Shown here: positions 1 to 64,000 of the stretch, piece by piece
Numbering within the stretch: position 1 is the first letter of the stretch
How the letters are laid out: each line of letters opens with the position of its first letter
Sequence record: ON000910.1
Strand: one strand, 5' to 3'
DNA length: 64,000 bases
Translations under genes and position numbers: made by a program
The notes under the pieces: generated by a model
Database searches by the model: none
What the model was told of the DNA's origin: nothing
Seen by the model: the letters and a program-made list of their open reading frames with translations, nothing else

Positions 1-1
1 G

Positions 2-973
2 CTTGCGGGTTATGGTATTTACAAGTTATTTGAAGAAGAAATCGACCGAATCTTCGTTGCATTGAAGAGTATTTTCAGTGACCCCGAAAAACGGGAAATG
101 TTGTTTAATATAGTGTCGAACTGGTTTAGCGATATGGTTCGAGGTATCGGAGAATGGTTCGGTATTGTCAGTGAAAATATTCAAGAAGCAGTACCAGAAG
201 GTGCAGTTGATGGAATTGTATCTGGCTTCAATGCAGTGACATCTTTCGTTAAGAAAGCTTTCCGAATGTACGTTAATGCAATTAACAAAATCATAGCTGG
301 TTGGTTATCAATTCCTGATTCGTTTAGATTGCTTATGTTAGCAATAGATGACTTGATGTTAAACGTTAAATCATTCGTAGTTGATGCATTAGATGCATTA
401 CCAGACTGGATGCGTTCAGAAGGCATGGACAAGTTCATAGCCGATGCTGACATTGAAGGTAAAAGAGCGAAACTAGATGCTGACAAAGCTGAAGTTCGTG
501 AAAGACTCAATGCGCGTTATCAAACAGACTATCTAGGCAAAGCTGGGGATATGATCGTTGATGGGGCTAAGAATACAGCACAAGCGGTTATAGACGGTGC
601 TAAGAACGCTGCTGATGCTATCAAAGACCCTGCTAAGAATTTAGCAACGTCTGCCGAATCTCTTGACAAGTTCTTGCAAGCTGAAGTTGAGAAGAAGCAA
701 ATAGCAGAAGACGCAATTGTAGCGGCTGAACGTCAACGTATGATCAATGAGGGGATCATTAAGCCAATGCAAGAAGTTAAGCGTTCAATCATCTTAGAAG
801 CTGTCGCAGCGCGAGAAGCAGCATTCCGAGCAGCACAGCAAACGAAAGAGGTTGGAACTAACTTCGTGAACAATGCGGTCAATTCAGTTCAGAATACAAC
901 GAACTTCAATAGACCGTTAAGCGTAAACAGTGAAGCGAAAGTGCCTTCACCAAATAGAAGAACGGTGAATTAA
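2..973 (+). CDS. C-terminal part of a long helical/coiled-coil protein, possibly tail tape-measure/baseplate hub (gp29-like); runs off the window edge
   Basis: Frame open from base 2 (LAGYGIYKLFEEE...); Ala/Lys/Glu-rich helical sequence with AKN repeats; stop overlaps gp3 start. Confidence 0.45.
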   Translation, partial: LAGYGIYKLFEEEIDRIFVALKSIFSDPEKREMLFNIVSNWFSDMVRGIGEWFGIVSENIQEAVPEGAVDGIVSGFNAVTSFVKKAFRMYVNAINKIIAGWLSIPDSFRLLMLAIDDLMLNVKSFVVDALDALPDWMRSEGMDKFIADADIEGKRAKLDADKAEVRERLNARYQTDYLGKAGDMIVDGAKNTAQAVIDGAKNAADAIKDPAKNLATSAESLDKFLQAEVEKKQIAEDAIVAAERQRMINEGIIKPMQEVKRSIILEAVAAREAAFRAAQQTKEVGTNFVNNAVNSVQNTTNFNRPLSVNSEAKVPSPNRRTVN

Positions 974-1509
974 TGAAAAACTTAACGATGAAGAATAATT
1001 TCCGAATCGACATTCCTGATAATAACGCAACTCAAGCGTTTCAGTGGCAGATACAAACTGCCACTATCCCGGGTGTTACGATGGAAATTGCAAGCATTAC
1101 TCGTGGTCCGAAGTATGCCAAACTAGCAAATAACCATGTTGCAGGTTCTGGTACATCATATGACGATCTTTCGATCCAATTCCTAGTCGATGAAGAAATG
1201 CGTACGTATGCAGAGCTGTATAGATGGTTGATCACAATGAACAACCCAACAGGTGCTAGTACAAGTGACGGGATTGTTCCAGTTACTATGCTTCTACATG
1301 TTCTAGACAACAACAAAGATAAAATTGTAGCAACATATCGTTTTGTCAATGCATTCCCAAAGTCACTCAGTGCTGTAGAATGGAACTATACTGAATCTGG
1401 TGATGTTGAAGTCGTAACTTGTGATGTCGAATTTGAATACTCATATTTTGAAATGATTCATAAAGTCGATGGCAAAGAAGAAGTCATAACACCCTATATG
1501 GGTTCATAG
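973..1509 (+). CDS. 3: Tail tube terminator / tail completion protein gp3
   Basis: Resembles T4 gp3 (NF.I.IP...F..Q...IPG, FLVDEE...Y..L..W, LHVLDNNK..IV, F.Y.YF); T4 synteny 3-1-57A-57B-tRNAs. Confidence 0.85.
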   Translation: MKNLTMKNNFRIDIPDNNATQAFQWQIQTATIPGVTMEIASITRGPKYAKLANNHVAGSGTSYDDLSIQFLVDEEMRTYAELYRWLITMNNPTGASTSDGIVPVTMLLHVLDNNKDKIVATYRFVNAFPKSLSAVEWNYTESGDVEVVTCDVEFEYSYFEMIHKVDGKEEVITPYMGS

Positions 1510-1518
1510 AAAGCAATT

Positions 1519-1540
1519 AAGCCCCTTACGGGGCTTTTTT
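1519..1540 (+). terminator. Rho-independent terminator
   Basis: AAGCCCC-TTAC-GGGGCTT followed by T-run. Confidence 0.85.
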
Positions 1541-1581
1541 TGTATCTGAATCTAGAGCGAAGCGGCAGAATTTGGTGTGAG

Positions 1582-1654
1582 GCCCAAAAATTGGGCATCA
1601 TCTTAGTAGTATTAGTAGTTTTAGTGAAGTTAGAGGTATTAGTAATATTAGAGA
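1582..1654 (+). repeat. Hairpin plus 6x9-nt TTAG array, copy 1 (copy 2 at 54549-54621, - strand)
   Basis: GCCCA-AAAAT-TGGGC, then TCTTAGTAG TATTAGTAG TTTTAGTGA AGTTAGAGG TATTAGTAA TATTAGAGA; 51/55 identity with the reverse complement of 54549-54603. Confidence 0.85.
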
Positions 1655-1739
1655 ATAGGCACCTTGTCGCATTGTTTAGAAACCACCAGATCTGTCGTAT
1701 AATCGTGAGACGAAACACACTATTAATAGGTAACTCATT

Positions 1740-2384
1740 ATGATTATAGGAATCAATGGACAAAAGCGTTCAGGGAAAGATACCCTTGCTGCTGCCATTA
1801 AAAAATCTCATAGTGATAGCACTTACATTTACAAATTTGCCGACCCGATTAAAGAAGGGTTGTTCATTGGGTTAAAAGAATATGGCTATGATTATGAAGA
1901 CATAGACGGTCAAACAGATTGTGACCGCGAAGTTCCAGTATTTACGTTAGACGAAGCAATTGAACTTGTATTAAAGTGCTGTGACTACGCAAACGTAGAT
2001 GCTGATTATGATTACGTATACTTTACTCTACTTCCACACACTGGTCTTTTTAGTATTCGAGATCTCTTACAAATGACAGGTACTGATGTTGCACGTTCTC
2101 TTAACGATCAGCATTGGATCAATTATGCACGTGATAAATACAATCAGTTAGTGTTTAACAACCCCGACTTGCTCTTTATAATTACTGATGTTCGTTTTGA
2201 AAACGAAATGAATTTAGTATATGAGCTTGGTGGCACGATGTTACAAGTTAACCGAGAAGGTTCTCTGGCATCTAATCACATTAGCGATACCGAATTGGGT
2301 TTTATTGAAGACGCTATTCAAATAGACAATAACGGTTCTCTTGAAGAACTGTATGAACAAATTGATAATTTAAATTTAAGGTGA
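1740..2384 (+). CDS. 1: Deoxynucleoside monophosphate kinase gp1
   Basis: IIGINGQKRSGKDT P-loop, FADPIK, R.LLQ..GTD, ITDVRFENE motifs; synteny. Confidence 0.92.
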   Translation: MIIGINGQKRSGKDTLAAAIKKSHSDSTYIYKFADPIKEGLFIGLKEYGYDYEDIDGQTDCDREVPVFTLDEAIELVLKCCDYANVDADYDYVYFTLLPHTGLFSIRDLLQMTGTDVARSLNDQHWINYARDKYNQLVFNNPDLLFIITDVRFENEMNLVYELGGTMLQVNREGSLASNHISDTELGFIEDAIQIDNNGSLEELYEQIDNLNLR

Positions 2385-2388
2385 AAAC

Positions 2389-2655
2389 ATGTCACAACAA
2401 ACTGCTGAACAAGTAATCGAACAGAAAGACGCACAAATCAAAGATCTTAAAGTGCGTACCTTTGACCTACAAGAGACTCTTCAAGAAGAGCGCAATTCTT
2501 TTGGTCAGTTCGTGGGTGTACTAGCTCAACTACTCGATTTCGATCAGACGCAAGCAAGTTCTCTACAGAACTACGTTGACGAAATCGCAATTCTAACCGG
2601 TAAAGCTGAACGTCCTGCTGAAGGCGACGGCGAACAAGAAAAAGACGCTGAATAA
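2389..2655 (+). CDS. 57A: Tail fibre assembly chaperone gp57A
   Basis: Small acidic coiled-coil protein between gene 1 and 57B, as in T4. Confidence 0.7.
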   Translation: MSQQTAEQVIEQKDAQIKDLKVRTFDLQETLQEERNSFGQFVGVLAQLLDFDQTQASSLQNYVDEIAILTGKAERPAEGDGEQEKDAE

Positions 2656-3110
2656 TGAAACTATCTAAGTTCCTTGAAAGTCAGGGAACTTACGTTGGTA
2701 TCAGATTAGACGAGGCGAGTAAGCAAGAGTTAGTTCGATTGCAGAAAACGCTTCGTCTAAAAAATCCGTTAGAACCAGATAAATTTCACGTGACTGTGCT
2801 TTATAGTCGTAAGCAAATTGATGTACCTGTTGTCGATACCACTTTCGTTGCTACTGTTGAACATATCGACTGTTGGAAAACGCAAGACGGCAAATATGCA
2901 GTTGTTGCTAAGATGGTATGTCCAGAACTTGTAGAACGTCACGATGATCTTATCTCTATCGGTGGTACTCACGACTACCCTGACTATACCCCTCACGTTA
3001 CGTTGTCTTATGACGACGCGATCACACCTATGTCCGTCAACGCTGAAGTTCGGCTTGTTGATGAATATCTTGAACCACTTGATTTAAATTGGGTTGATAG
3101 TAATGACTGA
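2655..3110 (+). CDS. acb1: 2H phosphoesterase gp57B / anti-CBASS nuclease Acb1
   Basis: Two HxT motifs (FHVTVLYSR, PHVTLSY), W.TQDG, G.THDY.DYTPH and EY.EPL.L.W as in T4 57B. Confidence 0.88.
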   Translation: MKLSKFLESQGTYVGIRLDEASKQELVRLQKTLRLKNPLEPDKFHVTVLYSRKQIDVPVVDTTFVATVEHIDCWKTQDGKYAVVAKMVCPELVERHDDLISIGGTHDYPDYTPHVTLSYDDAITPMSVNAEVRLVDEYLEPLDLNWVDSND

Positions 3111-3357
3111 TTTATCTACTGAAGCAGTATTAAAGAAGTACAATGAAGCTCCCGAAACTCTAACTACTGAAGAGAACGTTGTATTATTGACGTATATCAT
3201 CGGTATGCAGACCGATCAGATTGCTTTACTTAAAGAGAACAACAAACTTTACGATAAAGCTATCACTGAGCTTCAGCAAGCTGTATCTCAGCTTCAAATC
3301 AAGCACGCTGCGCTTGAACGAGGTGAGACAGAAAGCGGTATCATTCTTTCAGTATAA
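3103..3357 (+). CDS. Hypothetical coiled-coil protein
   Basis: ORF overlapping the 57B stop. Confidence 0.65.
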   Translation: MTDLSTEAVLKKYNEAPETLTTEENVVLLTYIIGMQTDQIALLKENNKLYDKAITELQQAVSQLQIKHAALERGETESGIILSV

Positions 3358-3365
3358 AAACTCTC

Positions 3366-3402
3366 AAAAAGTTGTTGACTTATTCTGAAAAGCATGTAGA
3401 AT
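3366..3402 (+). promoter_or_regulatory. Early (sigma70-like) promoter
   Basis: A-tract, TTGACT (3375), TG-TAGAAT (3397). Confidence 0.7.
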
Positions 3403-3458
3403 GTATTTCATCGAGTCGAGAGACAGAACACAAACTTTCAACTCGATGAAATATTTGA

Positions 3459-3495
3459 AAAAAGTTGTTGACTTACACTGAAATGATGTTAAGAT
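3459..3495 (+). promoter_or_regulatory. Early promoter driving the ncRNA/tRNA cluster
   Basis: AAAAAAGTTGTTGACT (same upstream block as 3366) ... TAAGAT; start site expected near 3502. Confidence 0.65.
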
Positions 3496-3503
3496 TAACA
3501 CAG

Positions 3504-3612
3504 TTGATTAAGCGAGCTAAGTTCATCGTTCTCGCCTCTTATTGAAGATGAACAATATTGATTAAGCAGACTAAACTCATCGTTTCTGCCTCTTCTCTGA
3601 AGATGAGTAATA
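3504..3612 (+). ncRNA. Two tandem 54/55-nt H-type pseudoknot repeats
   Basis: Unit 1: S1 GCGAG/CTCGC, S2 GTTCATC/GATGAAC. Unit 2: S1 GCAGA/TCTGC, S2 ACTCATC/GATGAGT. Compensatory changes with conserved linkers. Confidence 0.75.
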
Positions 3613-3760
3613 TTTTAAATGTGCGTTAGCCGCAATGAATACATGGAGCCAGTATACGTTCTGGCGTGCAGGGATACTCTTAGCGGACGAATTCTCAATC
3701 AAAAAACTAGCTGAGTTAAAATTCGCTCAGTCGGCGTGCAAGTAGCGCACATTTAAAATA
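3613..3760 (+). ncRNA. ~145-nt structured RNA with long terminal stem and a variant GCAA motif
   Basis: TATTTTAAATGTGCG / CGCACATTTAAAATA terminal stem; internal hairpins GCCAG/CTGGC and CTGAG/CTCAG; GTGCGT-TA-GCCGCAA ... GCGCAC. Confidence 0.6.
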
Positions 3761-3776
3761 TCGAGAGTACATTGGT

Positions 3777-3899
3777 CGAGTGTTGGTGTAGTGGCAGCAC
3801 ACGTAGCATACTGTAATCAGGCATGATTATATTCAGCAACCAATTTACGCATATCATAGGGAGATCGTGGGAACGGTTCGATTCCGTTACACTCGACCA
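3777..3899 (+). ncRNA. tRNA chimera 1: Pro-like scaffold (C1-G72, loop ATAGGGA) with 49-nt insert in the anticodon stem
   Basis: Acceptor CGAGTGT/ACACTCG-ACCA, D arm, T arm AACGG-TTCGATT-CCGTT; insert 3804-3852 contains GTAATC-AG..GATTAT-AT-TCAGCAA. Confidence 0.8.
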
Positions 3900-3932
3900 A
3901 TGTACTCTCACTTATCAAGCGAGGTGAACAAT

Positions 3933-4082
3933 TTGATTGTATATCTTCTCGCACTAGTATTCATCGTCCTCTTTGCCTTGGACATTGAAGAAGAAAAGGT
4001 GCGCATTCATACTTTTGCGCTAATCATATGCGAACGGGTCATTCATCCCGTAAATAAAGCGCACGATTTCAGGTTGTGTTGA
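3933..4082 (+). CDS. Small putative membrane peptide (TTG start)
   Basis: GAGGTG SD 6 nt upstream; hydrophobic N-terminus IVYLLALVFIVLFAL. Confidence 0.4.
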   Translation: MIVYLLALVFIVLFALDIEEEKVRIHTFALIICERVIHPVNKAHDFRLC

Positions 4083-4156
4083 TTAGCTAAGGCAAAATAA
4101 ACTAGAGAATTTTTGGTGCTTGTGATTAACCACAAGCACTCTCAAGAACATATTGA

Positions 4157-4281
4157 GCAGGGTTGGTGTAGTGGCTAGCACACGTAGCATAAACGCAAGC
4201 TGTTAAGTTTGTATTCTGCAATCAATTTAGCATATCATTTCCAAGATCGTGACGCAGGTTCGAATCCTGCACCCTGCTCAA
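4157..4281 (+). ncRNA. tRNA chimera 2: Gly-like scaffold (G1-C72, U73, TTCCAA loop, 3' CAA) with 49-nt insert
   Basis: GCAGGGT/ACCCTGC, T arm GCAGG-TTCGAAT-CCTGC; insert 4185-4233 contains GCAAGC-TG-TTA-A-GTTTGT-AT-TCTGCAA. Confidence 0.8.
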
Positions 4282-4289
4282 TATGTTTT

Positions 4290-4396
4290 TACTACTTTGC
4301 CAACGAGAAAAATAATTTTCGCGGGGTGTTGGTTAAAAGGTTCGAATCCTTGGTTAGGTAGCGTTTCGACGCCCTGACAAGCGAAACAAAGTAGTA
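4290..4396 (+). ncRNA. Multibranch RNA with a T-loop hairpin
   Basis: TACTACTTTG/CAAAGTAGTA closing stem; AAGG-TTCGAAT-CCTT; CCAAC/GTTGG and GTTAGG/CCTGAC stems. Confidence 0.55.
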
Positions 4397-4403
4397 ATAT
4401 AAT

Positions 4404-4521
4404 GGTGAAGTTAGTTCAGTAGGTTAGAACGCCGGCCAAAAAAAACGAAGTCTGATAAGATTTCATTCTGCATTCACATGCACGCCGGAGGTCGCAGGTT
4501 CGAGTCCTGCACTTCACCTTC
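4404..4521 (+). ncRNA. tRNA chimera 3: Asp-like scaffold with insert in the anticodon loop, no encoded CCA
   Basis: GTTC-AGTAGGTTA-GAAC D arm, CCGGC/GCCGG stem, T arm GCAGG-TTCGAGT-CCTGC; insert contains GAAGTC-TG-ATA-A-GATTTC-AT-TCTGCAT. Confidence 0.78.
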
Positions 4522-4528
4522 AAATTCT

Positions 4529-4653
4529 GGAGAGTTAGCTCAGTCTGGTAGAGCAAAAGAATGTTAAAGAATACTGACAAGCATTCATGCTGCAAACCTT
4601 AATAACTAGGTAAATCTTTTTGTCACGTGGTTCAAATCCCGTACTCTCCACCA
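4529..4653 (+). ncRNA. tRNA chimera 4: scaffold with AAAGA/TCTTT anticodon stem enclosing a 54-nt expanded loop
   Basis: GGAGAGT/ACTCTCC-ACCA, GCTC/GAGC D arm, TTCAAAT T loop; insert contains GAATAC-TG-ACA-A-GCATTC-AT-GCTGCAA. Confidence 0.78.
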
Positions 4654-4667
4654 ATTTTCGAGGGTTT

Positions 4668-5036
4668 ATGAATAAGTTTAATGACATTAATGACGAACTT
4701 GATTGTATATTGCATCGTTGTGAGATTGTAAAGCGCAATCTTCGAAAATATTGTACATTTGCTGTTGAAATGCAGTATAGACTTATGATAAACTTCATTG
4801 GCATGGGTTGCTATCAACAAGTTCTGCCGATATTAGACAATCTAAATTATCACCCTGATACAAGTCAGTTTGATAATATTGAGATTATGCAAACTATAAA
4901 AGAATTGATGAAATGTGCAGATAAGCTCGATGAGCTACATCAACAAGACGCTTTTCATCAAATTAAATCGACTGCTCGTATTACAGAAGAAGCAAACATC
5001 TTCGCTGCGAAAGTTGGTCGATTTCTGGAGAAATGA
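4668..5036 (+). CDS. Hypothetical protein
   Basis: GAGG SD before ATG 4668; the longer track start lies inside a tRNA-like RNA. Confidence 0.65.
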   Translation: MNKFNDINDELDCILHRCEIVKRNLRKYCTFAVEMQYRLMINFIGMGCYQQVLPILDNLNYHPDTSQFDNIEIMQTIKELMKCADKLDELHQQDAFHQIKSTARITEEANIFAAKVGRFLEK

Positions 5037-5037
5037 T

Positions 5038-5115
5038 GGCCCTATAGCTCAACACGGTTAGAGCAACCGACTCATAATCGGTAGGTTACAGGTTCGAGTC
5101 CTGTTGGGGTCACCA
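5038..5115 (+). tRNA. tRNA-CAT (elongator Met or Ile2)
   Basis: Full cloverleaf, loop CTCATAA, ACCA end. Confidence 0.9.
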
Positions 5116-5194
5116 AAAATAAATTGAAAAAGTTGTTGACAGACGTTTCATCAACGTGTAGTATACACATTATCAACTACACGAGGAAAACATT

Positions 5195-5425
5195 ATGTCA
5201 CATAAATTGCTAGTTATCACATCAATGCACGGTTGCTACGTCGATTACGATTTCAGAACTGAAATGTTTGACAGATACATGTGTGATGTTGTGATTCCGA
5301 ACGACTCTGTTGTTTTGTACTCGGGTACAGTTTCAATAGATGAAATTCAAGCAGTTGCGAACGAATGTTACGCTGACATCAAGATTGAAGAAGTCAGTGA
5401 TGATGTTTTTGACAGCTATCTTTAA
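5195..5425 (+). CDS. Hypothetical early protein
   Basis: Upstream TTGACA...TAGTAT promoter and GAGG SD. Confidence 0.7.
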   Translation: MSHKLLVITSMHGCYVDYDFRTEMFDRYMCDVVIPNDSVVLYSGTVSIDEIQAVANECYADIKIEEVSDDVFDSYL

Positions 5426-5429
5426 AAAT

Positions 5430-5669
5430 GCCGCTAACTGGCGTACAATACACAGTGTATTCCCAACATTAGTGCAGACGTAGGCTCGCAACCTACGTTG
5501 GTACCGAATCACTGGGACCGAGTAGAAAGTGCATGTGAGATGTCGAAGTCTTGTATGTAGAAATAACGCTCGGCTGCTCTGAAATGCTGATTAGCTCTTA
5601 CTTCGAAACTCTAATTGGGTGGAAGAGGTGTTGTGTTTGACGTGTGTTCGATTCACACGAGCGGCGCCA
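5430..5669 (+). ncRNA. 240-nt tRNA-like RNA with tmRNA-type architecture
   Basis: GCCGCT/AGCGGC-GCCA acceptor, CGTGTG-TTCGATT-CACACG T arm, AACTGG D-like loop, ACAATAC/GTGTTGT helix enclosing ~175 nt. Confidence 0.65.
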
Positions 5670-5682
5670 AGAGGAAATTATA

Positions 5683-6207
5683 ATGAAACCATTGAAGTTC
5701 GTTGAAGCGTTCTCTAAAGAAGAACGTGCTGCTATGACGATTGAAGAACGTAGCAGACTTCGTAAAATATATAACGAACGCTATCAAGAGTATGTTGATA
5801 AGTACATCAATGTATTCACTCGAAAAGACTTTCGAAGAGAGCGTTGCTGGGTTATTCTTGCACGATGTAAAAAGACTGGTGAAATCATCGGTCGAATTGA
5901 AAATAGTTTTAGTATGGGATGGTCTAAAGAACGTGTTCGTGTTATTCGACCGTATCTAAACGGTAATTTCACGGGCGATGATCGCTTCTCTAAAGCTGAG
6001 TACAACAAAGCGTGTGCTGAGTACATAACTCATCATGAGAAACAAGTAAAGTCTCTCAGAGAAGCTTACAAAGACACTCACGACGTTTTCTTATCTCGTG
6101 TGGGTAGTAAGAACTGTCCTGTTTCTATTGATTGGGATACGTATTACAATAAAAAAGACAAACGAAACTTTGAATATCGAAATTTGAAGTTCAAAACGAA
6201 ATCATAA
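5683..6207 (+). CDS. Hypothetical basic protein
   Basis: GAGG SD, ATG 5683; the track start lies within the T arm of the ncRNA. Confidence 0.7.
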   Translation: MKPLKFVEAFSKEERAAMTIEERSRLRKIYNERYQEYVDKYINVFTRKDFRRERCWVILARCKKTGEIIGRIENSFSMGWSKERVRVIRPYLNGNFTGDDRFSKAEYNKACAEYITHHEKQVKSLREAYKDTHDVFLSRVGSKNCPVSIDWDTYYNKKDKRNFEYRNLKFKTKS

Positions 6208-6238
6208 ATACTTTCTTTTAGAGTTTAGAGGAAGAAGT

Positions 6239-6535
6239 ATGAAAACGTTTGGTGAATTCCTAATTGAATTTGGTGGCGGCGGATTTCAATCTGGCGCTGC
6301 TGATGACAGTAGATTTTTAGAAGAACTTGTTCGCAGGTTGCAGAAGAAGCAAGTTCAAATTAGTAAGAAAACTGATTCTGTGAATTGGGGTCATGGTAAA
6401 ATCACGGTTAGAGATGGGAAAGTTCGTTATATTACGAAATATGATGGCCCGCGTGATTTCAAAGAGTTTAGTAGTACACGTGAATTCATGGATGCGTTCA
6501 TGAAAGGTGACTACACTCAATTGCAAGACAAATAA
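6239..6535 (+). CDS. Putative internal head protein
   Basis: N-terminus MKTFGEFLIE resembles the T4 capsid-targeting sequence; late promoter CATAAATA at 6203. Confidence 0.6.
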   Translation: MKTFGEFLIEFGGGGFQSGAADDSRFLEELVRRLQKKQVQISKKTDSVNWGHGKITVRDGKVRYITKYDGPRDFKEFSSTREFMDAFMKGDYTQLQDK

Positions 6536-6540
6536 TTTAT

Positions 6541-6656
6541 AGTCGGGTAGCTCAGTGGTAGAGCACGAAGAATGATACTGACAAGTATCGCTCCAGCACT
6601 CCTTCAATTGCCTGTTAAGCACGTGGTCGCTGGTTCGAATCCAGCCCCGACTACCA
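6541..6656 (+). ncRNA. tRNA chimera 5: Asn(GTT) scaffold with 41-nt insert in the anticodon stem
   Basis: Removing 6568-6608 gives CGTGC-CTGTTAA-GCACG and a 75-nt cloverleaf with ACCA; insert contains TGATAC-TG-ACA-A-GTATCG-CT-CCAGCAC. Confidence 0.82.
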
Positions 6657-6682
6657 TTTTTGATAAACTAGTGAGGTATAAC

Positions 6683-6919
6683 ATGAGCGGAACATTTAAT
6701 ATCAACAAAACGTTACTGACTCCGAAACAATTGCGCAATCTAACAGATGAGCGTCTAAATGAATATCGCAAGTCGTTTCGTAAGCCTCTTGGTTTTTTGA
6801 AGCATCTGAACGATACAAACGAATTGACTTCAGATCAACACAAGAAATTCGTTGAGCTTAATAAGCACTATAACGACGAAATCCTTGTTGAAATGAACAA
6901 GCGAAAACACTTAGGTTAA
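6683..6919 (+). CDS. Hypothetical protein
   Basis: GAGG SD before ATG 6683. Confidence 0.65.
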   Translation: MSGTFNINKTLLTPKQLRNLTDERLNEYRKSFRKPLGFLKHLNDTNELTSDQHKKFVELNKHYNDEILVEMNKRKHLG

Positions 6920-7187
6920 TAAAATCGCAGAAAGTTGAAATTTTTTTCAATTTTCTGCGAAAATATCGCAAATCGTCAGATTTAGTGTTATAAGTACTAT
7001 AAAGAAACAAAACAAATTTTAATTTTTATTTCAAGAGAGCATTCAATGACGCATTCGTTTACACATTCATCTGAGACATTACGCAGCGATTTTCTGCGCT
7101 CAGAATTCGTGTATCTAGCGAATCCGATTGCGAACCAGAAGTGGGATACCCTCTTGTAGTCCGATAGTATAACATAGAAGTATACTT

Positions 7188-7212
7188 GAGGACGCAAATA
7201 GCGTCCTTTTTT
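7188..7212 (+). terminator. Rho-independent terminator
   Basis: GGACGC-AAATA-GCGTCC followed by T7. Confidence 0.8.
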
Positions 7213-7290
7213 TATGGGCGCAATAAAAGTCAAAAATTTTGTTTAACGTACTTTGATTACAGAGTATGATAAACAAAGTTAAAGAACAAA

Positions 7291-7364
7291 CGGGACGTGG
7301 CGTAAAGGTAGCGTTCATGCTTTGGGAGCATGTGGTAAGAGTTCGAGTCTCTTCGTCCCGACCA
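7291..7364 (+). tRNA. tRNA-Pro(TGG)
   Basis: Cloverleaf, loop TTTGGGA, ACCA. Confidence 0.9.
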
Positions 7365-7373
7365 ATTTAAAAT

Positions 7374-7450
7374 CCGTGACTAGCTCAATCTGGTAGAGTA
7401 CTCCGTTTGGGGCGGAGAAGTTAAGCGTTCGAATCGCTTGTCACGGACCA
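7374..7450 (+). tRNA. tRNA-Pro(TGG)
   Basis: Cloverleaf, loop TTTGGGG, ACCA. Confidence 0.9.
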
Positions 7451-7458
7451 GTTTTAAT

Positions 7459-7534
7459 GCCCGATTAGCTCAATTGGAAGAGCAGCGTCCTACGAAGGCG
7501 AAGGTTACAAGTTCGAATCTTGTATTGGGTGCCA
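7459..7534 (+). tRNA. tRNA-Arg(ACG)
   Basis: Cloverleaf, loop CTACGAA, GCCA. Confidence 0.9.
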
Positions 7535-7740
7535 GTTAGTGTTGTTTGATTGAAGCTCGTTTTCGCACATTCCCGAAACTGCTTCTACGATTTGATACGC
7601 TTAGGACCGTATCTCGTTAAGTACTGTCGAGATGATAGAATTTAGCGAACTTTTTCATAAATTAGTGTTTATGATGTCTTGAGCGAGTGTTAATATTAAC
7701 ACATAGAAAATGAAAACGTTAAGTTCTTCAAAATAAATTC

Positions 7741-7868
7741 AAAAAGATGTTTACAATGACGAAAACATCATGTACAATAGAGAAAAGCGAAATATCATTC
7801 AAAGCTGAATGAAAAGTTTTTCAAAAAAAGATGTTTACAACGATATAAACATCATGTACAATAGAGAA
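7741..7868 (+). promoter_or_regulatory. Two tandem near-identical T4-type early promoters
   Basis: AAAAAGATGTTTACAA-N-AAACATCATGTACAATAGAGAA at ~7741 and ~7826 (GTTTAC -35, TACAAT -10). Confidence 0.8.
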
Positions 7869-7872
7869 GAAC

Positions 7873-8091
7873 ATGAATGACATAATTAAAGATGTGTCAA
7901 AGTTGACACTGAAAGAAAACGAACGTGTAGTGTTTAGAGTTGATGTCGGTGATTTACCAGCATCGAAAGCTAATCAGTATATACAAAATTTAGTCGATTT
8001 ATTGAAAGAAGCGGGAATTACTAACTCAATTGTTATTCCGTCATCAATAGAAATTTCCGTAATCGATGAAAACGAATTAATGCGCAAGTAG
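7873..8091 (+). CDS. Small protein resembling a segment of T4-type portal (VDVGDLPASKANQY)
   Basis: ORF behind tandem early promoters; similarity to recalled portal motif FYIDVGNLP..KA.QY. Confidence 0.55.
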   Translation: MNDIIKDVSKLTLKENERVVFRVDVGDLPASKANQYIQNLVDLLKEAGITNSIVIPSSIEISVIDENELMRK

Positions 8092-8159
8092 CCCAATCTG
8101 GCAGAGGCACTGGTCTTAGAAACCAGAAGTTAAGAGTTCGAATCTCTTCTTGCGTACCA
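8082..8159 (+). tRNA. tRNA-Leu(TAG), short variable loop
   Basis: Loop CTTAGAA, 5-nt variable region, ACCA. Confidence 0.85.
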
Positions 8160-8160
8160 T

Positions 8161-8235
8161 GCACCCTTAGCTTATCAGGAAAAGCGGCGGATTGAAGTCC
8201 CGCAGTGCTCGGTTCGATTCCGAGGGGGTGCACCA
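8161..8235 (+). tRNA. tRNA-Phe(GAA)
   Basis: Cloverleaf, loop TTGAAGT, one anticodon-stem mismatch, ACCA. Confidence 0.8.
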
Positions 8236-8323
8236 TATTATAGCTTGTTTGTAAGAGTTAAATCAAGCAAGGGATTTTAGTTTTGAGTTATTTAGCAAAC
8301 GCTCTTAACGTGAAAATCAAATT

Positions 8324-8398
8324 GGGTCGTTAGTATAACGGTAGTACATCTGGCTTTTAACCAGAAGGGTGAGAGTTCGAATCTCTTGCGACCCACCA
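8324..8398 (+). tRNA. tRNA-Lys(TTT)
   Basis: Loop CTTTTAA, ACCA. Confidence 0.9.
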
Positions 8399-8409
8399 GT
8401 TTTTATAAT

Positions 8410-8486
8410 GCGTCGGTAGCTCATCATGGAAGAGCAGGGAGCTTTTAACTCTCAGGTGTCTGGTTCGAGTCCAGAGCGGCGTACCA
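8410..8486 (+). tRNA. tRNA-Lys(TTT)
   Basis: Loop CTTTTAA, ACCA; G7-G66 mismatch. Confidence 0.85.
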
Positions 8487-8549
8487 AATTAGATACATTG
8501 TGTATCGCTTTGCAAGTTAGATAGCTTGCAAATCAATATACAATTTAAT

Positions 8550-8624
8550 TCTCCCGTGGACTAACGGTAGGTCATCACCCTTTCAAGGTGAAGTGCGCGA
8601 GTTCGAATCTCGTCGGGAGAACCA
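8550..8624 (+). tRNA. tRNA-Glu(TTC)
   Basis: Loop CTTTCAA, ACCA. Confidence 0.88.
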
Positions 8625-8630
8625 TATTCT

Positions 8631-8716
8631 GGAGCGTACGTCTCAAGGTGAGACAGGGGACTGTAAATCCCTGACCCTTAACGGGTAGAGAGGTTCGATT
8701 CCTCTACGCTCCACCA
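8631..8716 (+). tRNA. tRNA-Tyr(GTA)
   Basis: Loop CTGTAAA, long variable arm, ACCA. Confidence 0.9.
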
Positions 8717-8721
8717 GTTTT

Positions 8722-8809
8722 AGCTTGCATACTGCAATTTAACTTAATCTATTGATCGCTCGGCGGGCATTGCTCAGACAGCGATAAACAGACCAAAGAA
8801 CGCAAGCTG
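8722..8809 (+). ncRNA. Stand-alone GCAA-motif RNA
   Basis: A-GCTTGC-AT-ACTGCAA ... GCAAGC-TG. Confidence 0.7.
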
Positions 8810-8818
8810 TTGAATAAT

Positions 8819-8895
8819 TGCGGAGTAGAGCAGCGGTCAGCTCGCCAGTTTCATAAGCTGGAGGTCAGTGGTTCGAATCCACTCTCACGCATCCA
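8819..8895 (+). tRNA. tRNA-Met(CAT), initiator-like D arm, irregular acceptor stem
   Basis: GAGC/GCTC D stem, loop TTCATAA, extra A in 3' acceptor strand, TCCA; lacks the GGG/CCC pairs of fMet. Confidence 0.7.
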
Positions 8896-8902
8896 AACAA
8901 AT

Positions 8903-9001
8903 GGAAGGCTTAGCCGAAAGATTCTGGGTAGCGGCAACGGTCTTGAAAACCGTCGGTCACCGGGAGGTGATGTTAGGGTTCGAATCCCTAGTCTTCCGCC
9001 A
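8903..9001 (+). tRNA. tRNA-Ser(TGA)
   Basis: Loop CTTGAAA, long variable arm, GCCA; enlarged D loop. Confidence 0.88.
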
Positions 9002-9064
9002 ATTAGTTAACCGGGAAGTTTAGTCACTTAACCGATTAACAGTGCGCTGAAATGCGCACACTTT

Positions 9065-9138
9065 AGTCCCTTAGCTCAACGGTAGAGCGTGCGACCGATA
9101 ATCGCTTGGTAAGAGTTCGATTCTCTTAGGGACTACCA
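9065..9138 (+). tRNA. tRNA-Ile(GAT)
   Basis: Loop CCGATAA (C33), ACCA. Confidence 0.85.
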
Positions 9139-9144
9139 AATTTT

Positions 9145-9218
9145 AGGGGCATGATGTAAAGGCAGCATGACGGATTCCAAACCCGTTCGTTAGAGTTCGA
9201 ATCTCTATGCCCCTGCCA
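9145..9218 (+). tRNA. tRNA-Trp(CCA)
   Basis: Loop TTCCAAA, GCCA. Confidence 0.88.
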
Positions 9219-9223
9219 GTTTA

Positions 9224-9282
9224 AGTAATCTTACAGCAAACAATACAAAACTTTTATTTGGAAAAAGCAAAAAGGATTACTG
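9224..9282 (+). ncRNA. Minimal GCAA-motif RNA
   Basis: A-GTAATC-TT-ACAGCAA ... GATTAC-TG with an A-rich loop. Confidence 0.7.
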
Positions 9283-9292
9283 TTTAAATTTA

Positions 9293-9368
9293 GGATCGCT
9301 AACTCAATGGTTAGAGTGCTCGCCTGTTAAGCGAGGAGTTCCGAGTTCGAGTCTCGGGCGGTCCGCCA
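9293..9368 (+). tRNA. tRNA-Asn(GTT)
   Basis: Loop CTGTTAA, GCCA. Confidence 0.92.
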
Positions 9369-9438
9369 AATTCGGAGAGTCACTACCGTTAAGTGTGAAC
9401 TTGAAAAAAACAAAGCAACTACTTTAAGTTGTCTTTGG

Positions 9439-9514
9439 GGAGCCGAGGTGTAAAAGGTTGCATGTCTCCCTGTCACGGAGAAGGTAGCGGGTTCGAAACC
9501 CGTCGGTTCCGCCA
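9439..9514 (+). tRNA. tRNA-Asp(GTC)
   Basis: Loop CTGTCAC, GCCA. Confidence 0.9.
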
Positions 9515-9533
9515 AAGATAATTTAAGAACAAT

Positions 9534-9607
9534 TGGGGATTGGTGTAAAGGCAGCATAACGTACTTTGAATGCGTTGGTATCAGTTCGAATCTGTTATCC
9601 CCAGCCA
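9534..9607 (+). tRNA. tRNA-Gln(TTG)
   Basis: Loop CTTTGAA, T1-A72, GCCA. Confidence 0.9.
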
Positions 9608-9615
9608 AATACCAT

Positions 9616-9732
9616 AGAGTGTTTTCAGCAAACAATTTACTAATATTCTTCTGATGAAAAGAAAAGTTCGGGGTTCGATTCCTCTTCAGTGTCGGTATCA
9701 CTGGTCTGGACGACGCTAGTAATAACACTCAG
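9616..9732 (+). ncRNA. GCAA-motif RNA enclosing a T-loop module (YrlA-like layout)
   Basis: A-GAGTGT-TT-TCAGCAA ... ACACTC-AG; internal GGGG-TTCGATT-CCTC and CAGTG/CACTG hairpins. Confidence 0.72.
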
Positions 9733-9736
9733 TTAC

Positions 9737-9811
9737 GCTCCTGAAGCATTGATGGCGATGCAGCGGTCTTGTAAACCGCAGAATTCGGTTCGATTCCGAA
9801 CGGGAGCACCA
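9737..9811 (+). tRNA. tRNA-Thr(TGT)
   Basis: Loop CTTGTAA, ACCA. Confidence 0.9.
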
Positions 9812-9836
9812 TATTGATTAGAGAGTGTTATCATGA

Positions 9837-9844
9837 TATAAATA
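9837..9844 (+). promoter_or_regulatory. T4-type late promoter
   Basis: TATAAATA upstream of 9875. Confidence 0.8.
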
Positions 9845-9874
9845 TTCATGTAACTACATTTTAGAGGTAATAAC

Positions 9875-10150
9875 ATGTCTATTAAAACATTTTCTGAATA
9901 TCTTAACGAAGCAAAGCATCGTGGGTCTGGCGTAGACACTCATGACGGGAAGATTCCGTATGTATACGCTGACAGTAAAGACGCTGCTGCATTTGCTGAT
10001 TTCGTATCGTCAATAGGTATGAAGCTTGATTCGAACGGTGAATTGAAGCTTTCTACACGAGATAAAGTACGAAAGTTCTTCTCAGAGCTTGATCAAGAAG
10101 CAACTAATTTCATGCTTCATGGCAACTTTGATATTATTGAATATATGTAA
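9875..10150 (+). CDS. Putative internal head protein
   Basis: MSIKTFSEYLNE capsid-targeting-like N-terminus; late promoter; GAGG SD. Confidence 0.62.
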   Translation: MSIKTFSEYLNEAKHRGSGVDTHDGKIPYVYADSKDAAAFADFVSSIGMKLDSNGELKLSTRDKVRKFFSELDQEATNFMLHGNFDIIEYM

Positions 10151-10165
10151 AAATTGGTGATTGTA

Positions 10166-10375
10166 ATGGTATATATTTCTGTATGGTGTGAATATGACAT
10201 TGGTGGGGATTTCGGTGGCAACAATAACGAAGATGTTTTTTCCGTTAGTGAAGAATTATCTAATGAAGAAGTTGAAGCAAAAGTTGCTGAATATATTTCT
10301 GACATTGTTGGTGAGCCGATTGAAGAACTTGAAGGTTTATACGGTTGGGAATATATTTCAATCACACAGTTGTAA
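10166..10375 (+). CDS. Hypothetical acidic protein
   Basis: ORF with GGTGA SD. Confidence 0.6.
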   Translation: MVYISVWCEYDIGGDFGGNNNEDVFSVSEELSNEEVEAKVAEYISDIVGEPIEELEGLYGWEYISITQL

Positions 10376-10382
10376 AAAATAT

Positions 10383-10457
10383 GGGCCGTTAGCTTAATTG
10401 GGAAAGCGCCTCACTTGCAATGAGGAAGATAGGGTTCGACTCCCTGCGTGTCCACCA
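10383..10457 (+). tRNA. tRNA-Ala(TGC), irregular acceptor stem
   Basis: Loop CTTGCAA, G3-U70, ACCA. Confidence 0.8.
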
Positions 10458-10531
10458 AATTTCGAACACATGAGCGTAGACTCTCTTTACTACCATCGTC
10501 TACACTAGCTCATGGTTCGAAACTTTTCAAT

Positions 10532-10607
10532 GCGCTGTTAGCTCAATTGGAAGAGCACGTCCCTTCTAAGGATGGGGTTATGAGTTCGAATCTCATACGG
10601 CGTGCCA
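10532..10607 (+). tRNA. tRNA-Arg(TCT)
   Basis: Loop CTTCTAA, GCCA. Confidence 0.92.
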
Positions 10608-10670
10608 TATTAAGCTCTTATCATGTGACGAATGATACTTTGCTTCGGCATATCACGAGCATGGTGAGAG

Positions 10671-10787
10671 AGACAATATACAGCAAACAATTGAAATTAC
10701 TTAAAAGAAGTGATGATCTTAACCTGGGCTGATTTTAACCTGAGCTTGCTTGGGCGCAGCTTGAAAGGAAAGATTCTCTCTGTCTAG
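10671..10787 (+). ncRNA. GCAA-motif RNA
   Basis: A-GACAAT-AT-ACAGCAAACAATT ... TGTC-TAG (4 of 6 bp). Confidence 0.6.
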
Positions 10788-10789
10788 AA

Positions 10790-11127
10790 ATAGTCAGATA
10801 GGCGCGTCGCTGAAACAGACGATATTTGCTTATTGAGAATCAATAAGCTAGTCAACTCCGATTTATGCAAAAGACGAAAAAACACTTCGGTATTGTCTGT
10901 ACTTAATTCGTCGGAAACGACACTGTAGCCGAAAGGCAAGTTTACTAACTTAGTTGTTAGTCGTGATACAGGAAGTATCATGTGGCATTATTATGAACGT
11001 TTCTAGTCATCGTCATGTAAAACAATCAAAACTAAGCAGAGGTAACAGTACCCACTATGTGGTTCCTCACTCAGACCATGAATATATGGTGTCAGCCAGT
11101 GTGCGATTAAATGAGTAATTACTGCAA
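10790..11127 (+). ncRNA. Candidate ~340-nt structured RNA with GAAA tetraloops, ending in a permuted GCAA motif
   Basis: GTCG-GAAA-CGAC, GCC-GAAA-GGC, GCTTATTG/CAATAAGC, TGATAC/GTATCA; TCACTC-AG ... GAGTAA-TT-ACTGCAA. Confidence 0.5.
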
Positions 11128-11129
11128 TT

Positions 11130-11205
11130 GGTGACGTAGCTCAAGTGGCAGAGCCACGCTTTCATACGGCGTAAGATCCGATTTCGAGTATCGGTGTCAC
11201 CTCCA
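11130..11205 (+). tRNA. tRNA-Met(CAT)
   Basis: Loop TTCATAC, TCCA end. Confidence 0.82.
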
Positions 11206-11230
11206 AATTCAAACAAAGAGGTTAAGAAGC

Positions 11231-11388
11231 ATGACTACTTTACACTAAGCAAGGGCAACATACGCGATAAGATTCGCTGTGTTGAAAATCGTCTCGCAGA
11301 AGAGACCAACCCGTTCTTTATAAGAACACTTACTGTAGAGCTTACGAATCTACGTGCAATACGTGATTTGTTCGACGCTTCAGATTAA
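11231..11388 (+). pseudogene. Frameshifted small ORF
   Basis: SD AGAGG and ATG ACT ACT TTA CAC TAA; inserting one T joins it to the open frame TLSKGNIRDK...DASD*. Confidence 0.45.
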
Positions 11389-11392
11389 CAAT

Positions 11393-11466
11393 GCGGGTAT
11401 GATGTAATGGTAGCATGACGTCCTTCCAAGTCGTTCGTCTCGGTTCGAGTCCGTGTACCCGCTCCA
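11393..11466 (+). tRNA. tRNA-Gly(TCC)
   Basis: Loop CTTCCAA, U73, TCCA. Confidence 0.9.
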
Positions 11467-11472
11467 AATTTT

Positions 11473-11546
11473 GGTCCCTTAGTATAATGGCAGTACGTCT
11501 CTTTTACACAGAGAAAGAAGTGGCTCGATTCCACTAGGGACTACCA
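11473..11546 (+). tRNA. tRNA-Val(TAC)
   Basis: Loop TTTACAC, T loop CTCGATT (C54), ACCA. Confidence 0.85.
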
Positions 11547-11569
11547 TTCTTTATGATGAGAAATAAATT

Positions 11570-11809
11570 ATGACGCCTGCATTACTTGAAACTCATGAAT
11601 ACGTAAACCACAACCAAATCGAAAAGCTACAGCAAATGGACAGACTTATGTTTGATTGTTGGCGTGCTGGGTATAAACGTGGCAAGATTTTAGAGCTTGC
11701 ATTGTCGATTGAGTCTTCAACAACCGAAGCAGACATCGAAATTTATTTCAAAAATATGTTTACAAGAGAACTATCGGCTGATAGTATCTACTTAAAGAAA
11801 ACTGTATGA
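11570..11809 (+). CDS. Hypothetical protein
   Basis: ORF between tRNAs with GAG SD. Confidence 0.6.
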   Translation: MTPALLETHEYVNHNQIEKLQQMDRLMFDCWRAGYKRGKILELALSIESSTTEADIEIYFKNMFTRELSADSIYLKKTV

Positions 11810-11961
11810 CGGAGTAGTGCTCCGACCGAATGACACACGCAAATGAGTCCGGTTGACAAACGTTATATGTCCCAAAGTATTGCAGGTAGCGACGGCGGTG
11901 TTGCTAGTAGATTTATCTATTTCTCCAAGACATAATGCAAGCTTTTAAAGTGTACTTTGGT

Positions 11962-12038
11962 GTGGCAGTGGGTGAAGTGGAAATACCCCCGGGTTGTGAT
12001 TCCGGAAGATGCGGGTTCGATCCCCGTCTGTCACCCCA
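11962..12038 (+). tRNA. tRNA-His(GTG)
   Basis: Loop TTGTGAT, C73, CCA; encoded -1 base is T, not G. Confidence 0.85.
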
Positions 12039-12050
12039 AAGTACATTTAT

Positions 12051-12124
12051 GCTCGAATCGTATAATGGCAGTATGACGGATTGCAAATCCGCAGGTCAGG
12101 GTTCGATTCCCTGTTCGAGCTCCA
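12051..12124 (+). tRNA. tRNA-Cys(GCA)
   Basis: Loop TTGCAAA, U73, TCCA. Confidence 0.9.
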
Positions 12125-12332
12125 GAAAAGACGATGCACAAGTTGGATGTGCAAAGGGGTCGGTTATGGTTCAACGCTTTATGCGTATAGGGTTAATCGC
12201 CTAGAACTGAGCATGTTTGAGTTGCTACTCACGAATGTAGTGATGAGTGCGTAAGAAGCCCGTAGCTAGTATAATGAGTTGATAACTCGGCAGCCTAGCA
12301 GTGTCGCCAACATCGACATAACGACACATAAT

Positions 12333-12409
12333 GCGCACGTGGTCCAATTGGCAGAGGCATGAGGCTTAAAATCTCAGGGATGGCGGTTCGAATCCGCCCG
12401 TGCGTACCA
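12333..12409 (+). tRNA. tRNA-Leu(TAA), short variable loop
   Basis: Loop CTTAAAA, 5-nt variable region, ACCA. Confidence 0.85.
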
Positions 12410-12524
12410 AATTCTAGCATAAGCCGCATTCTAACGAAGCTAGACTACCGCCGTTGAAAAACGGTCTCAGCCGAGCGAAAGCTGACAGGCGTTAGGGATT
12501 AAAGAGTTGCGGCAGCTTATTCAA

Positions 12525-12601
12525 GCCCAACTAGTCCAATTGGCAGAGGCGCTAGTTTCAAACACTAGATGATCCGAGTTCGAATCTCGGGTTGGGCACC
12601 A
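12525..12601 (+). tRNA. tRNA-Leu(CAA), short variable loop
   Basis: Loop TTCAAAC, 5-nt variable region, ACCA. Confidence 0.85.
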
Positions 12602-12697
12602 AATTCACTTAGCAACGCGAATCGAAAGAGAGTGGATAGACCTGCTAAGAGTCCCGCTAGGTCTTTAAATTATCTAAAGTGGATCTGCGAAGCGCGT

Positions 12698-12732
12698 GGC
12701 ACACGTCAGCAATAAGAGCAAATATGTGTCTG
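12698..12732 (+). ncRNA. Minimal GCAA-motif hairpin
   Basis: GGCACA-CG-TCAGCAA ... TGTGTC-TG. Confidence 0.6.
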
Positions 12733-12769
12733 AGCATGAGAGCAGCATGCCACTAATTGATGAGACGTT

Positions 12770-12858
12770 GGAAGCATGGTCTAAAGGTATGACAGCACCC
12801 TGCTAAGGTGTCGGACGTTAATAGCGTTCTCTGGGTTCGACTCCCAGTGCTTCCGCCA
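12770..12858 (+). tRNA. tRNA-Ser(GCT)
   Basis: Loop CTGCTAA, long variable arm, GCCA. Confidence 0.9.
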
Positions 12859-12863
12859 AATTC

Positions 12864-13122
12864 GCAATAAGACATTGTACAGCAATCATTACAAATCAAA
12901 GCAAACTTTAATAGTAATGAGGCGCACTAGCTGCTTTCTCAGTGATGACGTGAGCCTGTCGCATTCTCGTGGTAGGAAATGACCATTAAGACGGTGTTCG
13001 TACTGTCAAACGAAATAGGACTCATGCCGAATCATGGGTATTTTTCCGATGAGAAACATCGTTATAGTCAATTGAGATTTAAGGAAAGACGATAAAACAC
13101 TTCTTGAATGTCTGTGTATTGC
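12864..13122 (+). ncRNA. ~255-nt GCAA-motif RNA, last in the cluster
   Basis: GCAATA-A-GACATT-GT-ACAGCAA ... AATGTC-TG-TG-TATTGC; internal CATTAC/GTAATG, GACGGTG-TTCG-TACTGTC, CGATG/CATCG. Confidence 0.72.
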
Positions 13123-13123
13123 A

Positions 13124-13190
13124 CAAAAAAACCTGCCGTGAGCAGGTTTTTTTGTTTCTTCAAAATAAAAAGAGCCTTTCGGCTCTTTTA
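13124..13190. terminator. Two convergent terminators ending the tRNA operon and the - strand gene
   Basis: AAAAAAACCTGC-CGTGA-GCAGGTTTTTTT and AAAAAGAGCC-TTTC-GGCTCTTTT. Confidence 0.85.
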
Positions 13191-14903
13191 TCGACTAAGC
13201 ATAAACTCAACCGCAGGGGCTAAGATTGTATTGCCTGAGCTTGTTGTATAAGGCCCAAACGTATCAACTGAAAAATCATCACCATTTAAATTACGCAATC
13301 TAATGCGATAGTAACGACTTGAGTTCATATTCAGAATCGTATCAATTAGAAACATCGAACGATCAGTTTGAAGGTCATCCATTCTGAACGCTGAGGTTTC
13401 TTGAGTAAATGCTGATGCTGTTGTTGTATCAGTAGCCGCAGATTCAACCCACGCTATAATTTCAGGATCTGAACCTCCACCTGAACGGTCTATACTAACT
13501 CTTAGATTTATATGCATCGGTTTATCTTCGAGCGGTCTGAAGTTGTCGGATGTCGATGAATACTCAAACAATGCCCCTGTTTCATTTGTTGCTGAAAGTG
13601 GGATTGTACCTTCAGAACCAGTTGCATTCAATGTAAGAACGTTAGTATCAGTGTTACTTGATTTTTGGAATATGATATCTTTGTCAGATATGTACCCTGC
13701 GTCATTACTCAATTCAGAAATATTATCGCCTGCTACTAACGCGTTCGTTTCCAATGCAGTCACGCGAGTGTCCACTGCGTCTAATTCTGGTTGAATTACT
13801 ACTGACTCATCTACGAAACTTCGTATTGTCGGTTTGTTCCATGGAACTGATGTACTTGCGTTACCCCAAACTACAACATCTACATTCGGATTTCTCAATT
13901 CGACTTCTAGTACGTCCTGTGCTCTTATGTCAAACGGTGGTTCTATTAGAACATCAAATTCACCCGGCGTGACATTTATAATCTTAGTTTGGTAATATTC
14001 TATTGAATTTTTATATACGATTACATCAACTTCCCCATATGCGTTGACGAAATCAACCACGACTGAGTATAGCGTGCGATTGTTTGGCATCTGGGCGAGT
14101 TCCCAACGTGGATTTGACAGTTGTGCCGACTTGTCAGAATATTCAGCGACTACTTCTGCGGAACGAACTCTAACTATACCAGTATTTCCTTCATCGTAAG
14201 TTTGCCATAATGGATGAAAGCTTATATTGTCAATTATATTTGTGACTGCGATGTTTTGACCTGATGATGATATCTTGTGTGCATTTGCAAGATATAAGTC
14301 ACCGCTTCCCGACTGTACAGCCGCTAACGAGAATTTGTTTGGGTCATATGCTACTGGGTCGGTTGCGCCGCGCCAATAGTATGAGCTTGCACGACCTGCG
14401 AACTCTTGTACGAATACAGGTAGCCCATTTTTCAATAGCGACTTATTCCCTGAAGTAGAAAAGAACGAGTCTCTTTCTGCAATTGACGCAAATGGTGGTA
14501 TAGAACCTTCGCCTGATGGGCCAACTGGGCCCGGTATTCCCTCGACAATTCTCTGCGAAATCCACTGCGTTCCTGTGTATGTTTGTCTTTCTGCTACTGT
14601 ACCCCCGAGCGAAACGTCTTCATATACGAGGTCAATTGATGATGTAGGGTTATTGACGTAGTAAGCAACCCATGATGGGTTTGATGACGCATGAGCGTCT
14701 CTTAGAGCTATTGCTGCGTCTCTGTCTCCTGTACCTGCGTCAAATGAATTTGGAGTAATCCCAAGTGGGAATGGGGTTAATGAATCCTCTGGGATTATTT
14801 CCCATTCTTCATCCTTTCGCCCGTATAATAATCCGTTTACAGGGGCTTCTTCGATATATTGTGGTAGTGATTGCCCACCGCCGGGTAAATTAATCGAACT
14901 CAT
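13188..14903 (-). CDS. Putative virion fibre/whisker protein
   Basis: N-terminal foldon-like EAPVNGLLYGRKDEEW, short collagen-like GIPGPVGPSG, beta-rich body. Confidence 0.6.
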   Translation of the reverse strand: MSSINLPGGGQSLPQYIEEAPVNGLLYGRKDEEWEIIPEDSLTPFPLGITPNSFDAGTGDRDAAIALRDAHASSNPSWVAYYVNNPTSSIDLVYEDVSLGGTVAERQTYTGTQWISQRIVEGIPGPVGPSGEGSIPPFASIAERDSFFSTSGNKSLLKNGLPVFVQEFAGRASSYYWRGATDPVAYDPNKFSLAAVQSGSGDLYLANAHKISSSGQNIAVTNIIDNISFHPLWQTYDEGNTGIVRVRSAEVVAEYSDKSAQLSNPRWELAQMPNNRTLYSVVVDFVNAYGEVDVIVYKNSIEYYQTKIINVTPGEFDVLIEPPFDIRAQDVLEVELRNPNVDVVVWGNASTSVPWNKPTIRSFVDESVVIQPELDAVDTRVTALETNALVAGDNISELSNDAGYISDKDIIFQKSSNTDTNVLTLNATGSEGTIPLSATNETGALFEYSSTSDNFRPLEDKPMHINLRVSIDRSGGGSDPEIIAWVESAATDTTTASAFTQETSAFRMDDLQTDRSMFLIDTILNMNSSRYYRIRLRNLNGDDFSVDTFGPYTTSSGNTILAPAVEFMLSR

Positions 14904-14912
14904 GATATTTCC

Positions 14913-15251
14913 TTAATATACTAATGTGCAACCAGAAATTGAACTGAACCAAATTCTAGTGCTAGTGTTGAATAGATTGCCTTGCGCCTCATAGTGCCCG
15001 TTGTTGGCAACTAATATGAAATCTTCAGGAAACAACGGCAACGGGTCTTCTGGGTCTTCTGGTCTTGTTTTTTCATACCATCTCCCGCCAAACGCAATTT
15101 GAACGTCACCGTATGTCGCGAGTACTGAAAAATAGTTCCCGTCTCGTTGTTGTGGGTGAGTCATGTCTAGATCTGCATAATACTGACCTGCTGGTATATA
15201 AATGCTTCTTCGACTTCGCTTCTCAGGGAGGTTAACTTTAGTGAAAGCCAT
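14913..15251 (-). CDS. Hypothetical protein, co-transcribed with the fibre gene
   Basis: GAGG SD; probable late promoter AATAAATA upstream. Confidence 0.65.
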   Translation of the reverse strand: MAFTKVNLPEKRSRRSIYIPAGQYYADLDMTHPQQRDGNYFSVLATYGDVQIAFGGRWYEKTRPEDPEDPLPLFPEDFILVANNGHYEAQGNLFNTSTRIWFSSISGCTLVY

Positions 15252-15319
15252 GTTACACCTCTTTTATGTTTACTTCTGTTATTTATTATCATAGAGTGAA
15301 CGTATGACATAGGAGCAAT

Positions 15320-15700
15320 GTGATGTACAAAAACAGAAAACGAGTTTCAATTTACAAGATGAAACGTGTCGCACAAAAGCCTGATGCTGATGTATTCTTT
15401 CAAATGAGTCAGTATGAGCATTTGAACAATAACAGCGTTAAAATTACGAATAAGCTAACAGCCTTCGTGATTCATGGTCTATTTCTTTACAGAACCGTCG
15501 TAGACCGTTCTCAAGCCGATGACCCTCATACTATGTGTGAAAGACTTGAATTCGTCTCACAAGACGCTCTATCGCGTTATATGAGCATGGGTAATAGACG
15601 ACGTAAGCGATTCAGTTTAGATGATGTTCTTTACGGAAATGACCAATGTGCATTCGATAAAGAAATCGGGTTGACTATAGCTTACTCTAGGTTATTCTAA
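15320..15700 (+). CDS. Hypothetical protein
   Basis: AGGAG SD. Confidence 0.65.
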   Translation: MMYKNRKRVSIYKMKRVAQKPDADVFFQMSQYEHLNNNSVKITNKLTAFVIHGLFLYRTVVDRSQADDPHTMCERLEFVSQDALSRYMSMGNRRRKRFSLDDVLYGNDQCAFDKEIGLTIAYSRLF

Positions 15701-15732
15701 ATACAGTTGAACTCAAACAATTGGAGATAGCC

Positions 15733-15939
15733 ATGAGTGATAAAACATTCGACAAGTTCATGTCTGAACTACAAGAACAGCAACCTGAAGACAAAAAGAA
15801 AAAGAAGCGTTCTGTTAAAGATCGTGTGAAGTCAGGTGCTAAGAAAGCAGGTAAAGCTGCTAAAACTGGTGCTAAAGTAGCCGCTGGTGCTGCTGCGGTA
15901 GGTCTTGCAACACAAGTAACGAAGAAATCTAACGAATAA
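15733..15939 (+). CDS. Small Lys/Ala-rich basic protein
   Basis: GGAG SD; KKKKKR and AKKAGKAAK tracts. Confidence 0.65.
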   Translation: MSDKTFDKFMSELQEQQPEDKKKKKRSVKDRVKSGAKKAGKAAKTGAKVAAGAAAVGLATQVTKKSNE

Positions 15940-16172
15940 TGAAGAACATTCATCAAAAGACTCATGCTCGTGAAGGGCGTGGTTCTGGCAATGGGTATAA
16001 TGAAAATTGGCGCAATGCACCTCTTTGGAAGAACATTGGTCCCAATGCTGAAAAGATTAAAAAGGAAGCAGAAACTGAAGACGCAGAGAAAGACGAAGAG
16101 GTTAAGAAACCAAGCCTCGATGAGTTATCGCAGCGTGAGCGTATGCGCCGTTTACAAAGCATAGCGCATTAA
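15939..16172 (+). CDS. Hypothetical charged protein
   Basis: Start overlaps upstream stop (TAATG). Confidence 0.6.
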   Translation: MKNIHQKTHAREGRGSGNGYNENWRNAPLWKNIGPNAEKIKKEAETEDAEKDEEVKKPSLDELSQRERMRRLQSIAH

Positions 16173-16196
16173 TCTGAATTGGCGTAACTTCTCAGT

Positions 16197-16241
16197 GGGA
16201 GATATGTGGTCAAGGCAATAGGTTCGATTCCTGTGTCTCCC
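16197..16241 (+). pseudogene. tRNA remnant / minihelix (acceptor stem and T arm only)
   Basis: GGGAGAT/GTCTCCC plus ATAGG-TTCGATT-CCTGT, 14-nt linker, no CCA. Confidence 0.5.
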
Positions 16242-16270
16242 GTATTCTATTAACTAAGAGGTGAGCAATC

Positions 16271-16483
16271 ATGGAAATACTTTCTGAAGAAACACTAAAA
16301 AGCATGGAATTGTCTGAAGTTTGCAAAGTACGCAAAACGCTTAATAAATTTATTGCACGTCTGCGCAAAGATTTTCGAGACTTTCAATGTAACCGAGTTG
16401 ATGAGAAATATTATAAAGAACATCTTATGTACTCCACGATTGTAGATCGAATGATCGAAAAAAAGTTACGCCATTCACACTAA
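16271..16483 (+). CDS. Hypothetical protein
   Basis: GAGGTG SD. Confidence 0.65.
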   Translation: MEILSEETLKSMELSEVCKVRKTLNKFIARLRKDFRDFQCNRVDEKYYKEHLMYSTIVDRMIEKKLRHSH

Positions 16484-16485
16484 CA

Positions 16486-16512
16486 AAAAAGCCCCTTAAT
16501 TGGGGCTTTTAT
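16486..16512. terminator. Bidirectional terminator
   Basis: AAAAAAGCCCC-TTAATT-GGGGCTTTT between convergent genes. Confidence 0.85.
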
Positions 16513-16514
16513 TT

Positions 16515-16886
16515 TTATAGCTTATGTTGAATCATTAGCTCATGTAAACCTTCAACTGCAAAATCATTCAGCCTATCTAGCTCGACATCTAACTTGTCCA
16601 TTGCCATTCTTAGTTCATCACTAATACCTTTCTTATAGCGTAGCTTATTGATCAGCCTCTTCGCGTCTAACACGTTCATCTTGATGTGTTCGTAATTATA
16701 TCGCACTGCTTCATATCGATATTTGTTTTGCTTGGCTTTCTGTTCGATATGCAACAATTTAGTGTGCATCTTGGCTAGTTTCTTAATGCTGCGCGAGTCA
16801 GCCCCTGCTTTGTATCTAGACCATTGTCTTTCAAACCAACCTTCGTTTAGGTACTCTTCAAAAGATTTTATTTTTTCGTCATTCAT
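16515..16886 (-). CDS. Putative internal head protein
   Basis: KIKSFEEYLNE capsid-targeting-like N-terminus; GATAAATA late-promoter variant upstream. Confidence 0.55.
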   Translation of the reverse strand: MNDEKIKSFEEYLNEGWFERQWSRYKAGADSRSIKKLAKMHTKLLHIEQKAKQNKYRYEAVRYNYEHIKMNVLDAKRLINKLRYKKGISDELRMAMDKLDVELDRLNDFAVEGLHELMIQHKL

Positions 16887-16951
16887 GTGTTGACTTCCTG
16901 TTGTTAAACCTGTATCATGTATTTATCGGAAATAACTAACGAGAATTTACT

Positions 16952-17299
16952 ATGTTTGTAATGATTGATGATATGCGTGATATCGATAATTTCACTGCGC
17001 CTGAAATTTCCGCAGATCAGAAGCTTGTTTTGCGTACGTATGAAGACGGTATGAAATTCGTCAAACATACGAATCTTACAGATATTACTTTATTCATGGA
17101 CAATGATCTAGGCGGTGCTCTTGGTCATGAGGGATATGATATTCTCTCTCATGCAATTGATCATCGTAACTTCCCACGCACAGTTGTTCTAGTAACGAGT
17201 AACCCTGTTGCTCACTCTAAGATGACTATGATGTTGATGAACACACTTCAATATAAACGTGTGGGTTCTATCTTTATGAGGCAAGATACATGCACTTAA
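16952..17299 (+). CDS. Cyclic-phosphate-processing receiver-like (cREC) domain protein
   Basis: IDD.R, LF.DNDLG, GYDIL, V.SNPV motifs of the stand-alone phage receiver family. Confidence 0.65.
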   Translation: MFVMIDDMRDIDNFTAPEISADQKLVLRTYEDGMKFVKHTNLTDITLFMDNDLGGALGHEGYDILSHAIDHRNFPRTVVLVTSNPVAHSKMTMMLMNTLQYKRVGSIFMRQDTCT

Positions 17300-17655
17300 A
17301 CGTAATTTCTGCTGCTGCAAATGCAATTAGAGTCACTTTACCAAATGGCGAAGAGAGGGATATTGTTGTTGCAGATAGCTGCCATTTTGGTCGAAACATG
17401 CAAGGCGTGTTTAAGCTATTGAAAGAACTTGGCTGTACATATGAACATCGAAGCGAACTTGGTGATCGTGGGCAGGGATTCATCAATTATTGTGGTGAAT
17501 ACTTCAATCGCGCTGATGCTTATGAACTCGCGAAAGAAAGCGGTCAACCATTCAATGATGGGTACACGCTACCAGATATTGACGGTGATGGTCGTCTGCG
17601 TCTCGATAGTTCATGCATTCGACATTTTTCAAAACCAATTAAGGAATATCTATGA
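17290..17655 (+). CDS. Conserved phage hypothetical protein
   Basis: HF..N..., QGF....G.YF.R..AY.LA..SGQ pattern. Confidence 0.65.
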   Translation: MHLNVISAAANAIRVTLPNGEERDIVVADSCHFGRNMQGVFKLLKELGCTYEHRSELGDRGQGFINYCGEYFNRADAYELAKESGQPFNDGYTLPDIDGDGRLRLDSSCIRHFSKPIKEYL

Positions 17656-17987
17656 GCAATCTATATGATATTTTAACTCAACGAGTCAAGCAGAATCGTT
17701 CAAAACGCGAAGAATTGTTCGTCGTTGAAATGCGTAAATCAATTGAGCGTAAGATCGGTGGTGTTTCGGGATTTCAGTTCCCGATTACGATTCAAGTTAA
17801 TCTTGAACGAAATGAATGTTGTGATGAAATGATGACTCTCATCAAGAGTGTCATGCGACGTGAGGGATTTCACAATTTCGATGCACAGTTCGGTCATTAT
17901 TCTGGCGACCCTCGTGATGTGAGAGACTATTCATATTCTTTTGTGAAATTGACAATTCGAGAAAATAAACAAGCGGGGTTTCAATGA
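17652..17987 (+). CDS. Hypothetical protein
   Basis: ATGA-coupled ORF. Confidence 0.65.
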   Translation: MSNLYDILTQRVKQNRSKREELFVVEMRKSIERKIGGVSGFQFPITIQVNLERNECCDEMMTLIKSVMRREGFHNFDAQFGHYSGDPRDVRDYSYSFVKLTIRENKQAGFQ

Positions 17988-18298
17988 TGCTTAGTCATGA
18001 CGAACTTTCAAAACAAATTAATCAACGAGAGCAAATAGCTCGTAAAGTTCTTAGCGAACATTATAATGGCGAGTGTGAAAAAGAATTCACACATGCAGTT
18101 GAAAACGGGGCTTTTTTCCCGATTAAAATCAAAGTACCAATTCACATTAGTGATTGTGATAAGAAAGGTTCTGGTTTCATTCGTGCATTCTTTGAACAGT
18201 ACGGCTACCGAAATTTACGCACTTGCTATGAATCTGGTGGTTATGTATCTGTTGAGATATACAAAAATGGTACGAATATCAGTCGTAATTATCGATAA
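17984..18298 (+). CDS. Hypothetical protein
   Basis: ATGA-coupled ORF. Confidence 0.65.
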   Translation: MMLSHDELSKQINQREQIARKVLSEHYNGECEKEFTHAVENGAFFPIKIKVPIHISDCDKKGSGFIRAFFEQYGYRNLRTCYESGGYVSVEIYKNGTNISRNYR

Positions 18299-18301
18299 TT
18301 G

Positions 18302-18394
18302 AAAAAAAGTGTTTACACGCATTAAAATTCGCGTATAATCACTTCATCAAAGACATTTTACAGCAATTAATTATGAGGAAATGAACAATGTCAG
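18302..18394 (+). promoter_or_regulatory. Early promoter plus GCAA-motif leader enclosing SD and AUG of the Ro60-like gene
   Basis: GTTTAC (18311)-17 bp-TATAAT (18334); A-GACATT-TT-ACAGCAA-TTAATT-ATGAGGAAATGAAC-AATGTC-AG, with ATG 18388 inside the 3' strand. Confidence 0.8.
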
Positions 18395-19824
18395 TATTTA
18401 TGAACGCAATGCAAACAAACGATTCACGCACAGCAAACGGTGCAGTTACTCACAGCACTTCAGGTAACGAGTGTCTAAACTTGTTCTTCGGTATTGCTGC
18501 TATGCGTGGCAACGATCAGTCTAAAACACTGTTCGGTCGTGCGTTTGCAGAAAACCCAGAACTAGCGACACGCATTCTTTTGTGGTCTCGTGATGTTCGC
18601 GGTGGTGCGGGTGAACGTGGTACTTTCCGTACTCTATTCACTAAACTTTGTAATGAACAGCCTGACGTAGCTCGTGCTGTAATGTCGAAAATTCCAGAAC
18701 TAGGTCGTTACGATGACTTAATTTCTGCTTTCGGTACACGTCTTGAACAAGATGCGATCACAATGTGGTCGAACGCAATTGTCAATGACAAGAATGGTCT
18801 TGCTGCGAAGTGGTTCCCACGTGAAAACAGCAAAAACGGTCATGTGTTCAAGCGCACAATCAAGTCTCTTGGCGTGACTGCGAAGCAGTGGCGTAAGATT
18901 CTGTCGCTTCTGTCTGACACTGTTGAGCAGAAGATGTGTGCGCAAAAATGGGATGCAATCGACTTCGGTAAGTTGCCTTCTGTAGCGTCTGCTCGTTATC
19001 AACAAGCATTCGGTCGTAACGCTTCAGCTCGTTACACAAGCTACATCGAGTCACTTCAAAAAGGTGAAGCGAAGATCAACGCTGGCGCATTGTTCCCATA
19101 CGATGTCGTTAAGAGCGTTAGTCACGGTAATGCGTCTGTAGCGAACGAGCAATGGAAAGCTCTGCCAAACTACATGGAAGGTTCTGATGAGCGCATCATC
19201 CCTGTTGTTGACGTGTCTGGCTCTATGAGCACGCCAATCAACGCAGGTACTGATCATTCAGGTGTGACTTGTAAGCAAGTTGCAATGTCTCTGGGTGTAT
19301 ATGTTGCTGAACGCAACGAAGGCATCTTCAAAGATCAATTCATTTCGTTCTCAAGCGACCCGCACTTCCACCAGTTGCGCGGTAGCTCATTGAAAGAGCG
19401 TCTTGATAACATGAATCGTTCAGGCGAAGACATGAGTACGAACATCGGTAAGTGCTTTGATGTTCTGCTAGAGCGTGCGAAGCGTGCAAATCTTTCACAA
19501 GAAGATATGCCAACCAAGTTGCTTATCATGAGTGACATGGAATTCGATCAAGCAAACACTGGTGGTGGTTGGTACGGTCGCGGTGAACCTGCGAACTTCG
19601 ATGCAATCAAAGCCAAGTACGCACGTGCTGGTTATGAAATGCCACAACTGGTCTTCTGGAACATTCGTGGTCGTCTTGGCAACGTTCCGGTTAAAGCTGG
19701 TGAAGCGGGTACTGCACTGGTATCTGGTTGTAGCCCATCTATCTTGACTTCACTGTTGGGTGGTGAGCTTGAGCCAATCAAGATCATGATGAAAACTGTA
19801 GGCGTCGAACGCTACAGCTTTTAA
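18388..19824 (+). CDS. DUF2828 family TROVE/Ro60-like protein with C-terminal vWA (MIDAS) domain
   Basis: T.NGA..HSTSG, RDVRGG.GER..FR, AAKW.PRE, KINAGALFPYD, PVVDVSGSM, SDMEFD, P.LVFWN motifs. Confidence 0.85.
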   Translation: MSVFMNAMQTNDSRTANGAVTHSTSGNECLNLFFGIAAMRGNDQSKTLFGRAFAENPELATRILLWSRDVRGGAGERGTFRTLFTKLCNEQPDVARAVMSKIPELGRYDDLISAFGTRLEQDAITMWSNAIVNDKNGLAAKWFPRENSKNGHVFKRTIKSLGVTAKQWRKILSLLSDTVEQKMCAQKWDAIDFGKLPSVASARYQQAFGRNASARYTSYIESLQKGEAKINAGALFPYDVVKSVSHGNASVANEQWKALPNYMEGSDERIIPVVDVSGSMSTPINAGTDHSGVTCKQVAMSLGVYVAERNEGIFKDQFISFSSDPHFHQLRGSSLKERLDNMNRSGEDMSTNIGKCFDVLLERAKRANLSQEDMPTKLLIMSDMEFDQANTGGGWYGRGEPANFDAIKAKYARAGYEMPQLVFWNIRGRLGNVPVKAGEAGTALVSGCSPSILTSLLGGELEPIKIMMKTVGVERYSF

Positions 19825-19873
19825 ATAAGTGATAAGGGCGGCATTGTGCTGCCCTTTTTTGTAAGAGGTGAAA

Positions 19874-20398
19874 ATGTTCGATTGGGAAGCGATAGAAACA
19901 GCTATCAATAACAGTCATCCAAATAGCACAATATACGTTGGGTGTGATAGTAAGCGTAAAAGTGACATGATTAGTTACGCGACTGTGATCATAATTCATC
20001 TTGAAGGTAGTAAAGGTGCTCAAGTGTTTAAAGCAGTTGAGACTGAACCTGCATACTTATCATGTAAAGATGGTATCAGAAGTCGATTGATGAATGAAGT
20101 ATACAAAGCGGGTGAAACTGCACTAATGGTTAAGCCAATGTGCGGTACTAGAGGCTTTGAAGTTCACGTTGACATCAACCCTGACCCCACACACAAATCT
20201 CACGTTGCCTATAACGAAGCTAAAGGTACTATATTGGGATATGTTGGTCAAGAGCCCGTGTTCAAACCTGATGCGTTTGCTGCGTCTTGTGCTGCTGATT
20301 ACGACGCAGTTCGAAGGGCAGATAAAATCGCTAAACGAAAAGAACTTAGACGAGCTAAACGAAAAGCAAAGAAACAAAAAACAAAAGGGCGCAAATAG
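19874..20398 (+). CDS. YkuK/DUF458 RNase H-like protein
   Basis: IYVGCDS, YATVIIIH, RLMNEV, EVHVDIN, KPDAFAASCAAD motifs; basic C-terminal tail. Confidence 0.75.
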   Translation: MFDWEAIETAINNSHPNSTIYVGCDSKRKSDMISYATVIIIHLEGSKGAQVFKAVETEPAYLSCKDGIRSRLMNEVYKAGETALMVKPMCGTRGFEVHVDINPDPTHKSHVAYNEAKGTILGYVGQEPVFKPDAFAASCAADYDAVRRADKIAKRKELRRAKRKAKKQKTKGRK

Positions 20399-20465
20399 CG
20401 CCCTTTTTTACGGCTATACTAAATACTGTCATATATTCTAATTTCACATACATGGAATAACGCTA

Positions 20466-22004
20466 ATGGCAGAATTAAGATCAACTACCGCAATCGGCGG
20501 TAAACTAGTTTGGCACGGAGGTAATTTACGATTTGACCCACAAGGTGAAACTGTTCTTTACAACGGCTACAAAATTTATACAGAACATGACAAGCCAGAC
20601 CCGCATACCGATTTAACCGAATCTGTTGTTAAGCGTGCTGGTGATTCAATGTCGGGTGAATTGAAAGTTAATGCACTCGGCGAAGTAATGAGATTTGATG
20701 GTGGTTACTCGGATGGTCAAGGTGACAATCTTGGGGGCGCTGACGCATGGATTTATATAGGTAATAATGCATATGCGTGGAATTTGAAATATCGTGGTAC
20801 TTCATCTGGCAATGACGGCAACGAATTCATGATTGAATCTGATCAATCAGGTAGATACTGGTCGTTTGATCATCTCGGTAATATGGAATATTACGATGGT
20901 TCAACTCATCGAACTATGCTGCATACCGGGAATCAGTCTTTACTTGACGGTCGATTTATAAATGCGTCTGGTGATTCAATGACGGGTGTTTTCAATACGT
21001 TGACTGCGCCAGAGACTAACGAAGGGTCTAGACAACTTCGTTTCCCTTCATCTAGACCGTGGAACTTTCAGACTCGCGGTATCGGTGCTGGGGCGGTGTT
21101 ATATCTTTCAAGTGAAAGTACCGACAAAGCATTCAAAATCGAAGATAGTAGTCAGATAACTGCATTGACAGTTGGTGTTGGTGCAAATTCATATGTGGAC
21201 GCTGAACGTGAATTGAGGGAACGAGGTAATCGAGTATTCAGCCCAAATAACAGAAACATCACTGACTCGGTTAGCACAACAAGCTCGACTGTATATGCAT
21301 CTGCGACTGCCGCTAAGACAGCAAATGATAACGCGAATACTCGTGTTCTTAAATCAGGTGATACGATGTCTGGGCATTTATTGTTTGATGTGGGATTTGG
21401 TATTCGTCGAACAAGCGAGTACTTCTTAGATTTCAATAGTACTGATATTCACATGTCATCTATCGGTGACATTACAATTGAAGCTGACTCAAACGACAAT
21501 GAAACGACTCGTCATTTGAACTTGATTGCTGGGTTAAACTCGTTGACTATTGATGGTGGTGCTCAGAACAGTGCAAGTGCATTAAAGTTCAATTCTAATA
21601 CTGTACTACACACTGGAAACTACACGACAAATCTAGACGGTCGGTACGTAAACGCCGCTGGCGACTCGATGACTGGTAACCTGACGATGAATGAAAATCT
21701 CATTTACGGTTCATCTACAAGTCGCTATCTGAAGTTAAGTAGTGACACTGAACTTGTTACTCCTGCAAGCGTGTTTATTTCAGCGGATACCGACTCTAGT
21801 AGCACTGTAGAAGCGGTTAATTTAGAAGCGGGTGTTAACATATTAAAAATCAAGTCAAACGCTGCTGCGACGCATACAGACAATATAACGTATAACGGTA
21901 GCGTAGTTCAGCACGATGGTCGAAGTGAAATGAAATTCGACGACGGTGCAGCGTCGATTGTGTATAACTCAACGAGTGAATCAATCGACTTTATTTTCTC
22001 ATAA
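20466..22004 (+). CDS. 36: Long tail fibre subunit with gp36-like N-terminus
   Basis: MAELRSTTAIGG..WHGGN..FDP.G...Y..YKIYTEHDKP matches the T4 gp36 N-terminus; V..AGDSMTG repeats. Confidence 0.7.
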   Translation: MAELRSTTAIGGKLVWHGGNLRFDPQGETVLYNGYKIYTEHDKPDPHTDLTESVVKRAGDSMSGELKVNALGEVMRFDGGYSDGQGDNLGGADAWIYIGNNAYAWNLKYRGTSSGNDGNEFMIESDQSGRYWSFDHLGNMEYYDGSTHRTMLHTGNQSLLDGRFINASGDSMTGVFNTLTAPETNEGSRQLRFPSSRPWNFQTRGIGAGAVLYLSSESTDKAFKIEDSSQITALTVGVGANSYVDAERELRERGNRVFSPNNRNITDSVSTTSSTVYASATAAKTANDNANTRVLKSGDTMSGHLLFDVGFGIRRTSEYFLDFNSTDIHMSSIGDITIEADSNDNETTRHLNLIAGLNSLTIDGGAQNSASALKFNSNTVLHTGNYTTNLDGRYVNAAGDSMTGNLTMNENLIYGSSTSRYLKLSSDTELVTPASVFISADTDSSSTVEAVNLEAGVNILKIKSNAAATHTDNITYNGSVVQHDGRSEMKFDDGAASIVYNSTSESIDFIFS

Positions 22005-22015
22005 GGTGAATTTAT

Positions 22016-25000
22016 ATGTCATTAATTGCATGGTACCCTTTACATAAAGATCTTAAAGACTGGAGTGGCAATGAAAACCACTTGAGTGTTTATAACGATA
22101 GCGGTGCAATCGTAGATAGTCAAGGTAAATTGGGTATGTGTCAAGAGCGCACAGTTTACAATACTACTGACCATTTACGAAGTGAGCGCAAAGTTAATCT
22201 AAACAAAGATTTCACGTTGGCAGCGTGGATCAGACCAATGGGGAATTATCATCTTTCAACTGCGAATGGTATAGTTACTCTGCATAGTCACTCAGATGAT
22301 ACAGGACCGGGGTTGACGCTTAAATGTGATAGTGTCACTTCTGCTTTGTTGAGTTGTAATACAGGTAATGGTACGTCACGAACATATCACACGTACTACG
22401 GCACAACCAATATGCACTTGAAATGGCATCACTGTGTTATGAGATATGCTGATGGCGTCGTGACCCTATGGGTTGACGGTGTAATAGAGAGAACTTTCTC
22501 GTATGACATGGCATATCAAGAAGACTATATCGCACTGTTTGCATGGTCTACTACGTATCTTGGTGCATCCAACTATCGCCCAACGTGTAAATTGAATGAT
22601 GTGCGCGTGTATGATCATGCGCTTTCAACTGCCGAAATCAAAGAACTTGCTCGCGGTCTTCAGGTGCATTATACATTTGACGATCTAGAACCGGGATTTG
22701 AAAACCGTATTGTGAATAGCTCATTGTTGGGTGCAGTTCCGTTTGACCCGTTAGTGCATACAAACATCGGCTGGGATCCCGACTTACATGAAGACGCGCT
22801 AATCGTACCGGGTTGGTCTAGTGGTTGGAACGGTGGCTCAGACCCCGACAATAATCGTATTCATGCACACTTTAAAGAGTTTCAAGGTGAAACTGTCGGG
22901 TATGCGAATAACATTGATGGTGGTTGGCTTGGGTTGACACACACGACCCTTAATAATGAATTACTAGACCCTGGTTTAGAAACTGACCCAAATGGTTCGC
23001 CTAATGATCGTCGTATCGGTCGTAAGATGATTTTATCACTTGACGTTTATACTGAAGACGTTGGTAGTGGCATTCCGTATTGGGATATCGGGTTATATAG
23101 ACCTGTGATCGGCGGCAATCGTTCGTTTGCGAAGCGTATGTACGTAAGACCAACTCGCTCTAAGGCATGGGAACGAATTCAAGTTGAATTTGAAATCGAC
23201 GCTCAGTGGGATTGGGATTCATCTTCAAGTGCGACGATTTACTTTTACGGGCATTATGGACCAACGGGACCGAAATACTTCAAGAATGTTCAGCTTGAAT
23301 TGATGACTGATCGTGCAAATGATTACAAGGTATCAAATACTACGGGTCGTTTCATCAACCCCGCTCAGTATGTTCTACACGACGCATCTGGGTTGAATCA
23401 CGACGCAGAGTATATCAATCACCCCGATGTTGAAGCTAGGGATTACACTTCAGTTTCTTATTCTCATATGTCGATTAATAACACGAAACAGCCATCTGTA
23501 TATTATCTTTTCAGCGAACGAGATATAAAACCATCTCCCGTAGGTCACACCGTATACTGGTCTCCCGGTAGTGACGCAATATGGTATAGTTCTAATGGTT
23601 ATGAGCGAACTCAAGGAACACCTTGTGCGTGGGTTGTTGACGGCTACGTGCCACCTGAGGATAGTTTTACGTGGATGGCGTGGATCAATAAACGCAATCA
23701 ACGCGCACGAGATTCAGTTCTAGTATCGTGTGGTGATAGTTGGGATACACCAAGTGGGTTTGAAATCGGCTATGGATGGGGAGATTCAAACTACGCTGGT
23801 ATTGCAGGTGAGCGTGTTTCGTCGGGTGGCTATGACGGATTGCCAGGTACTCTTAATGAATGGAGACATTGTGCTGTAGTATTCGATGGTGAAACTGGTA
23901 TTACAAAATGGTATGTTAATGGGGTTGTGACTAAAACTCATAGTGGAAGCCCGCGTGATATTGGTTTAGGTGTTGGGTATCTTAAAGTTCTCAATACTGG
24001 TGCGTTTAGAGATTCTATTAGTGAAGGGTTCTACGGTGGCGTTGCTGATTATAAGATTTATGCGAAAGCACTTGAACAATCTGAGATTGAAGAGTTAATG
24101 AACATCAAAACAAGCATCGACAATAAAGGTCAGCTTAATAGTTCGCGTTTAGTCGAGGGTTGGGATGATTCTGCTGAAACTGAGATTCAAATTCGTTCGA
24201 GTTCTGAAGCATTTGATGACGGTACAGCCACGTTCATTGATGGTGTTAAACAAGGAGCCATGTTATCAAGACGCGGGTTAAATTTCTGTATCTTTGATCA
24301 TGGTATGAATCTGCGTGGGTTTGGTAACCTCGACACTTATGCTGGTACTGTTGTATCTCAGTATTATGAATTTGACAGTGAGGTTTATGTATCAAACGGT
24401 GATGATGTAACAGACGCACAGGACGCGCATAATTGGGTCAAACACGCCATTGATAAAATGGAAGATGGGTGGTTATTGAGTATTGCACGATGTGATGCTT
24501 CGACGGCGCAAGACGGTACGCTAGATGAGTACTTCAAAACGTACTTCAGTGCAGATTATGCACCAAGTGAAATCATTACACGTGGTACATGGTCATTGAT
24601 TGCTTTCAAGAATGGTCAGAAACTACTCGAAGAAAAGGAAGGTCGTCGATATAACGAACAAGGTGAACGTATTAATTATACTCGCACGTCGTTTTTGCGT
24701 GGTAGCTTCAATACTCCAAATGTCAATAAAGATGGTACAACGTATGCAGGTGTGTTTGATGAAGTCGGTAATACCGATTCACTGTATGCATATCTTGATT
24801 TTACTGATGTTGAGCCGTTTACAGACAAATCGATGTCAAGAACTTCAATCACTCAATTCAATAACCCGTTGATTGATAAAGGTGGGTTATACACTGACGG
24901 TACATTAGCTGCCAATGGTGGTGTACTGATTGATAATTCACTAGATGTTACTTTTAGTGATGCAGATTGGGATACGAGTGAGTTTACGATGACTGTTCTG

Positions 25001-25474
25001 TGTACTGCACTATCTGAGACTCAAGATACCGAAGCGTTAATCATGGCGAGTAGAGGTTTTCATACTGGTATCGTTGCAAATAACGGTCGATATGACGCTC
25101 GTATTTCAGTATCTGAGACATCTGGTGATCGGTGGTATACTCTTGCAGGTATCCCGCATACAGTGAACGAGATAACTGCTATATCGCTCGTTAAAAAAGC
25201 GAAACTGTTTAGATTGTATGTGAATGGTTCATTACTAGATACTGCGACACTAGATGACGATTTCATAGAATTTAAATCTGATCATGACATTACATTTGGG
25301 TATAACTCATCAACGAGTGAAGATTTTCGCTTTAATGGTGTGACTCATAAAGGTAAATTGCACACAAAGGCATTAAGTGATATTGAAATTGAGCGCGAAC
25401 ACAAGCTGTTGCTTGAGTCTGCGAGTTTCAATAAAAATGGTGCAGTGTCTGTCGTGTCACTTAGTGAGTCATAA
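22016..25474 (+). CDS. Tail-fibre-associated protein with several LamG/ConA-like lectin domains
   Basis: LIAWYPL, W.H....Y, LNDVRVYDHALS..EI, ADYKIYAKAL...EI repeats. Confidence 0.75.
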   Translation: MSLIAWYPLHKDLKDWSGNENHLSVYNDSGAIVDSQGKLGMCQERTVYNTTDHLRSERKVNLNKDFTLAAWIRPMGNYHLSTANGIVTLHSHSDDTGPGLTLKCDSVTSALLSCNTGNGTSRTYHTYYGTTNMHLKWHHCVMRYADGVVTLWVDGVIERTFSYDMAYQEDYIALFAWSTTYLGASNYRPTCKLNDVRVYDHALSTAEIKELARGLQVHYTFDDLEPGFENRIVNSSLLGAVPFDPLVHTNIGWDPDLHEDALIVPGWSSGWNGGSDPDNNRIHAHFKEFQGETVGYANNIDGGWLGLTHTTLNNELLDPGLETDPNGSPNDRRIGRKMILSLDVYTEDVGSGIPYWDIGLYRPVIGGNRSFAKRMYVRPTRSKAWERIQVEFEIDAQWDWDSSSSATIYFYGHYGPTGPKYFKNVQLELMTDRANDYKVSNTTGRFINPAQYVLHDASGLNHDAEYINHPDVEARDYTSVSYSHMSINNTKQPSVYYLFSERDIKPSPVGHTVYWSPGSDAIWYSSNGYERTQGTPCAWVVDGYVPPEDSFTWMAWINKRNQRARDSVLVSCGDSWDTPSGFEIGYGWGDSNYAGIAGERVSSGGYDGLPGTLNEWRHCAVVFDGETGITKWYVNGVVTKTHSGSPRDIGLGVGYLKVLNTGAFRDSISEGFYGGVADYKIYAKALEQSEIEELMNIKTSIDNKGQLNSSRLVEGWDDSAETEIQIRSSSEAFDDGTATFIDGVKQGAMLSRRGLNFCIFDHGMNLRGFGNLDTYAGTVVSQYYEFDSEVYVSNGDDVTDAQDAHNWVKHAIDKMEDGWLLSIARCDASTAQDGTLDEYFKTYFSADYAPSEIITRGTWSLIAFKNGQKLLEEKEGRRYNEQGERINYTRTSFLRGSFNTPNVNKDGTTYAGVFDEVGNTDSLYAYLDFTDVEPFTDKSMSRTSITQFNNPLIDKGGLYTDGTLAANGGVLIDNSLDVTFSDADWDTSEFTMTVLCTALSETQDTEALIMASRGFHTGIVANNGRYDARISVSETSGDRWYTLAGIPHTVNEITAISLVKKAKLFRLYVNGSLLDTATLDDDFIEFKSDHDITFGYNSSTSEDFRFNGVTHKGKLHTKALSDIEIEREHKLLLESASFNKNGAVSVVSLSES

Positions 25475-25504
25475 ATATTATAAAACAACTAATAGGAATA
25501 TGAA

Positions 25505-27235
25505 ATGGCAAAATTAGGTCCTACTAACATTTTCGGTGCGTTGAACGTATCGTCAATGGCACACGTCGGGAGTCTAGTTGTTGATACTGAGCTTTTTGCA
25601 CAAAACACGCAAAAGGTGTTTCATGATGCCTATCACCCAAATGCAGATAAATGGACTACCGCTCGTACGTTGAATTTAAGCGGCGACGCGAGTGGTAGCG
25701 TCTCATGGGATGGTAGCTCAGATGTTACATTAAACGTCACAGTAGCAGACGACTCACATACTCACGAAACTCAATATATTAGTAAAACACAACCGTATAA
25801 CGATAATATTCTAAGTGGGTCAATTGGCGGCTCAGATGGCAAACCGTTACTACAAGTTAATGGGGCTTCTGCGTATCTAGGCTCGACTGGGCGTGCAGGG
25901 TTACAATTAGCAACAAGCACCAACCCTGAGTGGATTGGTGGTGGGGGTGCATATAAACTTTTTAATGATGCATATCACCCAAATGCTGATAAATGGACTA
26001 ATGCACGAACATTGACATTGAGTGGGGATTTGAGTGGATCAGTTTCAATTGATGGTAGTTCTAACGTAACGTTATCAGCTTCAGTTGCCAACGACTCACA
26101 TACCCACGATGGTAGATATTATACTGAATCTGAAGCAGACTCTAGATTTGCAAATGTATCAGGCGATACGTTCACTGGCGACGTTTATATAAACGCTGCA
26201 TTGATGATGAGGGTAGGTACAACTCCTGCTATACAGCGAGCTGATGCTAGAGCCGATGATACCAATTACTCTAGATTGCATTGGTATGGTCGAACTGACA
26301 CGGGGGCGACTAGTAACTTTCGACATGCTTGGTATGATGGGTCTGATTACATTAATGTCAGTGCATCGTCTAGTAGCGTGAACTTTGACAGAGTTAGCGG
26401 AACTGCGATCATGCGTCTGCAAGGGAATCGCGTATTTGCAGATAACTATCACCCAAATGCAGACCGTTGGACTACATCTCGTACGCTGTCGTTGAATGGC
26501 GATGCAAGCGGCTCAGTTTCAATTAACGGTAGTTCGAACGTGACTTTAACCGTTACTGTTGCTAACGATTCTCATACTCACGACGGTCGTTATTACACAG
26601 AATCAGAATCGAATTCGAGATACGTGTATAAATCTGGCGATACGATGACAGGCGAATTGAAACTAAAGGCGGGTTCGCACGCAGGCGCGTCGATCAAAGC
26701 ACTGGACGGCGGAGTTAACGGCACGAACTTGATTATATCGTCGGGTGGTAACACCGTAATTGCATCGGGTGAGACGACCGCTGCAAATGCTGTATCGTCG
26801 GGAAATACAAGCGAAGATCTTCATGTTGGTTCCGATGGTACGATATACATGTACACTAATGCTCAATCATGGGGTAGTCGCAAAACGTTCACATTATCTA
26901 CGGGTGGTAATTTCACTGCGCCGGGAAATATCACTGCGTATTCTGATATAAGAATCAAAACTGATATTAAGCGCATTGTTAACCCTCTTGAAAAGATTGA
27001 CATGCTGAATGGTTATACGTATGAGCGTACTGATATTGACGGCCCTCGTCAAACTGGGGTAATTGCTCAAGAAGTTATTGAAGTTCTACCAGAAGCAGTT
27101 GTTGAGCAAAACAACATGTATTCTGTTTCATACGGAAACATGGTTGGGTTGTTGATTGAAGGTATTAAAGAAGAGAAAAGAAAACGCGAAGCTCTTGAAA
27201 AACGACTTGAAAAACTAGAAAAACTACTTAATTAA
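25505..27235 (+). CDS. Distal tail fibre with C-terminal S74 intramolecular chaperone
   Basis: YHPNADKWT..RTL repeats; YSDIRIKTDI...GVIAQEV..VLPEAV...YGNMVGLLIEGIKE. Confidence 0.82.
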   Translation: MAKLGPTNIFGALNVSSMAHVGSLVVDTELFAQNTQKVFHDAYHPNADKWTTARTLNLSGDASGSVSWDGSSDVTLNVTVADDSHTHETQYISKTQPYNDNILSGSIGGSDGKPLLQVNGASAYLGSTGRAGLQLATSTNPEWIGGGGAYKLFNDAYHPNADKWTNARTLTLSGDLSGSVSIDGSSNVTLSASVANDSHTHDGRYYTESEADSRFANVSGDTFTGDVYINAALMMRVGTTPAIQRADARADDTNYSRLHWYGRTDTGATSNFRHAWYDGSDYINVSASSSSVNFDRVSGTAIMRLQGNRVFADNYHPNADRWTTSRTLSLNGDASGSVSINGSSNVTLTVTVANDSHTHDGRYYTESESNSRYVYKSGDTMTGELKLKAGSHAGASIKALDGGVNGTNLIISSGGNTVIASGETTAANAVSSGNTSEDLHVGSDGTIYMYTNAQSWGSRKTFTLSTGGNFTAPGNITAYSDIRIKTDIKRIVNPLEKIDMLNGYTYERTDIDGPRQTGVIAQEVIEVLPEAVVEQNNMYSVSYGNMVGLLIEGIKEEKRKREALEKRLEKLEKLLN

Positions 27236-27260
27236 AAGGGCTCCTACGGGAGCTTTTTTT
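27236..27260 (+). terminator. Rho-independent terminator
   Basis: GCTCC-TACG-GGAGC followed by T-run. Confidence 0.75.
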
Positions 27261-27305
27261 ATACATGATAAATAAATGATAAAACGTACTCAATGAGAGA
27301 ATAAC

Positions 27306-30300
27306 ATGGCAGAACTAAGATCAACTACCGCAATTGGTGGTAACATAGTTTGGCACGGAGGGAATCTTCGCTTTGACCCGCAAGGCGAGACAATTCGCTA
27401 CCAAGGCCACAAAATTTATACAGAACATGATACACCACTACCAGGCGAATTAGGTAACGGTGGGACGACTTCTGCATTCACGAAAGCTGAATCTGATGCT
27501 CGTTTTGCTCCAATTGCTGCTGGCGGCTACGTGAAGAAAACTGGCGATACAATGTCAGGTAAATTGACGAACACGGCAAACGAAATTGAGATCAACGGAG
27601 CGTCGCCACGTCTGTTGTTGCGCGACAACGACAACTCAAAAAACTGGTACATTATGAACTCGACTGATAGTTTCAGTATTCGAGAAAATGATGTAGTCAC
27701 TACTCGCTTCAGAATTGATGCTACTGCTGCCGACTTTTCTGTTGATAGTATTGATATCAACATGAAAACAGCATTGCGTGGGTTTGATGATTGGTTGAGA
27801 ATCAATGATCAGAATGAGTTTGCGTCTGGGGTTTATTACGGAAGCTCTCTATTACGTACAGATGGAACGTTGCATATCGGCAATGCTGGTTCTACAATGA
27901 GTGTCAACTCTTCTGCATTTACATATAAAGGGAATAATGTATTCAACGATGCTTACCACCCAAATGCAGACAAATGGACATCTGCACGCACTCTTACAAC
28001 GACTCTAACGGGCGATGTAAGCGGTTCTGCGTCTATGACTATTGATGGGTCGGCTAACGCGACTGTGACTGTTACAGCGACTGTAGCGAACGATTCACAC
28101 ACGCATGACGGTAGATACTACACTGAAGCAGAATCCGATGCACGATTTGCAAATGTTACAGGCGATACATTCACTGGAAACGTTGCGATCAGCAAAGCAG
28201 GTGCGCGTTTAAGCTTTAACGAGACTCTATATGCAACCGAAAACTCAGGTATTAACTGGATTACAGGTGCGAATCAGAATCTTGAATTGATTCATGAAAT
28301 TAGTGACGTTGATATCAATACTGATGGTGGTAACGGTCAAGCGTTGATCATTCGTGATAATGGTTCAACGGCATCGGTGGCGGGTCTTGAAGTACAAGGT
28401 GAAATTTTCGCGAAAGTTAATCAGCGTGTGTTTCACGACGCATATCACCCAAATGCAGACAAACTAACAACAGCACGAACAATATCATTGAGTGGTGATT
28501 TAAGCGGATCTGTGTCGTTTGACGGTAGCTCAAACGTTACGTTGAACGCATCAATTCCGAGTATCGATAATTACCCTACGTTTGCTGAGGTTGGACTGCG
28601 TTCAAGTGACTCGGACTTTATAGCAACGGGTAGAACTGTTGCTGGTGTTGACACATCGGTTGACTGGGATACATTAACTACGGCGGGATTTTACAATAAA
28701 CTTTCACAAGGTACAAATAGACCAAGCGGGTTTACTGGCTACTGGTATGTTCAGAACATGTCTTACGGTACGACAGGTAATACTACTCAAGTTGCGTATT
28801 CGTATGGGTTGTTGGGTAATGTTGGTACTATCGCGATGCGTACTCGATACAGCGGTCAGTGGGAAGACTGGGTTCATATGTATCACACAGATTACCACCC
28901 ATATGCAGACAAATGGACAACTGCACGTTCATTATCTCTTGGTAATGAATTGAGTGGTTCGGTGTCTATTGATGGTAGTTCGAATGTTACTCTAAACGCA
29001 TCGGTTGACCATATCGACAACGTATTGAACATCAATCGCGTTGGCGAATCTAACCCGTCTATTCAGTTGAACAATGATACAGGGGAAACTCGTGGTAACA
29101 TTTACTGGAATCGCGTTGATGGATCGTTACAATTCAGACTAAACGGATCTGATGGAACTACGGCTGAAAACATCATGTCAATGTACTCAGATCGTACAGT
29201 GTTTACAGATGCTATTCATACAAGTACATTGTTGAATGATGCAAACACTGAACAAGGATTGTTAATGTTCAGTGGCGGTACTACTCGCTTGGGTGGTAGT
29301 GGTGCAAGTGCTATGTATTTCTGTCCGCTTGGTGTTAATTCAAACGCGTCGAGTGATTTTGCAGCATCGCTCAACACGTCTGGTGTAATGTCATTGAATG
29401 CATCATCATCGACGCCGCTTTCTGTACATCGAGTTGAAGAGTCTTCAGTCCCGAACGTTAATATTCGATTCCAAGGAAAGAGTATTGACGGAAATGCACT
29501 AGGTGAAGCGTGGTATGCAGGTTCGTTCACTAACGGAGCAGGGTTTGGTATTGGTACAAATGCAGACTTATCCACAGCATCGAATCGATTGTTCGAAGTT
29601 GGTAGCGCGGGAGCAGTTGTTCGCAGAGAAGGTTCTGGTGCAACGAGTCTGACAGTTGAAGGTACTGACCCGTTCTTGGTGTTTGACCAAACAGATATTG
29701 GTAAATATGGTTACATTGGGATGGACGGCTCGGGTGCTGATTCGCTTTATGTTCGTACCCCGGACGATTCTACAAGACGCAGTATTTACCATGAATCGAA
29801 TAAACCAACTGCGAATGATGTAGTCAATAACGTAATCAGCCTAGCTGGTTTAGATGCTACTAAGTTCTATCCAGTCGTATTTGATGCAAACAATACTGCT
29901 GGTTATACGTGTGAATTCACATTGTCTGTTGGTTCAGGACAAGGCAGCTCACCATATAACAACAACACTTTAACTGGTGTTGCTCGTGGCGGCGGTTGGT
30001 CAGACCACAATGCATATTATGACTTGATTATGCAGAAATATGTTGATTCAGAAACAAACATACATTCAATATGGGAAGGTACTCAGGGATTCACGGGTGT
30101 TGTTATCTACGTTCGTGGTGGTCAAAGTATAGATCTGCGTAGTAACTCTCGCGCTCAAGTGTATACGTCAGATTACTCTTTCGGTGGTTCGGTTTTCCCT
30201 GCGGGGATTTCAAATCCATTGGGTGCTGCAACTAATGCTACTATGTTTGCGTACTTCTCACAGTCTGGTAGATATACATCAAGTTCAGCGACTCGTTACA

Positions 30301-31505
30301 AGCTGAATACAGGGGAGATGAATTTAGCGTCTGGTTCAAATCACGGTTTGTTTAAAATTGAAACTGATGCGAACTACGATTCTATAATTCGAATGTCAGA
30401 AGATAATGCAGCTCATGGTGGGTTTATTCACTATCTAGGGGCTACGACCAATGAATTTAAAATTGGTACACGTCAGAGTGATGTAGATACTACTGCACTG
30501 ACAATCCCTCGTGGTACTTCTAACGTTTTTGTTGGTGGTAATTTGTATGCTAACGGTGGTACAGTTCAGTTAGCATCGAAAATTAACTTGACTTATGATT
30601 CGACTAGAGTGTTAACTGTTTACAACGGTAATAATAGTAAATCTGCATGGATCGGTTGTCGTAATTCGTCATATGCTCACATGGAGACTAATGCAACTAA
30701 TGGGTTCTATTCATACAGTAAATTCAACTTCGCCTCGGATGTTGATGTATTATTAAACAAAAACATTCTATTGGGTGGGAAGCGAGCTTTCAGAAACAAT
30801 GAAGGCGCGTGGTTGAGATTGAACCCATATGCTGATTTCAGCTCTGGGATTTATTGTGGTAGTTCATTGCTACGTACAGATGGTCAAATCACTTCAGGTT
30901 CGTGGTCTGGCTCGAATAAATCAGCTAGAGTTGCGTCAAACTTTTATGACTCAACGTGGGCGGGTAACGGAACTGCTGCATTTAGTGTAAACAACCCAGA
31001 TACCGTGGGTGCTCACTGGGCATTTGCTTCTTTCTACAACGGTAGTAACATTCGTTCGGGTATTCAGATTCTATCGAACTCTGATGGTCGTATGCGATTC
31101 TATACTAACCGTCGTGCGAATTACGTTGAAGTGAGTAGTGGTAGCTTGACTGCTCAGGGTAACGTTACAGCTTACTCAGATGCACGTTTGAAAGAGAATG
31201 TCAAGGTTATTGACAATGCACTCAATAAAGTAGGTGAATTAAGCGGGTATACATATGATAAGCGCAAATCATTAGACTCAGATGAGTTTACTCGTGAAAC
31301 TGGTGTAATCGCGCAAGAAGTGCAAAAAGTGCTGCCAGAAGCTGTGATGGAAAGTGACGAAGATCATATTCTATCAGTGGCGTATGGTAACATGAACGGT
31401 CTTTTGATTGAAGCTATTAAGGAGCTCAATGAGAAAGTCGATTCACTTCAGAACGAAGTACAAGAACTCAAACGCCCATGGTGGAAGAAGTTGCTTCGTT
31501 TATAA
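27306..31505 (+). CDS. 37: Long distal tail fibre (gp36-like N-terminus, gp37-like body, S74 chaperone)
   Basis: Same N-terminal domain as 20466; fibre repeats; YSDARLKENV...GVIAQEVQKVLPEAV. Confidence 0.8.
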   Translation: MAELRSTTAIGGNIVWHGGNLRFDPQGETIRYQGHKIYTEHDTPLPGELGNGGTTSAFTKAESDARFAPIAAGGYVKKTGDTMSGKLTNTANEIEINGASPRLLLRDNDNSKNWYIMNSTDSFSIRENDVVTTRFRIDATAADFSVDSIDINMKTALRGFDDWLRINDQNEFASGVYYGSSLLRTDGTLHIGNAGSTMSVNSSAFTYKGNNVFNDAYHPNADKWTSARTLTTTLTGDVSGSASMTIDGSANATVTVTATVANDSHTHDGRYYTEAESDARFANVTGDTFTGNVAISKAGARLSFNETLYATENSGINWITGANQNLELIHEISDVDINTDGGNGQALIIRDNGSTASVAGLEVQGEIFAKVNQRVFHDAYHPNADKLTTARTISLSGDLSGSVSFDGSSNVTLNASIPSIDNYPTFAEVGLRSSDSDFIATGRTVAGVDTSVDWDTLTTAGFYNKLSQGTNRPSGFTGYWYVQNMSYGTTGNTTQVAYSYGLLGNVGTIAMRTRYSGQWEDWVHMYHTDYHPYADKWTTARSLSLGNELSGSVSIDGSSNVTLNASVDHIDNVLNINRVGESNPSIQLNNDTGETRGNIYWNRVDGSLQFRLNGSDGTTAENIMSMYSDRTVFTDAIHTSTLLNDANTEQGLLMFSGGTTRLGGSGASAMYFCPLGVNSNASSDFAASLNTSGVMSLNASSSTPLSVHRVEESSVPNVNIRFQGKSIDGNALGEAWYAGSFTNGAGFGIGTNADLSTASNRLFEVGSAGAVVRREGSGATSLTVEGTDPFLVFDQTDIGKYGYIGMDGSGADSLYVRTPDDSTRRSIYHESNKPTANDVVNNVISLAGLDATKFYPVVFDANNTAGYTCEFTLSVGSGQGSSPYNNNTLTGVARGGGWSDHNAYYDLIMQKYVDSETNIHSIWEGTQGFTGVVIYVRGGQSIDLRSNSRAQVYTSDYSFGGSVFPAGISNPLGAATNATMFAYFSQSGRYTSSSATRYKLNTGEMNLASGSNHGLFKIETDANYDSIIRMSEDNAAHGGFIHYLGATTNEFKIGTRQSDVDTTALTIPRGTSNVFVGGNLYANGGTVQLASKINLTYDSTRVLTVYNGNNSKSAWIGCRNSSYAHMETNATNGFYSYSKFNFASDVDVLLNKNILLGGKRAFRNNEGAWLRLNPYADFSSGIYCGSSLLRTDGQITSGSWSGSNKSARVASNFYDSTWAGNGTAAFSVNNPDTVGAHWAFASFYNGSNIRSGIQILSNSDGRMRFYTNRRANYVEVSSGSLTAQGNVTAYSDARLKENVKVIDNALNKVGELSGYTYDKRKSLDSDEFTRETGVIAQEVQKVLPEAVMESDEDHILSVAYGNMNGLLIEAIKELNEKVDSLQNEVQELKRPWWKKLLRL

Positions 31506-31508
31506 ATA
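31501..31508 (+). promoter_or_regulatory. Late promoter
   Basis: TATAAATA. Confidence 0.75.
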
Positions 31509-31554
31509 CACCTGACAGTCAGAGAATAAGACAACCAACATAGGAACCAATACT

Positions 31555-32130
31555 ATGAGCAAGATAGCACAAGTTTTATTAGCTATTATCGGTACTATTC
31601 TTATCCCTCTGGCTATCACCTCAATGAGCGTGGCGACAAACTATGGCGGAATGCAGGAAGCATTACAAGTTGTACAAGAGCAAGGAAAAACCGCTGTAGC
31701 TCAAAACGCGATGATCATGCAAGAAATAACTGACATCAAACTAACAAACGCGACACAAGCGCAACAGTTGATTAGCTTAGAAGGGTCACAAGCCCTTTTG
31801 GTTAAGAAGCAAGATGAAGTGCTTGTGAACTATGGTAGGCTTGAGAGCGAAGTAAGAGCATTGAGGAATACGTCTGAATTGGGCGACAAAAATCTAGTGA
31901 ATTCAGTTAATAGTTTAAAAAACTCACAAACTGATATTCTATCTAAGATAGATAGTACCCATTCACGATATTCTAAAATTGAGACTGATTTAGCCAGAGT
32001 CGAGACATTAATAAACATTGATTCGTCTGACCGCTTTACTGGTAAAGACGGTGATATGCTTAACAATCGTATTGATAATCTTGAAACTAAAGTTGACGAG
32101 ATTGACAAACGAACTAAGAAAGTACAGTGA
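31555..32130 (+). CDS. Membrane-anchored coiled-coil protein at the holin (t) position
   Basis: N-terminal TM segment; sits between tail fibres and asiA as T4 t does; no clear sequence match recalled. Confidence 0.5.
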   Translation: MSKIAQVLLAIIGTILIPLAITSMSVATNYGGMQEALQVVQEQGKTAVAQNAMIMQEITDIKLTNATQAQQLISLEGSQALLVKKQDEVLVNYGRLESEVRALRNTSELGDKNLVNSVNSLKNSQTDILSKIDSTHSRYSKIETDLARVETLINIDSSDRFTGKDGDMLNNRIDNLETKVDEIDKRTKKVQ

Positions 32131-32132
32131 CC

Positions 32133-32162
32133 AAAAAAAGGAGAGCATTTGCTCTCCTTTCG
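32133..32162. terminator. Bidirectional terminator
   Basis: AAAAAAAGGAGAGC-ATTT-GCTCTCCTTT. Confidence 0.8.
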
Positions 32163-32163
32163 T

Positions 32164-32460
32164 TTATTCGTCGTGGACGACCCAATCTTCAGCTAAAATG
32201 TCTGCTTGAGATGCTACCCACCCTGGTTGCCATTTCTGTTCAGCCGTAAACATTGCGATATACGGTTGACTATCTAACGGTGTATCTTCACCGATATGTT
32301 TAGCAGTGCGATCATTGACTTTTCGCATTGTATCTTGAGTATTAAACGGCGGTAAGTAAAGTGCTGGCATTAACACAATAAACATACCTTGACCATTCCA
32401 ACCTTCGCGAGAAATCTTGCGACCTGCTTTTAAAGAAATTAGTGCATTTCCGAAATCCAT
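32164..32460 (-). CDS. tad2: DUF2829 / Tad2-like signalling-molecule sponge
   Basis: MDFG.AL..LK.G.KI.R.GWNG.GMF ... W.ASQ.DILAEDW. Confidence 0.8.
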   Translation of the reverse strand: MDFGNALISLKAGRKISREGWNGQGMFIVLMPALYLPPFNTQDTMRKVNDRTAKHIGEDTPLDSQPYIAMFTAEQKWQPGWVASQADILAEDWVVHDE

Positions 32461-32469
32461 ATTTTTACC

Positions 32470-32769
32470 TTATACGTAGATACTTTCTAAAATTGATTCA
32501 CCTTGAGGGATATTCCCCCATGAAAATGTTTCGCGAACTTCGCGTTTAGTACCGTGCGGTAATCGAGCAAACATCTGTCTGAATGACATCTGTGTGAATT
32601 CTTTACCAGTTGTAGTTCTAAACCCAGCTTCGTTACACATTTCTACAAAGAGTTTTTGATTTGTGACGCACTCATCAAATCCCATCTTGACTAACAGTGA
32701 TGCATATGCTGCAATGTCAAGAGCTAGTTGTGTTGTGCTTTTGTAAGTTGTTGTTGATACTTCATTCAT
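32470..32769 (-). CDS. asiA: Anti-sigma70 factor AsiA
   Basis: ASLLVKMG.DE.V.NQ..FVEMCNE.G....GKEFTQMSFR aligns with T4 AsiA; synteny next to t. Confidence 0.8.
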   Translation of the reverse strand: MNEVSTTTYKSTTQLALDIAAYASLLVKMGFDECVTNQKLFVEMCNEAGFRTTTGKEFTQMSFRQMFARLPHGTKREVRETFSWGNIPQGESILESIYV

Positions 32770-32774
32770 AATAA

Positions 32775-33506
32775 TTAAAACTCTTCTTCGTCTAGCGACA
32801 TTAATACTTTGTCTAAATCAGATACATCTGGAATAACACATTTTTTATGAACTTCTTCGAGTTCATTTTCGTCATTCCAATCGTCTTCATCATTATAGTC
32901 TAAACACTCAATAACGTCAACCGTTTTCTTCCCGATCTGAGCAGGACAGTTGATGTTTTGAGTTTTGTCATAGGCATCTACTACATACCGTAACTTACCG
33001 ATTGCAAATGCGTACAGCTTGGGTTTTTGATTCTCGTCGAGAACTAGCATTGCACATGCTCTATCGGCTGAACGTCGAACATTAGAAAGACGCAAACCGC
33101 ACGTGTAAAACGTCGGTAATTTATCACGTGTATCTCCGTTCGGGTACTTTACTTTGATTTTGTTCTGTCGCAATATTGATTTAAACCAATCTTCTTGCTG
33201 TTGATAATAATGATGATGCTCGTATCTTGCTGATTTGATACGTTTCATGCCGTTATTGGCTCTGTTTGATTCAGTGAAATTAGCATATAGATTCATTGAG
33301 TTTAAAAAGATGAGTGATTCAGCGTCCATTAATGTTATCTCTGCACGAAACCCGTCTAATTTCGACCCTTTGATTCTATTGTCGTACAATGTGTTTGTTA
33401 CACAGCGTACGTGATAGTGATCAAGTTTGCTAGTGTCGATCACTTCGAACTCATACCCCGCATTCCTAACGTTCTTCGTAGGAATGATGATTTCTGTTCT
33501 TTCCAT
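32775..33506 (-). CDS. Hypothetical protein
   Basis: GGGG SD before ATG 33506; acidic C-terminus. Confidence 0.65.
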   Translation of the reverse strand: MERTEIIIPTKNVRNAGYEFEVIDTSKLDHYHVRCVTNTLYDNRIKGSKLDGFRAEITLMDAESLIFLNSMNLYANFTESNRANNGMKRIKSARYEHHHYYQQQEDWFKSILRQNKIKVKYPNGDTRDKLPTFYTCGLRLSNVRRSADRACAMLVLDENQKPKLYAFAIGKLRYVVDAYDKTQNINCPAQIGKKTVDVIECLDYNDEDDWNDENELEEVHKKCVIPDVSDLDKVLMSLDEEEF

Positions 33507-33666
33507 TAATCGCCCCGATGTGCTGAAACGCACTCTTGTTGAGATAATTTGTAGATAGTGTGTGGAAAATTTTCGTAACTGACATATCACGAAATTCGGG
33601 CAACTGTTGTAACTGCTCTGCGATTTGAATTGAACATCGAACTTTCAATTGTTGATTTTCTTTCAT
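33466..33666 (-). CDS. Small hypothetical protein (possibly DNA-binding)
   Basis: GGAGGTG SD before ATG 33666. Confidence 0.5.
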   Translation of the reverse strand: MKENQQLKVRCSIQIAEQLQQLPEFRDMSVTKIFHTLSTNYLNKSAFQHIGAINGKNRNHHSYEER

Positions 33667-33739
33667 CGTCACCTCCGTCTAACTATTTTATGTCAAAACC
33701 TCTTAGTTCTAAACAAAAAAAGCGCCCGTAGGCGCTTTG

Positions 33740-34048
33740 TTAATTGAGTTTCGATGTAATCTGAACTCTATGTCGGTCTTTCTTCATATCATAGTCAGGC
33801 GAGTTGCGGTCATGAATGATAGAACCTAAAGCAGTTGTGTAATGCTTTGAGGTCTTAGTGACTAATGAATACACGCCACCAGGTACTGTTGCGTCATCAT
33901 AGATCTTGATGTTCACAATCTCACCTTCTTCGAGCTGAAGACTTTCGGTTATTTCTTTAGTCTCAAGTTCATACCACTGCTTGACTAGAATGTTGAAGTT
34001 ACCGACATCGATTATTTTAACCGTTTGATTGTCGATAAGTTTTGCCAT
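33740..34048 (-). CDS. Hypothetical protein
   Basis: Coupled to phoH; followed by terminator AAAGCGCC/GGCGCTTT. Confidence 0.65.
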   Translation of the reverse strand: MAKLIDNQTVKIIDVGNFNILVKQWYELETKEITESLQLEEGEIVNIKIYDDATVPGGVYSLVTKTSKHYTTALGSIIHDRNSPDYDMKKDRHRVQITSKLN

Positions 34049-34752
34049 TACTGAGCCTTGTCGATAATATCTAGTGCCATTTTACAAGCGCCAGAACGTA
34101 CTACGTCTTTATTAGTAAATTCGATGATTTCAATGCCTGAACGTTGTTGGTTACGAATTTCATTAACCATCCACGCTAGACCACTGAGTTCTTTCTGACC
34201 GGTGCGATAAATCATCTTGTGATCGTCTTGTTTCAAGTCGCCACAGAAAATCATTTTCGTATTCTCACCGATACGAGTCATAATAGTCTGAATTTCAGTC
34301 TTTGTTAAGTTCTGAGCTTCATCAACGATGATAAAACAATTGTCAAATGTCTTCCCGCGCACGAATTGAATCGGCTCTGCGTGAATGCGTTTACCCCAAT
34401 CACACTTGAACTTATCATCACCTAGGCGGTCTTTCAAAGGCTGTGTTACTGTTTGAATCCATGGTTCCATTTTTTCTTCGAGTGTACCCGGGAGGTAACC
34501 AAGTTCTTCACCGCATGAGAGTGTCGGTTTCAAGATAACGAATTGAGCGTATTCGAATGCTGAATACATGTCTGCGCCTAATGTAGTAGCAAGCCATGTC
34601 TTACCGGTACCCGCAGACCCAATCGCAAATACAAACGCACCCGAACCGTCTTCACCGACTTCTTCCCAAATCGCATCTGCATATTGCTCTTGATTGAAAG
34701 ATTTCAGTGTAACACGTTCTTGAATGCGCTCTTCTTTTTTCTTTTTGCCCAT
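34048..34752 (-). CDS. phoH: PhoH-like ATPase
   Basis: GSAGTGKT, LGYLPG.L.EKM.PW, RGKTFDN...VDEAQN, RIGEN.K..FCGD..Q. Confidence 0.92.
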   Translation of the reverse strand: MGKKKKEERIQERVTLKSFNQEQYADAIWEEVGEDGSGAFVFAIGSAGTGKTWLATTLGADMYSAFEYAQFVILKPTLSCGEELGYLPGTLEEKMEPWIQTVTQPLKDRLGDDKFKCDWGKRIHAEPIQFVRGKTFDNCFIIVDEAQNLTKTEIQTIMTRIGENTKMIFCGDLKQDDHKMIYRTGQKELSGLAWMVNEIRNQQRSGIEIIEFTNKDVVRSGACKMALDIIDKAQ

Positions 34753-34814
34753 GTAGTAGACCTTTTGTTGTGTGTTGACAATTTTATAGTAACTTCAATA
34801 ACCTAGATGTTAAA

Positions 34815-35300
34815 CTAAAGTTGACGGCGAATGACTTCGCTGTGACTAATCACACCTTCTTTCGGTGACCAACAATATACATCTGTGCCGTTTCGAACGT
34901 CGATGTGAACCCACGTCATCGCATTACCACTCTTCAACGGCCCACATTCAATGAATTTCACGTATGGGAATTCATCTGGGTTCTCTAAGATGTATTTACG
35001 CACTTCATGAGCAGCAATATCTCTGAATTTACAATCAGCCGCACGACCGTATTTGTGCTGAGAACGACTAGCAAGATATTTTTGAGCAGAACCATAGAAG
35101 TTCTCGTCTCTCATACCGCTGTCATCAAACGAACCGCCCCAACTCCAATCGTTTATGGTGCAGGGACCGAATCGTTCTCTGAGAGCGTCTAGCGTGCGTA
35201 ATAGACGGTCATCAAAAAGTGTCCAACATTTTTCACCCCAATTTCTATACATTTGAGGTGTCACGAGTTCTTGAATTTTAAAGTGTTTACATTTATACAT
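34815..35300 (-). CDS. Peptidase M15 family peptidoglycan hydrolase (probable endolysin)
   Basis: LD.LRE.FG, SQH.YGRAAD, WVHID zinc ligands. Confidence 0.82.
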   Translation of the reverse strand: MYKCKHFKIQELVTPQMYRNWGEKCWTLFDDRLLRTLDALRERFGPCTINDWSWGGSFDDSGMRDENFYGSAQKYLASRSQHKYGRAADCKFRDIAAHEVRKYILENPDEFPYVKFIECGPLKSGNAMTWVHIDVRNGTDVYCWSPKEGVISHSEVIRRQL

Positions 35301-35341
35301 GATTCAGTCCTAAAAAAGGGAGCGTTATTGCTCCCTAGTAT

Positions 35342-36451
35342 TTAGTAGTCGTCATCGTCGTCTTCGAATTCATCTGCGAGGTCATCCCACAGTTCTTCAA
35401 AGTGAGCAATGAATTTCTCTGGCTTGTACTGGTCCCAGTAATCGAACGAACGATGGTTTACCGTTTCAGTGCGCATTTCTGCCATATCAAATTCGCCGTC
35501 CATTTCCCAATACATTTCTGGCATTGATTCTTCAATTACGTCACCGTCAGCGTAGATGAAATTGAAATGACTTGCAGGAATTCGACCTTTGTACCCGAAT
35601 ACACCTATGCGAGTACTCAACCCACCCAGACGTTTGCCGAATCGACTTTCAATATCATCTTTGTGATACTTCGTCCCGTCTCCGCGTTGATGTGGTAATT
35701 GATAGAATATGTCAGCATAACCGAGTTCGCTTGCTTCTTCTGAATTTGCACCTAGTACATCAATTACAACGTCATAATCAGACACAAGCTTGCTTTCGTC
35801 TGGTATACGAATCTCGATTATCACAGGGAACGAGTTGTTTCGGTTCGCTGAGTGTGTCGCATGAAACATTGCTTTATCAAGTTCAGTCGTAATGAATACT
35901 TTATCAGCATGTTCAATATTATCAAATTGAGTTTCGCCTGGGTTCGGCTTCAGACCAAACTTCAACATTGATTCGATGTATGCTGTCGATGTGCCATGAT
36001 AAAACGTCTTTTGTGACAGTTTCTTGTTGAATTCATATCGATCTGTTTCGAAATCGTGCTCAACTTCATCGTAATCAGGGTTAAATGATTGCGTGCGACG
36101 AGTTACACCGTTTAGATTAAGTGCTTTGATCGTCTTACGAAGCGTGTCAGACGTTACAGACGGTCGGTAAGCAGAATCCCCGAACATATCTAGTCTGCCG
36201 TTCTCAATCGTCGCGTATACCGCTTGTGCGCCTTCTCTATACCAATCGTCTAGATCGTATTCTTCCTCGAAGTCAGTTCCCAACTCGCGATTGATGAATG
36301 GCACTAGACGTTCAAACTCTCTATCGTTATTCCATACCCAAATATTCTTACCGTTAGCAAGTACTTTTGAGCCGTTTCGTGGTCGCCCGCCGCGAATAAA
36401 AACCTCAGTGACTAACTGAAGTTCTTCCATAAAAGATTTTAGATTTTTCAT
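35342..36451 (-). CDS. Putative virion-packaged ADP-ribosyltransferase-fold (Tpt1/KptA-like) protein
   Basis: FYHGTS....ESMLKFGLKP...VFIT...A motif; MKNLKSFMEE N-terminus; CATAAATA late promoter at 36472-36479 (-). Confidence 0.6.
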   Translation of the reverse strand: MKNLKSFMEELQLVTEVFIRGGRPRNGSKVLANGKNIWVWNNDREFERLVPFINRELGTDFEEEYDLDDWYREGAQAVYATIENGRLDMFGDSAYRPSVTSDTLRKTIKALNLNGVTRRTQSFNPDYDEVEHDFETDRYEFNKKLSQKTFYHGTSTAYIESMLKFGLKPNPGETQFDNIEHADKVFITTELDKAMFHATHSANRNNSFPVIIEIRIPDESKLVSDYDVVIDVLGANSEEASELGYADIFYQLPHQRGDGTKYHKDDIESRFGKRLGGLSTRIGVFGYKGRIPASHFNFIYADGDVIEESMPEMYWEMDGEFDMAEMRTETVNHRSFDYWDQYKPEKFIAHFEELWDDLADEFEDDDDDY

Positions 36452-36528
36452 ACAATACCTCATTTTACTTGTATTTATGTCAGACACAAAAAAGCCCCAA
36501 TTAAGGGGCTTTATGAAACTGTCATCGT

Positions 36529-36801
36529 TTACGAGGTGAATTCTTCAACTCGCTTCGCAACTCGTTCGGCGCGTTCTTTAGACTGTGCATGTACGTTGTT
36601 CTGTGCTGCAAGCTCTTGTGCGCGGCGCTCAACTTCTTCACGGGCACGACGCTCTTCCGCTTCGTTTGCTTCAATCTGTTCTTGATCGAACTGAGCACGT
36701 GCGCGAAGCTCATTTGCTTTTTGATTCATGTCGTCAAGAATGTCTTCAGTTGGACGTGGAGTATTTGTAAAGATTGCTACTAGTTTTTGAAAGAATGTCA
36801 T
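36529..36801 (-). CDS. Coiled-coil hypothetical protein
   Basis: Glu/Arg/Ala-rich helix. Confidence 0.65.
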   Translation of the reverse strand: MTFFQKLVAIFTNTPRPTEDILDDMNQKANELRARAQFDQEQIEANEAEERRAREEVERRAQELAAQNNVHAQSKERAERVAKRVEEFTS

Positions 36802-36808
36802 GTTTTTC

Positions 36809-37078
36809 TCACTTCTGTTGTAGGCGTTTATAGCCTTTGATAATGTATTCACGATATTTGTATTCGAGCGTGTTTGACCACAAGTCGATACCGTTATTTT
36901 GAATCTGTTCAGTCACAACAACGACGCGATTTGGGTCGCATTGTAGACCATCATTTAACAGCACTTTGTACTGCGTAAAACCCGTGACTATGCATGGCTC
37001 GACGCACAATCGTTCTTTTGAAAGACGAAACACAATATCTTTCATTTCAATAACGTTGCCGAGCACATCTTTATGCAT
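36809..37078 (-). CDS. Hypothetical protein
   Basis: ATG overlapping the upstream stop. Confidence 0.55.
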   Translation of the reverse strand: MHKDVLGNVIEMKDIVFRLSKERLCVEPCIVTGFTQYKVLLNDGLQCDPNRVVVVTEQIQNNGIDLWSNTLEYKYREYIIKGYKRLQQK

Positions 37079-37370
37079 CTTTAAAGTCATCCCAAGTTGG
37101 TCGAGGTAGTTGCTCAGTACCGAAATTCGGTCCACTGAACATGTACTTACACCACGCATCAAAGATTTCATTACGACGTTCATTGCAAATTCTAGATTTC
37201 AATATTCGCAAATTCTTTCGTCCCTGTTCCCACTTCGAGTGAGAATCACTGAATTCATGATACCAATCGAACCCTTCACAATCATGAAAGAATTGATGAT
37301 CGTCGGACTCGGGTATGAACTTGGGCTTTTGGGGTGGCATGGGTATACCAGCTAAAACATTATTCATCAT
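37071..37370 (-). CDS. Hypothetical protein
   Basis: Coupled ORF. Confidence 0.6.
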   Translation of the reverse strand: MMNNVLAGIPMPPQKPKFIPESDDHQFFHDCEGFDWYHEFSDSHSKWEQGRKNLRILKSRICNERRNEIFDAWCKYMFSGPNFGTEQLPRPTWDDFKDA

Positions 37371-37515
37371 AGGCTTTCCCTTTATGTTTCATCTTGCGCT
37401 TAGTCAAACGTTTCGATTTTTTCTTTCGATCTTCTTCAACAGAAGCGTGATTGAAAGTGTTCATGTGCTTCGCAACAAAGTTTTGAGGTTTGTTGTTCTC
37501 TTTATTTTTAGACAT
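37360..37515 (-). CDS. Small basic protein, 51 aa (missed by the ORF track)
   Basis: MSKNKENNKPQNFVAKHMNTFN...DRKKKSKR...KHKGK; GGAG SD. Confidence 0.65.
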   Translation of the reverse strand: MSKNKENNKPQNFVAKHMNTFNHASVEEDRKKKSKRLTKRKMKHKGKAYDE

Positions 37516-37580
37516 TAGATTCTCCATTTTATATGTCGATTCGCAATTAATTATACACGAATCGACATTTTTATCAACTA

Positions 37581-37835
37581 CTATTTAGCTGTTTTCGTCT
37601 TTTTGTAGTTCTTATACAGTGCGGTACCACTGATGTAAATCCAGAATAGCTCAATCATGAAGCTACCTAGGTTGAAGTTGATTAGTAAACTAATCGTAAG
37701 TAGTATAGCACCCGACATATTAGTCCACAAGTACTTATTATCAGTAGGCTTATATTTCTCACTCGTCACCATCCAGAATGCCAGACAGATTAGAATCATA
37801 CCGATAGTACCAACTACGTGACCAAAAAGAATCAT
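37581..37835 (-). CDS. Small three-TM membrane protein (CBU_0592-like)
   Basis: G.IG..LI..AF ... Y...N..GAILL.ISL...FNL.SF.IE.FW. Confidence 0.65.
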   Translation of the reverse strand: MILFGHVVGTIGMILICLAFWMVTSEKYKPTDNKYLWTNMSGAILLTISLLINFNLGSFMIELFWIYISGTALYKNYKKTKTAK

Positions 37836-37873
37836 ATTATTTTCTCACTTTAAAAGGGGAATAAAAAGGGCAC

Positions 37874-38758
37874 TTATGTGCCCACCGCGTTACCCCAAAT
37901 CCATACGTGTACACGAACAGAAACGTTGTAACCACGCTCCAATGCTTTCCCTGCAATTGAAGCCATATAACCATCTTGCTCTTGCTCTTCTTGAGTAGCA
38001 CCACATGGCATGATATACACTGGAACATTGTGTAAGTTGTTTTCTACTTTATACAACGCAATTGTTGTATCAAGCTCGTCCCAACACGCTTCCTTGTCTA
38101 CGACAACTGGTTTCAACCAAACGTCTGCGATGCGTGCATATTTGTTAACAACTTTAGGCTTAATTGCTTTCTCTGCAACTTCACCTGTTACGTTGAATAA
38201 CTTAAACGATACACTGAAGCTCAACTGTGGTTTCTCAGAACGAGCTTTCCATTGAATCAATGCCCAACGTTCTGAAAATTCGGGCTTGAGATCTCGCGTA
38301 CCGTTTGTTTCAATCGTGATATGTTTTGGGTAATTGTCGATTTCGATGAAGTAATTCATCATTTCGATGATCTGTGATTGGTTCATCATAGGCTCACCGC
38401 CCGTAATTACCCAATGAATTTCTCCCCATTCTCGATTAGGCAGTTTGTCAAGCATTGCTTCGCAAACGTCTGGTACTTCAGACTTAGAAGCAAGATGAGC
38501 ATACTTTTTAGCCCACGTGTATGAAGAGTCACAACCACGAGTCCATACAGGTAGATCTTCAACTGAAGTCACGTTGTTTGCTTTCGGGTCGTAATCTTTG
38601 AAATCTAAAACCCATGTGTCTTTGTTCGTCGGGTCTTCTTGACCGAAGCCGTGACATTCTAAATTACAACCCCAGAAGCGAAAGAATAAACTAGCTTGAC
38701 CAGTGTATTTGCCTTCACCTTGAACGCTGTAAAACATTTCTGTCCATCGTACCTGCAT
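37874..38758 (-). CDS. queE: QueE-like radical SAM 7-carboxy-7-deazaguanine synthase
   Basis: E.FYSVQGEG.Y.G..S.F.RF.GCNL.C, CDS, ITGGEPM, IETNGT, S.R.H..IWG. Confidence 0.85.
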   Translation of the reverse strand: MQVRWTEMFYSVQGEGKYTGQASLFFRFWGCNLECHGFGQEDPTNKDTWVLDFKDYDPKANNVTSVEDLPVWTRGCDSSYTWAKKYAHLASKSEVPDVCEAMLDKLPNREWGEIHWVITGGEPMMNQSQIIEMMNYFIEIDNYPKHITIETNGTRDLKPEFSERWALIQWKARSEKPQLSFSVSFKLFNVTGEVAEKAIKPKVVNKYARIADVWLKPVVVDKEACWDELDTTIALYKVENNLHNVPVYIMPCGATQEEQEQDGYMASIAGKALERGYNVSVRVHVWIWGNAVGT

Positions 38759-38766
38759 ATATTACC

Positions 38767-39009
38767 TTACTCTGTTGGGTTCCAGACGTACAAAGGCGTT
38801 TTCTTATTGCCTTTGAATTCATTGTAACCGTGAGGGATTTCACCAACACGTTTCGCTTGTCTGGCTTGTGATTTTGATTTGTATAGACCAAGATGACAAA
38901 CTAAGTCAGTAAGTGTGAAAGTGCTAGGCACTCTCACAACTTCTTCGTCCGCAAATAATGTCGCTTGGTCGTTCGGCTGAATGTTGCCGTTTTCGACTAT
39001 AATGTTCAT
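38767..39009 (-). CDS. Small protein with S4-like motif
   Basis: LTDLVCHLGLYKSKSQARQA..VG. Confidence 0.55.
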   Translation of the reverse strand: MNIIVENGNIQPNDQATLFADEEVVRVPSTFTLTDLVCHLGLYKSKSQARQAKRVGEIPHGYNEFKGNKKTPLYVWNPTE

Positions 39010-40295
39010 TATATTGCCTTTAAGTCTTTGATAAACTCTTTATGTGGAGTTGTTTTCTTCCAATATAAGAGTTCTTTTTGTGCTGCTGCTGCATCTTTTT
39101 CAAGACGTGCAATCTCGTCGTCGGTCATTTTATCAACCGACATATTTAGAAGATCGTTGACATGATCTTTAAATGCGTCTTCTGCTTTAAGCTCTGCTGC
39201 TACTTCAGCACGCTTCTTACCGAATAGAACAATTTTACCAGACACAACACGCTTGATGAACTCAACTTTAGCAATCGCTAGTGATGAACGCTTCTCTGTG
39301 CGCTCTGAAGAGTCTTTAATTCGTTTAGGTAAGAATGATAGACGAAAGTCAACGAACCACTTCACAAGTTCTCGTGCGTCGTCAAAATGACGAATCTGAT
39401 AATTCTCGTCGATGACGTTGATGTTCTGTGTAAATGTGCTTTGCAGTTTCAGAGTTTTGATTACGAAGTCTTCGGTCATTTTTGCACCGCGCTTGAATCG
39501 AACACGAAACTGAAATGTTTCACCTGTTTCATCAACGTAGCTACTGATTTTACCTTGTTCTACGAGCTTGTCAAGTTCTTTGATATATTTCGTGTGGTCG
39601 AAACCAGTCGGGATTTCAGTAACAACTACCGTCAAACCGCTAACTTCAAAGTTGCCGATCTGAGCGTATTTGTTGTGTTCGAGTTTAACGATCTTGCCGT
39701 GAAATTCAGGGAACTTCAGAACGGGTTCGCTAATCTCTTTACCCGAAAGATATTCAACAACTGCTTTCTTAACCCATTCTGGGTCATGCGGTAGAATGTT
39801 ACACGCAAAACCAGTTGCAATACCCTCAATACCATTCAGTAGAACCATCGGGACAACAGGCACATAGAACTGAGGTGGTACATGCTCAACGTCTTTATGT
39901 TCAGGTGATAGATGAATATCTTTGAAATATTTGTCAAAGTTTTCATGTAACTTTGCATAAACGTAACGAGCAGACGCAGACACTTTAACCATGCGAGAAC
40001 CAAAGTTACCGCGACCTTGAACAATCGGTACGTTGTTTGTCCACTCTGCTGCCATACGCGCTAGAGCGTCTTGTGCTGCTGTCTCGCCGTGATTGTAACC
40101 AATCTTTGACACTGAGCTTCCCAACGCTGCGACCTTGTCAAAAGACGTACTAGCGTCTTTGATGACGTTATACAATACAAAACGATGCACTGGCTTGAGA
40201 CCATCAATCCCATTAGCCAGTGCTCGATTCTCGATTGTATACATTGCGTATTCTAACGCTTCATCATTTGTAATACTTGATAATGTACGTTGCAT
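39009..40295 (-). CDS. 52: DNA topoisomerase II medium subunit gp52
   Basis: DGLKPVHR, YNHGE, GNFGSR..K.SASARY, NG.EGIATGFA. Confidence 0.93.
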   Translation of the reverse strand: MQRTLSSITNDEALEYAMYTIENRALANGIDGLKPVHRFVLYNVIKDASTSFDKVAALGSSVSKIGYNHGETAAQDALARMAAEWTNNVPIVQGRGNFGSRMVKVSASARYVYAKLHENFDKYFKDIHLSPEHKDVEHVPPQFYVPVVPMVLLNGIEGIATGFACNILPHDPEWVKKAVVEYLSGKEISEPVLKFPEFHGKIVKLEHNKYAQIGNFEVSGLTVVVTEIPTGFDHTKYIKELDKLVEQGKISSYVDETGETFQFRVRFKRGAKMTEDFVIKTLKLQSTFTQNINVIDENYQIRHFDDARELVKWFVDFRLSFLPKRIKDSSERTEKRSSLAIAKVEFIKRVVSGKIVLFGKKRAEVAAELKAEDAFKDHVNDLLNMSVDKMTDDEIARLEKDAAAAQKELLYWKKTTPHKEFIKDLKAI

Positions 40296-40340
40296 TTTTC
40301 CCTCGTATGAAAAACGGGGCTTTACAGCCCCTCAAAGAGT

Positions 40341-41345
40341 TTATTTACGCTTCTTAGATAGCATAGTCATCTTAGCAAGCATTTCCCATTTAGTCGGTGA
40401 TGTTAGCATCATATCTGCGATGTGTAAACATGTGCGAAGCGACAGAGCACGTAGTTCAAGCATGTGTTTCTCAATCCAAGCTATCATGTCAGCGATTTGT
40501 GATGCGTTTAGACCTAGATCTTCTAGCATTGTAGTTGCTGCTACAACTTGCTTGATGCGAACCATGATTTCTTCTTTTGTATGTACACCTAAGTCAAGGT
40601 AGATGCTACGCGAAATCAGTGCGCTGAAGTGCGGTGAAAGTTTAGTATTCGCTTCAAGTTCACGGTCAAAGTCTTTGTTTGAGATAAAGATTACTGTACC
40701 TTCAAACAAGAATTCTTGTTCGATGCCTTGCTCTTCTAAGTAAGAACTTGCTTTCGCCCATGAAACCCAACGCTCTTCACCAGTGTCTAGTGCTGCTTTT
40801 AGAACGTTCATTTGATCTTCATCTTTGAAAACGTCTACGTCATCTAGAAGAAGAACTGAATCAGGGTGACGGCATTCCCATAGTTTTGTGAACAGACCGA
40901 TACCAGAACATGTACCTGCAACTTTCTTGAATGTGATATCACCGCGTTCTTGAGCTTGATTTAACTCGCGTTCAAGCGTGAACGTCTTACCCACACCCGC
41001 TGCACCTGAGATAAGTAGCGATTTAACGTGACCCGCGATTGCACCGACAGTAAAGATGTCCATCGCTTCGAACGCTTCAGTGATACGCTCTGCAATTTGT
41101 TCTTCAGTTTCAGCTTCAACGACTGGTGCAAGTGCAGGTACTGCTGTTTGTGATGCGTCAGCTTCGTCTACGTACTGTACGTCTTCTTTGTTTACGCGAA
41201 TAGTACGTACTGCACCATCAAGCATAATCTTCATACGACCGTTTTTCTCACCGGCATCTGAACTATTCCAAACTCGTTCGATAAGAGTGTAAGTGCCGTT
41301 GATTTCAGTTTTACGAAAAAGACCGTTTGTGATGATAGCTTGCAT
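40341..41345 (-). CDS. nrdC.10: NrdC.10-like AAA ATPase
   Basis: SLLISGAAGVGKT, SGIGLF, LDDVDVF, LKAALDTGE.R.V.W..ASSYLEE as in T4 NrdC.10. Confidence 0.85.
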   Translation of the reverse strand: MQAIITNGLFRKTEINGTYTLIERVWNSSDAGEKNGRMKIMLDGAVRTIRVNKEDVQYVDEADASQTAVPALAPVVEAETEEQIAERITEAFEAMDIFTVGAIAGHVKSLLISGAAGVGKTFTLERELNQAQERGDITFKKVAGTCSGIGLFTKLWECRHPDSVLLLDDVDVFKDEDQMNVLKAALDTGEERWVSWAKASSYLEEQGIEQEFLFEGTVIFISNKDFDRELEANTKLSPHFSALISRSIYLDLGVHTKEEIMVRIKQVVAATTMLEDLGLNASQIADMIAWIEKHMLELRALSLRTCLHIADMMLTSPTKWEMLAKMTMLSKKRK

Positions 41346-41445
41346 ATAATGTTCTCTCTTTTAGTTAGTTGCGTTGTTCTCTTCAACACCGTCTATATTA
41401 ATGATTTTTGAGACCAACGCAACCACTTTTTGCATTTTTTTAAAT

Positions 41446-41631
41446 TTATTTCCAATCAGTGTCATTACCGACGCGAATTAAACTTTGGCGCTTGTTGCAA
41501 TGTGTACACACTCGCTTGCTACCTTTCTTGTATTCCCATGTATGCCAACCAAACATACAAAAGATTTTCTTCAGCCATGGGTTTTGCAGTACAAAAAATA
41601 GAACTGCTGCCAGAAATATAATCATGTTCAT
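41446..41631 (-). CDS. Small Zn-ribbon protein (C..FGWH.W...C..C)
   Basis: KIFCMFGWHTWE...CTHC. Confidence 0.6.
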   Translation of the reverse strand: MNMIIFLAAVLFFVLQNPWLKKIFCMFGWHTWEYKKGSKRVCTHCNKRQSLIRVGNDTDWK

Positions 41632-42203
41632 TAGTATAGACCTCTCATTAATTGTGGTTTGCAAGCTTTTAACTTGCGCATTGTGTTGATTATCTTACTT
41701 GCATACTTCTCAGCACGAGGTTCCCAACGTTTACCTTTGTAGAAACCACCGTTATAGCTCGCATACACTTCACGCCAATTGTGATGACCTCGAATCTTTT
41801 TCCAATATTCAAGCTCTTCTATTGCAAGCTGCACTGATACAGTACGATCAGTAAGCAATATCGTTTTCACGTCTTCAGGGTTATTGAGGTCATACGGACC
41901 GAAATCTCGACCTGCTTTCTCCCATCGCTTCAAGCGCGTTGTTGCTGTTTTGATGTTGTTTTGCATCAAACCATAGTCTTTCGTTCTATGGTTTATCATC
42001 TGCTCACCCGCACTTGATTCGACAATTGCGATTGCTGCTAGAGACCAGCTCAAATCATTAAACCAACCATTCACAAACACTGCACGTACATTATGCCATT
42101 GCTTTTCAGACAATTCTTGACCGTTAAATTTCACGTGACACTGATTGCTTGCAGTTGCATTAAATGCACACACTGCTAAAAGCAGCGTAAATAACTTCTT
42201 CAT
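41631..42203 (-). CDS. Secreted lytic transglycosylase (SLT), T4 vs.1-like
   Basis: Signal peptide MKKLF...ATA; AIAIVESSAG, DYGLMQ.N, ASYNGG. Confidence 0.78.
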   Translation of the reverse strand: MKKLFTLLLAVCAFNATASNQCHVKFNGQELSEKQWHNVRAVFVNGWFNDLSWSLAAIAIVESSAGEQMINHRTKDYGLMQNNIKTATTRLKRWEKAGRDFGPYDLNNPEDVKTILLTDRTVSVQLAIEELEYWKKIRGHHNWREVYASYNGGFYKGKRWEPRAEKYASKIINTMRKLKACKPQLMRGLY

Positions 42204-42237
42204 ATTTGATCTCTTTGTCGATTTAGCACACGAATGA

Positions 42238-42270
42238 TACAAAAAAGGGCTGACATCTGTCAACCCTTTT
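42238..42270 (-). promoter_or_regulatory. Combined terminator/early promoter cassette, identical to 61680-61712
   Basis: - strand AAAAGGGTTGACAGATGTCAGCCCTTTTTTGTA: TTGACA inside a hairpin followed by T6 and a -10 element. Confidence 0.7.
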
Positions 42271-42276
42271 CTTTAA

Positions 42277-42576
42277 TTATTTTGCACGCGCTTCCCATCG
42301 CGCTTCTTCAAGTGCATGAATTTTTGCCTTGAAGTCATCAAACCCACCAACATGAACACCATCAAAGAACACTTGTGGTAGAGTCTTTAACTCTTGACCA
42401 AGTTCGTGCATTCGCCTTTCAAGTTCTTCACGGTTATGTTTATGTGCGTCTGTAACCTTTTCTTTTGCAAGCGGAATGAAATCGAAAATCAAACCACGTG
42501 TTTCAGCTAGTCGTTTTGCTTTCAAGCAAGGAACGCAGCGAAAATCGCTTTCGTCCCAACCAAATATTTCTAACAA
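42277..42576 (-). CDS. nrdC: Glutaredoxin/thioredoxin NrdC
   Basis: CVPC, TLPQVFFDG.HVGGFDD. Confidence 0.88.
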   Translation of the reverse strand: MLEIFGWDESDFRCVPCLKAKRLAETRGLIFDFIPLAKEKVTDAHKHNREELERRMHELGQELKTLPQVFFDGVHVGGFDDFKAKIHALEEARWEARAK

Positions 42577-42577
42577 T

Positions 42578-43702
42578 TTACACCTCTAACGTTTTCAGGA
42601 ATTCAGCGCGTACAGTTGAATCAATCTGACCAACAAGATACGAACTCAGTTCAGCTTCTTGTGCTGCTACTTGTACTGAATCACTATTTAGCCATTTGCG
42701 AATCCACGGTAATGGGTGCTTACGGCGAGGGTATGGGCTGTTTAAACCAACTGAACGCATACGACTGTCAGCAAGATATTCAACGTATTCACATAGAATC
42801 TGAGCATTTAGACCAGGAACTGTGCCTTTAGAGAACAAAGAATGTGCCCATTCTTTCTCTTGCTCAACAACTTGCATGAAGATTTTTTCAGCTTCAGGTT
42901 GAAGACGACGAGCAATCTCAAGCATTTCAGGGTCATCTTTACCTGCATGCCAGATGTTGAGTAATGCTTGTGTACCTTTCAAGTGAAGTTGTTCATCACG
43001 AGCAATGAGTTTCATCACTTTCGCGTTGCCTTCCATGATACCTTGCTCTGCAAAGTTGAAAGTACATGCGAATGATACATAGAAACGAATTGCTTCAAGT
43101 GCGTTTACTGCGTGCATACACAGATATAGTGCTTCTTTTACTGCGGTTTCTTGAATACTCAAGATGTACGAAGTACAATTCATTGCTTTGAGCTGTTGCA
43201 ATTTCTGTGTTTCAGCGATGAGTTTATCATAATGCTCTGTAACTGCACTAGCACGAGCCATGATAGATTCGTCGAGAACAATCTCGTCAAACACCGCGCT
43301 TGGGTTTGCATACAAGTTACGCATAATATGCGTGTAAGAGCGACTATGAATCGTTTCACTGAAATCCCATGTCGTTACCCAGTTTTCAAAAGCATTGTCG
43401 CTACAGATAGGCAAGAACGCGATATTGGGCGCACGACCTTGAACTGAGTCAAGCAGAGATTGGTATTTTAGATTTTGAGTGAAGACAAACTTCCAATGCT
43501 CAGGCATACGGTCAAAATCTTGTGAATCACGAGTCAAGTCAACTTCTTCTGGTCGCCAAAAGAAACTAAGTTGTTTTTCAGTGAGTTGATCGAATACTGC
43601 ATGTTTTACAGTTTCGAAACGAGAAATATTCGGGTCATCGCCCAAGAAAAGAGGTTGCTCAAGATGAGCAACCTGGTTTTTATTAAAAATCGTTTTAGAC
43701 AT
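42578..43702 (-). CDS. nrdB: Class Ia ribonucleotide reductase beta subunit
   Basis: FFWRPEEV, LDSVQGR, ETIHSRSY, EAIRFYVSF, RDEQLH. Confidence 0.95.
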   Translation of the reverse strand: MSKTIFNKNQVAHLEQPLFLGDDPNISRFETVKHAVFDQLTEKQLSFFWRPEEVDLTRDSQDFDRMPEHWKFVFTQNLKYQSLLDSVQGRAPNIAFLPICSDNAFENWVTTWDFSETIHSRSYTHIMRNLYANPSAVFDEIVLDESIMARASAVTEHYDKLIAETQKLQQLKAMNCTSYILSIQETAVKEALYLCMHAVNALEAIRFYVSFACTFNFAEQGIMEGNAKVMKLIARDEQLHLKGTQALLNIWHAGKDDPEMLEIARRLQPEAEKIFMQVVEQEKEWAHSLFSKGTVPGLNAQILCEYVEYLADSRMRSVGLNSPYPRRKHPLPWIRKWLNSDSVQVAAQEAELSSYLVGQIDSTVRAEFLKTLEV

Positions 43703-43711
43703 TATCTACCT

Positions 43712-45940
43712 TTAAACTTTACAACCATCACAGTCTTCATCGCCTTCGTTGCCGTCAGCACCGTCGCGAGTGTTAGAATAATAAAGCGTTTTGATACCGT
43801 AGTGGCTACAGAACGCAAGCTCTTCGAAGATTCGTTCCATTGCGATCTTACCGTTAGCAACTTGGGACGGGTCGTAGTATTCATTCGCTGAAATACTCTG
43901 GTCTACAAACTTCTGCATGATTGCTACAAGAGTCAAATAACCGAAGTTGTCTTTACCACATGCTTTCCATGCTAGACCGTATTCATCTTTCAGTAAATCA
44001 ACTTCAGGCACAACTTGGTTGAATACACCGTCTTTTGATTGCTTAGTCGAGACTAGAGCACGTGGCGGTTCAATCCCGTTTGTGCTGTTGCTAATCTGAG
44101 AACTACTTTCACAAGGCATGAAAGCTGAAGTGGTGTCATTTCGCATACCGTAACGAATTACGTCAGCGCGAAGTGCTTCCCAATCTAAATTATAATTCGG
44201 CTTGACAAGCTTATCAACATTTTTATTGTACCAGTCAATCGGTAATTTACCTTGAGCCCAACGAGTCTTACGATGCCACTTGTTTGGCCCTCGTTCTTTC
44301 GCTAACATCATCGATGCTTGAATGTTGTAGTAAGACATTGCTTCCATCCACTCATGCACGAGATACTTAGCAGAATCATCGTAACCAACAAAGTTCTTCG
44401 CTAAGAAATAAGCAAAGTTAGTTATACCAACACCTAGAGCACGACGATATTTCGCCTTTTCCGCTGCTTTCACAGGGTAATCTTGGTAATCTAGTAGATT
44501 ATCAAGCGCACGAATGATGATCGGTGCAAGATGAGCAAACTCACTAGGCGATTCGATAGCACCTAAGTTGTATGCAGCAAGCGTACACAGTGCAATCTCT
44601 TCATCTGCTGAACCTAACGGGTACGTAGGAAGAGCGATTTCCATACACAAGTTTGATTGCTTGATTGCTTCGATGTACGGTGATTGAGCATTCAAGTTAT
44701 CAACAAAGATCGGGTAGATACGACCAGTGCCGTTACGCTCTTGACCAAACATACTGAATAGCTCAGTTGCTTTGATGCGCTTTTTACGCACATTCGGGTC
44801 AGCTTCAAGTTCTAGGTAAAGTTTTTCGAATTGCTCTGGGTTTGTGTGATATTCACCATATAGAGCACCATGACGTTCGTCAGGACTGAATAGCGTGATG
44901 TAATCGTTATTCACAAGACGCTCAAGCATCAATCGACTGATTGATACACTGTAGTCAAGATGACGAATACGGTTTTCTTCAACACCTTTGTTGTTCTTCA
45001 GAACTAACAGTTTTTCAACTTCTAAGTGCCAAATCGGGTAAGTTAGAGTCGCAGCACCACCACGTACACCACCTTGAGAACACGATTTAACCGCAGTTTG
45101 AAAGTGTTTCCAGAATGGAATTACACCAGTGTGACGAATCTCACCTGAACGAACGACTGCCCCTTCAGCACGAATCGCACCGCCATTAACACCGATACCT
45201 GCACGCTTACTAATGTAACTTACAATTGATTTAGCCACTTCATTGATTGAATGCAAAGAGTCGCCTGATTCAATCTTAACACACGAACTAAACTGGCGTG
45301 TCGGGGTACGAACGCCAGCCATAATCGGTGTCGGTAATGAAAGTTTGTGAGTCGAAACTGCATTGTAGAAGTCAACGACGTGCTTAATGCGGTCATATTT
45401 CTCTTCTTGATGAAGACACATTGCAATGAGCATGTAAGCATACTGAGGTGTTTCATAGATTGCGCCAGTACCGCGGTTTTTACATAGGTACTTTTCTTTC
45501 AACTGCATTACGCCAGCGTATGCAAATTCAAAGTCGCGCTCGTGTTTCACTTGCGATTCTAGATATTCAAGTTCATCATCTGACCATTTCTGAAGAATCT
45601 CAGAGTCGTAAACTTCAATCGCAGTGTTTCGTTCGATTAATTGTTTGAATGGGATAGGGTCGAACTGACCATATACATCTTTGCGAAGACCATACATAGC
45701 AAGACGAGCCGCGACATATTGATAGTCTGGCTCGTCTACTGAAATGCTATCGGCAGCGATCTTAATCGCTGCCTTTTGAATGTCTTTGCTCGTCATACCG
45801 TCGCTAAGTTGAGCTATAACGCGGTCAAGTAACTGATGCGGATTTATTTTAGTGTTTTCACATGCATCGGCTAAAACACGCATCAATTTACTTTCTTCAA
45901 ATTCTTCTGTAATGCCAGAAGACTTCACTACAAGCATCAA
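43712..45940 (-). CDS. nrdA: Class Ia ribonucleotide reductase alpha subunit
   Basis: ATP cone, PTPIMAG.RTP.RQFSSC, SNLCMEI, MPCESSSQ, KTLYY; no intron. Confidence 0.95.
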   Translation of the reverse strand: MMLVVKSSGITEEFEESKLMRVLADACENTKINPHQLLDRVIAQLSDGMTSKDIQKAAIKIAADSISVDEPDYQYVAARLAMYGLRKDVYGQFDPIPFKQLIERNTAIEVYDSEILQKWSDDELEYLESQVKHERDFEFAYAGVMQLKEKYLCKNRGTGAIYETPQYAYMLIAMCLHQEEKYDRIKHVVDFYNAVSTHKLSLPTPIMAGVRTPTRQFSSCVKIESGDSLHSINEVAKSIVSYISKRAGIGVNGGAIRAEGAVVRSGEIRHTGVIPFWKHFQTAVKSCSQGGVRGGAATLTYPIWHLEVEKLLVLKNNKGVEENRIRHLDYSVSISRLMLERLVNNDYITLFSPDERHGALYGEYHTNPEQFEKLYLELEADPNVRKKRIKATELFSMFGQERNGTGRIYPIFVDNLNAQSPYIEAIKQSNLCMEIALPTYPLGSADEEIALCTLAAYNLGAIESPSEFAHLAPIIIRALDNLLDYQDYPVKAAEKAKYRRALGVGITNFAYFLAKNFVGYDDSAKYLVHEWMEAMSYYNIQASMMLAKERGPNKWHRKTRWAQGKLPIDWYNKNVDKLVKPNYNLDWEALRADVIRYGMRNDTTSAFMPCESSSQISNSTNGIEPPRALVSTKQSKDGVFNQVVPEVDLLKDEYGLAWKACGKDNFGYLTLVAIMQKFVDQSISANEYYDPSQVANGKIAMERIFEELAFCSHYGIKTLYYSNTRDGADGNEGDEDCDGCKV

Positions 45941-45969
45941 AATTCCCTCGTTTGTTAATTGTTTTCTAT

Positions 45970-46446
45970 TTATTGATCTGAATCAACCTCACTTTCAGCT
46001 TGTTCAAGATCTTCAGATGATTTCACTCGAATCTTATAGGCTTCGATGATTCGTTGACGGTATTTGCTGTTACGTTCTTTATAACACGTTCTCAAGTTTA
46101 CATAAACTTTACCTGTCTGAGCTTTATTGATTGTAATGCCAACCATGTACGGTGAATCAGGCTTATTACCGTATACGTTGATATGCTTCGGTCTTTCGCT
46201 TGCAGGCATGTTAGCAATTTTTAAGATTTCATCTTGGTGATTTTTAATCAATCGACCTACGATAATTTCAAACACACGTGCAGGGAAAGAGTGATCCATG
46301 ATTCGGTCAATCACATGATAGTCCATCGTGACGTAAATACCTTTGTCTACTGCACCATGTCGATGAGCAACTTTGTTGATGTATTCACGACCTTCACGTA
46401 GAACTTTGTAACGATTCGTACCGTTAAAAACTGATTCATATGGCAT
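45970..46446 (-). CDS. Hypothetical protein
   Basis: GGAG SD. Confidence 0.65.
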   Translation of the reverse strand: MPYESVFNGTNRYKVLREGREYINKVAHRHGAVDKGIYVTMDYHVIDRIMDHSFPARVFEIIVGRLIKNHQDEILKIANMPASERPKHINVYGNKPDSPYMVGITINKAQTGKVYVNLRTCYKERNSKYRQRIIEAYKIRVKSSEDLEQAESEVDSDQ

Positions 46447-46449
46447 AAT

Positions 46450-46653
46450 TTAATCTCCAATTTTCTTTAAAAGAAATTTTAATAGTTTACGAGCACCTGC
46501 TGATGTTTCAGTGTGCTTCTCTAAAGTATAGATAGTCTCGTCATCGAGCGTGTTGAGATAATCGCATATTTTAATCTGCTGTTCAACACTTAATTTAACA
46601 AAGGGAAGTTCTTCAACACGCAAGCGCACTAAGTCTTGTGAAAGTAGACGCAT
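46450..46653 (-). CDS. Hypothetical protein
   Basis: AAGG SD. Confidence 0.6.
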   Translation of the reverse strand: MRLLSQDLVRLRVEELPFVKLSVEQQIKICDYLNTLDDETIYTLEKHTETSAGARKLLKFLLKKIGD

Positions 46654-46721
46654 TGTTTAATACCTTTCTTACTTGCGATAAAATATATTTTACACAATAA
46701 CACACTGAGAGTCAACATTTT

Positions 46722-46955
46722 ATGAAAGCAAATTTCAATATTCTCGCAATTGATAAATGGGAACAAGTTGTTGTCATTGATTGGGGTGATGATTGCGTGT
46801 ATAAGCACGTACTACCGCGTGAAATAGTCGAACACGAATTACCACTTGAGTCAGTTATTCATATTCTTGAAGACTTACGACCTCAAGCACCTGAAATCAA
46901 ATCATTAAAATCACTGAATGCTTTAATGCAAAAGAACGAAAAGGGGAGCGATTAG
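46722..46955 (+). CDS. Hypothetical protein, counter-oriented
   Basis: Only + strand ORF that fits a - strand gap; ends at a bidirectional terminator. Confidence 0.55.
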   Translation: MKANFNILAIDKWEQVVVIDWGDDCVYKHVLPREIVEHELPLESVIHILEDLRPQAPEIKSLKSLNALMQKNEKGSD

Positions 46956-46964
46956 CTCCCTTTT

Positions 46965-47471
46965 TTATTCATACGTTACTTCAAATTCAAATTCAAAACC
47001 GCTTGGCATATGGTCTGGTTCGATTTCATATACATCTTCATCTTCAGATTCAAAATCAATGATTACCAGCTTTCGATCTGACGCATACAGAACTTGCACA
47101 TCAACGTATTCATCATTAACCCATGCTTTGATAAATTCACCTGATTGAAAGGGAACTTTAACTCGCGTGTTTTTAGTAGTTTCGTATTCGAACGTAAGCG
47201 TGTTTTTATCAACAATGCACTCACGACCACCCCACTCAGTTAGATAATGTGAGACTTCTGCTCCTGTAGTAGTAAGACCGTCAACTACAGACAATGCATG
47301 ACCTGTATCTGTCGAGACAAACGTGGCTGAATTTAAAGATGAGTCGCTATGGACTTTAATCATATTTTCGTCTACACGACCTGATTCAAAAACGATTGAA
47401 ACTTTATCATTTACACGTAGTGGGCGAGTTTTAGTGACTACTTTCTTTTCGTTAGTAAATTTGTAAAACAT
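46965..47471 (-). CDS. Hypothetical early protein
   Basis: GGAG SD before ATG 47471; early promoter upstream. Confidence 0.65.
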   Translation of the reverse strand: MFYKFTNEKKVVTKTRPLRVNDKVSIVFESGRVDENMIKVHSDSSLNSATFVSTDTGHALSVVDGLTTTGAEVSHYLTEWGGRECIVDKNTLTFEYETTKNTRVKVPFQSGEFIKAWVNDEYVDVQVLYASDRKLVIIDFESEDEDVYEIEPDHMPSGFEFEFEVTYE

Positions 47472-47601
47472 AATATAATCTCCAAATATTAAAAATGTAA
47501 TCTCGTTTCGATGTAGTAATAATAGGGTTTTATTGATTGTCATGCAACCACTAAAAACGAAAAAAGCCCCTTAATTGGGGCTTTTTGTGATTCAAGTCAC
47601 A

Positions 47602-48321
47602 TTATTTGTTGATTTCAACTTCTAACTTGAGCATTTCACACTGTAGAACTAGACCTTTGACTTCATCATAATGCTTGGTTGTTAGTGGTTCACCAGCATC
47701 GACTACGCTCATTAGTTTCACCTTAGCTCGATTACAGTCTTTAACTGAACCACGTAGGTCACGAACAAGCTCAGGTGATAGAAGCACATCGTCATTAATC
47801 ACTACAGACTCTTCAATTACTTTTTCAGCTTTGATTTCTTTCTTGCTGAATTCTTGTTCTTCGATTACGACGCGATCTTTGATTTCTTCGGCTTCTTCTT
47901 TCGCAAGTTTGATTTGCATTGCAATTCGAGCGCGGTCAGATTTATTACATTGCTCAACCAACGGGATGCCGTACTTCAGTTTCCATTGATTGCTCAACGT
48001 GTAGTCTCGTTCGAGCATACCATGCTCACGTTCTGCTGCAATTACAGAGTCAATGACATCACAGAACGGTACTTCAGCATCTGAACGAGGCGTTGGATCT
48101 TGACCGAAATGTACTCGATTCTTAACGATTTCAACGTACACGTTATCATAACGACTTAGAAAACTCGGCGCAGCAAACACGTTCAGCATGTCTTTTTCAG
48201 TTTGAGATAGCACGGGTTTTGCCGCGTCTAAACGATCTGTTGATGCAGTGTCAATAGTGTCAGTACAACCAGTCATTACCACTGATGCTGCTAGTGCTGC
48301 GATTGCGATTAGTTTTTTCAT
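47602..48321 (-). CDS. Lipoprotein, paralog of 53848-54549
   Basis: Lipobox VMTGC; shared PFCDVI, SNQW...YGI.L.EQCN and DCNRAK.KL motifs. Confidence 0.75.
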   Translation of the reverse strand: MKKLIAIAALAASVVMTGCTDTIDTASTDRLDAAKPVLSQTEKDMLNVFAAPSFLSRYDNVYVEIVKNRVHFGQDPTPRSDAEVPFCDVIDSVIAAEREHGMLERDYTLSNQWKLKYGIPLVEQCNKSDRARIAMQIKLAKEEAEEIKDRVVIEEQEFSKKEIKAEKVIEESVVINDDVLLSPELVRDLRGSVKDCNRAKVKLMSVVDAGEPLTTKHYDEVKGLVLQCEMLKLEVEINK

Positions 48322-48332
48322 GATGTTCTCTC

Positions 48333-48593
48333 TTATTTGTCAAATTTGATGTAGAAGTATTGTGTGTTATTGTTCCCTGTTGGTACGCAAGTCAAGTACG
48401 GTTGCATGCCTTCGGGGCACTGAGCAAAAAATTCAGGATTAAGACGTTGAATAACGTACCAGAATTCACTGCGTTTTTCTTCCCACTCTGCTAATGCTTT
48501 CTTTCTGAATTTCATTGGCTTTTGGTGAAGCACTACATATGCGCGGCGATGTAGCCAATGATTTTTAATGTGAAGAGTTAATTCATCTTTCAT
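48333..48593 (-). CDS. Hypothetical protein
   Basis: GAGA SD; early promoter upstream. Confidence 0.6.
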   Translation of the reverse strand: MKDELTLHIKNHWLHRRAYVVLHQKPMKFRKKALAEWEEKRSEFWYVIQRLNPEFFAQCPEGMQPYLTCVPTGNNNTQYFYIKFDK

Positions 48594-48657
48594 GATATTG
48601 TTCTCTCGTTAGTTGTTGAGTGACATATTACAGCCACTCAACATTGTTGTCAACTAT

Positions 48658-49887
48658 TTAGTTGAAATTAATTACTTGACCGTCGTCTACATCACGTAGC
48701 ACATCGTATTCTTCGATGAATTGAGCCATTTTACAGTTCTTATCACCGACTGTGAAACTGCTTTGTTCATTCATATATTCAACGGCAGCAAGATAATCTT
48801 GATATTCTTGGTCATCTTCGTCATACCATTCGCTGAACTTCTCGTGCAGGTCTTCGCGGCGTAGAGTCAGGCGAGTTGTACGCTCGACTTTGAGTTGAAC
48901 TGATTCTTCAAAATACCAATCTGGTTGTAGATCTTCGATGATGTCTGCCATTTTACGAAGACGTTCAGCGTCTGCACACATGTCGTGACATTGACCAGAA
49001 GTCATAGCAGGCATAAATTCAAGGTTATTCACCAAGAAGAAGCGAGACGTCCATTTACCACCGATATATGCTTCAGCAATCTTTTGACCGAAATCGTTTT
49101 CTTTCATGTCAACAATCGGGTGAGTTTCAGTCAACCATTCCGAGCGTTCGAACTGCGTATCAAATTTAACCATGTCAACTTGCAGTTCGATTAAACTATC
49201 AATGATTTCTTTCTTCTCTTCTTCTGTTTTCGTATCGTCTTTTTCAAGTTCAATACGCGCACGTTCGATTTGAAGTCTACCACGATCTGAAATCATTTCA
49301 AGATCAGATGTAGATTTTGAATATTTCGCTACAAATTCGTCAACTTCTTCTGTAAACGTGTATGTCTTCGCGTCTTCACCCCATCCCGTAGTATACGTAC
49401 CATCGAGAATCATCTGCTGATAAATCTCTTCGTGAATTGCCATTTTCGCAATCAGACTAACGCCATGACACGTTTTCACACGCAACGCACCGCTATGTTC
49501 CATGTCTTGAAGCTGATTCATATCTTCGATTTCATCAATTTCCATGTAATCGTGATATTCGTTGTAGTCGTCAAGCGACTTCCCTTCTGGAACGCGATTC
49601 GGCATATAAATGTTGTTAATCGCCTTGAGCGTCAACGATTCCATATCAGCGTCTTCGAATTCGTAATTGTTGTAATCAGCATACTTAGCTAGAAGCGGGT
49701 AACCAATGACTTTAAACGTATCCCACGGGTAACACTTACTTCCCATTAGAACATTGCTGTAGAGCGATTTCGAGCGCAAGTTGTAATGTTGATCAAACGT
49801 GTCCATGACTAAGAAGAACACACGCGCTTTCTGACCTTCTAGAATAGGTGTACGTGAGATTGCGCAAGTTGTGTTGAATGAACCCAT
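48658..49887 (-). CDS. Conserved phage hypothetical protein (MGSFNTTCAISRTPI...)
   Basis: GGAG SD before ATG 49887. Confidence 0.7.
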   Translation of the reverse strand: MGSFNTTCAISRTPILEGQKARVFFLVMDTFDQHYNLRSKSLYSNVLMGSKCYPWDTFKVIGYPLLAKYADYNNYEFEDADMESLTLKAINNIYMPNRVPEGKSLDDYNEYHDYMEIDEIEDMNQLQDMEHSGALRVKTCHGVSLIAKMAIHEEIYQQMILDGTYTTGWGEDAKTYTFTEEVDEFVAKYSKSTSDLEMISDRGRLQIERARIELEKDDTKTEEEKKEIIDSLIELQVDMVKFDTQFERSEWLTETHPIVDMKENDFGQKIAEAYIGGKWTSRFFLVNNLEFMPAMTSGQCHDMCADAERLRKMADIIEDLQPDWYFEESVQLKVERTTRLTLRREDLHEKFSEWYDEDDQEYQDYLAAVEYMNEQSSFTVGDKNCKMAQFIEEYDVLRDVDDGQVINFN

Positions 49888-49939
49888 TATTTTGTCTCCA
49901 TTTGAGCGATTTGAAGTTGGTGTAAGTATTCTAATTGAA

Positions 49940-50266
49940 TTAAGCGAAGTGTGCAAGCACCTTTTTACCAAATTCGTTAGATTCTTCAAGAGAAGCAGCA
50001 CCTGCACTCATTGTTAAGAATTGATCTGTCATTGTTTGCATAAGAATAATGCGGTCGAAATCAGCAACTGTCGCTTCAGCGATAATAGCTGGCTTACCAG
50101 TCACGATAGTTGAAATTAGATTGAATCGACGAGCGACATCTGAACCTTCCATAGCATAAGAACCGTTGCGAAACTTATACTGACCTTGGCTAGTTTCACG
50201 CTCGAAGTTGAACCCTTCAACAACTTTAGTTTTTTGAGCTTTAGTCATGTTAGTGGTTAGTTGCAT
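49940..50266 (-). CDS. Hypothetical early protein
   Basis: GAGAG SD; early promoter upstream. Confidence 0.65.
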   Translation of the reverse strand: MQLTTNMTKAQKTKVVEGFNFERETSQGQYKFRNGSYAMEGSDVARRFNLISTIVTGKPAIIAEATVADFDRIILMQTMTDQFLTMSAGAASLEESNEFGKKVLAHFA

Positions 50267-50373
50267 AATATTCTCTCTTTGTTTTCGTATCTCGTTTCGA
50301 TGTAGATATAATACAAAAAAAGGGTTGCCGAAGCAACCCTAAATTTACGATTTATAGTGATCTATGTCACGTT

Positions 50374-51867
50374 TTACGCTGTTTTAATCTTCTTGGCGAT
50401 TTTCCATTCACCTTCATTGATAAAATCAGCTTGCACGTCAGACAGTTTACGAGCTTCTTCAAGTGAGAAGTCAGCAACTGTTACACCGTTTTCGAAGATT
50501 GTCTGCATCACGCTCTGAGCATGTACGCGATTGTCGTAATCTTCAGAAGAGAACGTCACGTAACCACGCGCTGCTGGGTTTGGATTTTCTGCATCAACTG
50601 CAATTAGATCCAAGAAACCTGCTTTCGATGCTTTTGTTGGGTCAGTCTTCGGCATCTTGAACACGCTAACGTATTCGCCGTTGATGATTGCCGCTGACAT
50701 TTTCATTGCAAATCGTTGCGTATCGCGGTCAAGTTGCTGAAGCAAACCACCACCCATACCAAATGCAATGTTTTCTGCCGACCAGCCTTTACTTTCCATG
50801 TAAGACAAGATTCGACGAATTTCTTCGATGTTCACGCCGTCGCCTTGAATGATACGGAAACTTGGGTGTAGAACTTTGTAACCCTTGCTGTTGACTGTAT
50901 AGCCAACGTTCTTACCAAGAATCTCAAGACCTTTCATTACGACATCTACAGGTACACCAGAGTCAGGACGAGCAACAAAAGTACCACCTTTGCTGATGAT
51001 TAACTCTTTGAAACGACCAGTCGAGATACGATTCATTGCTGCTTCGTAGTCGTAGCTGTCCATTACACAAGCGTATAGAGCCGCGCCCCATTGCTCGATA
51101 GAGTTCAGGAATGCTTGGTCTTCACCAACTTCTTTGTAGATTGTAGTTGTTGAGTGTTCACGAGCAGGGATTGAGAATCCCGCAATGAAGTCTTCAACAT
51201 CTTCAGCGTAAAGCTCTTCAACTGCAACAAGTGCTTCTACAGTGTCAGTTCCCAAGAAGTTTTTCAAGTGTGCAGAGCCGCCGATAGCTGCTGATTCGCC
51301 ACTTGATACACCACGCGAACCGAAATCGTGAAGCTTGAACGGCTCTTGCTCTGCAATACGTTCATCATCAACCGTTTTCTTCATGAACTCACGGATGATT
51401 TTCTTCACTTCGAATGAGATTGTTGCTACAGTTGTCGGGTACCAAATCGCACGTAAGATAAACGTTTCAAGATAGCCAGGTAGCCAACCGAAACGTGGAT
51501 CCGTGTTCTCAATCGTCAAGATAGGGTGTTTAATTGGTACTACAGTACCTTCTTTTACCGCACGAATCTTAATTGGCAGATTGCCTTTTAGTTCGTTAAC
51601 GATGATTTCCCAACCCTTGTCATTGAAGACTTCAGAACCGAAGTGCTTTTTGAACAGACGTTTCGCACGCTTGACATCATTCATCGAAACACCTTTTTCG
51701 AGAATACGACACATGTATGCCATACCATCGATCATAATTTTGTCGAACTTGCCGCCCCGGCTTTCAACGTAATATTGACTGTACTCTAAACCGCGAGGGA
51801 ATTGAGACCAGTGTGAGACTTTGTAGCTGTCAGTTGCGATTGCGATATTTTGATTAAGATTAAGCAT
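50374..51867 (-). CDS. nadV: Nicotinamide phosphoribosyltransferase
   Basis: TDSYKVSH, HDFGSRG, PAREHS, DSYD, RPDSG, QGDG, FGMGGGLLQ. Confidence 0.93.
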   Translation of the reverse strand: MLNLNQNIAIATDSYKVSHWSQFPRGLEYSQYYVESRGGKFDKIMIDGMAYMCRILEKGVSMNDVKRAKRLFKKHFGSEVFNDKGWEIIVNELKGNLPIKIRAVKEGTVVPIKHPILTIENTDPRFGWLPGYLETFILRAIWYPTTVATISFEVKKIIREFMKKTVDDERIAEQEPFKLHDFGSRGVSSGESAAIGGSAHLKNFLGTDTVEALVAVEELYAEDVEDFIAGFSIPAREHSTTTIYKEVGEDQAFLNSIEQWGAALYACVMDSYDYEAAMNRISTGRFKELIISKGGTFVARPDSGVPVDVVMKGLEILGKNVGYTVNSKGYKVLHPSFRIIQGDGVNIEEIRRILSYMESKGWSAENIAFGMGGGLLQQLDRDTQRFAMKMSAAIINGEYVSVFKMPKTDPTKASKAGFLDLIAVDAENPNPAARGYVTFSSEDYDNRVHAQSVMQTIFENGVTVADFSLEEARKLSDVQADFINEGEWKIAKKIKTA

Positions 51868-51927
51868 TGTATGGCTCCCATTTTATGCTGTTAAAAGTTT
51901 TCTCGATTATTCGAGATGTGATTGTCA

Positions 51928-52431
51928 TTAAAAACGAGCTTTGAATGACATAGTAACGACTGGAACCCAGATATCAGAACCCATCAACAACCCAAGCTCT
52001 GCACCTAAGTTATCAGTAGCCCAATAAGTAACTGATGGCTGAATCGCAGGTAGAATACCGAGATCATAAACTTCAGTATAACCAGTCGCTAGACCAAGAA
52101 ATAAATCATAGTCAATTTCTTTACTTGGTGTGTATGTGAAGTGATAACCTGCAACAAAACTACGCTCATAGAAGCTGTTTTCTAAAGTCATAACTTCCCA
52201 ATTTTTATATCTAACACCAATTGCATTGTTTGTTTCATTGTACTCTTTAAAAACAGACGTTTTACATTTATCTGCTAAATCAGGACAATATCCGTCACCT
52301 GAAAGATGATAAGACCATCCGCCTAATCGAACCTGAACATCGTCAAGGAACGTAGTCTGTTCGTTAGTAGATACATTTGCGCTTGCAACGCTAGATAAAA
52401 GCAATAGTGATAGTGCAGTAAGTTTTTTCAT
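51928..52431 (-). CDS. Outer-membrane beta-barrel, PagP-like family
   Basis: Signal peptide; GGWSYH, YNETN..IG, NSFY..S, G.ATGY; C-terminal F (SFKARF). Confidence 0.65.
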   Translation of the reverse strand: MKKLTALSLLLLSSVASANVSTNEQTTFLDDVQVRLGGWSYHLSGDGYCPDLADKCKTSVFKEYNETNNAIGVRYKNWEVMTLENSFYERSFVAGYHFTYTPSKEIDYDLFLGLATGYTEVYDLGILPAIQPSVTYWATDNLGAELGLLMGSDIWVPVVTMSFKARF

Positions 52432-52495
52432 AATGTCTTCCTCTTATTGAATGAATACATTATATTATTCTTTTTCTCACATTGCAAGCTTTTTT

Positions 52496-53029
52496 TTAAT
52501 AATATTCGATGTTAATTTTAGCTGAAGACCCCACCGCAGTCGATAAGAAACTCTTCCATTGCGATTCATTACCAGATGTCAACTCGTAAAAACGCTTTGA
52601 AGGCGAGCGATGGCTGAATATAAACACAGTACCACTTTCAGTTGTAACTCGCAGTGTTGATTGCGTCAAATCAGAAGACAATGCAATGAACGATTCAGTT
52701 GATATTTGGTCTTCGCTGTATGCTATGTCAGTTACACTTCTACCACCAATAGTAGTAGGACTCAACGAACCTGCGTTTTCGAAGTTAGTACTATTTTTCG
52801 CATAACCCCAATCAGAAGAACGAGGTTCACCAAAACGATACAACAACCCTCGAACTATAGTATGCGAGAATGCAGATTTACCTCTAAGATCTCCCAATGA
52901 TATAGACCCACTTGGTCTCTCTGCTAGATCACGAACATCTGCATCACCTAGCGATATAGACCCGCTAGGTCTGTCCAACTCGATTCGAACATCATTAAGT
53001 GATATTGGACCAGTTGATGGTAATCCCAT
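52496..53029 (-). CDS. Late virion protein with tail-tip/adhesin-type N-terminus
   Basis: MGLPSTGPISL.D...PSGSISLGD repeats...RGKS; TATAAATA at 53057-53064 (-). Confidence 0.6.
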   Translation of the reverse strand: MGLPSTGPISLNDVRIELDRPSGSISLGDADVRDLAERPSGSISLGDLRGKSAFSHTIVRGLLYRFGEPRSSDWGYAKNSTNFENAGSLSPTTIGGRSVTDIAYSEDQISTESFIALSSDLTQSTLRVTTESGTVFIFSHRSPSKRFYELTSGNESQWKSFLSTAVGSSAKINIEYY

Positions 53030-53069
53030 TATGTTATTCCTTTCATGTTAAAATCGTATTTATACATGA

Positions 53070-53840
53070 TTAACCGTTTTCACGAATGTATTTTACAAGC
53101 TTGGCGTAGTCTTGTGGTTTAAACATTCTAGGGAATTGGTGTGACAACACTTCAGCTTCTTTGTACTGTTCTGCCGTTACAATCTGTGATTTTGCAATTC
53201 TCTGAGGATGCTTGTTACTAGACAACGCATAACAGTAATCATCATCGAACGGATCATCACCTATAATATAATACTTTTCGTCCATGTAATAAACATGTTC
53301 TACGTCAGAAATTTGCTGACTTGTTTCAATGGCTGATTCTAGTTCAGCTTCGACAAGTGCTTCTTCAAGCTCAAGATCGGTAATGCCATGATGAGTGTTG
53401 TTAATAGGTTCAGTTCGACCTTCTTCAAACCCCTCAGACGGTGAAAATACATCAATGGCTTGTAACTCGCACAATGCTTTATCTACGTCTGTTGCGTCAA
53501 TGTACTGAGCGTTTAAAGACTGTAAATCAGGTCGCCATGACTTACACGAATCAAGTTCACCTAGATAGTGTGATTGACATCGACCAACTTCACCACTTTC
53601 AGTTTTATATTCGACTGGTAGATTGCTAATTGACGGTTGATTGAATGCATAGTCACGCCAGTGAAATTCACGAATAACCCATGACGGTAGTACTGAGTTC
53701 TTCAAGATATTTTCGTTCATAACTTCAGGACATTGACGCCATTCACGAACTGAACTTTCATCATTCGCTGAATTTGCCACTCGGTCGAATGGGTGCATTT
53801 TGATCTTTAGATCTTCAATTGCGATATTCGTTCTTAACAT
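53070..53840 (-). CDS. Hypothetical protein
   Basis: 256-aa ORF. Confidence 0.65.
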   Translation of the reverse strand: MLRTNIAIEDLKIKMHPFDRVANSANDESSVREWRQCPEVMNENILKNSVLPSWVIREFHWRDYAFNQPSISNLPVEYKTESGEVGRCQSHYLGELDSCKSWRPDLQSLNAQYIDATDVDKALCELQAIDVFSPSEGFEEGRTEPINNTHHGITDLELEEALVEAELESAIETSQQISDVEHVYYMDEKYYIIGDDPFDDDYCYALSSNKHPQRIAKSQIVTAEQYKEAEVLSHQFPRMFKPQDYAKLVKYIRENG

Positions 53841-53847
53841 GTTTTTC

Positions 53848-54549
53848 TCACTTATTCAATTCAACTTCAAGTTTATGCATTTTGCATTCGATTATCAACT
53901 TACGCGCTTCAGACCCGTCAGCTTGTGTTAATGGTTTACCTGCTTGTGTTAGCTCAAGTAACTTTGTTTTAGCTCGATTGCAGTCGCGTGCAGATTCAAT
54001 GAGATAGTCATACTCATGCGGGTCTAACAGCTCGATTGTCGCGTCTTGAACATCATCCATATTGTTGATATTACCAGACAATGCGTTTTGTTCACGCTGA
54101 TTTAACTCAGCTTGCATTTCAAGTTTTTCAACGCGCTGTGCTTTCTCTTCTAGAGATTCAGGAGCATCGTAATTACATTGCTCACTCAAACTAATACCAT
54201 ACTGCGTTCGCCACTGGTTACTCATCGTGCGTTCGTATGTACTGCGAATGTCGTCTTCGGCTTCGACAAGTGATGCAATCACATCACAGAAAGGGATTTC
54301 ATCGTCTGAACGTCGCACTGCATTAGATCCATATTTGTTACGAGTGGCAAGAGCAGTCCATAATGGGTTATACAGATAGTTACTAGCGTCAGCATCTGCC
54401 AACCAGTAGTTGATCATTTCACGCTCTTTTTTATTCACAACTGCATTTACAGTTGTGAATTTTTTACCAGTCTTGGTTTCAAGTTGTGGTCTTTCACCAC
54501 AACCTGCCAGTACTGCGACTGTGACAGCCACGAGAATTGATTTCTTCAC
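53848..54549 (-). CDS. Lipoprotein, paralog of 47602-48321 (GTG start)
   Basis: Lipobox LAGC; shared cysteine motifs. Confidence 0.75.
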   Translation of the reverse strand: MKKSILVAVTVAVLAGCGERPQLETKTGKKFTTVNAVVNKKEREMINYWLADADASNYLYNPLWTALATRNKYGSNAVRRSDDEIPFCDVIASLVEAEDDIRSTYERTMSNQWRTQYGISLSEQCNYDAPESLEEKAQRVEKLEMQAELNQREQNALSGNINNMDDVQDATIELLDPHEYDYLIESARDCNRAKTKLLELTQAGKPLTQADGSEARKLIIECKMHKLEVELNK

Positions 54550-54621
54550 TCTAATACTCCTAATATCTCTAACTTCACTAAAACCACTAATACTACTAAG
54601 ATGAGACGGAATTTTTCCGCC
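54549..54621 (-). repeat. Hairpin plus 6x9-nt TTAG array, copy 2
   Basis: - strand GGCGGA-AAAAT-TCCGTC, then CATCTTAGTAGTATTAGTGGTTTTAGTGAAGTTAGAGATATTAGGAGTATTAGAG. Confidence 0.85.
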
Positions 54622-55049
54622 TAATCGGTTTCTGTCGCTTCGCTCTTCTCGATTAGATTGCCTTCTAAGTCAACCTCACCATAGATAAAGTCGTTTTTGA
54701 ATGTTTCCCAATCATAGAATGCTTCGTGATGTTCGCACAAATCAAACCCTTCATAGCTATTCAGCTTGCGAGTACTAATAGAGCTTCGTATCAATTCAAG
54801 GCTGCTGTTCTTTAAAATCTTACCAATCAAATTCTCGTTGTACTCTGAGATCTCTCGACCATAATCGTACTCATCGAATACAACTCGAACCTGTCGTCTG
54901 TCATGCTTGTTCACTAGAACAACTGCACGACACTTGATAACCCCGCTATGACACCATGCACTAGACACATCGAATGATTTCTGTTCTGTGTATGCTGCTA
55001 CTTTCCATTCAGGGTCTGGGAATATTTTTTTGAAAAGTTTCTTTAACAT
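54621..55049 (-). CDS. Hypothetical protein
   Basis: GAGG SD. Confidence 0.65.
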   Translation of the reverse strand: MLKKLFKKIFPDPEWKVAAYTEQKSFDVSSAWCHSGVIKCRAVVLVNKHDRRQVRVVFDEYDYGREISEYNENLIGKILKNSSLELIRSSISTRKLNSYEGFDLCEHHEAFYDWETFKNDFIYGEVDLEGNLIEKSEATETD

Positions 55050-55058
55050 GTTGACCTC

Positions 55059-55307
55059 TTATAGAACGATGCGAGTGTGACGACCATCAAACTCAACTTG
55101 CAAACCTGCATGGCGAAGAAGAGATTCTAAGTCTGCTAGATTTGGGACAGTGTACTTGCCAGAATCACGTAAGTATGTTGCGTAATCTGAAATGAAGTTA
55201 TCGCTACCTGCTTTCATTGCGTACTCAAGAACGAAGTTGGTGAACTCGTCTGCTGCTTTCTCGTTTTCGTCCCACCACATTAGAAGTTTGCGAAGATTGA
55301 TTTTCAT
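55059..55307 (-). CDS. Hypothetical protein
   Basis: GAGAG SD; early promoter upstream. Confidence 0.65.
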   Translation of the reverse strand: MKINLRKLLMWWDENEKAADEFTNFVLEYAMKAGSDNFISDYATYLRDSGKYTVPNLADLESLLRHAGLQVEFDGRHTRIVL

Positions 55308-55390
55308 AATGTTCTCTCTTTTTGTTTAACTCGTTAGCTGATGTGACTATAATAATAAAAGTGGCTGCATAGCGCAACCACTTTTTTCAA

Positions 55391-55720
55391 TTAATTTAAA
55401 ATAACGTACATCGTTACCAAACTAGCTGCATGTAAGAACTGGTCAAAGCCAATGACTTGGAAGAACTTACGAGTTTCACCTTTCGCCCAAAGTGAGCTTG
55501 TCATTCTCGAAGTCGCATAGTCAACGACCATGTGCAACATACCAGTTAATATTGCAAACACGATACCGAATGGCAAGAAGCAGATTGCATACGTGATACA
55601 GTGTCTTGCTAATGGCCACATGTTTTTGCTTTTGTTTAACGCTTGATGTTCTGTCTGTACGAAGAAATCAGCAATGAAATGCACTGCGAACAGTGCAAGT
55701 AAAGTTGTTAATGAGATCAT
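55391..55720 (-). CDS. DUF3307-like membrane protein
   Basis: HFIADF..Q....A..K...L..H...Y, H..VDY, GFDQFLH. Confidence 0.75.
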   Translation of the reverse strand: MISLTTLLALFAVHFIADFFVQTEHQALNKSKNMWPLARHCITYAICFLPFGIVFAILTGMLHMVVDYATSRMTSSLWAKGETRKFFQVIGFDQFLHAASLVTMYVILN

Positions 55721-56187
55721 TCAATCACCTTTAGAGGCTCGAATCGTACCGAGTCTTCCTTAGTTGCCCATGCTTGGTAAACTCGTTTCTTTGAGTTCTC
55801 TGTTTCGATGCGATTTTTGATGGCTGATTCAGCTAAAGCGCGTGCACCTGATTCTGTTTCATCACACCAACCACTTGCTTCCCAGTGATCGAAGATAATA
55901 CCTTCGTTGAGTTCTTGAGTGTACCAGTAGTAACCATTACCTAATTCACCACAATCGCGACCGTAGTCTTTGTTGTATTCGTATACAACGCGGTATTTTA
56001 ATAGCGGCTTTTCAGCTAACGGGTCTGACTGAATCACTTTAGTACCGACTACACCTAGTGCAACTGCGATTAAAAGTGATACAAGCGGCTTTGCTTTTAC
56101 AAATTCATTTACTTTTTCTAACATTGTTTTACTCTCTTGTTTGGGTTCGGATTTATTAACTGGTAGACCGTTTTCGTAAATAATCAT
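55717..56187 (-). CDS. Hypothetical membrane-anchored protein
   Basis: One TM segment; ATGA coupling. Confidence 0.62.
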   Translation of the reverse strand: MIIYENGLPVNKSEPKQESKTMLEKVNEFVKAKPLVSLLIAVALGVVGTKVIQSDPLAEKPLLKYRVVYEYNKDYGRDCGELGNGYYWYTQELNEGIIFDHWEASGWCDETESGARALAESAIKNRIETENSKKRVYQAWATKEDSVRFEPLKVIE

Positions 56188-56648
56188 AGGTTTAACTTTG
56201 AGTAGTTGATGATTACCATCGCCGTGTGAATGTATGATTGTGCAAGTTGACCGTTTTCTTCAGAGTAGTTGTAAGTAAACGCATAACCTTCAGTGTACGG
56301 GTGCTTTGTAATACCAGTAACTTTGACAATATCTTCGCCGCCTTTAAACGGCTTGCCTGATTTCTTCGCTACATATTTCCCGATTGCATATAACGGATCG
56401 TTGATTTCGCATATCGTCTTGTCAATTTGTTTTTCAACACGACTGACCTCAGCTAGGATTTTGTCGTTCAATTCGTCGCGTTTCTGCCACATGAATTGAA
56501 TGTTTTCTGGAAGCGCAGACATCACACGCTGTCCACGATAAGATAAATCATCGTTTAACGCATCTTGAAAGCGAATTTCAGTATCGAATAAGCCGACTGC
56601 GGCTCTTACACGCATAGCTTGTCGTGTCATTTCATCTTGTGATTTCAT
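56184..56648 (-). CDS. Hypothetical protein
   Basis: Coupled ORF, GGAG SD. Confidence 0.62.
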   Translation of the reverse strand: MKSQDEMTRQAMRVRAAVGLFDTEIRFQDALNDDLSYRGQRVMSALPENIQFMWQKRDELNDKILAEVSRVEKQIDKTICEINDPLYAIGKYVAKKSGKPFKGGEDIVKVTGITKHPYTEGYAFTYNYSEENGQLAQSYIHTAMVIINYSKLNL

Positions 56649-57106
56649 TTCCAAAACTCCCACCATTTCTTGTCTTTTTTCTTAGTTTCACCGAGAACTA
56701 CTACACCGATACCGCGATCACGCTCTTTTTGTGAACGAAGTGAATCTTCTTCAGAACGAAGTGATTCTTCTTCAGGTTCGCGAGGCAAAAATCGACGTTC
56801 AATCTCTTCTTGCGCTTGTGTTTTTTTCGTTTTCATGCCGATTACAAACGCATCACGTAATTGTCGTGCTTGCGATTCAGTAAATACAATCTGCGAAGAA
56901 CGACCTGCCCAGATACGTTTCATATCACTGCGCCACAATTCGATACCGTTATCGAATTCGACCGTGTGCGTTGAAACTGAAAAACGTTCATGTTCTTCTT
57001 TCATTATACGACACATTTCATCAACTGAGTCTTGCATTTTGTGACGCTCAGGGTCTTTTGGCTTCGAGCGACCTTCAAGCTCGTAATCAGACCAACCTTT
57101 AGTCAT
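56645..57106 (-). CDS. Hypothetical protein ending KKWWEFWK
   Basis: Coupled ORF. Confidence 0.62.
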   Translation of the reverse strand: MTKGWSDYELEGRSKPKDPERHKMQDSVDEMCRIMKEEHERFSVSTHTVEFDNGIELWRSDMKRIWAGRSSQIVFTESQARQLRDAFVIGMKTKKTQAQEEIERRFLPREPEEESLRSEEDSLRSQKERDRGIGVVVLGETKKKDKKWWEFWK

Positions 57107-57446
57107 TTTTAACCTCTATTTTAATTTCGTGAAGATAATTACCTGGTGAACGATTATCTTTTGAACCGTAACCGAGACGAACGTGCAATACATTTTCAGA
57201 TGACTCAATCACAATGTGACGATTGAACTGGCGCATGTAAGAACCACTGCTTCGATCTAAAATCGACTGTTCGACGACTGCGACAATATGTTCTAGATCG
57301 TCGTGCTCGTATTCGGGTAATTTTTCACCGTTTTTCTGAACGCCAGTTAGTAAGTACTTGCCTTCTTTAAGACATTCAGTTCTATTCCAGAATGTATCGT
57401 CTGTAATGTCGCCTACAGTAAGGCGACTAACGTCTTTTTTAATCAT
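57099..57446 (-). CDS. Hypothetical protein
   Basis: Coupled ORF. Confidence 0.62.
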   Translation of the reverse strand: MIKKDVSRLTVGDITDDTFWNRTECLKEGKYLLTGVQKNGEKLPEYEHDDLEHIVAVVEQSILDRSSGSYMRQFNRHIVIESSENVLHVRLGYGSKDNRSPGNYLHEIKIEVKND

Positions 57447-57449
57447 AAT

Positions 57450-57779
57450 CTACTTCTTAAAAATTTGAAATGATGCATGTGCATAACGACACCACGGCTT
57501 GTTGTACTCGGCAACATAGTCATTTGGAAGCATGTTGTTAAACTCGCGTAGAATCTTCTGTATCGTCTTCTCAGGGACAGAAAGACGTATCCCGACGAAT
57601 CGTACGCTCTTACCCGAAATGTTGCTACGATGCGTTGACGTGCGTTTCTCGCGGTAAAGCTTGCCATAACCAACGTTGTTACTACGCAGTACTTCTTTGA
57701 ACAGCTTAGTCACTAAATCATTTGATGATACAGAAGCGTGACCGAAGTGAATATCGCTTGTCATAGTAATTTTTGTCAT
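57450..57779 (-). CDS. Hypothetical protein beginning with a metallophosphoesterase-like TSDIHFGH motif
   Basis: GAGA SD; early promoter upstream. Confidence 0.6.
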   Translation of the reverse strand: MTKITMTSDIHFGHASVSSNDLVTKLFKEVLRSNNVGYGKLYREKRTSTHRSNISGKSVRFVGIRLSVPEKTIQKILREFNNMLPNDYVAEYNKPWCRYAHASFQIFKK

Positions 57780-57901
57780 AATTTTCTCTTTCTGTGTTTC
57801 GTTTCGATAGACACATAATAGGTAAATTCTAAACACTCGTCAAGAACTTTTTTGATTAATTTTCTTCAGACCTAAAAAAAGCCCCGAACAAGGGGCTGTT
57901 A

Positions 57902-58252
57902 TTAGCGCCAGTCTTTGAAAGACTCGTATGGTGTTTTCTCTATGGTAAAGACAGTTTTACCGTAAATGCGGTTGATTTTGTCTACAGACCAACCTTTCAA
58001 GAACTTTTGAACATACTCACGCGGGATGATTTGGTCAATCATCAAGTATCGAGTATGAGAGTTGTAATTTGATTTTGTATCGTCGAGCATGTCTAGCTCG
58101 TAATCTCGATTACCGAATTGGTCTTCTTTTAATAGCAAGCGACACTTCACTTGTGGTTTGCGATCTGTTACTGTCCACAGATCTATGTTTTCAGAACGAC
58201 CTACGACTTTCCAGTGCTTCTTCGAAAAGAATTGTGTTATCAAATTAATCAT
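57902..58252 (-). CDS. Hypothetical protein
   Basis: Coupled ORF followed by a terminator. Confidence 0.62.
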   Translation of the reverse strand: MINLITQFFSKKHWKVVGRSENIDLWTVTDRKPQVKCRLLLKEDQFGNRDYELDMLDDTKSNYNSHTRYLMIDQIIPREYVQKFLKGWSVDKINRIYGKTVFTIEKTPYESFKDWR

Positions 58253-58484
58253 AAGTCCCTACTACCTTTCTAAACTTTCGCGCTTTTATGCGTTCTTTTT
58301 GCTCTTCTAGTTGCAAGAACTCAACAAGTGCTTCGACATTATCTCTCTCAACGACATAACTACCGCCGTAACCATTCGGTTTAGTTACGGTTGTCCAGAA
58401 TGGCCAATACCAAACCTTTTCTTGAATTTGATATACTTTTTTACCGTAGCCATTTTCTAGTTCAATAAATCTGATTTTCATCAT
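58245..58484 (-). CDS. Hypothetical protein
   Basis: GGAG SD. Confidence 0.6.
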   Translation of the reverse strand: MMKIRFIELENGYGKKVYQIQEKVWYWPFWTTVTKPNGYGGSYVVERDNVEALVEFLQLEEQKERIKARKFRKVVGTYD

Positions 58485-59014
58485 GACTCCAACCATTTTA
58501 GCGTGCGTTCTAAACGCTTCGGGTTAAACCAATTGTTGATAAAGTCTTTGCAATTGCTCTGACCGCGTTTCTTCACGCCACAGAAACGATGTTGGTAAGT
58601 TTTCTTGATGACTTTCTCACCACACCCAGGGCATTCAAACTCATCACCAATTGACATTTCATCGGCAATCATGTAACGAGTCTTTGCAAGTTTCTTACGT
58701 TGCGCGTCTGACATACCAACATCTACCATTAGATGATTCTGATACACTTTGTGTCTCGCTACGTCAGGGTAGTTATCAAATGTGATTTTTAGATAACGCT
58801 CTGATGGCTGTGTCATCTTTTGCAACAACTCGCGTTTGATTCTGAACATATCGAACATGTCATCGACGGGATGAAGAGAAATAAACTCTTCATCTTCGTC
58901 TAGTTCTGAAACGTTACGGGGTGTAACGTCACGTTGCATGAGAGTTTTCACTAGATCTTCAAGCTTGGATACTCGCCTTTTCAACGCGATGATTTCTGCT
59001 CTATGACTATTCAT
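58481..59014 (-). CDS. Hypothetical protein with C-terminal Zn finger
   Basis: CPGC...HRFC...CKD. Confidence 0.65.
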   Translation of the reverse strand: MNSHRAEIIALKRRVSKLEDLVKTLMQRDVTPRNVSELDEDEEFISLHPVDDMFDMFRIKRELLQKMTQPSERYLKITFDNYPDVARHKVYQNHLMVDVGMSDAQRKKLAKTRYMIADEMSIGDEFECPGCGEKVIKKTYQHRFCGVKKRGQSNCKDFINNWFNPKRLERTLKWLES

Positions 59015-59497
59015 TTACTCACCAAATGTAATTGCTTTGTTTTGTGTCGGTGATGCGAAACGAATCAAGTGGCTGAACTTCAGTAAGATTTCCTCTTGAC
59101 TAAAGTAATACCCGCCAATGAAACAGCCGTTTTCATGATCTGGTCGCAGTGAAACGCTCATCAATGGCCCGCCTGCAAGTTCCATGCACTTTTGTAAACC
59201 CGCAGCGGTATCCCAAAGATTACCTTTGAATTCTTCATAGTGATAACCTTTGTTCTTGAATACAGTACCACCTTTCATTCGTAGCTTGAATGTGCGACCT
59301 GCAAACCCACCTTGCTCACCAATTGTAAAGTGACGCCAAACACCATCTGTGTTGCTGATTAGAAAGCGACCGTGCCGTTCATACACTGCTTCGGCTGGAA
59401 GACGGTCGACGATTAGATTGAAACATCCCTGTGCGATTGATGAACCGCACATCATACCAGTTGTTAAATTGTTAATGTGAATTGCATATACTTTCAT
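59015..59497 (-). CDS. Conserved phage hypothetical protein
   Basis: GFAGRTF...GGTV....F.GNLWD pattern. Confidence 0.65.
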   Translation of the reverse strand: MKVYAIHINNLTTGMMCGSSIAQGCFNLIVDRLPAEAVYERHGRFLISNTDGVWRHFTIGEQGGFAGRTFKLRMKGGTVFKNKGYHYEEFKGNLWDTAAGLQKCMELAGGPLMSVSLRPDHENGCFIGGYYFSQEEILLKFSHLIRFASPTQNKAITFGE

Positions 59498-60321
59498 TAC
59501 GCACCTACAATGTGTTTTAAGTCACGAGCAATTTTCTCGTATCTTTCTGCCATGATTTCGTTCGTTACGCTTTCGCGCATTGATACTAGCGTATCACTTC
59601 GCAATGCTTGCGCTTCTTTCTCAAGCTTCTCGATGTACATGCGAATGTTATTAACCAAACCGTCTGCGACATCGTGATTCCATGCCATGCGCTTGTTGCT
59701 GAAACGTTTATCTTCGGTTACTTCTCGAATGAACTCAAAAGGCGCGACGAATGTATCTGCATCTTCTTCGTTATTGAATTCAGCCTCGATGATGTAAAAC
59801 GGACGATTTGTGAATCGATCAGCGTCATAATGCACATCGTCAACATCGCCTGACCAACGAACTTTTTTAATTAAACCAGTTGGTGTCACTTCAGTTGTAT
59901 TGTGATTGAGCTTGTCATCTTTCTCAATCGCATCAACGATCAAATCTGTATAACCAGACTCTAGTGGAATGTTGATTTCACGCTTTGAAATTCCGTCACC
60001 GTGAGGTAACTTGATAGTGAATTCAAGACTTTCAGATGAATCTTCATGCACAGTTCGACGCATACGAGCACCGAGCTTACGTAGATTCACGCCAGTTAAG
60101 TCAGGGCAATCTTTCGGTGCTTTGATTAGATAACCGCGATGTGCTTTCACTCGACTGTTGATGTAAAACGAACCATCAATAAAAGCGATTTCATTTTTCT
60201 TGAAATAACGTTGATATATGTTCATCCCCGTTGTGTCGCTGTCACGATAGCTCAGCCAGTTTACAAATTCGCGATATTGTTCGCCAGTAACTAGCCATTT
60301 ACGTTCGATTTCAATTTCCAT
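59497..60321 (-). CDS. CYTH-domain (triphosphate tunnel) protein
   Basis: EIERKWLV, FTIK, RE.N, KKVR, IIEAEF. Confidence 0.8.
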   Translation of the reverse strand: MEIEIERKWLVTGEQYREFVNWLSYRDSDTTGMNIYQRYFKKNEIAFIDGSFYINSRVKAHRGYLIKAPKDCPDLTGVNLRKLGARMRRTVHEDSSESLEFTIKLPHGDGISKREINIPLESGYTDLIVDAIEKDDKLNHNTTEVTPTGLIKKVRWSGDVDDVHYDADRFTNRPFYIIEAEFNNEEDADTFVAPFEFIREVTEDKRFSNKRMAWNHDVADGLVNNIRMYIEKLEKEAQALRSDTLVSMRESVTNEIMAERYEKIARDLKHIVGA

Positions 60322-60608
60322 TAGTCTGCCGCTCGTGTAATAAAGTTGTCGTTTTCATCAAGTCCGTGATGTACACGGTAGTGCTCATCAACTAATTGCT
60401 TAACAGTCGTTGCGTTTAACCCGCGTGAAGCTTCGATAAGTTTAATATCGTGCTCGATTGATGTAATCTGTACTGCAATGTCAGAAATGATTTTCTGAAC
60501 AACTGCAATTTCACCACCTTGTTTGTGAGGCAATGCTACAACCCACCCGAATTGTTTTTTCTTCAGAGATTCGAGCTTTTCATTTAGTAATTCTAACGTG
60601 TACTGCAT
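60321..60608 (-). CDS. Hypothetical protein
   Basis: TAATG coupling. Confidence 0.62.
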   Translation of the reverse strand: MQYTLELLNEKLESLKKKQFGWVVALPHKQGGEIAVVQKIISDIAVQITSIEHDIKLIEASRGLNATTVKQLVDEHYRVHHGLDENDNFITRAAD

Positions 60609-60865
60609 TAGATAGTCTCCACTGTTTTGTCTATCTTACCACATTTCACGCACGTCATAATGATAATACGCTTGCGTGACGTGAGTTCTTGCATGTGATA
60701 TGAGTTACGAGGTGTTGGGACTTTGCCTGTCATTTCGCCGTATACTTCACCACTTGATTTCGTTGTTTCGTCTTTGACGATCATCCAGTCATGCTTGCAG
60801 TCTTTTTTGCAAGTCAGATATATGGCAATACAAGCACATACTCCCGAGAAAATAAGCCATTCCAT
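60608..60865 (-). CDS. Membrane-anchored small Zn-ribbon protein
   Basis: TM segment, CKHDW ... CVKCGK. Confidence 0.62.
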   Translation of the reverse strand: MEWLIFSGVCACIAIYLTCKKDCKHDWMIVKDETTKSSGEVYGEMTGKVPTPRNSYHMQELTSRKRIIIMTCVKCGKIDKTVETI

Positions 60866-60867
60866 GA

Positions 60868-61320
60868 TTAACCCCACTTACGGTCAAATGTCACTGTGTT
60901 GATGATGTAGTATTGACTAGCACTGCACCACTCGATTGTGTAACGCTGCTCGTGCGTGCATAGACGATCTTCATTCCATCTTTCAGCACAATTGTTGATA
61001 AGTTCTTCAACGTCAGCGATTGTACGTTCGCTTGCACGCTCTGAGAAAAGCACATCAAATGAATCTTCTGTAATGATAACAATTGTGTAGCTGTTTTTAT
61101 GAAAGTTGATTGTCGCATCTAGCGGTTCGAGTACATTAAAGTGATCACATAGCGGTATGCTAGGGTGAACTGCATCAAAAACAAATTGATTGTACTTCGC
61201 AGCAAACAAACGAATGCCAGTGCCTTCGACGTTAGAGATCATTTCTTCCCAAATGCGAAGACCTGTTTCTCGCTCAACATCTTGGAAAGACCAAAGTACA
61301 GGTGATAATGAGTAAATCAT
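60868..61320 (-). CDS. Hypothetical protein
   Basis: AGGAG SD before ATG 61320. Confidence 0.62.
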   Translation of the reverse strand: MIYSLSPVLWSFQDVERETGLRIWEEMISNVEGTGIRLFAAKYNQFVFDAVHPSIPLCDHFNVLEPLDATINFHKNSYTIVIITEDSFDVLFSERASERTIADVEELINNCAERWNEDRLCTHEQRYTIEWCSASQYYIINTVTFDRKWG

Positions 61321-61330
61321 AATGCGCTCC

Positions 61331-61639
61331 TTATAATGCGATACCGTGAACAGATTCTGTGTCGTTTTCTTCGTAGATTTCAAAAAGCATTTCTGACATT
61401 GATTCGTTGAAGATAAGACCGATTTCATCGACGTGATCGAAGTCACTTGCTTGAACTGCTTTTGCTAATGCAAGAACATCTTCGCGTGACAACTCAAGAT
61501 GGTACAACAACTCAAGTTCATACACAGTAGAGTCGAGAACTGTCTTTGTTTTAACAAAGTTCATGATTGGAGCACTTAGTGCTGAATCAAGTACGCAGAA
61601 GATAGCTAGTTGTTCTTTGTTTGTAGATAGTGTAATCAT
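61331..61639 (-). CDS. Hypothetical early protein
   Basis: GAGA SD; promoter cassette upstream. Confidence 0.62.
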   Translation of the reverse strand: MITLSTNKEQLAIFCVLDSALSAPIMNFVKTKTVLDSTVYELELLYHLELSREDVLALAKAVQASDFDHVDEIGLIFNESMSEMLFEIYEENDTESVHGIAL

Positions 61640-61701
61640 AATGTTCTCTTTAGTCGTTGTCGTTTCGATGTAGCTATAATACAAAAAAGGGCTGACATCT
61701 G

Positions 61702-61881
61702 TCAACCCTTTTCGAAAAGTTTTTTGATTTTGTCTATAAGTGACGGAGGCACGATAACTGGCTTTTCTTCTTCAGTGTAGCCAATAAATGGTCTGCGTGC
61801 TAAACTGTAGCAGTCATTGCACAGAATCATACCAACACCATCACTGTACCCGTCAGGGTGTCCGCAGATTTCACACTTCAT
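61702..61881 (-). CDS. 59-aa CxxC...CxxC protein (missed by the ORF track)
   Basis: MKCEICGH...LCNDC; ATGA overlap with the upstream gene. Confidence 0.55.
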   Translation of the reverse strand: MKCEICGHPDGYSDGVGMILCNDCYSLARRPFIGYTEEEKPVIVPPSLIDKIKKLFEKG

Positions 61882-62156
61882 AGAACAACCCCGACATCTT
61901 TCAAGAAAACTTTATTACCTTTGTATTCGAAGTATTTTCCGCGCTTACGATCTTCATGAATCGGTTTAAAGCGAACAATACCAATACGACCTGTATCGTT
62001 GTTTCGTAATGCATACGCGATGCGTTTTACATTACGTGAAATCTCAGCAATCACTAATTGCTTGTTACCGAGATTCACTTTTGTATAAGCAAACGGTACG
62101 TGAAACCATTGATAGCTCATTTCATTTCCCGATGCATTAAAGAACGTAGTTTTCAT
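61878..62156 (-). CDS. Hypothetical protein
   Basis: GAGG SD. Confidence 0.62.
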   Translation of the reverse strand: MKTTFFNASGNEMSYQWFHVPFAYTKVNLGNKQLVIAEISRNVKRIAYALRNNDTGRIGIVRFKPIHEDRKRGKYFEYKGNKVFLKDVGVVL

Positions 62157-62516
62157 CTATACCTCTGATAGCGTCTGTGCGTCGATTTGAGACATTTTAA
62201 GATTAACGGGACCGCATACAAAGCCTTTGTCTATTCCGCCCCATATACCCACGCTACGCTCGTTAGAATCACACATGCAGAACATATATGCTTTACCTTC
62301 GATTAATTTCGGAGGCGGCTTGCGAATTGTACCGAATACGCCATGAACTTCTTCGACTGTATGATAGGCAAAATCGAAATTAGGAACCATCTGTACGATT
62401 CTAGATTCTCGAAATCCCCAATTGGGTTCAGTCTCAGTGACTTTATAATACGCGCCGATTTGATATTCGTTACCAGAAGCGTCTTTGATTATTTCTTCGG
62501 GTTGATAATTTGACAT
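62157..62516 (-). CDS. Hypothetical protein
   Basis: Coupled ORF. Confidence 0.62.
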   Translation of the reverse strand: MSNYQPEEIIKDASGNEYQIGAYYKVTETEPNWGFRESRIVQMVPNFDFAYHTVEEVHGVFGTIRKPPPKLIEGKAYMFCMCDSNERSVGIWGGIDKGFVCGPVNLKMSQIDAQTLSEV

Positions 62517-62518
62517 GA

Positions 62519-62893
62519 TTAATCTTCACAATTTTCAAGTTCAATTCGAAGCTCGTTTGTTAGAACGACATCTTCCCAATTTGTTTCAGGACAACATACA
62601 AACCATTTACCGTCTTTAAACATGTAGTTGTATTCTTGCTCGGGGATGTTGTCGATGTAAATCGTAAGGTCTTCACCACGATCACGAGCGTAGAAAACGC
62701 TATCTTCGATTGTACCACTAAGTGAGCTACATTCACCTTGATCGATAAGTGCATTGATTTCGTTTTCTGTACGGTAGAACTGAAGTAGATTGTCAGCTAC
62801 ACCACCACCCCATAAACCACCATCCCAGTGACAGTAGATTGAACGAACTTGACCGTTTTCTTGTGTAATGCTAATGCTTGAATTTGTGCTCAT
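62519..62893 (-). CDS. Conserved phage hypothetical protein (MST.S.I...SIYCHWDG)
   Basis: Common phage motif; start at 62893. Confidence 0.68.
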   Translation of the reverse strand: MSTNSSISITQENGQVRSIYCHWDGGLWGGGVADNLLQFYRTENEINALIDQGECSSLSGTIEDSVFYARDRGEDLTIYIDNIPEQEYNYMFKDGKWFVCCPETNWEDVVLTNELRIELENCED

Positions 62894-63255
62894 TAAATTG
62901 CTTCCCATGTTGTGATTGTTACTTCGCGTGCTGGTTCCCATTCATACTGTTCTAAGCATTCTTGAACTGAGTACCAATAAGGGTCGATTGCGTCTGATAA
63001 GATCCAATAACCGACTAGCTCTGGGTCAATATCTCGCTCTTCGCATGAATCTTGACTTAACCAAGATGTTTTGAATTTAGTATACGTGCCTTGTCGTATC
63101 TCTATGACATACTTCGCTTGTGGCACGCCCTTTCTATCTGCAAGATTGACAGTATCAATATGCGAGTAGTTGTGCTCGACTTGATCAAGCTGCTCTTCAG
63201 TGAATACCATAAGTACCTCAATAAACCAAGGAGCTGAAACAGTGTCGTCAGACAC
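62893..63255 (-). CDS. Hypothetical protein
   Basis: GGAG SD, GTG start. Confidence 0.58.
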   Translation of the reverse strand: MSDDTVSAPWFIEVLMVFTEEQLDQVEHNYSHIDTVNLADRKGVPQAKYVIEIRQGTYTKFKTSWLSQDSCEERDIDPELVGYWILSDAIDPYWYSVQECLEQYEWEPAREVTITTWEAI

Positions 63256-63284
63256 TCAGCTCCGCAGGAACGCCGATTTTTGTA

Positions 63285-63986
63285 CTATTTTTGTACAAAA
63301 TATTCAATCTTGCCGTCTACTTCTTGTGGGATTGCTTTCTCAACAACGCCACTGAAGTTAAATTGCTCAAGCGAGATTGCCGCTTGCTGATCGTCGCTAG
63401 TACCGAATTCATTCACCGGTTTCACGTCAACCTTGATGATGTCTTCGCCAGCTACCGGCTCATTTTCAGGGATTGTGTAGAAAACACCACCCGTGTGATA
63501 CAGAAGCTTCCACTTACCCCAGCCGTCCTCGGTAAACGTCTGAACACGGAAGATAGCGTCGCGCCTTGGCATCTGAATAGTGTAGCGAGTGTCGCACTCA
63601 GGGCAATGACGTACCGAACGACCTCTGAAGTCTTGCGAACGCACACTAAGCAATCTGTGGTCTTCAGTATGACATAGACATTTATCGTCTGGTGTTTGGT
63701 AGTGGTAGCGCATAATCTCAACTGAAGTCGCAATACCGCAGAAGTATGGCGCGTGAATTGCTTCTTTCGGCACACGCTCGTCAATAACGTAGGCATAAAC
63801 GTAGTTCTGTTGCATATTGTCTCTAAACAACAGCACTTCGATTTGCCCGTCAGGCAAGTAATCGTTAGCTACTAGATGTTTAAGATTCTCTGCCCATAAG
63901 TTGACAAAGTAATAACCTTGTGAGTTGCTACAGTAATTTCCGTGTGCGAACGGGAATGAACCTGATACACCACAAAGAGACGACAT
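63285..63986 (-). CDS. Hypothetical Cys-rich protein
   Basis: 233-aa ORF with several Cys/His pairs. Confidence 0.62.
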   Translation of the reverse strand: MSSLCGVSGSFPFAHGNYCSNSQGYYFVNLWAENLKHLVANDYLPDGQIEVLLFRDNMQQNYVYAYVIDERVPKEAIHAPYFCGIATSVEIMRYHYQTPDDKCLCHTEDHRLLSVRSQDFRGRSVRHCPECDTRYTIQMPRRDAIFRVQTFTEDGWGKWKLLYHTGGVFYTIPENEPVAGEDIIKVDVKPVNEFGTSDDQQAAISLEQFNFSGVVEKAIPQEVDGKIEYFVQK

Positions 63987-64000
63987 CCCGATTCTTGCGT

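What the first reader, a model, noticed from the sequence alone, without database searches (positions are those of the whole stretch)
3777..6656. Five tRNA scaffolds whose anticodon arm carries a grafted copy of the motif
Chimeras at 3777, 4157, 4404, 4529 and 6541 keep intact acceptor, D and T arms. Each has a ~40-50-nt insert containing the permuted motif with independent compensatory pairs (GTAATC/GATTAT, GCAAGC/GTTTGT, GAAGTC/GATTTC, GAATAC/GCATTC, TGATAC/GTATCG). The scaffolds derive from different tRNAs (Pro-, Gly-, Asp-, Asn-like and one unclear), so the graft happened repeatedly or was kept across divergence. Normal Pro, Gly, Asp and Asn tRNAs exist elsewhere in the cluster, so these copies are not needed for decoding. 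Inference: they are tRNA-shaped Y-like RNAs, topologically the inverse of YrlA.
Basis: partly seen in the sequence, partly recalled or inferred. Interest (0 to 1): 0.9.

Follow-up and report, generated by a model that had tools for sequence, protein, structure and literature searches.

The report
tRNA-shaped Y RNAs in a vibriophage
Five "pseudo-tRNAs" of a KVP40-like Vibrio phage are conserved tRNA-shaped RNAs whose anticodon arm carries the module typical of phage Y RNAs, the likely partners of the phage's own Ro60-like protein, so they look like circularly permuted relatives of bacterial YrlA and not like decaying tRNA genes.

Summary
The window is Vibrio phage XZ1, a KVP40-like phage. It holds five 112-125-nt tRNA-like genes, A to E, each with an intact acceptor stem, D arm and T arm. 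In each, the anticodon region carries a 7-bp hairpin followed by an invariant C-N-GCA(A).

The hairpin covaries within all five families. Element E is 97-100% identical across phages whose flanks are about 87% identical. This rules out decay.

The same RNA occurs in circularly permuted (YrlA-like) order in other phages. On every contig long enough to check, it lies directly beside a DUF2828/DUF7788 gene.

The window encodes the orthologue of that gene at 18388-19824. Its AlphaFold model matches only Ro60 structures at full length.

The same stem plus ACAGCAA module recurs beside the Ro-like gene of a mycobacteriophage, a FelixO1-like phage and RSP15. It also occurs as stand-alone units in this window's tRNA cluster and in the 5'UTR of the Ro-like gene.

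The "tRNA-shaped Y RNA, inverse of YrlA" reading is therefore supported. Binding to the protein and the function remain inferred. The claimed Pro/Gly/Asp/Asn origins of the scaffolds are weak. D and E do keep a GUU (Asn) anticodon.

Verdict: a new variant of a known kind.

The parts
3763..3909 (+). Element A. The tRNA-like core is 3777-3899. It has a 7-bp acceptor stem, D arm 3786-3802, T arm 3872-3888 and an encoded ACCA. A covarying 14-bp extension of the acceptor stem pairs 3763-3776 with 3896-3909.
   Evidence: 118.6 bits; A is a training sequence of the model, so this hit is by construction; folding z-score -7.3.
3801..3869 (+). Y module of A. It comprises invariant ACGUAGC (3801-3807), the Y stem-loop (3812-3831), UUCAGCAAC (3832-3840), and GCAU plus the 3-bp P3 hairpin plus CGUG (3849-3869).
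4147..4287 (+). Element B. The core is 4157-4281 and there is a covarying 10-bp acceptor extension. The Y stem-loop is at 4195-4212, AUUCUGCAAU at 4213-4222, P3 plus CGUG at 4230-4251, and the T arm at 4254-4270.
   Evidence: (118.7 bits; B is a training sequence of the model, so this hit is by construction).
4405..4518 (+). Element C. The anticodon-proximal stem pairs CCGGC (4432-4436) with GCCGG (4484-4488). The Y stem-loop is at 4447-4464 and AUUCUGCAU at 4465-4473. A second small hairpin lies at 4469-4482. No conserved anticodon is present.
   Evidence: tRNA model, 56.1 bits; 49.1 bits.
4529..4653 (+). Element D. The stem pairs AAAGA (4556-4560) with UCUUU (4615-4619). AUGUUAA with a conserved GUU lies at 4561-4567. 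The Y stem-loop is at 4569-4586 and AUGCUGCAAA at 4587-4596. A hairpin at 4597-4610 carries UAAC, which is complementary to GUUA. ACCA is encoded.
   Evidence: 50.1 bits; 49.0 bits.
6541..6656 (+). Element E. The anticodon stem reads CG(6566-6567)[41-nt insert]UGC-CUGUUAA-GCA(6609-6621)CG(6622-6623). The Y stem-loop is at 6573-6590 and CUCCAGCAC at 6591-6599. ACCA is encoded.
   Evidence: 49.8 bits; 97-100% identity in 30 genomes; UGC/GCA becomes AGC/GCU in D479; 70.7 bits.
18388..19824 (+). Ro60-like protein of 478 aa (DUF2828 plus the DUF7788 vWA domain; PHROG 850 'RNA-binding protein'). It is the presumed protein partner.
   Evidence: pLDDT 79; the top six Foldseek hits are all Ro60, with TM-scores 0.48-0.58.
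18351..18368 (+). AGACAUU-UUACAGCAAU in the 5'UTR of the Ro-like gene, downstream of a GTTTAC-17-TATAAT promoter-like site. It may be an autoregulatory copy of the motif.
   Evidence: conserved in K566; UAUACAGCA in D479.
3619..3752 (+). Stand-alone unit in Y topology. The terminal stem pairs AUGUGCG with CGCACAU. UUAGCCGCAAUGAA follows the 5' strand and AAGUAGC precedes the 3' strand.
   Evidence: folding z-score -3.3.
9224..9281 (+). Small stand-alone Y module between tRNA-Trp and tRNA-Asn: AGUAAUC-UUACAGCAAAC ... AGCAAAAAG-GAUUACU.
   Evidence: KVP40 has the compensatory AGCAAUC/GAUUGCU.
9617..9730 (+). YrlA-topology unit. The stem pairs GAGUGUU with AACACUC. It carries UUCAGCAAAC, a T-arm-like GGGGUUCGAUUCCUC and a closed hairpin.

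Best explanation
The five elements are stable non-coding RNAs built as tRNA/Y-RNA chimeras.

Anatomy:
- A tRNA body carries a Y module in place of, or inserted into, the anticodon arm. The body has a 7-bp acceptor stem, D arm, T arm and intact D/T-loop signature residues. CCA is encoded in A, D and E.
- The Y module is a 7-bp helix. Its 5' strand is preceded by (AC)GUAGC(A) and an A-rich linker. Its 3' strand is followed by NNC-N-GCA(A).

Shown:
- The helix and the tRNA arms are maintained by compensatory evolution.
- The same RNA exists in circularly permuted (YrlA) order beside Ro60-like genes in other phages.
- This phage encodes a protein with the Ro60 fold.

Inferred:
- The RNAs are transcribed with the early/tRNA region.
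- C, D and E are trimmed like tRNAs by RNase P and the 3' processing enzymes.
- A and B keep, or are cut from, a long terminal helix.
- The Y module is the docking site for the Ro60-like protein.
- The tRNA body is the effector end. By analogy with Ro60-Y RNA-PNPase particles, it would tether the Ro-like protein to a tRNA-binding enzyme or nuclease.
- Alternatively it would present a tRNA look-alike to one. D and E mimic tRNA-Asn, GUU included.
- The purpose would be RNA surveillance or counter-defence during infection.
For: Conservation and covariation:
- Orthologue alignments show compensatory changes in the hairpin in all five families.
- Alignment A2: 98.2% of cells pair, and the covariation score is 0.67 against 0.16 in shuffles. 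The Y stem changes on both sides in 7/7 pairs and P3 in 3/3.
- Across all families (alignment A3), 97.6% pair and the score is 0.80 against 0.19.
- E is 97-100% identical where the whole region is about 87% identical.

Permuted homologues:
- They share UUGGUGUA..GCACACGUAGC, ACAGCAAC, GCAUAUCAU and GAUCGUG.
- All eight contigs that were long enough have the DUF2828 gene next to the RNA, although the search pattern was RNA-only.

The protein:
- The window protein 18388-19824 matches Pfam DUF2828 and DUF7788.
- Its AlphaFold model (pLDDT 79) hits phage phiLo Ro60 and Xenopus Ro60 as the only matches at E<=1e-3, over its full length.

The same module elsewhere:
- Three units lie downstream of the Ro-like gene of mycobacteriophage Krypton555. 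One is a 38-bit YrlA hit.
- Four units lie in FelixO1-like VpaE1. One of them has the D arm UGGUGUAAUGGUAGCAC.
- RSP15 has similar units.
- Aeromonas phage PX29 has an E-like element that keeps CUGUUAA.
- The motif also lies in the 5'UTR of the Ro-like gene.

Model search:
- Model R1 was trained on A/B-type RNAs only. It scores E at 70.7 bits and C and D at 49 bits.

Literature:
- YrlA RNAs lie beside Ro60 in bacteria and phages and mimic tRNA (PMC4201824).
- Phage phiLo Ro60 binds phage Y-like RNAs and the host PNPase (PMC12135203).
- In Bas63, the Ro60-like gp130 lies upstream of the tRNA genes and counters the Ppl defence system (bioRxiv 10.1101/2024.10.10.617714).
Against: - No binding or expression data exist for these RNAs.
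- The canonical Ro-site motif GNCGAA/CGAA is absent. The link between C-N-GCAA and the protein rests on co-occurrence and position only.
- The Rfam YrlA model does not hit the elements. The single 32-bit hit spans the C/D junction and is an artefact.
- In this phage the protein gene lies 12-15 kb from the RNAs.
- C and D score only about 7 bits above the best canonical tRNA with R1.
- D's Y stem has an A.C mismatch in the KVP40 group.
- Alignment A3 is fitted to the model.
- A window-wide regex for stem plus CNGCA finds 59 hits on the + strand, counting overlapping registers of one site separately, against 21-36 in ten mononucleotide shuffles. It is too noisy to prove the stand-alone copies.
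- The sequence-only PDB search did not reach Ro60 significantly (E=0.21).
Confidence: 0.6

Rival explanations
1. The elements are tRNA-like decoys or regulators that work without the Ro-like protein. The conserved module would be bound by another factor, such as a host anticodon nuclease, a tRNA-modifying enzyme, an aminoacyl-tRNA synthetase, or the neighbouring cREC or RNase H-like proteins. Alternatively it is a self-contained tertiary motif.
For: - GUU is invariant in D and E while positions 33, 37 and 38 vary. U33 becomes C in K566/D480 (D) and in D479 (E).
- PX29 keeps CUGUUAA.
- The RNAs sit in the tRNA cluster, 12-15 kb from the Ro-like gene.
- Genes for cREC and an RNase H-like protein flank the Ro-like gene.
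Against: - The tight adjacency of the permuted form to the DUF2828 gene on eight independent contigs needs another explanation. So does the presence of the same module beside that gene in four unrelated phage groups.
Confidence: 0.22
2. They are intron-containing tRNA genes. The insert is excised and the halves are joined, for example by phage RNA ligases. D and E would yield functional tRNA-Asn.
For: - Removing 41 nt from E leaves a perfect CGUGC-CUGUUAA-GCACG arm.
- D has GUU at positions 34-36, with the insert after the loop.
- The UGC/GCA pair in E covaries to AGC/GCU in D479.
- tRNAscan-based annotations call them tRNAs with introns.
- KVP40 is known, from my own knowledge, to encode the RNA ligase Rnl2.
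Against: - A, B and C have no conserved anticodon.
- The insert position differs between D and E.
- U33 is lost in some orthologues.
- The insert is itself a conserved, covarying module. It also exists as stand-alone and permuted RNAs beside Ro-like genes.
- It is too short for a group I intron, and Rfam finds no intron or ribozyme in the region.
- A canonical tRNA-Asn is present at 9293.
- 57B, annotated as 'RNA ligase', is in fact Acb1.
Confidence: 0.08
3. They are decaying pseudo-tRNAs or tRNA genes hit by a small mobile DNA insertion, with no RNA-level function.
For: - The KVP40 record annotates C, D and E as tRNA-Pseudo-5, -4 and -3.
- A and B show a short direct repeat, UAGCAUA, around the hairpin region.
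Against: - Compensatory changes occur in every helix.
- E is more conserved than its flanks.
- The elements are retained across genera and in metagenomic phages.
Confidence: 0.03

Closest known systems
YrlA (Y RNA-like A, Rfam RF02553) of Salmonella, Mycobacterium and mycobacteriophages
   Same: It has a tRNA-like T arm, D arm and acceptor-type helix joined to a stem module. It is encoded with a Ro60-type protein. In the phage versions the stem is followed by ACAGCAA, as it is here.
   Different: - Its topology is circularly permuted. In YrlA the RNA ends form the Ro-site stem and the acceptor is closed. Here the acceptor is open, with CCA in A, D and E, and the Y stem is a closed hairpin.
- The GNCGAA motif is replaced by C-N-GCAA.
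- The Rfam model scores below its threshold.
- There are five paralogues per genome.
- D and E keep an anticodon.
Thermus phage phiLo Ro60 with Yrl1/Yrl2 (PMC12135203; PDB 9KOP, 9L5Y)
   Same: It is a phage-encoded protein with the Ro60 fold plus phage-encoded Y-like RNAs. It is the best structural match of the window protein.
   Different: - The phiLo RNAs are simple stem-bulge-stem RNAs with CGAA, located next to the gene.
- The protein is TROVE-type by sequence. The window protein is DUF2828/DUF7788.
Bas63 (Felixounavirus) gp130, Ro60-like, a counter to the Ppl defence system (bioRxiv 10.1101/2024.10.10.617714)
   Same: The same protein family lies directly upstream of a phage tRNA cluster. 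The authors guessed that some 'tRNA genes' there might be Y RNAs. The related phage VpaE1 does carry the module.
   Different: No RNA was defined in that work. The FelixO1-type units found here are in Y topology, not tRNA topology.
Circularly permuted tRNA genes of Cyanidioschyzon merolae, and engineered 'tRNA scaffolds' for expressing recombinant RNA (from my own knowledge)
   Same: The 3' half, CCA, a linker and the 5' half follow in that order in the permuted phage forms. A foreign RNA is carried in the anticodon arm of a tRNA body that supplies processing and stability.
   Different: Those are either true tRNAs after processing or artificial constructs. Neither carries a Ro-type module.
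Phage T4 stable RNAs, species 1 and 2 (rnaC, rnaD)
   Same: They are 119-139-nt stable RNAs of unknown function at the end of the T4 tRNA cluster, in the same 57A-57B-tRNA synteny. rnaC has a T arm.
   Different: Model R1 hits only the true tRNAs of T4. No stem plus CNGCAA module is evident in them.

Membership tests
Y RNA / YrlA | Encoded together with a Ro60 (TROVE HEAT-ring plus vWA) protein | tested here: met
   A protein with the Ro60 fold lies at 18388-19824. The permuted homologues lie directly beside the orthologous gene on eight contigs.
Y RNA / YrlA | The 5' and 3' ends pair to form the long stem that carries the Ro site | tested here: not met
   In A-E the motif-bearing stem is an internal closed hairpin. 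The RNA ends form the acceptor stem. The long terminal helix of A and B extends the acceptor stem, not the Y stem.
Y RNA / YrlA | Conserved GNCGAA(N)G / CGAA motif (PMC4201824, PMC12135203) | tested here: not met
   CGAA is not conserved. It occurs only in window C and E and is lost in orthologues. Invariant C-N-GCAA occupies the equivalent position.
Y RNA / YrlA | tRNA-like domain with T and D arms | tested here: met
   The Rfam tRNA model hits C, D and E. The D and T stems are conserved or covary.
Y RNA / YrlA | Scores above the Rfam RF02553 gathering score (69 bits) | tested here: not met
   The only hit scores 32 bits and spans the T arm of C and the D arm of D, so it is an artefact. The phage YrlA-like units score 23-38 bits.
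Y RNA / YrlA | Physical binding to Ro60 | not testable with these tools
   This needs RIP/CLIP or EMSA.
tRNA (RF00005) | Cloverleaf with a 7-bp acceptor stem, D arm, T arm and T-loop UUCRANY | tested here: met
tRNA (RF00005) | 5-bp anticodon stem closing a 7-nt loop with U33 and a conserved anticodon | tested here: not met
   A, B and C have none. D has GUU but a loop of about 54 nt. E has CUGUUAA on a stem interrupted by 41 nt. U33 becomes C in some orthologues.
Intron-containing tRNA (group I, or bulge-helix-bulge type) | Group I intron core, or a bulge-helix-bulge at both splice sites | tested here: not met
   The inserts are 41-54 nt long. Rfam finds no intron or ribozyme family even at E<=5. 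The insert position differs between D and E. The bulge-helix-bulge was judged only by inspection.
T4 species 1/2 RNAs | Sequence or structure similarity to rnaC or rnaD | tested here: not met
   R1 finds only the true tRNAs in the T4 locus.

The most novel reading that the evidence does not exclude
The tRNA-topology forms are working tRNA mimics, with CCA ends and possibly aminoacylated or modified. They would couple the phage's Ro60-like anti-defence protein to host enzymes that target tRNA. D, E and the PX29 element would present an Asn GUU anticodon loop as bait or decoy for an anticodon nuclease or another GUN-specific factor.

Together with their permuted relatives, they would also be living intermediates. 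They would show that Y RNAs arose from tRNA genes by insertion of a Ro-binding module into the anticodon arm, followed by circular permutation.
Probability: 0.2. Interest if true: 0.85.

Novelty: new variant of a known kind. Interest (0 to 1): 0.7.

Why it matters
These genes have been labelled 'pseudo-tRNA' or 'tRNA with intron' since the KVP40 genome was annotated, and they have been ignored.

If they are Ro-partner RNAs, several things follow:
- Phage Y RNAs come in two interconvertible topologies.
- Many large phages carry several per genome, hidden inside their tRNA clusters.
- The widespread DUF2828 'RNA-binding protein' gains a defined RNA ligand motif, a stem plus C-N-GCAA. That protein occurs in 710 phage records and has been linked in Bas63 to countering a defence system.

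This would make the function of bacterial and phage Ro60-Y RNA particles directly testable in a tractable phage-host pair. It would also bear on the origin of Y RNAs from tRNAs. Finally, it would improve the annotation of phage tRNA clusters.

Tried and rejected
1. The upstream gene 57B is annotated as 'RNA ligase'. I considered it as a splicing or ligation partner. It is Acb1, an anti-CBASS phosphodiesterase, and its position is inherited T4 synteny.
2. A loose three-block DNA pattern run on the viral contigs returned 116 stretches, all of them chance matches. That scan was wasted.
3. The search for related loci with the 57B protein returned only VH7D and KVP40.
4. Single-sequence AlphaFold of the Ro-like protein was useless (pLDDT 38). 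Sequence and profile searches against the PDB reached a TROVE protein only at E=0.21. The alignment-based model was needed.
5. I considered hammerhead and other small ribozymes because of the CUGAYAAG loop. The loop is not conserved, and Rfam finds no ribozyme.
6. T4 rnaC and rnaD as homologues: there is no similarity by model R1.
7. Derivation of the scaffolds from the window's own Pro, Gly, Asp or Asn tRNAs: only weak similarity.
8. A window-wide regex for stem plus CNGCA gives too many background matches to stand alone. The stand-alone copies rest on flanking motifs and on orthologue comparison.
9. Literature searches on KVP40 pseudo-tRNAs found only counts of 'pseudo-forms' and no functional proposal.

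Full report
**What the window is**

Bases 3300-7300 are 100% identical to Vibrio phage XZ1 and 87% identical to KVP40. The phage is a Schizotequatrovirus, a T4-like vibriophage. The finding lies at the head of the phage's tRNA cluster, which holds 26 ARAGORN tRNAs up to position 12858.

**Check of the observation**

- ARAGORN reports none of the five elements.
- The Rfam tRNA model scores three of them above its gathering score: 4405-4518 at 56.1 bits, 4529-4650 at 50.1 bits and 6541-6653 at 49.8 bits. Each has 46-54 extra nucleotides in the anticodon arm.
- A scan for a 7-bp acceptor stem plus a T arm, 95-140 nt apart, recovers 3777, 4157, 4405 and 6541. D has one T-stem mismatch and was added by hand.
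- Public records already carry these genes. KVP40 calls C, D and E tRNA-Pseudo-5, -4 and -3. phi-Grn1 calls them tRNA-OTHER, Cys, Phe, Asn and Val, with introns.
- Every hairpin is followed by NNC-N-GCA.

**Are they maintained?**

I fetched the orthologous region from 11 related phages and aligned each family by sequence alone. The hairpin changes by compensatory substitutions in every family.

| Family | Hairpin variants among orthologues |
|---|---|
| A | GUAAUC/GAUUAU, then GCAAGU/GCUUGU, then GCUUAC/GUAAGU |
| B | GCAAGC/GUUUGU, then CUGAUUC/GAAUCUG, then AUUAUUC/GAAUAGU |
| C | GAAGUC/GAUUUC, then GGAUUC/GAAUC |
| D | GAAUAC/GCAUUC, then GAAUAU/GUAUUC, then GUAUUC/GAAUGC |
| E | GAUAC/GUAUC, then GAUUC/GAAUC |

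The loop varies freely (UGAYAA, UGUUAA, AGGCAU, UGGAAA).

Results on a MAFFT alignment of 21 A/B-type RNAs:
- 98.2% of cells pair, against 72.1% in shuffles.
- The covariation score is 0.67, against 0.16 in shuffles and 0.04-0.10 when partners are slid.
- All 7 pairs of the acceptor stem, all 7 pairs of the hairpin and 4 of the 5 T-stem pairs change on both sides.
- So do all 3 pairs of a further small hairpin, P3 (AUC/GAU, ACU/AGU, GAA/UUC).

A model-fitted alignment of 34 distinct RNAs from all families gives 97.6% paired cells and a score of 0.80 against 0.19. That alignment leans towards the structure it was fitted to.

E is 96.8-100% identical in 30 genomes whose surrounding 4 kb is about 87% identical.

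**Anatomy**

Invariant single-stranded letters in the A/B type are UGGUGUA, CACACGUAGC, C-N-GCAA, GC and CGU.

The architecture, 5' to 3', is:
1. acceptor stem
2. D arm
3. a short proximal 'anticodon' stem
4. GUAGC(A) and an A-rich linker
5. the 7-bp Y stem
6. NNC-N-GCAA
7. a variable part (GCAU plus P3 in A and B)
8. the 3' strand of the proximal stem
9. T arm
10. acceptor stem

The proximal stem differs by family: ACG/CGU in A and B, CCGGC/GCCGG in C, AAAGA/UCUUU in D, and CG/CG in E.

Family-specific features:
- **E.** The 41-nt insert interrupts the 5' strand of the anticodon stem, so a complete UGC-CUGUUAA-GCA stem-loop remains. In D479, UGC/GCA becomes AGC/GCU.
- **D.** AUGUUAA follows the stem directly. 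GUU is invariant while positions 33, 37 and 38 vary.
- **A, B and C.** No conserved anticodon is present.
- **A and B.** These elements, and three D479 elements, have a 10-14-bp extension of the acceptor stem. It also covaries (GAGAGUAC/GUACUCUC, then GAAAGCAU/GUGCUUUC, then UAGAGCAU/AUGCUCUA).
- **C, D and E.** These have tRNA-like single-stranded flanks.

The tRNA bodies resemble the window's canonical tRNAs only weakly. The Pro/Gly/Asp labels are therefore not supported.

**The decisive lead: permuted copies**

I searched viral and metagenomic contigs for the RNA-only pattern TTGGTGTA-N5-11-GCACACGTAGC. The search found two kinds of hit.

*More tRNA-topology members.* Up to about eight occur per contig in uncultured large phages.

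*Copies in rearranged order*. They read:
1. Y-stem strand
2. UUACAGCAAC
3. GCAUAUCAUU
4. GAUCGUGG
5. T arm
6. acceptor 3' strand with CCA
7. a 5-10-nt linker
8. acceptor 5' strand
9. D arm
10. GUAGCAAAAAG
11. the other Y-stem strand

This is exactly a circular permutation. The hairpin loop of the window's elements is opened and the acceptor end is closed. That is the topology of YrlA.

These permuted RNAs lie immediately downstream of a 480-aa gene. A local tblastn shows the gene beside the RNA on all eight contigs that are long enough.

**The protein**

- It matches Pfam DUF2828 plus DUF7788, a vWA domain.
- The window encodes the orthologue at 18388-19824: DUF2828 at 3e-29, DUF7788 at 2e-46, and PHROG 850 'RNA-binding protein'.
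- Sequence searches of the PDB do not reach Ro60.
- An AlphaFold model built on 33 homologues (pLDDT 79, pTM 0.79) does. Its six best Foldseek matches are the only ones at E<=1e-3.
- They are Thermus phage phiLo Ro60 (9L5Y, 9KOP) and Xenopus Ro60 (1YVR, 2I91), aligned over the full length with TM-scores of 0.48-0.58.
- tblastn finds the family in 710 phage records, among them 56 Vibrio phages. Mycobacteriophage records annotate it as 'Ro-like RNA binding protein'.
- The gene typically lies at or inside the tRNA cluster.

**The same module beside that gene elsewhere**

- **Mycobacteriophage Krypton555.** The 370-nt spacer after the gene holds three units. Each has a GUGGAC.../...GUCCAG stem whose 5' strand is followed by (A)ACAGCAA. 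The middle unit has a T arm, a closed acceptor and a D arm, and is a 38-bit YrlA hit. The third also has GCUAAUGAAA, as in the L023-type inserts.
- **FelixO1-like VpaE1.** It has four CAGAAGACC-NUUACAGCAAA...GGUCUGG units in the tRNA cluster just after its gene. One has a T arm, a closed acceptor and the D arm UGGUGUAAUGGUAGCAC, nearly that of A and B.
- **RSP15.** It has similar units.
- **Aeromonas phage PX29.** This phage also encodes the protein. It has a tRNA-topology element scoring 60.8 bits with model R1, and the element again keeps CUGUUAA.

**In the window itself**

Stand-alone units in Y topology lie between the tRNAs.

| Position | Note |
|---|---|
| 3619-3752 | Terminal stem AUGUGCG/CGCACAU |
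| 8721-8809 | |
| 9224-9281 | Compensatory change in KVP40 |
| 9617-9730 | Has a T-arm-like hairpin |
| 10671-10898 | |
| 12870-13113 | Pairing less certain |

AGACAUU-UUACAGCAAU lies in the 5'UTR of the Ro-like gene. It is conserved in K566, and as UAUACAGCA in D479. This hints at autoregulation.

Model R1 was trained only on A/B-type RNAs. It scores E at 70.7 bits and C and D at 49 bits. The best canonical tRNA in the window scores 42 bits. The link of C and D to the family therefore rests mainly on the hairpin plus CNGCA and on the orthologue covariation.

**Mechanism**

*Shown:*
- The RNAs are conserved and structured.
- They are related to Y-topology RNAs by circular permutation.
- They are genomically coupled to a protein with the Ro60 fold.

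*Inferred:*
- The Y stem with GUAGC and C-N-GCAA is the docking site for that protein. It stands where GNCGAA stands in YrlA (PMC4201824).
- The tRNA body provides processing, stability and an interface to tRNA-binding factors.
- This is by analogy with Ro60-Y RNA-PNPase particles (PMC4201824, PMC12135203). It is also by analogy with the anti-defence role reported for the Bas63 homologue (bioRxiv 10.1101/2024.10.10.617714).
- Neighbouring genes for cREC (16952-17299) and an RNase H-like protein (19868-20398) fit an RNA-repair or conflict context (PMC7824862).

**Rivals**

- *Splicing to functional tRNA-Asn.* This is conceivable for D and E only. It does not explain A-C, the stand-alone and permuted copies, or the loss of U33.
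- *A Ro-independent decoy role.* This cannot be excluded.
- *Pseudogenes.* Excluded.

**Comparison with the known, and novelty**

Y RNAs that mimic tRNA are known, and so are phage Ro60 homologues. One preprint guessed that some phage 'tRNA genes' might be Y RNAs.

What I did not find described:
- the open-acceptor, tRNA-topology form
- its multiplicity per genome
- the C-N-GCAA module shared across DUF2828 phages
- the permutation series linking tRNA and YrlA topologies

The elements fail three formal YrlA criteria: terminal Ro-site stem, GNCGAA and the Rfam score. I therefore file them as a new variant that works like a Y RNA, not as members of RF02553.

Noticed in passing
window 2655-3110 (+): The gene annotated '57B RNA ligase' in T4-like phages matches Pfam Acb1, the anti-CBASS 2H phosphodiesterase, at 6.8e-46. 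It is not an RNA ligase.
   Followed up: yes
window 16952-17299 and 19868-20398 (+): A cREC (cyclic-phosphate-processing receiver) domain protein and an RNase H-like (PF04308) protein flank the Ro60-like gene. This suggests an RNA-repair or conflict gene neighbourhood.
   Followed up: partly
window 5430-5672 (+): A non-coding stretch of about 240 nt whose ends form a tRNA-like acceptor stem (GCCGCU/AGCGGC plus GCCA) next to a T arm (GUGUGUUCGAUUCACAC). It has no ARAGORN tmRNA hit and no Rfam hit. Its folding z-score is only -1.7.
   Followed up: partly
window 3480-3605 (+): Two tandem units of about 57 nt (GAUUAAGCGAGCUAAGUUCAUCGUUCUCGCCUCUUAUUGAAGAUGAAC... and a close copy) lie downstream of two strong sigma-70-like promoters at 3375-3402 and 3468-3495. 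They may be small RNAs.
   Followed up: no
window 4290-4400 (+): A structured spacer between B and C. It has the terminal stem ACUACUUUG/CAAAGUAGU, a T-arm-like AAGGUUCGAAUCCUU and a GUUUCG...CUGACAAG-CGAAAC hairpin. It is absent or replaced in several relatives.
   Followed up: no
window 8820-8891 and 10383-10454 (+): Two tRNA genes found by the Rfam tRNA model (55.1 and 44.9 bits) are missed by ARAGORN.
   Followed up: no
window 3763-3776/3896-3909 and 4147-4156/4278-4287: A and B have leader-trailer helices that extend the acceptor stem by 14 and 10 bp and covary among phages. The encoded ACCA of A is base-paired in the precursor. Their maturation may therefore differ from that of C, D and E.
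   Followed up: partly
L021 about 9990-10110 (-), L160 upstream of 8310, L155: Some contigs carry a second Y-topology RNA next to the first: GGUUGGGUU-CAGCAAAC..T arm..closed acceptor..D arm..AACCAACC. In L153, L155, L156 and L173 the 5' half of the permuted RNA is replaced by a different sequence.
   Followed up: partly
L013 (phage T4) 2409-2672 (-): T4 shares the 57A-57B-tRNA-cluster synteny. Its cluster ends with the stable RNAs rnaD and rnaC, whose function is unknown. They showed no similarity to the module.
   Followed up: partly
L001 (KVP40) 5391-5514: KVP40 has a further 124-nt tRNA-like element (acceptor CAGAAUG/CAUUCUG, T arm GUGAGUUCAAGUCUCAC) after tRNA-Arg. It lacks the stem plus CNGCA module and has no counterpart at the same place in the window.
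   Followed up: no

Follow-up and report, generated by a model that had tools for sequence, protein, structure and literature searches.

The locus and its question

The window, the whole 64,000-nt stretch of DNA analysed here, comes from a KVP40-like Vibrio phage (XZ1/ValKK3) and contains tRNA-like genes that carry a short insert in the anticodon region. The question raised by these chimeras is whether the insert is removed to leave an ordinary tRNA or stays in place as a working part of the RNA. Three of them had been described in the initial annotation, which offered two readings: a protein-dependent splicing switch, or a three-way junction displaying an anticodon hairpin together with a protein-binding stem. 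With a covariance model, five chimeras were recognised in the window rather than three. They are named C1 to C5 below, with their model scores in brackets.

3763..3910, + strand: C1, a Pro-like tRNA body in a leader/trailer helix of ~20 bp (98 bits)
3777-3899, + strand: tRNA body of C1, with base pair C1-G72, A73 and CCA
3804..3852, + strand: insert of C1, 49 nt, between tRNA positions 28 and 29
3813-3830 and 3831-3838: hairpin and motif ATTCAGCA of the C1 insert
3853..3867, + strand: retained anticodon hairpin of C1, ATC-ATAGGGA-GATCG
4147..4290, + strand: C2, a tRNA-like body (4157-4278) in a 17-bp terminal helix (105.7 bits)
4185..4233, + strand: insert of C2, 49 nt, at 28/29, preceded by CG at 4183-4184
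4195-4212 and 4213-4220: hairpin (loop TGTTAA) and motif ATTCTGCA of the C2 insert
4234-4249, + strand: anticodon hairpin of C2, ATC-ATTTCCAA-GATCG, with an 8-nt loop, directly 3' of the insert
4405..4518, + strand: C3, a tRNA body whose 5-bp anticodon stem is intact (69.8 bits)
4447-4464 and 4465-4472: hairpin (loop TGATAA) and motif ATTCTGCA of the C3 module
4529..4653, + strand: C4, an Asn-like tRNA body with A73 and CCA (64.2 bits)
4568-4614, + strand: insert of C4, 47 nt, after position 38
4569-4586 and 4587-4594: hairpin (loop TGACAA) and motif ATGCTGCA of the C4 insert
6541..6656, + strand: C5, an Asn-like tRNA body with A73 and CCA (97.8 bits)
6568-6608, + strand: insert of C5, 41 nt, at 28/29, preceded by CG at 6566-6567
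6573-6590 and 6591-6598: hairpin (loop TGACAA) and motif CTCCAGCA of the C5 insert
6609-6623, + strand: anticodon hairpin of C5, TGC-CTGTTAA-GCACG

On the 5' side of the split in C1, C27-G28 (3802-3803) is followed by the insert, and the final two bases of the anticodon hairpin pair with this CG. In C3 the unbroken 5-bp stem encloses a 46-nt loop containing the corresponding module. CCA is encoded in C1, C4 and C5 and is not encoded in C2. As read from the sequence, the RNAs would be about 113-125 nt long. Their neighbours are the tRNA array and the anti-CBASS gene Acb1. In KVP40, where C5 is 100% identical, the orthologues of C5, C4 and C3 are annotated as tRNA-Pseudo-3, tRNA-Pseudo-4 and tRNA-Pseudo-5, respectively.

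Restoration of the anticodon stem

Re-reading of the sequence agreed with the earlier observation that perfect anticodon stems of 5 bp result when 3804-3852, 4185-4233 or 6568-6608 is removed, each insert lying after the second base of the 5' anticodon strand (28/29), and that the inserts of C1 and C2 are both 49 nt, start with TAGCATA and end with GCAT. When ARAGORN was run on scripted joins of the flanks, C1 was called as tRNA-Pro(agg) with C1-G72 and G37, C2 as a tRNA with an 8-nt ttcc loop and C5 as tRNA-Asn(gtt). C4 is a fourth RNA that behaves in this way, since removal of 4568-4614 restores AAAGA-ATGTTAA-TCTTT. When shuffles of each anticodon region were searched under permissive settings (loop of 7-8 nt, variable loop of 4-5 nt, split after any of bases 1-4), 1.2-1.5% of them gave a perfect split stem.

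None of the five uncut chimeras was called as a tRNA by ARAGORN, and none is a canonical tRNA in the sense of a 72-90-nt cloverleaf recognised by tRNA finders. The Rfam tRNA model matches C3, C4 and C5 end to end only with insertions of 46-54 nt, and C1 and C2 fall under its gathering score. A group I self-splicing intron was considered and rejected: the inserts, at 41-49 nt, are too short for self-splicing (a group I core, P3-P9, takes roughly 200 nt or more and normally sits in the anticodon loop), as was noted initially, and Rfam gave no intron match for them at E values of up to 5.

Covariation and conservation of the split stem

Among 28 diverse homologues, the 2-bp half of the split stem is paired in 96% and the 3-bp half in 92%, and all five pairs have changed on both sides, giving variants such as CGATC, CGTGC, CCTCC, CGAGC, CGGAA, CGTCC, CGGCT and CGGTC. 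Stem alignments slid by 1-3 columns, used as a control, pair at about 40%. This comparative covariation is taken as the decisive evidence for the predicted split stem. Covariation extends to all six pairs in the hairpin of the module, to the D- and T-stems and, among its orthologues, to the extended leader-trailer helix of C1. All five chimeras contain U8, A14, G18-G19, A21 and GGTTCGA.

In KVP40, nt-1, QD01 and VS2, the identity of C1 is 97-99% and that of C5 97-100%, compared with only 85-88% for the surrounding 3.7 kb in the same phages. Within C1 and C2, the anticodon loop varies among orthologues in both sequence and length (ATAGGGA or ATTAGGA in C1; ATTTCCAA, ATTCTAA, ATTCATAA or CTTCAAA in C2) while the insert motif is constant, and the anticodon itself differs (AGG versus UAG, in loops of 7 or 8 nt). 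Constraint on the insert module is no weaker than that on the tRNA body. The GUU anticodon is kept in C4 and C5, U33 is conserved in more than 90%, and most anticodon loops are of 7 nt.

A shared module in a widespread RNA class

The module common to the five chimeras consists of an A-rich linker, a 5-6 bp hairpin whose 6-nt loop reads AGGCAU in C1 and UGNNAA in the other four, and then the single-stranded motif U-N-C-N-G-C-A(A), with a fixed spacing of 20 nt from the first loop base to GCA. These features mark it as a single homologous module of the five RNAs. The insert nearly always opens with UA directly after CG.

Dozens of unrelated phage contigs contain tRNA-like genes that this module interrupts at 28/29. 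Of 117 IMG/VR loci drawn by a loose DNA pattern, 34 contain high-scoring members (52 bits or more and >100 nt), often in 2-3 copies and mostly with the insert at 28/29. The arm occurs at this one site on Pro-, Gly/Glu-, Asn-, Asp- and Thr-like bodies, each with a matching anticodon-type loop, and phages that are only very distantly related share the Asn-type loop CUGUUAA. Among relatives that carry the motif, some have no D-arm, and several that lie next to a Ro-like gene have no canonical tRNA 5' half; excision of the insert from such RNAs cannot yield a tRNA. No description of this RNA class was found in the databases or literature searched.

A Ro60-like protein as the proposed partner

Two adjacent genes of the window are considered here:

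18388..19824, + strand: Ro60-like protein of 478 aa, the proposed partner of the five RNAs (Pfam DUF2828 and DUF7788)
19868..20398, + strand: YkuK-type RNase H-like protein (PF04308), directly 3' of the Ro-like gene

The first protein, assigned to PHROG 850 ('RNA-binding protein'), has an alpha-solenoid ring and a vWA domain with a DxSxS MIDAS motif, that is, the HEAT-repeat ring and MIDAS-bearing vWA domain by which Ro60/TROVE proteins are defined, and the DxSxS is invariant in 15 homologues. When its AlphaFold2 model (pLDDT 81) was compared with the PDB by Foldseek, the ten best matches were all Ro60, Rsr or the Ro60 of phage phiLo (TROVE), each aligned along the full length (508-577 aligned columns, E 5e-9 to 3e-6, TM 0.52-0.61). 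It is also 31-34% identical, full length, to mycobacteriophage proteins annotated as 'Ro-like RNA binding protein'. The Pfam TROVE model did not match it, DUF2828/DUF7788 being matched instead. Judged by the modelled fold, the protein is Ro60-like.

The RNAs and this type of gene occur together. A DUF2828/DUF7788 gene, counted when inside the fetched stretch of the locus, is present in 14 of the 34 high-scoring loci as against 2 of the 83 others (Fisher p = 2e-7), and both of these two carry weaker copies of the module. The gene is often within a few hundred nt of a module RNA and is directly adjacent to one in many other phages. A search that began from the protein pointed in the same direction: CAGCAA was the commonest 6-mer 8-75 nt upstream of T-arms outside ARAGORN-called tRNAs, occurring at 17 of 73 such orphan T-arms, including those of FelixO1 and a mycobacteriophage, compared with 3 of 243 normal tRNAs (p = 2e-9). 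Matches to the motif plus T-arm pattern are concentrated on the strand of the Ro gene, at most 200 nt from it, and the covariance model found long tRNA-like RNAs beside it in both FelixO1 and mycobacteriophage Archie. Of 80 loci collected by the protein, only about 20% show a recognisable member within 6 kb. In the window, the Ro-like gene is 12-15 kb from the RNAs on the same strand, with the tRNA array between them. Taken together, the comparisons show a genomic link between module RNAs and the Ro60-like gene.

The initial annotation had looked to the YkuK gene for a possible dependence of the RNAs on a neighbour. That gene is indeed present right after the Ro-like gene and is a recurrent, though not obligate, neighbour; the best predictor of the RNAs is nevertheless the Ro60-like protein, which had not been named.

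Comparison with known RNAs

Partners of Ro60 that are tRNA mimics encoded near its gene are known (PMC4201824), and TROVE proteins with 'a tRNA-like partner' have been reported in jumbo phages (PMC7824862). A close likeness is to the YrlA-type Y RNAs of bacteria and phages, partners of Ro60/Rsr (RF02553; PMC4201824; 10.1101/312249), which are likewise modular non-coding RNAs of about 100-130 nt, with a tRNA-like domain bearing canonical D- and T-arms and a protein-binding module at the position of the anticodon stem, and are encoded near a Ro60-type ring protein gene, usually on its strand and often in several copies. The tRNA-like domain with conserved D- and T-arm nucleotides that defines such Y RNAs is found in the chimeras. 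The YrlA of M. smegmatis is cut by RNase P and receives CCA (PMC4201824; 10.1101/312249).

The topology is permuted, however. In YrlA the acceptor loop is closed, there is no anticodon loop and the 5' and 3' ends lie in the Ro-binding stem, whereas the chimeras have their ends at the acceptor, keep an anticodon hairpin and carry the candidate binding module as a closed side arm. Their motif U-N-C-N-G-C-A(A) also differs from the known Ro60 sites GNCGAAN0-1G and GGUCCGA (PMC4201824), neither of which is present in an end-formed stem of the chimeras, and the terminal helices of C1 and C2 contain no conserved motif. The best match of the Rfam YrlA model scored 32 bits against a gathering score of 69, covering the C3 T-arm and the beginning of C4, and the phage protein belongs to a divergent DUF2828/DUF7788 branch not called TROVE by Pfam, unlike the partner of YrlA. 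For Yrn1, a Y RNA of D. radiodurans, a T-arm is described along with an 'anticodon arm' whose stem has 5 bp and whose loop has 6 instead of 7 nt (PMC4201824), comparable by description to the chimera hairpin of 5-6 bp and 6 nt. Its Ro-binding helix is of the classical bulged kind, formed from both ends.

Felixounavirus homologues (FelixO1, HY02, Tf and others; the Bas63 gp130 family) are 43-46% identical to the window protein. The Ro-like gene of FelixO1 lies directly upstream of the tRNA array, and a candidate RNA with CAGCAA, conserved in 248 records including JohannRWettstein (which we take to be Bas63), is found about 1 kb 3' of it. Compared with the chimeras, this RNA has a degenerate tRNA 5' half and its small hairpin is unsplit. 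The Ro60-like gp130 of Bas63, directly upstream of a tRNA array, counters the ppl defence, and some of the 'tRNA genes' were guessed by the authors to be Y RNAs (PMC11482910).

The T4 stable RNAs, species 1 and 2 (rnaC and rnaD), lie in the same syntenic block as the chimeras, genes 3, 1, 57A and 57B followed by the tRNA region, and are similar to them in size (139 and 119 nt). In rnaC there is a T-arm, and an A-rich run precedes a hairpin whose 6-nt loop is CGUCAA. Unlike the chimeras, neither has U-N-C-N-G-C-A at the fixed spacing, and neither was matched by the covariance model. To our knowledge, T4 has no Ro-like gene. Archaeal tRNA introns at non-canonical positions, which are of the bulge-helix-bulge type and spliced by proteins, share with the chimeras an insert of tens of nt that can lie in the anticodon stem and whose exact removal restores a cloverleaf. 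The inserts studied here differ in having no bulge-helix-bulge, in being highly conserved rather than free to vary, and in a bacterial/phage setting in which no splicing endonuclease was identified.

What the inserts may be

On this evidence, the inserts are most likely a conserved extra arm that would make the five tRNA-shaped RNAs partners of the Ro60-like protein. We consider it reasonably probable that the chimeras are stable Y-RNA-like tRNA mimics, with the insert as the docking arm for the Ro-like protein and the split stem as a three-way junction that displays the anticodon hairpin. They would then be stable non-coding RNAs, a phage counterpart of the bacterial Y RNAs of YrlA type, and not interrupted tRNA genes. 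As the acceptor stem, D-arm and T-arm are kept, an L fold and handling by tRNA-processing enzymes are expected. The arm would grow from the anticodon stem as the docking site for the ring protein (18388-19824), and the stem split into 2 and 3 bp would fix its angle while still showing an anticodon-type hairpin with U33. The resulting particle may serve in RNA surveillance, repair or counter-defence during infection, like known Ro60-Y RNA particles. Of the two readings originally offered, the three-way junction with a protein-binding stem is thus favoured by the conserved module and the Ro60-like link; the splicing switch gained no positive support.

A protein-dependent intron, excised under the guidance of the module by an endonuclease of the phage or the host and sealed by RNA ligase, perhaps with help from the Ro-like or YkuK protein, to give decoding tRNAs (Pro, Gly-like and Asn), is improbable. 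Exact excision does yield cloverleaves that ARAGORN accepts, compensatory change preserves the split stem, U33 and 7-nt loops are mostly kept, C1 has the Pro-type C1-G72 and G37, CCA is encoded in three of the RNAs, and T4-type phages encode RNA ligase and polynucleotide kinase. The insert motif is nevertheless more conserved than the anticodon in C1 and C2 orthologues, the product of C2 would carry an 8-nt loop, and C3 gives no usable anticodon loop in the window (CAAAAAA, A33). C4 and C5 have A73 where the ordinary tRNA-Asn of the phage has G73, an AGG anticodon for Pro is unusual in bacteria, and normal Pro, Gly and Asn tRNAs, already in the phage, cover the amino-acid type of every readable restored anticodon. 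No bulge-helix-bulge (two 3-nt bulges with a 4-bp helix between) was seen at the junctions by inspection; the only 4-bp pairings near them span the 5' junction and do not flank bulges (CGUA/UACG in C1, GAAG/CUUC in C5), C2 has no 4-bp junction pairing, and the pairings are not shared between RNAs. The leader-trailer helices of 17-20 bp lock C1 and C2, and from the relatives without a D-arm or tRNA 5' half excision cannot make a tRNA. Slightly better placed, though still unlikely, is a set of tRNA decoys or sensors acting independently of the Ro-like protein, their anticodon hairpins soaking up or reporting host anticodon nucleases or other tRNA-targeting defences while the arm serves stability or another partner. 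The variety of bodies with one arm at one site and matching loops, the position beside Acb1 and the tRNA array, and the recurrence of CUGUUAA in distant phages are consistent with this, but it explains neither the strong genomic link to the Ro-like gene nor why the single-stranded motif of the arm is the most conserved element. It is only a partial rival, being compatible with the Y-RNA-like reading as the downstream role of the particle.

That a small mobile or self-cleaving element, such as a new ribozyme or insertion cassette, has invaded tRNA genes at a preferred site is very unlikely. The recurrence of one module at one site in different bodies, the UA start right after CG and the short direct repeats flanking some inserts (GCATA in C1 and C2, TATTAAT in a D479 copy) would fit such an element, yet no Rfam ribozyme match was obtained even at E up to 5, the module also lies after position 38 and within an intact stem, no candidate pairing between loop and 3' tail covaries, and no endonuclease or transposase accompanies it. 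Decay of pseudo-tRNAs with junk insertions, as implied by the KVP40 labels and the low-scoring pseudo-tRNAs annotated in KVP40 and phi-pp2 (PMC3468402), hardly deserves credence: conservation above that of the flanks already contradicts decay, every helix covaries, and the class recurs in unrelated phages.

The tRNA parts (U33, 7-nt loops, C1-G72/G37, CCA and GUU) are kept better than a mere scaffold requires, which the Ro-based model alone leaves unexplained. Their conservation suggests recognition by factors specific to particular tRNAs.

Split anticodon stems in the long tRNA-like RNAs

Over positions 3300-7000 the window shares 100% identity with Vibrio phage XZ1, 99.5% with ValKK3 and 87.5% with KVP40, all T4-like phages of the genus Schizotequatrovirus. 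Five long tRNA-like RNAs (the chimeras C1-C5) stand at the head of the phage tRNA region, in which ARAGORN recognized 26 ordinary tRNAs at 5038-12858 and none at the coordinates of the uncut chimeras.

3763-3910 (+): C1, insert at 3804-3852
4147-4290 (+): C2, insert at 4185-4233
4405-4518 (+): C3; unusually long Rfam tRNA-model match at 4405-4518, KVP40 orthologue annotated tRNA-Pseudo-5
4529-4653 (+): C4, insert at 4568-4614; unusually long Rfam tRNA-model match at 4529-4650, KVP40 orthologue annotated tRNA-Pseudo-4
6541-6656 (+): C5, insert at 6568-6608; unusually long Rfam tRNA-model match at 6541-6653, KVP40 orthologue annotated tRNA-Pseudo-3

In the phi-Grn1 annotation, five 'tRNAs' of 113-122 nt are listed with arbitrary anticodons. 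At the Rfam gathering threshold and at E up to 5, the tRNA model was the sole match to the RNA region, with no ribozyme, intron, tmRNA or credible YrlA match. Two Rfam tRNA matches of ordinary length, at 8820-8891 and 10383-10454 (55.1 and 44.9 bits), were absent from the ARAGORN output.

The initial annotation had proposed that inserts interrupt the anticodon stems of C1, C2 and C5 and that their removal restores a perfect stem, and this geometry proved exact to the base. In all three, CG (the first two anticodon-stem bases) directly follows position 26 and precedes an insert of 49, 49 and 41 nt, respectively; beyond it lie three bases, then a loop of 7 or 8 nt, and finally 5 nt that pair perfectly with the 2+3 bases. 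When the flanks were joined by script, ARAGORN identified C1 as tRNA-Pro(agg), C5 as tRNA-Asn(gtt) and C2 as a tRNA with an 8-nt ttcc loop. Two points had been overlooked: C4, with its insert after position 38, becomes AAAGA-ATGTTAA-TCTTT once 4568-4614 is removed and constitutes a fourth case, and in C3 the stem is continuous and closes a loop of 46 nt.

Under a permissive search, a perfect split stem was also found in 1.2-1.5% of shuffles of each RNA, so a single split stem alone is weak evidence. Strong evidence for the predicted stem is comparative, and was drawn from an alignment of 28 diverse homologues in which pairs were counted on a structure that we specified. The 2-bp half was 96% paired and the 3-bp half 92%, all five anticodon-stem pairs varied on both strands, and the full structure was 96.7% paired against about 40% when the partners were slid by 1-3 columns. 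The observation of split stems is confirmed and extended by these results.

At least five chimeras were also seen at 5863-7297 of the more distant Vibrio phage D479; compensatory changes distinguish their anticodon stems from those in the window, and the loop of one is 9 nt long.

The shared insert module

Orthologue alignments from ten related phages revealed one plan common to all five RNAs, namely an A-rich linker, a hairpin of 5-6 bp and a motif. The hairpin has a freely covarying stem and a 6-nt loop, U-G-N-N-A-A (AGGCAU in the window's C1), and the invariant U-N-C-N-G-C-A ends exactly 20 nt past the first loop base. The inserts mostly start with UA immediately 3' of CG. The module is strongly constrained: among phages that share about 85-88% identity in the adjoining DNA, C1 retains 97-99% and C5 97-100%.

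C1 (3763-3910) and C2 (4147-4290) are enclosed by leader/trailer helices of 20 bp and 17 bp, which covary among orthologues and might either be processed by RNase III or persist in the mature RNA; no such helices surround C3-C5. A helix proposed by RNAalifold in C1 and C2, joining G28-UAGC with GCAAC just 3' of the module hairpin, was rejected because its partners are invariant in C1/C2, the pairing is lost in D479 and in the IMG/VR homologues, and it competes with the covarying 28-42 pair. A pseudoknot between the loop and the 3' tail was likewise rejected, as no covariation was seen by eye between loop position 3 or 4 and tail position 17. An interdigitated T-loop reading of UGNNAA is offered as a structural idea only.

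Distribution of the RNA class

Scanning IMG/VR with a loose DNA pattern (T-loop, gap, motif plus loop letters) and then a hairpin filter showed that this module also lies within tRNA-like genes on numerous unrelated phage contigs, most of them large. A covariance model was then constructed from 28 sequences; of the 117 loci fetched, 34 scored at least 52 bits with it on hits longer than 100 nt, frequently in two or three copies, and the window contained exactly five such hits. A per-sequence parse placed the insert after position 28 in most members, with restored stems that were perfect and different between families. The tRNA bodies are of several types, with Pro-, Gly/Glu-, Asn-, Asp- and Thr-like D-arms and loops. 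In bacteria, a single-protein query gave three loci, none with a high-scoring RNA. Searches of Rfam 15 and of the accessible literature turned up no description of the RNA class, insert or motif.

Genomic association with a Ro60-like protein

When all ORFs of the fetched loci were clustered, one protein of about 470-530 aa, carrying Pfam DUF2828 and DUF7788, stood out. Its gene occurs in 14 of the 34 true loci, often a few hundred nt from the RNA, and in 2 of the 83 other loci (Fisher p = 2e-7), both of which hold weaker RNA copies. The window has its own copy:

18388-19824 (+): Ro-like protein, 478 aa, DUF2828/DUF7788
19868-20398: YkuK-type RNase H-like gene (PF04308), 3' of the Ro-like gene

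The product of 18388-19824 is 37-49% identical to homologues from RNA loci and belongs to PHROG 850 'RNA-binding protein'. The ten best PDB matches of its AlphaFold2 model (pLDDT 81) are all full-length matches to Ro60/TROVE proteins (E 5e-9 to 3e-6), including Xenopus and human Ro60, Deinococcus Rsr and Thermus phage phiLo Ro60. Among 15 homologues, no variation was seen in the vWA MIDAS motif. The family is present in at least 711 deposited phage genome records (Felix O1-like, Listeria, Staphylococcus, Campylobacter, mycobacterial and T4-like phages, among others) and includes mycobacteriophage proteins annotated 'Ro-like RNA binding protein'. The gene of the FelixO1 member directly precedes that phage's tRNA array. 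The YkuK-type gene recurs in seven otherwise unrelated Ro or module loci (L087, L115, L154, L180, L198, L199 and L211), and in only 5 of 80 loci fetched by the Ro-like protein alone.

In those 80 protein-first loci the strict module pattern found one member. With the covariance model, about 16 of these loci gave long (100-148 nt) tRNA-like hits adjoining the gene, as did FelixO1 and mycobacteriophage Archie. Nearly all gene-adjacent hits show (U/A)CAGCAA and, 3' of it, an A-rich run, a small hairpin and a T-arm, and several lack a canonical tRNA 5' half. A motif-free k-mer count returned CAGCAA as the top 6-mer upstream of T-arms outside ARAGORN tRNAs (17 of 73 orphan T-arms versus 3 of 243 normal tRNAs, p = 2e-9), and loose motif-plus-T-arm matches concentrate within 200 nt of the Ro-like gene, on the same strand. 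Two candidates lie in named phages:

L213:14409-14538 (record 24526-24655): FelixO1 (Salmonella phage) RNA candidate, 130 nt, unannotated
L214:6475-6606: Mycobacterium phage Archie RNA candidate, 132 nt, directly downstream of the 'Ro-like RNA binding protein' gene

The FelixO1 candidate, about 1 kb downstream of the Ro-like gene, contains the CAGCAA motif, a small hairpin and a T-arm. The element occurs in 248 Felix O1-like phage records, mostly unannotated, and is 90-100% conserved in most of them, Escherichia phage JohannRWettstein included. In the Archie candidate the ACAGCAA motif occurs twice, alongside a CUGUUAA (Asn-type) loop and a T-arm, and the candidate is not recognised by the Rfam YrlA model.

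Possible roles of the RNAs

The known partners of Ro60 are Y RNAs; those of bacteria and certain phages mimic tRNAs and are encoded next to the Ro60 gene (PMC4201824; 10.1101/312249). Binding of phage-encoded Y-like RNAs by a phage Ro60 has been demonstrated (PMC12135203), and in work on Bas63, whose Ro60-like gp130 counters ppl defence, the authors guessed that Y RNAs are among the adjacent 'tRNA genes' (PMC11482910). C1-C5 fit such a role as tRNA-shaped RNAs, in which the extra arm is a candidate docking site for the Ro-like protein and the split anticodon stem probably forms a three-way junction. Compared with YrlA, their topology is permuted, in that the acceptor ends are free, the anticodon hairpin is retained and the side arm is closed; their motif differs and the Rfam YrlA model fails on them, and they are therefore not YrlA members.

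Two readings had been put forward initially, a protein-dependent splicing switch and a three-way junction displaying both an anticodon hairpin and a protein-binding stem. The conservation of the module, together with the link to the Ro-like gene, favours the junction as the probable arrangement; splicing of the inserts out of the chimeras is unlikely. In the C1 and C2 families the motif is fixed while the 'anticodon' loop varies in sequence and length, the opposite of what would be expected of a decoding tRNA with a disposable intron. The C2 product would carry an 8-nt loop, a usable anticodon loop is missing from C3 in the window, position 73 is A in C4 and C5 but G in the phage's ordinary tRNA-Asn, the restored anticodons are of amino-acid types already served by the phage's normal tRNAs, and some members lack the tRNA 5' half. 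A bulge-helix-bulge is absent, and neither that intron type nor a group I intron fits the inserts.

The tRNA parts are nevertheless better preserved than a mere scaffold would require. U33 is more than 90% conserved, loops are mostly 7 nt, chimera C1 has C1-G72 and G37, CCA is encoded three times among the chimeras, and the Asn-type loop CUGUUAA recurs as far as a mycobacteriophage. This conservation points to recognition by tRNA-specific factors (synthetases, modification enzymes or anticodon nucleases), which keeps alive a role of the chimeras as decoys or sensors and, more weakly, their splicing. It is unlikely that the inserts are introns of a new kind, where a Ro60-like ring would recognise the conserved arm, the three-way junction would be cut by an associated nuclease such as the neighbouring YkuK-type RNase H-fold protein, and a phage RNA ligase would rejoin the halves. 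If true, a tRNA set (Pro, Gly-like and Asn) could be switched on during infection; protein-dependent tRNA splicing would thereby be described for the first time in bacteria or their viruses, and Ro60 would gain a new function.

The RNA partners of phage Ro60-like proteins have so far only been guessed at. The class described here, a tRNA body plus a side arm with U-N-C-N-G-C-A(A), is a specific candidate partner that is concrete and searchable, and defined copies exist in model phages infecting laboratory strains, so that the binding and role of phage Ro60 become directly testable. It also reclassifies genes that pipelines label pseudo-tRNAs or intron-containing tRNAs, and provides a natural example of a large domain grafted onto a tRNA anticodon stem at 28/29 with the anticodon hairpin kept.

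Neighbouring genes and other candidate RNAs

The gp57B gene (2655-3110), called 'RNA ligase' in some records, matches Pfam Acb1, an anti-CBASS 2H phosphodiesterase (E 7e-46), and an anti-defence gene thus lies directly upstream of the RNA cluster. As Acb1 is by far its best Pfam match, gp57B was rejected as a 2'-5' RNA ligase for splicing; it also holds the same syntenic position in T4, whose fetched tRNA region contains no module RNAs by the covariance model. Used as a handle on related loci, it gave 4 only. T4 rnaC and rnaD were rejected as class members, since the covariance model matches neither. T4 rnaC (species 1, a stable RNA; L015:3909-4047), in the syntenic region, has a T-arm and, after an A-rich run, a loosely module-like hairpin with a 6-nt CGUCAA loop.

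For the small ORFs interspersed among the RNAs (4668-5036, 5195-5425, 5683-6207, 6239-6535 and 6683-6919), no informative Pfam or PHROG family was obtained. Three further stretches have structured features:

3600-3760: candidate structured RNA of about 160 nt, just upstream of C1
5426-5682: about 250 nt, acceptor stem, T-arm and CCA surrounding an insert of about 200 nt
4300-4400: two hairpins between C2 and C3

The first is closed by a perfect 16-bp helix, ATATTTTAAATGTGCG ... CGCACATTTAAAATAT, and has no Rfam match. The second, called by neither ARAGORN (as tmRNA) nor Rfam, starts with GCCGCT and ends with the T-arm GTGTGTTCGATTCACAC and then AGCGGC-G-CCA. The third has a T-arm-like hairpin, AAGGTTCGAATCCTT, and a second hairpin with CTGACAAG in its loop, letters shared with the module loop, and may be a degenerate sixth copy.

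Follow-up and report, generated by a model that had tools for sequence, protein, structure and literature searches.

Several kinds of RNA carry a tRNA-like module that does not decode. In the engineered 'tRNA scaffold', the tRNA-miRNA (TMER) of herpesvirus MHV68 and MALAT1/mascRNA, such a module recruits processing enzymes, and protects or releases the functional RNA attached to it. In YrlA RNAs, the RNA ends form a Ro-binding helix and the tRNA-like part lies internally. Typical bacterial tmRNAs are longer than the vibriophage RNA that is the subject of this study, whose homologues measure 237-241 nt. A review of post-transcriptional control in phage T4 describes the roles of RNAC and RNAD as unknown and notes that the function of no trans-acting T4 small RNA has been worked out (PMC3014915). 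The RNA described below is encoded at positions 5430-5669 (plus strand) of a 64,000-nt stretch of sequence record ON000910.1, which is referred to here as the window.

The window belongs to a KVP40-like Vibrio myophage. In blastn its 501-nt stretch 5300-5800, which surrounds the RNA gene, shows 100% identity with vB_ValM_R10Z and XZ1 and 87% with KVP40. The RNA gene sits inside a large tRNA cluster, in which ARAGORN detects 26 tRNAs and Rfam 29. Genes 1, 57A and 57B lie upstream of this cluster, just as they do in T4, whose tRNA cluster includes rnaD and rnaC. The anti-CBASS gene acb1 (57B) is located in the same early region. No tRNA within the window is an obvious parent of the tRNA-like module of the RNA. 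Also nearby are five paralogous 'expanded tRNA-like' RNAs, in which a conserved insert replaces the anticodon loop. The phage records inspected carry no RNA annotation here, no Rfam family matches the RNA (at the gathering threshold or at E<=10), and the literature searched, which excluded the KVP40 genome paper, yields no description of it. In several GenBank entries the RNA is overlaid by CDS calls that are spurious or extended too far, those entering or crossing it being KVP40.0317, QD01_344, VPHD480_0395 and VPHF86_0308.

The flanks of the gene are tight. The upstream ORF (5195-5425) has its stop codon 4 nt before the RNA, and the distance from the RNA to the Shine-Dalgarno sequence of the next ORF is 0-1 nt in all clades and relatives, even where the downstream ORF differs. 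Pfam, PHROG, NCBIfam and PADLOC give no informative match for the flanking ORFs. The downstream one encodes 174 aa (phrog_15953) with a confident predicted fold (pLDDT 86.8), but the structural neighbours of the model are uninformative and none is SmpB-like; divergent homologues of this ORF exist without the RNA upstream.

By blastn the RNA is present in 49 phage records, all from Vibrio phages (Schizotequatrovirus, Mylasvirus and unclassified relatives). In the distant phages D480, F86, VS1, nt-1, QD01 and 1.081.O, the alignment spans only ~5422-5685 and excludes the flanking ORFs; since conservation is thus confined to the RNA while its neighbours have diverged, selection on the RNA itself is indicated. 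One additional homologue was found on an ENA metagenome scaffold (L049:2862-3101, 205.7 bits), and a further locus, L032, proved on inspection not to be a homologue. Pattern scans returned solely KVP40 and VH7D from IMG/VR, no members from JGI metagenomes, and eight matches from GTDB genomes, all by chance and none a member. The syntenic tRNA regions of Aeromonas phage Aes508 and of RB43 hold a member of neither this RNA family nor the expanded tRNA-like family.

A conserved, covarying and non-coding RNA

The features of the locus, all on the plus strand, are as follows.

5136-5164 (+): putative sigma-70-like promoter TTGACA-17-TAGTAT, recognised by consensus match (10 of 12 positions), upstream of the ORF at 5195-5425
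5428-5429 (+): invariant A-2 and U-1 before the predicted RNase P site; AU before the site and G after it in 8 of 8 distinct types, the rest of the flank being variable
5430-5669 (+): the RNA gene as a whole, 240 nt long with its encoded CCA; 255.5 bits with covariance model R1 across all 240 positions
5430-5436 (+): acceptor stem, 5' strand, GCCGCUA (helix 1: 100% paired, both sides changed in 4 of 6 pairs)
5437-5445 (+): D-loop analogue without a stem, ACUGGCGUA, 9 nt; GG at 5440-5441 invariant, as are columns G11, G12 and G14 of alignment A3
5446-5455 (+): P2, 5' strand, CAA-U-ACACAG with U5449 bulged; 100% paired with 5631-5639
5461-5517 (+): arm 1, with P3 (5461-5465/5513-5517) and the P4 hairpin (5472-5484/5492-5504, loop CUCGCAA)
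5518-5573 (+): arm 2, with P5 (5518-5522/5569-5573), an A-rich internal loop and the P6 hairpin (5530-5541/5548-5559)
5587-5630 (+): putative H-type pseudoknot, with S1 (5587-5594/5611-5618) and S2 (5599-5605/5624-5630), the latter abutting P2
5631-5639 (+): P2, 3' strand, UUGUGUUUG, pairing with 5446-5455
5642-5658 (+): T arm, GUGUG / UUCGAUU / CACAC (helix 10: 100% paired, 4 of 5 pairs doubly changed)
5659-5669 (+): acceptor stem, 3' strand, GAGCGGC, with discriminator G5666 and encoded CCA at 5667-5669; transcript contigs end at 5666 and 5668
5670-5685 (+): AGAGGA, the Shine-Dalgarno sequence of the next ORF, followed by its ATG (5683); begins directly after the RNA

The case for this structure rests on comparison between phages, the single-sequence fold being unremarkable (z = -1.64). 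The comparative set (alignment A3) comprised 12 distinct homologues of 70-100% identity; a covariance model, R1, was built and the 12 sequences were realigned to it (alignment A5), so that pair counts on A5, which is fitted to R1, lean towards the model structure. Standard pairs occupy 96.0% of 803 cells in the 12 homologues, compared with 79.5% in shuffles and 35-43% when the partners are slid. Both sides have changed in 37 of the 67 pairs, and on no measure did any of 500 shuffles reach the observed values. What emerges is a tRNA-like module of acceptor stem, T arm and GG loop, from which P2, a helix of 9 bp, leads to a body of ~175 nt with two hairpin arms, a pseudoknot and numerous invariant bases in its loops and junctions.

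Within the module, the acceptor stem pairs 5430-5436 with 5659-5665 (GCCGCU(A)/(G)AGCGGC), position 7 being an A.G mismatch in the window and G.A, U-G or A-U in relatives. The pairs G1-C72 and C3-G70 are invariant, the latter in 12 of 12 sequences, whereas variation is seen at 2:71 and at 4:69-7:66, and different phages have G, A or C as their discriminator. The T loop reads UUCGAUU, or UUCGAGU in one phage. P2 shows double changes at three positions (AU/UA, AU/GC and AU/GC).

The body combines covarying helices with invariant loops. In arm 1, P3 is 93% paired, with 4 of 5 pairs doubly changed, and P4 92% paired, with 9 of 15; the internal loop between them (ACAUUAG / GAAUCAC), which includes P3b (5468-5470/5507-5509), does not vary. 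Arm 2 has double changes in 3 of 3 pairs of P5 and 10 of 11 of P6, and both the P6 loop GUCGAA (5542-5547) and the A-rich loops flanking P6 are invariant. In the third domain, all 96 cells of the 8-bp S1 form pairs and two of its positions are doubly compensated (UA/AU and GC/AU), a result that none of 1000 shuffles equalled. Its invariant 16-nt loop, CUCUUACUUCGAAACU, is able to pair with 5624-5630; the resulting S2 is 89% paired but almost invariant, so that an H-type pseudoknot adjoining P2 is plausible rather than proven. Two small hairpins that RNAalifold proposed for the 3' domain were rejected, as they show no compensation and are mutually exclusive with S1.

No evidence of coding was found. 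Every homologue has stop codons in each of the six frames, and F86 carries a 1-nt insertion within the most conserved stretch. A recurrent frame, 'ALTSKL...', considered as a possible tag ORF, was set aside: it lies inside the pseudoknot, has clade-dependent stops, is frameshifted in F86 and shows no synonymous variation. The RNA is thus conserved, covarying and non-coding.

Much of this had been read from the window by an initial annotation, which described an acceptor stem with encoded CCA, a canonical T loop, a GG-containing loop without a D stem, C3-G70 and G73, and helices UCCCA/UGGGA, ACGUAGG/CCUACGU and CCGAG/CUCGG. All of these are borne out, the body helices being kept with compensatory changes across the 12 homologues, and the covariation it had suggested looking for among related phages is there. 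It had also seen no convincing Ala-rich tag ORF, in agreement with the lack of any conserved reading frame across homologues. The connecting helix that it proposed does exist, but not in the register given (ACAAUAC/GUGUUGU), which is only 89% paired and is broken in the VS1/nt-1 clade; the supported register, CAA(U)ACACAG/UUGUGUUUG, is paired throughout. Its statement that the RNA lacks a GCAA motif was, taken literally, mistaken, as the P4 loop contains GCAA (5488-5491).

Transcripts, ends and predicted maturation

Metatranscriptomes, from seawater and other sources, match a fraction of 0.27-0.42 of the 31-mers sampled from 5400-5700, compared with 0.05 over 4300-6800, so that nearly all of the matched words come from the RNA. 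Two runs from one seawater sample (X1 and X3) each yielded a 229-nt contig over 5443-5668, where the contig itself terminates, and an independent run (X4) a 203-nt contig covering exactly 5463-5666. In the same metatranscriptomes the adjacent ORFs (5140-5391 and 5728-6567) have zero coverage. The contigs are variants of the window sequence, and several of their differences compensate one another within P6: 5539 G>A with 5550 C>U, 5540 A>U with 5549 U>A, and 5540 A>G with 5549 U>C. The X1/X3 library was oligo-dT selected according to the run record and its depth is low, about 4; X1 also contains a contig of a neighbouring gene (4823-5026), and DNA carry-over is thus possible. The contigs start at ~5440 and 5463 rather than at the predicted 5430, lacking the terminal 10-30 nt. 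There is nevertheless a strong case that a discrete RNA of ~230 nt accumulates, with its 3' end at the acceptor end, since three contigs from two independent samples terminate within 2 nt of that predicted end. The initial annotation had made its reading depend on transcription to the predicted ends and on a conserved interior: the contigs agree with the 3' end, the 5' end lies beyond them, and the helices of the body covary.

The surroundings of the gene suggest how such an RNA might be released. The sigma-70-like sequence at 5136-5164 is a candidate start for the transcript that carries it. In nt-1, the RNA begins 11 nt after the CCA of tRNA-Met. We propose that a polycistronic transcript of the tRNA cluster is the precursor, from which the tRNA-maturation machinery would cut out the RNA: RNase P would cleave after the invariant U-1, and trimming would bring the 3' end back to the discriminator. 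Only the R10Z/KVP40 clade encodes the CCA of the RNA; in the remaining clades ACA or AC follows the discriminator, and there the CCA-adding enzyme would presumably supply the CCA. Of the 8 phages compared, 7 have CCA in the neighbouring tRNA-Met gene, and the eighth, 1.081.O, has ACCA directly after a called end that is too short.

Identity of the RNA and explanations of its role

The RNA is not a tmRNA. Its acceptor stem, T arm, stemless D loop and P2, all covarying, are those of the tRNA-like domain of tmRNA, but of the alanyl-tRNA synthetase determinants G3.U70 is missing and A73 gives way to a variable discriminator, and there is no mRNA-like domain in which a resume codon would open a conserved tag ORF closed by a stop codon. 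One pseudoknot is supported, beside the 3' strand of P2, and the other two domains of the body are plain hairpin arms. Rfam tmRNA models give nothing significant, the best match being an acceptor piece of beta_tmRNA at 9.3 bits (E=0.58). ARAGORN is negative at its 100% (default) and 95% thresholds; at 80% it calls exactly 5430-5669, as one of nine calls of which the others fall in or beside the tRNA cluster (6383-14499), and at 70% it makes 148 calls in the window against 157-190 per shuffled copy. E. coli ssrA reaches 14.1 bits with R1, by way of its 3' end alone, which is the level of ordinary tRNAs. A tblastn search with E. coli SmpB matched 68 phage records; ten organism groups are named among these, none with more than 19 records, and Vibrio is not one of them, whereas the RNA itself is present in 49 records of Vibrio phages. 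The initial annotation had seen the layout of a tmRNA here and had offered a tmRNA derivative among its readings, to be checked with ARAGORN and a covariance search: the layout survives as a real, covarying arrangement of module, GG loop, helix and body, but tmRNA identity does not, the invariant C3-G70, the lack of a tag ORF and the negative Rfam and ARAGORN results at normal thresholds all speaking against the derivative. A tRNA or intron-containing tRNA was likewise rejected, Rfam tRNA and group I intron models having no match on 5415-5685 even at E<=10, and a cloverleaf tRNA is incompatible with a covarying structure that has neither D stem nor anticodon stem. Since every specific test for tmRNA failed, this appears to be a new family of phage RNA.

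On balance, and with moderate confidence, we favour the view that it is a stand-alone stable non-coding RNA, whose tRNA-like module is a processing and stability handle and whose ~175-nt body is the effector. If the RNA is matured by tRNA enzymes as proposed above, the module would therefore serve as a handle for processing and for protection from nucleases, by analogy with a natural 'tRNA scaffold'. The invariant loops of the body suggest that this part may be the effector, acting in trans and most likely as a decoy or as a scaffold that binds protein; no stretch of the window is antisense to the invariant loop of 16 nt. Judging from sequence features, the RNA is probably neither aminoacylated nor engaged in trans-translation: C3-G70 in all homologues, a discriminator that may be G, A or C, and a CCA that only one clade encodes, next to tRNA genes that have theirs, all count against charging or a tmRNA role. 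A bolder extension is that KVP40-like phages use tRNA-shaped scaffolds as a general route to stable effector RNAs, the 240-nt RNA and the five expanded tRNA-likes forming a new trans-acting class; we regard this as speculative and rather unlikely. If true, the class, matured by the tRNA machinery and non-decoding, might include decoys or inhibitors of host translation-quality-control or of tRNA-targeting defence factors.

The architecture of the tRNA-like domain, with its T arm, its stemless GG loop and P2 leaving from the elbow, together with the pseudoknot abutting the 3' strand of P2, the weak match to beta_tmRNA (the sole one in Rfam) and the exact call by ARAGORN at 80%, would fit a degenerate tmRNA or mimic, stripped of alanine identity and tag ORF, that binds host SmpB, possibly also EF-Tu or the ribosome, to block or redirect trans-translation. 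We consider this unlikely: C3-G70 is invariant and the discriminator variable, no ORF is conserved (the 'ALTSKL...' frame falling inside the pseudoknot), the Rfam tmRNA models reach no significance, ssrA scores on R1 at the level of ordinary tRNAs, the calls of ARAGORN below threshold all lie in or beside the tRNA cluster, Vibrio is not among the ten groups named in the search for phage smpB, and the confidently folded downstream protein has no SmpB-like neighbour. The GAC...GAC junction that flanks P2a in tmRNA is probably not conserved here either, which would count against the same explanation. For the SmpB/EF-Tu decoy that the initial annotation had named, the variable discriminator and the absence of Vibrio from those smpB groups likewise lend no support. 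Charging of the tRNA-like domain with an amino acid other than alanine, for use by the ribosome or as an aminoacyl donor, seems to us highly improbable. In its favour are an intact acceptor stem and T arm, the invariant G1-C72 and C3-G70 and the CCA encoded in the R10Z/KVP40 clade; against it, the discriminator and the pairs at 2:71 and 4:69-7:66 vary, the gene does not conserve its CCA, and there is neither an anticodon arm nor a variable arm.

The tight junction of the RNA with the Shine-Dalgarno sequence raises a different issue, in that the main role could be in cis. The RNA would then be the by-product of a processing or insulator element ('tRNA punctuation'), at which cleavage by RNase P and at the 3' side separates and tunes the flanking mRNAs. 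The stop codon 4 nt upstream, the ribosome-binding site 0-1 nt downstream and the retention of this junction in all clades despite differing downstream genes speak for such an element. We nonetheless deem it quite unlikely, since a plain tRNA or hairpin would suffice for punctuation, whereas here a body of ~175 nt with invariant loops, a pseudoknot and covariation is kept at 70-100% identity while the flanking ORFs pass beyond detection by blastn, and the RNA persists discretely in metatranscriptomes from which the adjacent ORFs were not recovered. Very doubtful, in our view, is a decoy function of the acceptor end, by which an abundant anticodon-less RNA would, with the five expanded tRNA-likes, soak up host toxins or defence effectors that modify or cleave tRNA 3' ends or elbows. 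Its position among those five paralogues with an insert for the anticodon loop, the presence of acb1 in the same early region and an intact tRNA-like module that shows no sign of decoding agree with that idea, but this evidence is wholly circumstantial, no defence system is linked to the RNA, and the heavily constrained body would go unexplained.

Comparison with known systems

The likeness to tmRNA is extensive at the level of layout: a 7-bp acceptor stem with 3' CCA, a 5-bp T arm with a UUCGAUU loop and a stemless GG D loop, from which, between the D loop and the T arm, P2 leads into a structured body with a pseudoknot beside its 3' strand. By contrast with tmRNA, the vibriophage RNA has C3-G70 instead of G3.U70, a variable discriminator instead of A73, no tag ORF, and one pseudoknot with two plain hairpin arms in place of the PK1-ORF-H5-PK2-4 order, and it draws neither a significant Rfam tmRNA match nor one from ARAGORN at default settings. 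A tRNA-like domain of tmRNA type can therefore exist without alanine identity or a tag ORF, which bears on the evolution of such domains and on which proteins recognise them.

YrlA resembles the vibriophage RNA in being a non-coding RNA with a tRNA-like domain that is sometimes phage-encoded, but in the latter the ends form the acceptor stem. The Rfam YrlA model has no match within 5430-5669; its sole match in the region (32 bits, with a gathering score of 69) spans the junction of two neighbouring pseudo-tRNAs. The known scaffolds, in turn, are eukaryotic, viral or artificial, whereas in the vibriophage RNA the payload replaces the D and anticodon arms within the fold.

T4 rnaC (species 1) and rnaD (species 2) are likewise small stable RNAs of a tRNA cluster downstream of 1-57A-57B, and of the two rnaC also ends in a T arm and an acceptor-like stem. 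They are shorter, rnaC being 139 nt and rnaD 119 nt, and their architectures and folds are unlike that of the vibriophage RNA. With filters off, R1 gives rnaC 13.4 bits, within the range of T4 tRNAs (9.6-18.8), and finds no meaningful match in rnaD, and model R2, of the expanded tRNA-likes, does not match rnaC. The kinship with T4 stable RNAs suggested in the initial annotation thus holds for the shared 1-57A-57B-tRNA cluster neighbourhood, though not for rnaC itself, which scored no better than tRNAs; the relation to species 1 and 2 is one of kind and location, homology not being demonstrated. The vibriophage RNA is a well-defined relative in kind, and its clean ends, strong covariation, evidence of environmental expression and genetically tractable phages (KVP40, nt-1) make the role of tRNA-like stable phage RNAs directly testable.

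Expanded tRNA-like RNAs around the 240-nt RNA

Near the 240-nt RNA lie five paralogous "expanded tRNA-like" RNAs, each 116-125 nt long and all on the (+) strand, which match R2, the covariance model of this group, with scores of 62-110 bits.

Expanded tRNA-like RNAs (R2 matches) in the window
3777-3899, (+), expanded tRNA-like RNA
4157-4281, (+), expanded tRNA-like RNA
4405-4521, (+), expanded tRNA-like RNA
4529-4653, (+), expanded tRNA-like RNA
6541-6656, (+), expanded tRNA-like RNA

All five possess a full acceptor stem, a D arm and a T arm, and an anticodon stem as well wherever one was traceable (in two members, of 5 bp), while the place of the anticodon loop is taken by about 46-54 nt. 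Two hairpins occur in this insert, along with a conserved CAUNCWGCA stretch; the first hairpin covaries and carries a loop of 6 nt (UGWHAA). In the member at 4529-4653 the insert begins with AUGUUAA, readable as an anticodon loop for Asn (GUU) with a 46-nt "intron" behind it, and in phage 1.081.O a 121-nt gene annotated as tRNA-Asn, only partly inside the stretch examined, matches R2. Three of the RNAs are labelled tRNA-Pseudo in the KVP40 record, and two of the five are called neither by ARAGORN nor by Rfam. They are retained in KVP40, D480, F86, VS1, QD01, nt-1 and 1.081.O, and were not found in the searched regions of T4, Aes508 and RB43.

Other tRNAs and an anti-defence gene

Two further (+) strand tRNAs, both missed by ARAGORN, were recovered as Rfam matches. 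The one at 10383-10457 (44.9 bits) is a tRNA-Ala(UGC) with G3.U70, A73 and mismatches in its acceptor stem, and once it is counted the tRNAs of the window cover all 20 amino acids. The other, at 8820-8894 (55.1 bits), is the third tRNA whose anticodon is CAU; unlike nearly all other tRNA genes of the window, it does not encode CCA. In the same early region, about 2.3 kb upstream of the 240-nt RNA, lies a homologue of 57B (2655-3110, +); the Pfam domain Acb1 (anti-CBASS phosphodiesterase) carried by the same gene on related contigs, together with the homologue's own weak match to the RNA 2',3'-cyclic phosphodiesterase family, marks it as an anti-defence gene.

Overlapping CDS calls and a possible alternative pairing in the 240-nt RNA

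Public records carry CDS calls that overlap the 240-nt RNA gene or begin within it, which are probably annotation artefacts or have over-extended N-termini.

CDS calls overlapping or starting inside the 240-nt RNA gene
L002:3343-3903, KVP40.0317 (KVP40)
L003:1207-1338, QD01_344 (QD01)
L004:1379-1495, VPHD480_0395 (D480)
L005:1229-1333, VPHF86_0308 (F86)
L049:3001-3633, CDS on a metagenome scaffold

Within the RNA, the 3' strand of P2, the helix joining tRNA-like module and body, offers at 5633-5637 (GUGUU or GCGCC) a possible pairing partner also for part of the D-loop analogue (5440-5444, GGCGU; GGUGC in the VS1 clade). This pairing, possible in at least seven of eight tested sequences at each position, may represent an alternative conformer or merely result from a G/U-rich strand.

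Comparison with T4 rnaD

The heptamer CUCUUAC, invariant in the vibriophage RNA (5595-5601), recurs in a hairpin loop of T4 rnaD (L011:2072-2091, in the T4 region). At their 3' ends, T4 rnaD reads ...CGGCGCACCA and the vibriophage RNA ...GCGGCGCCA. This resemblance is too short for significance and goes undetected by the covariance model.
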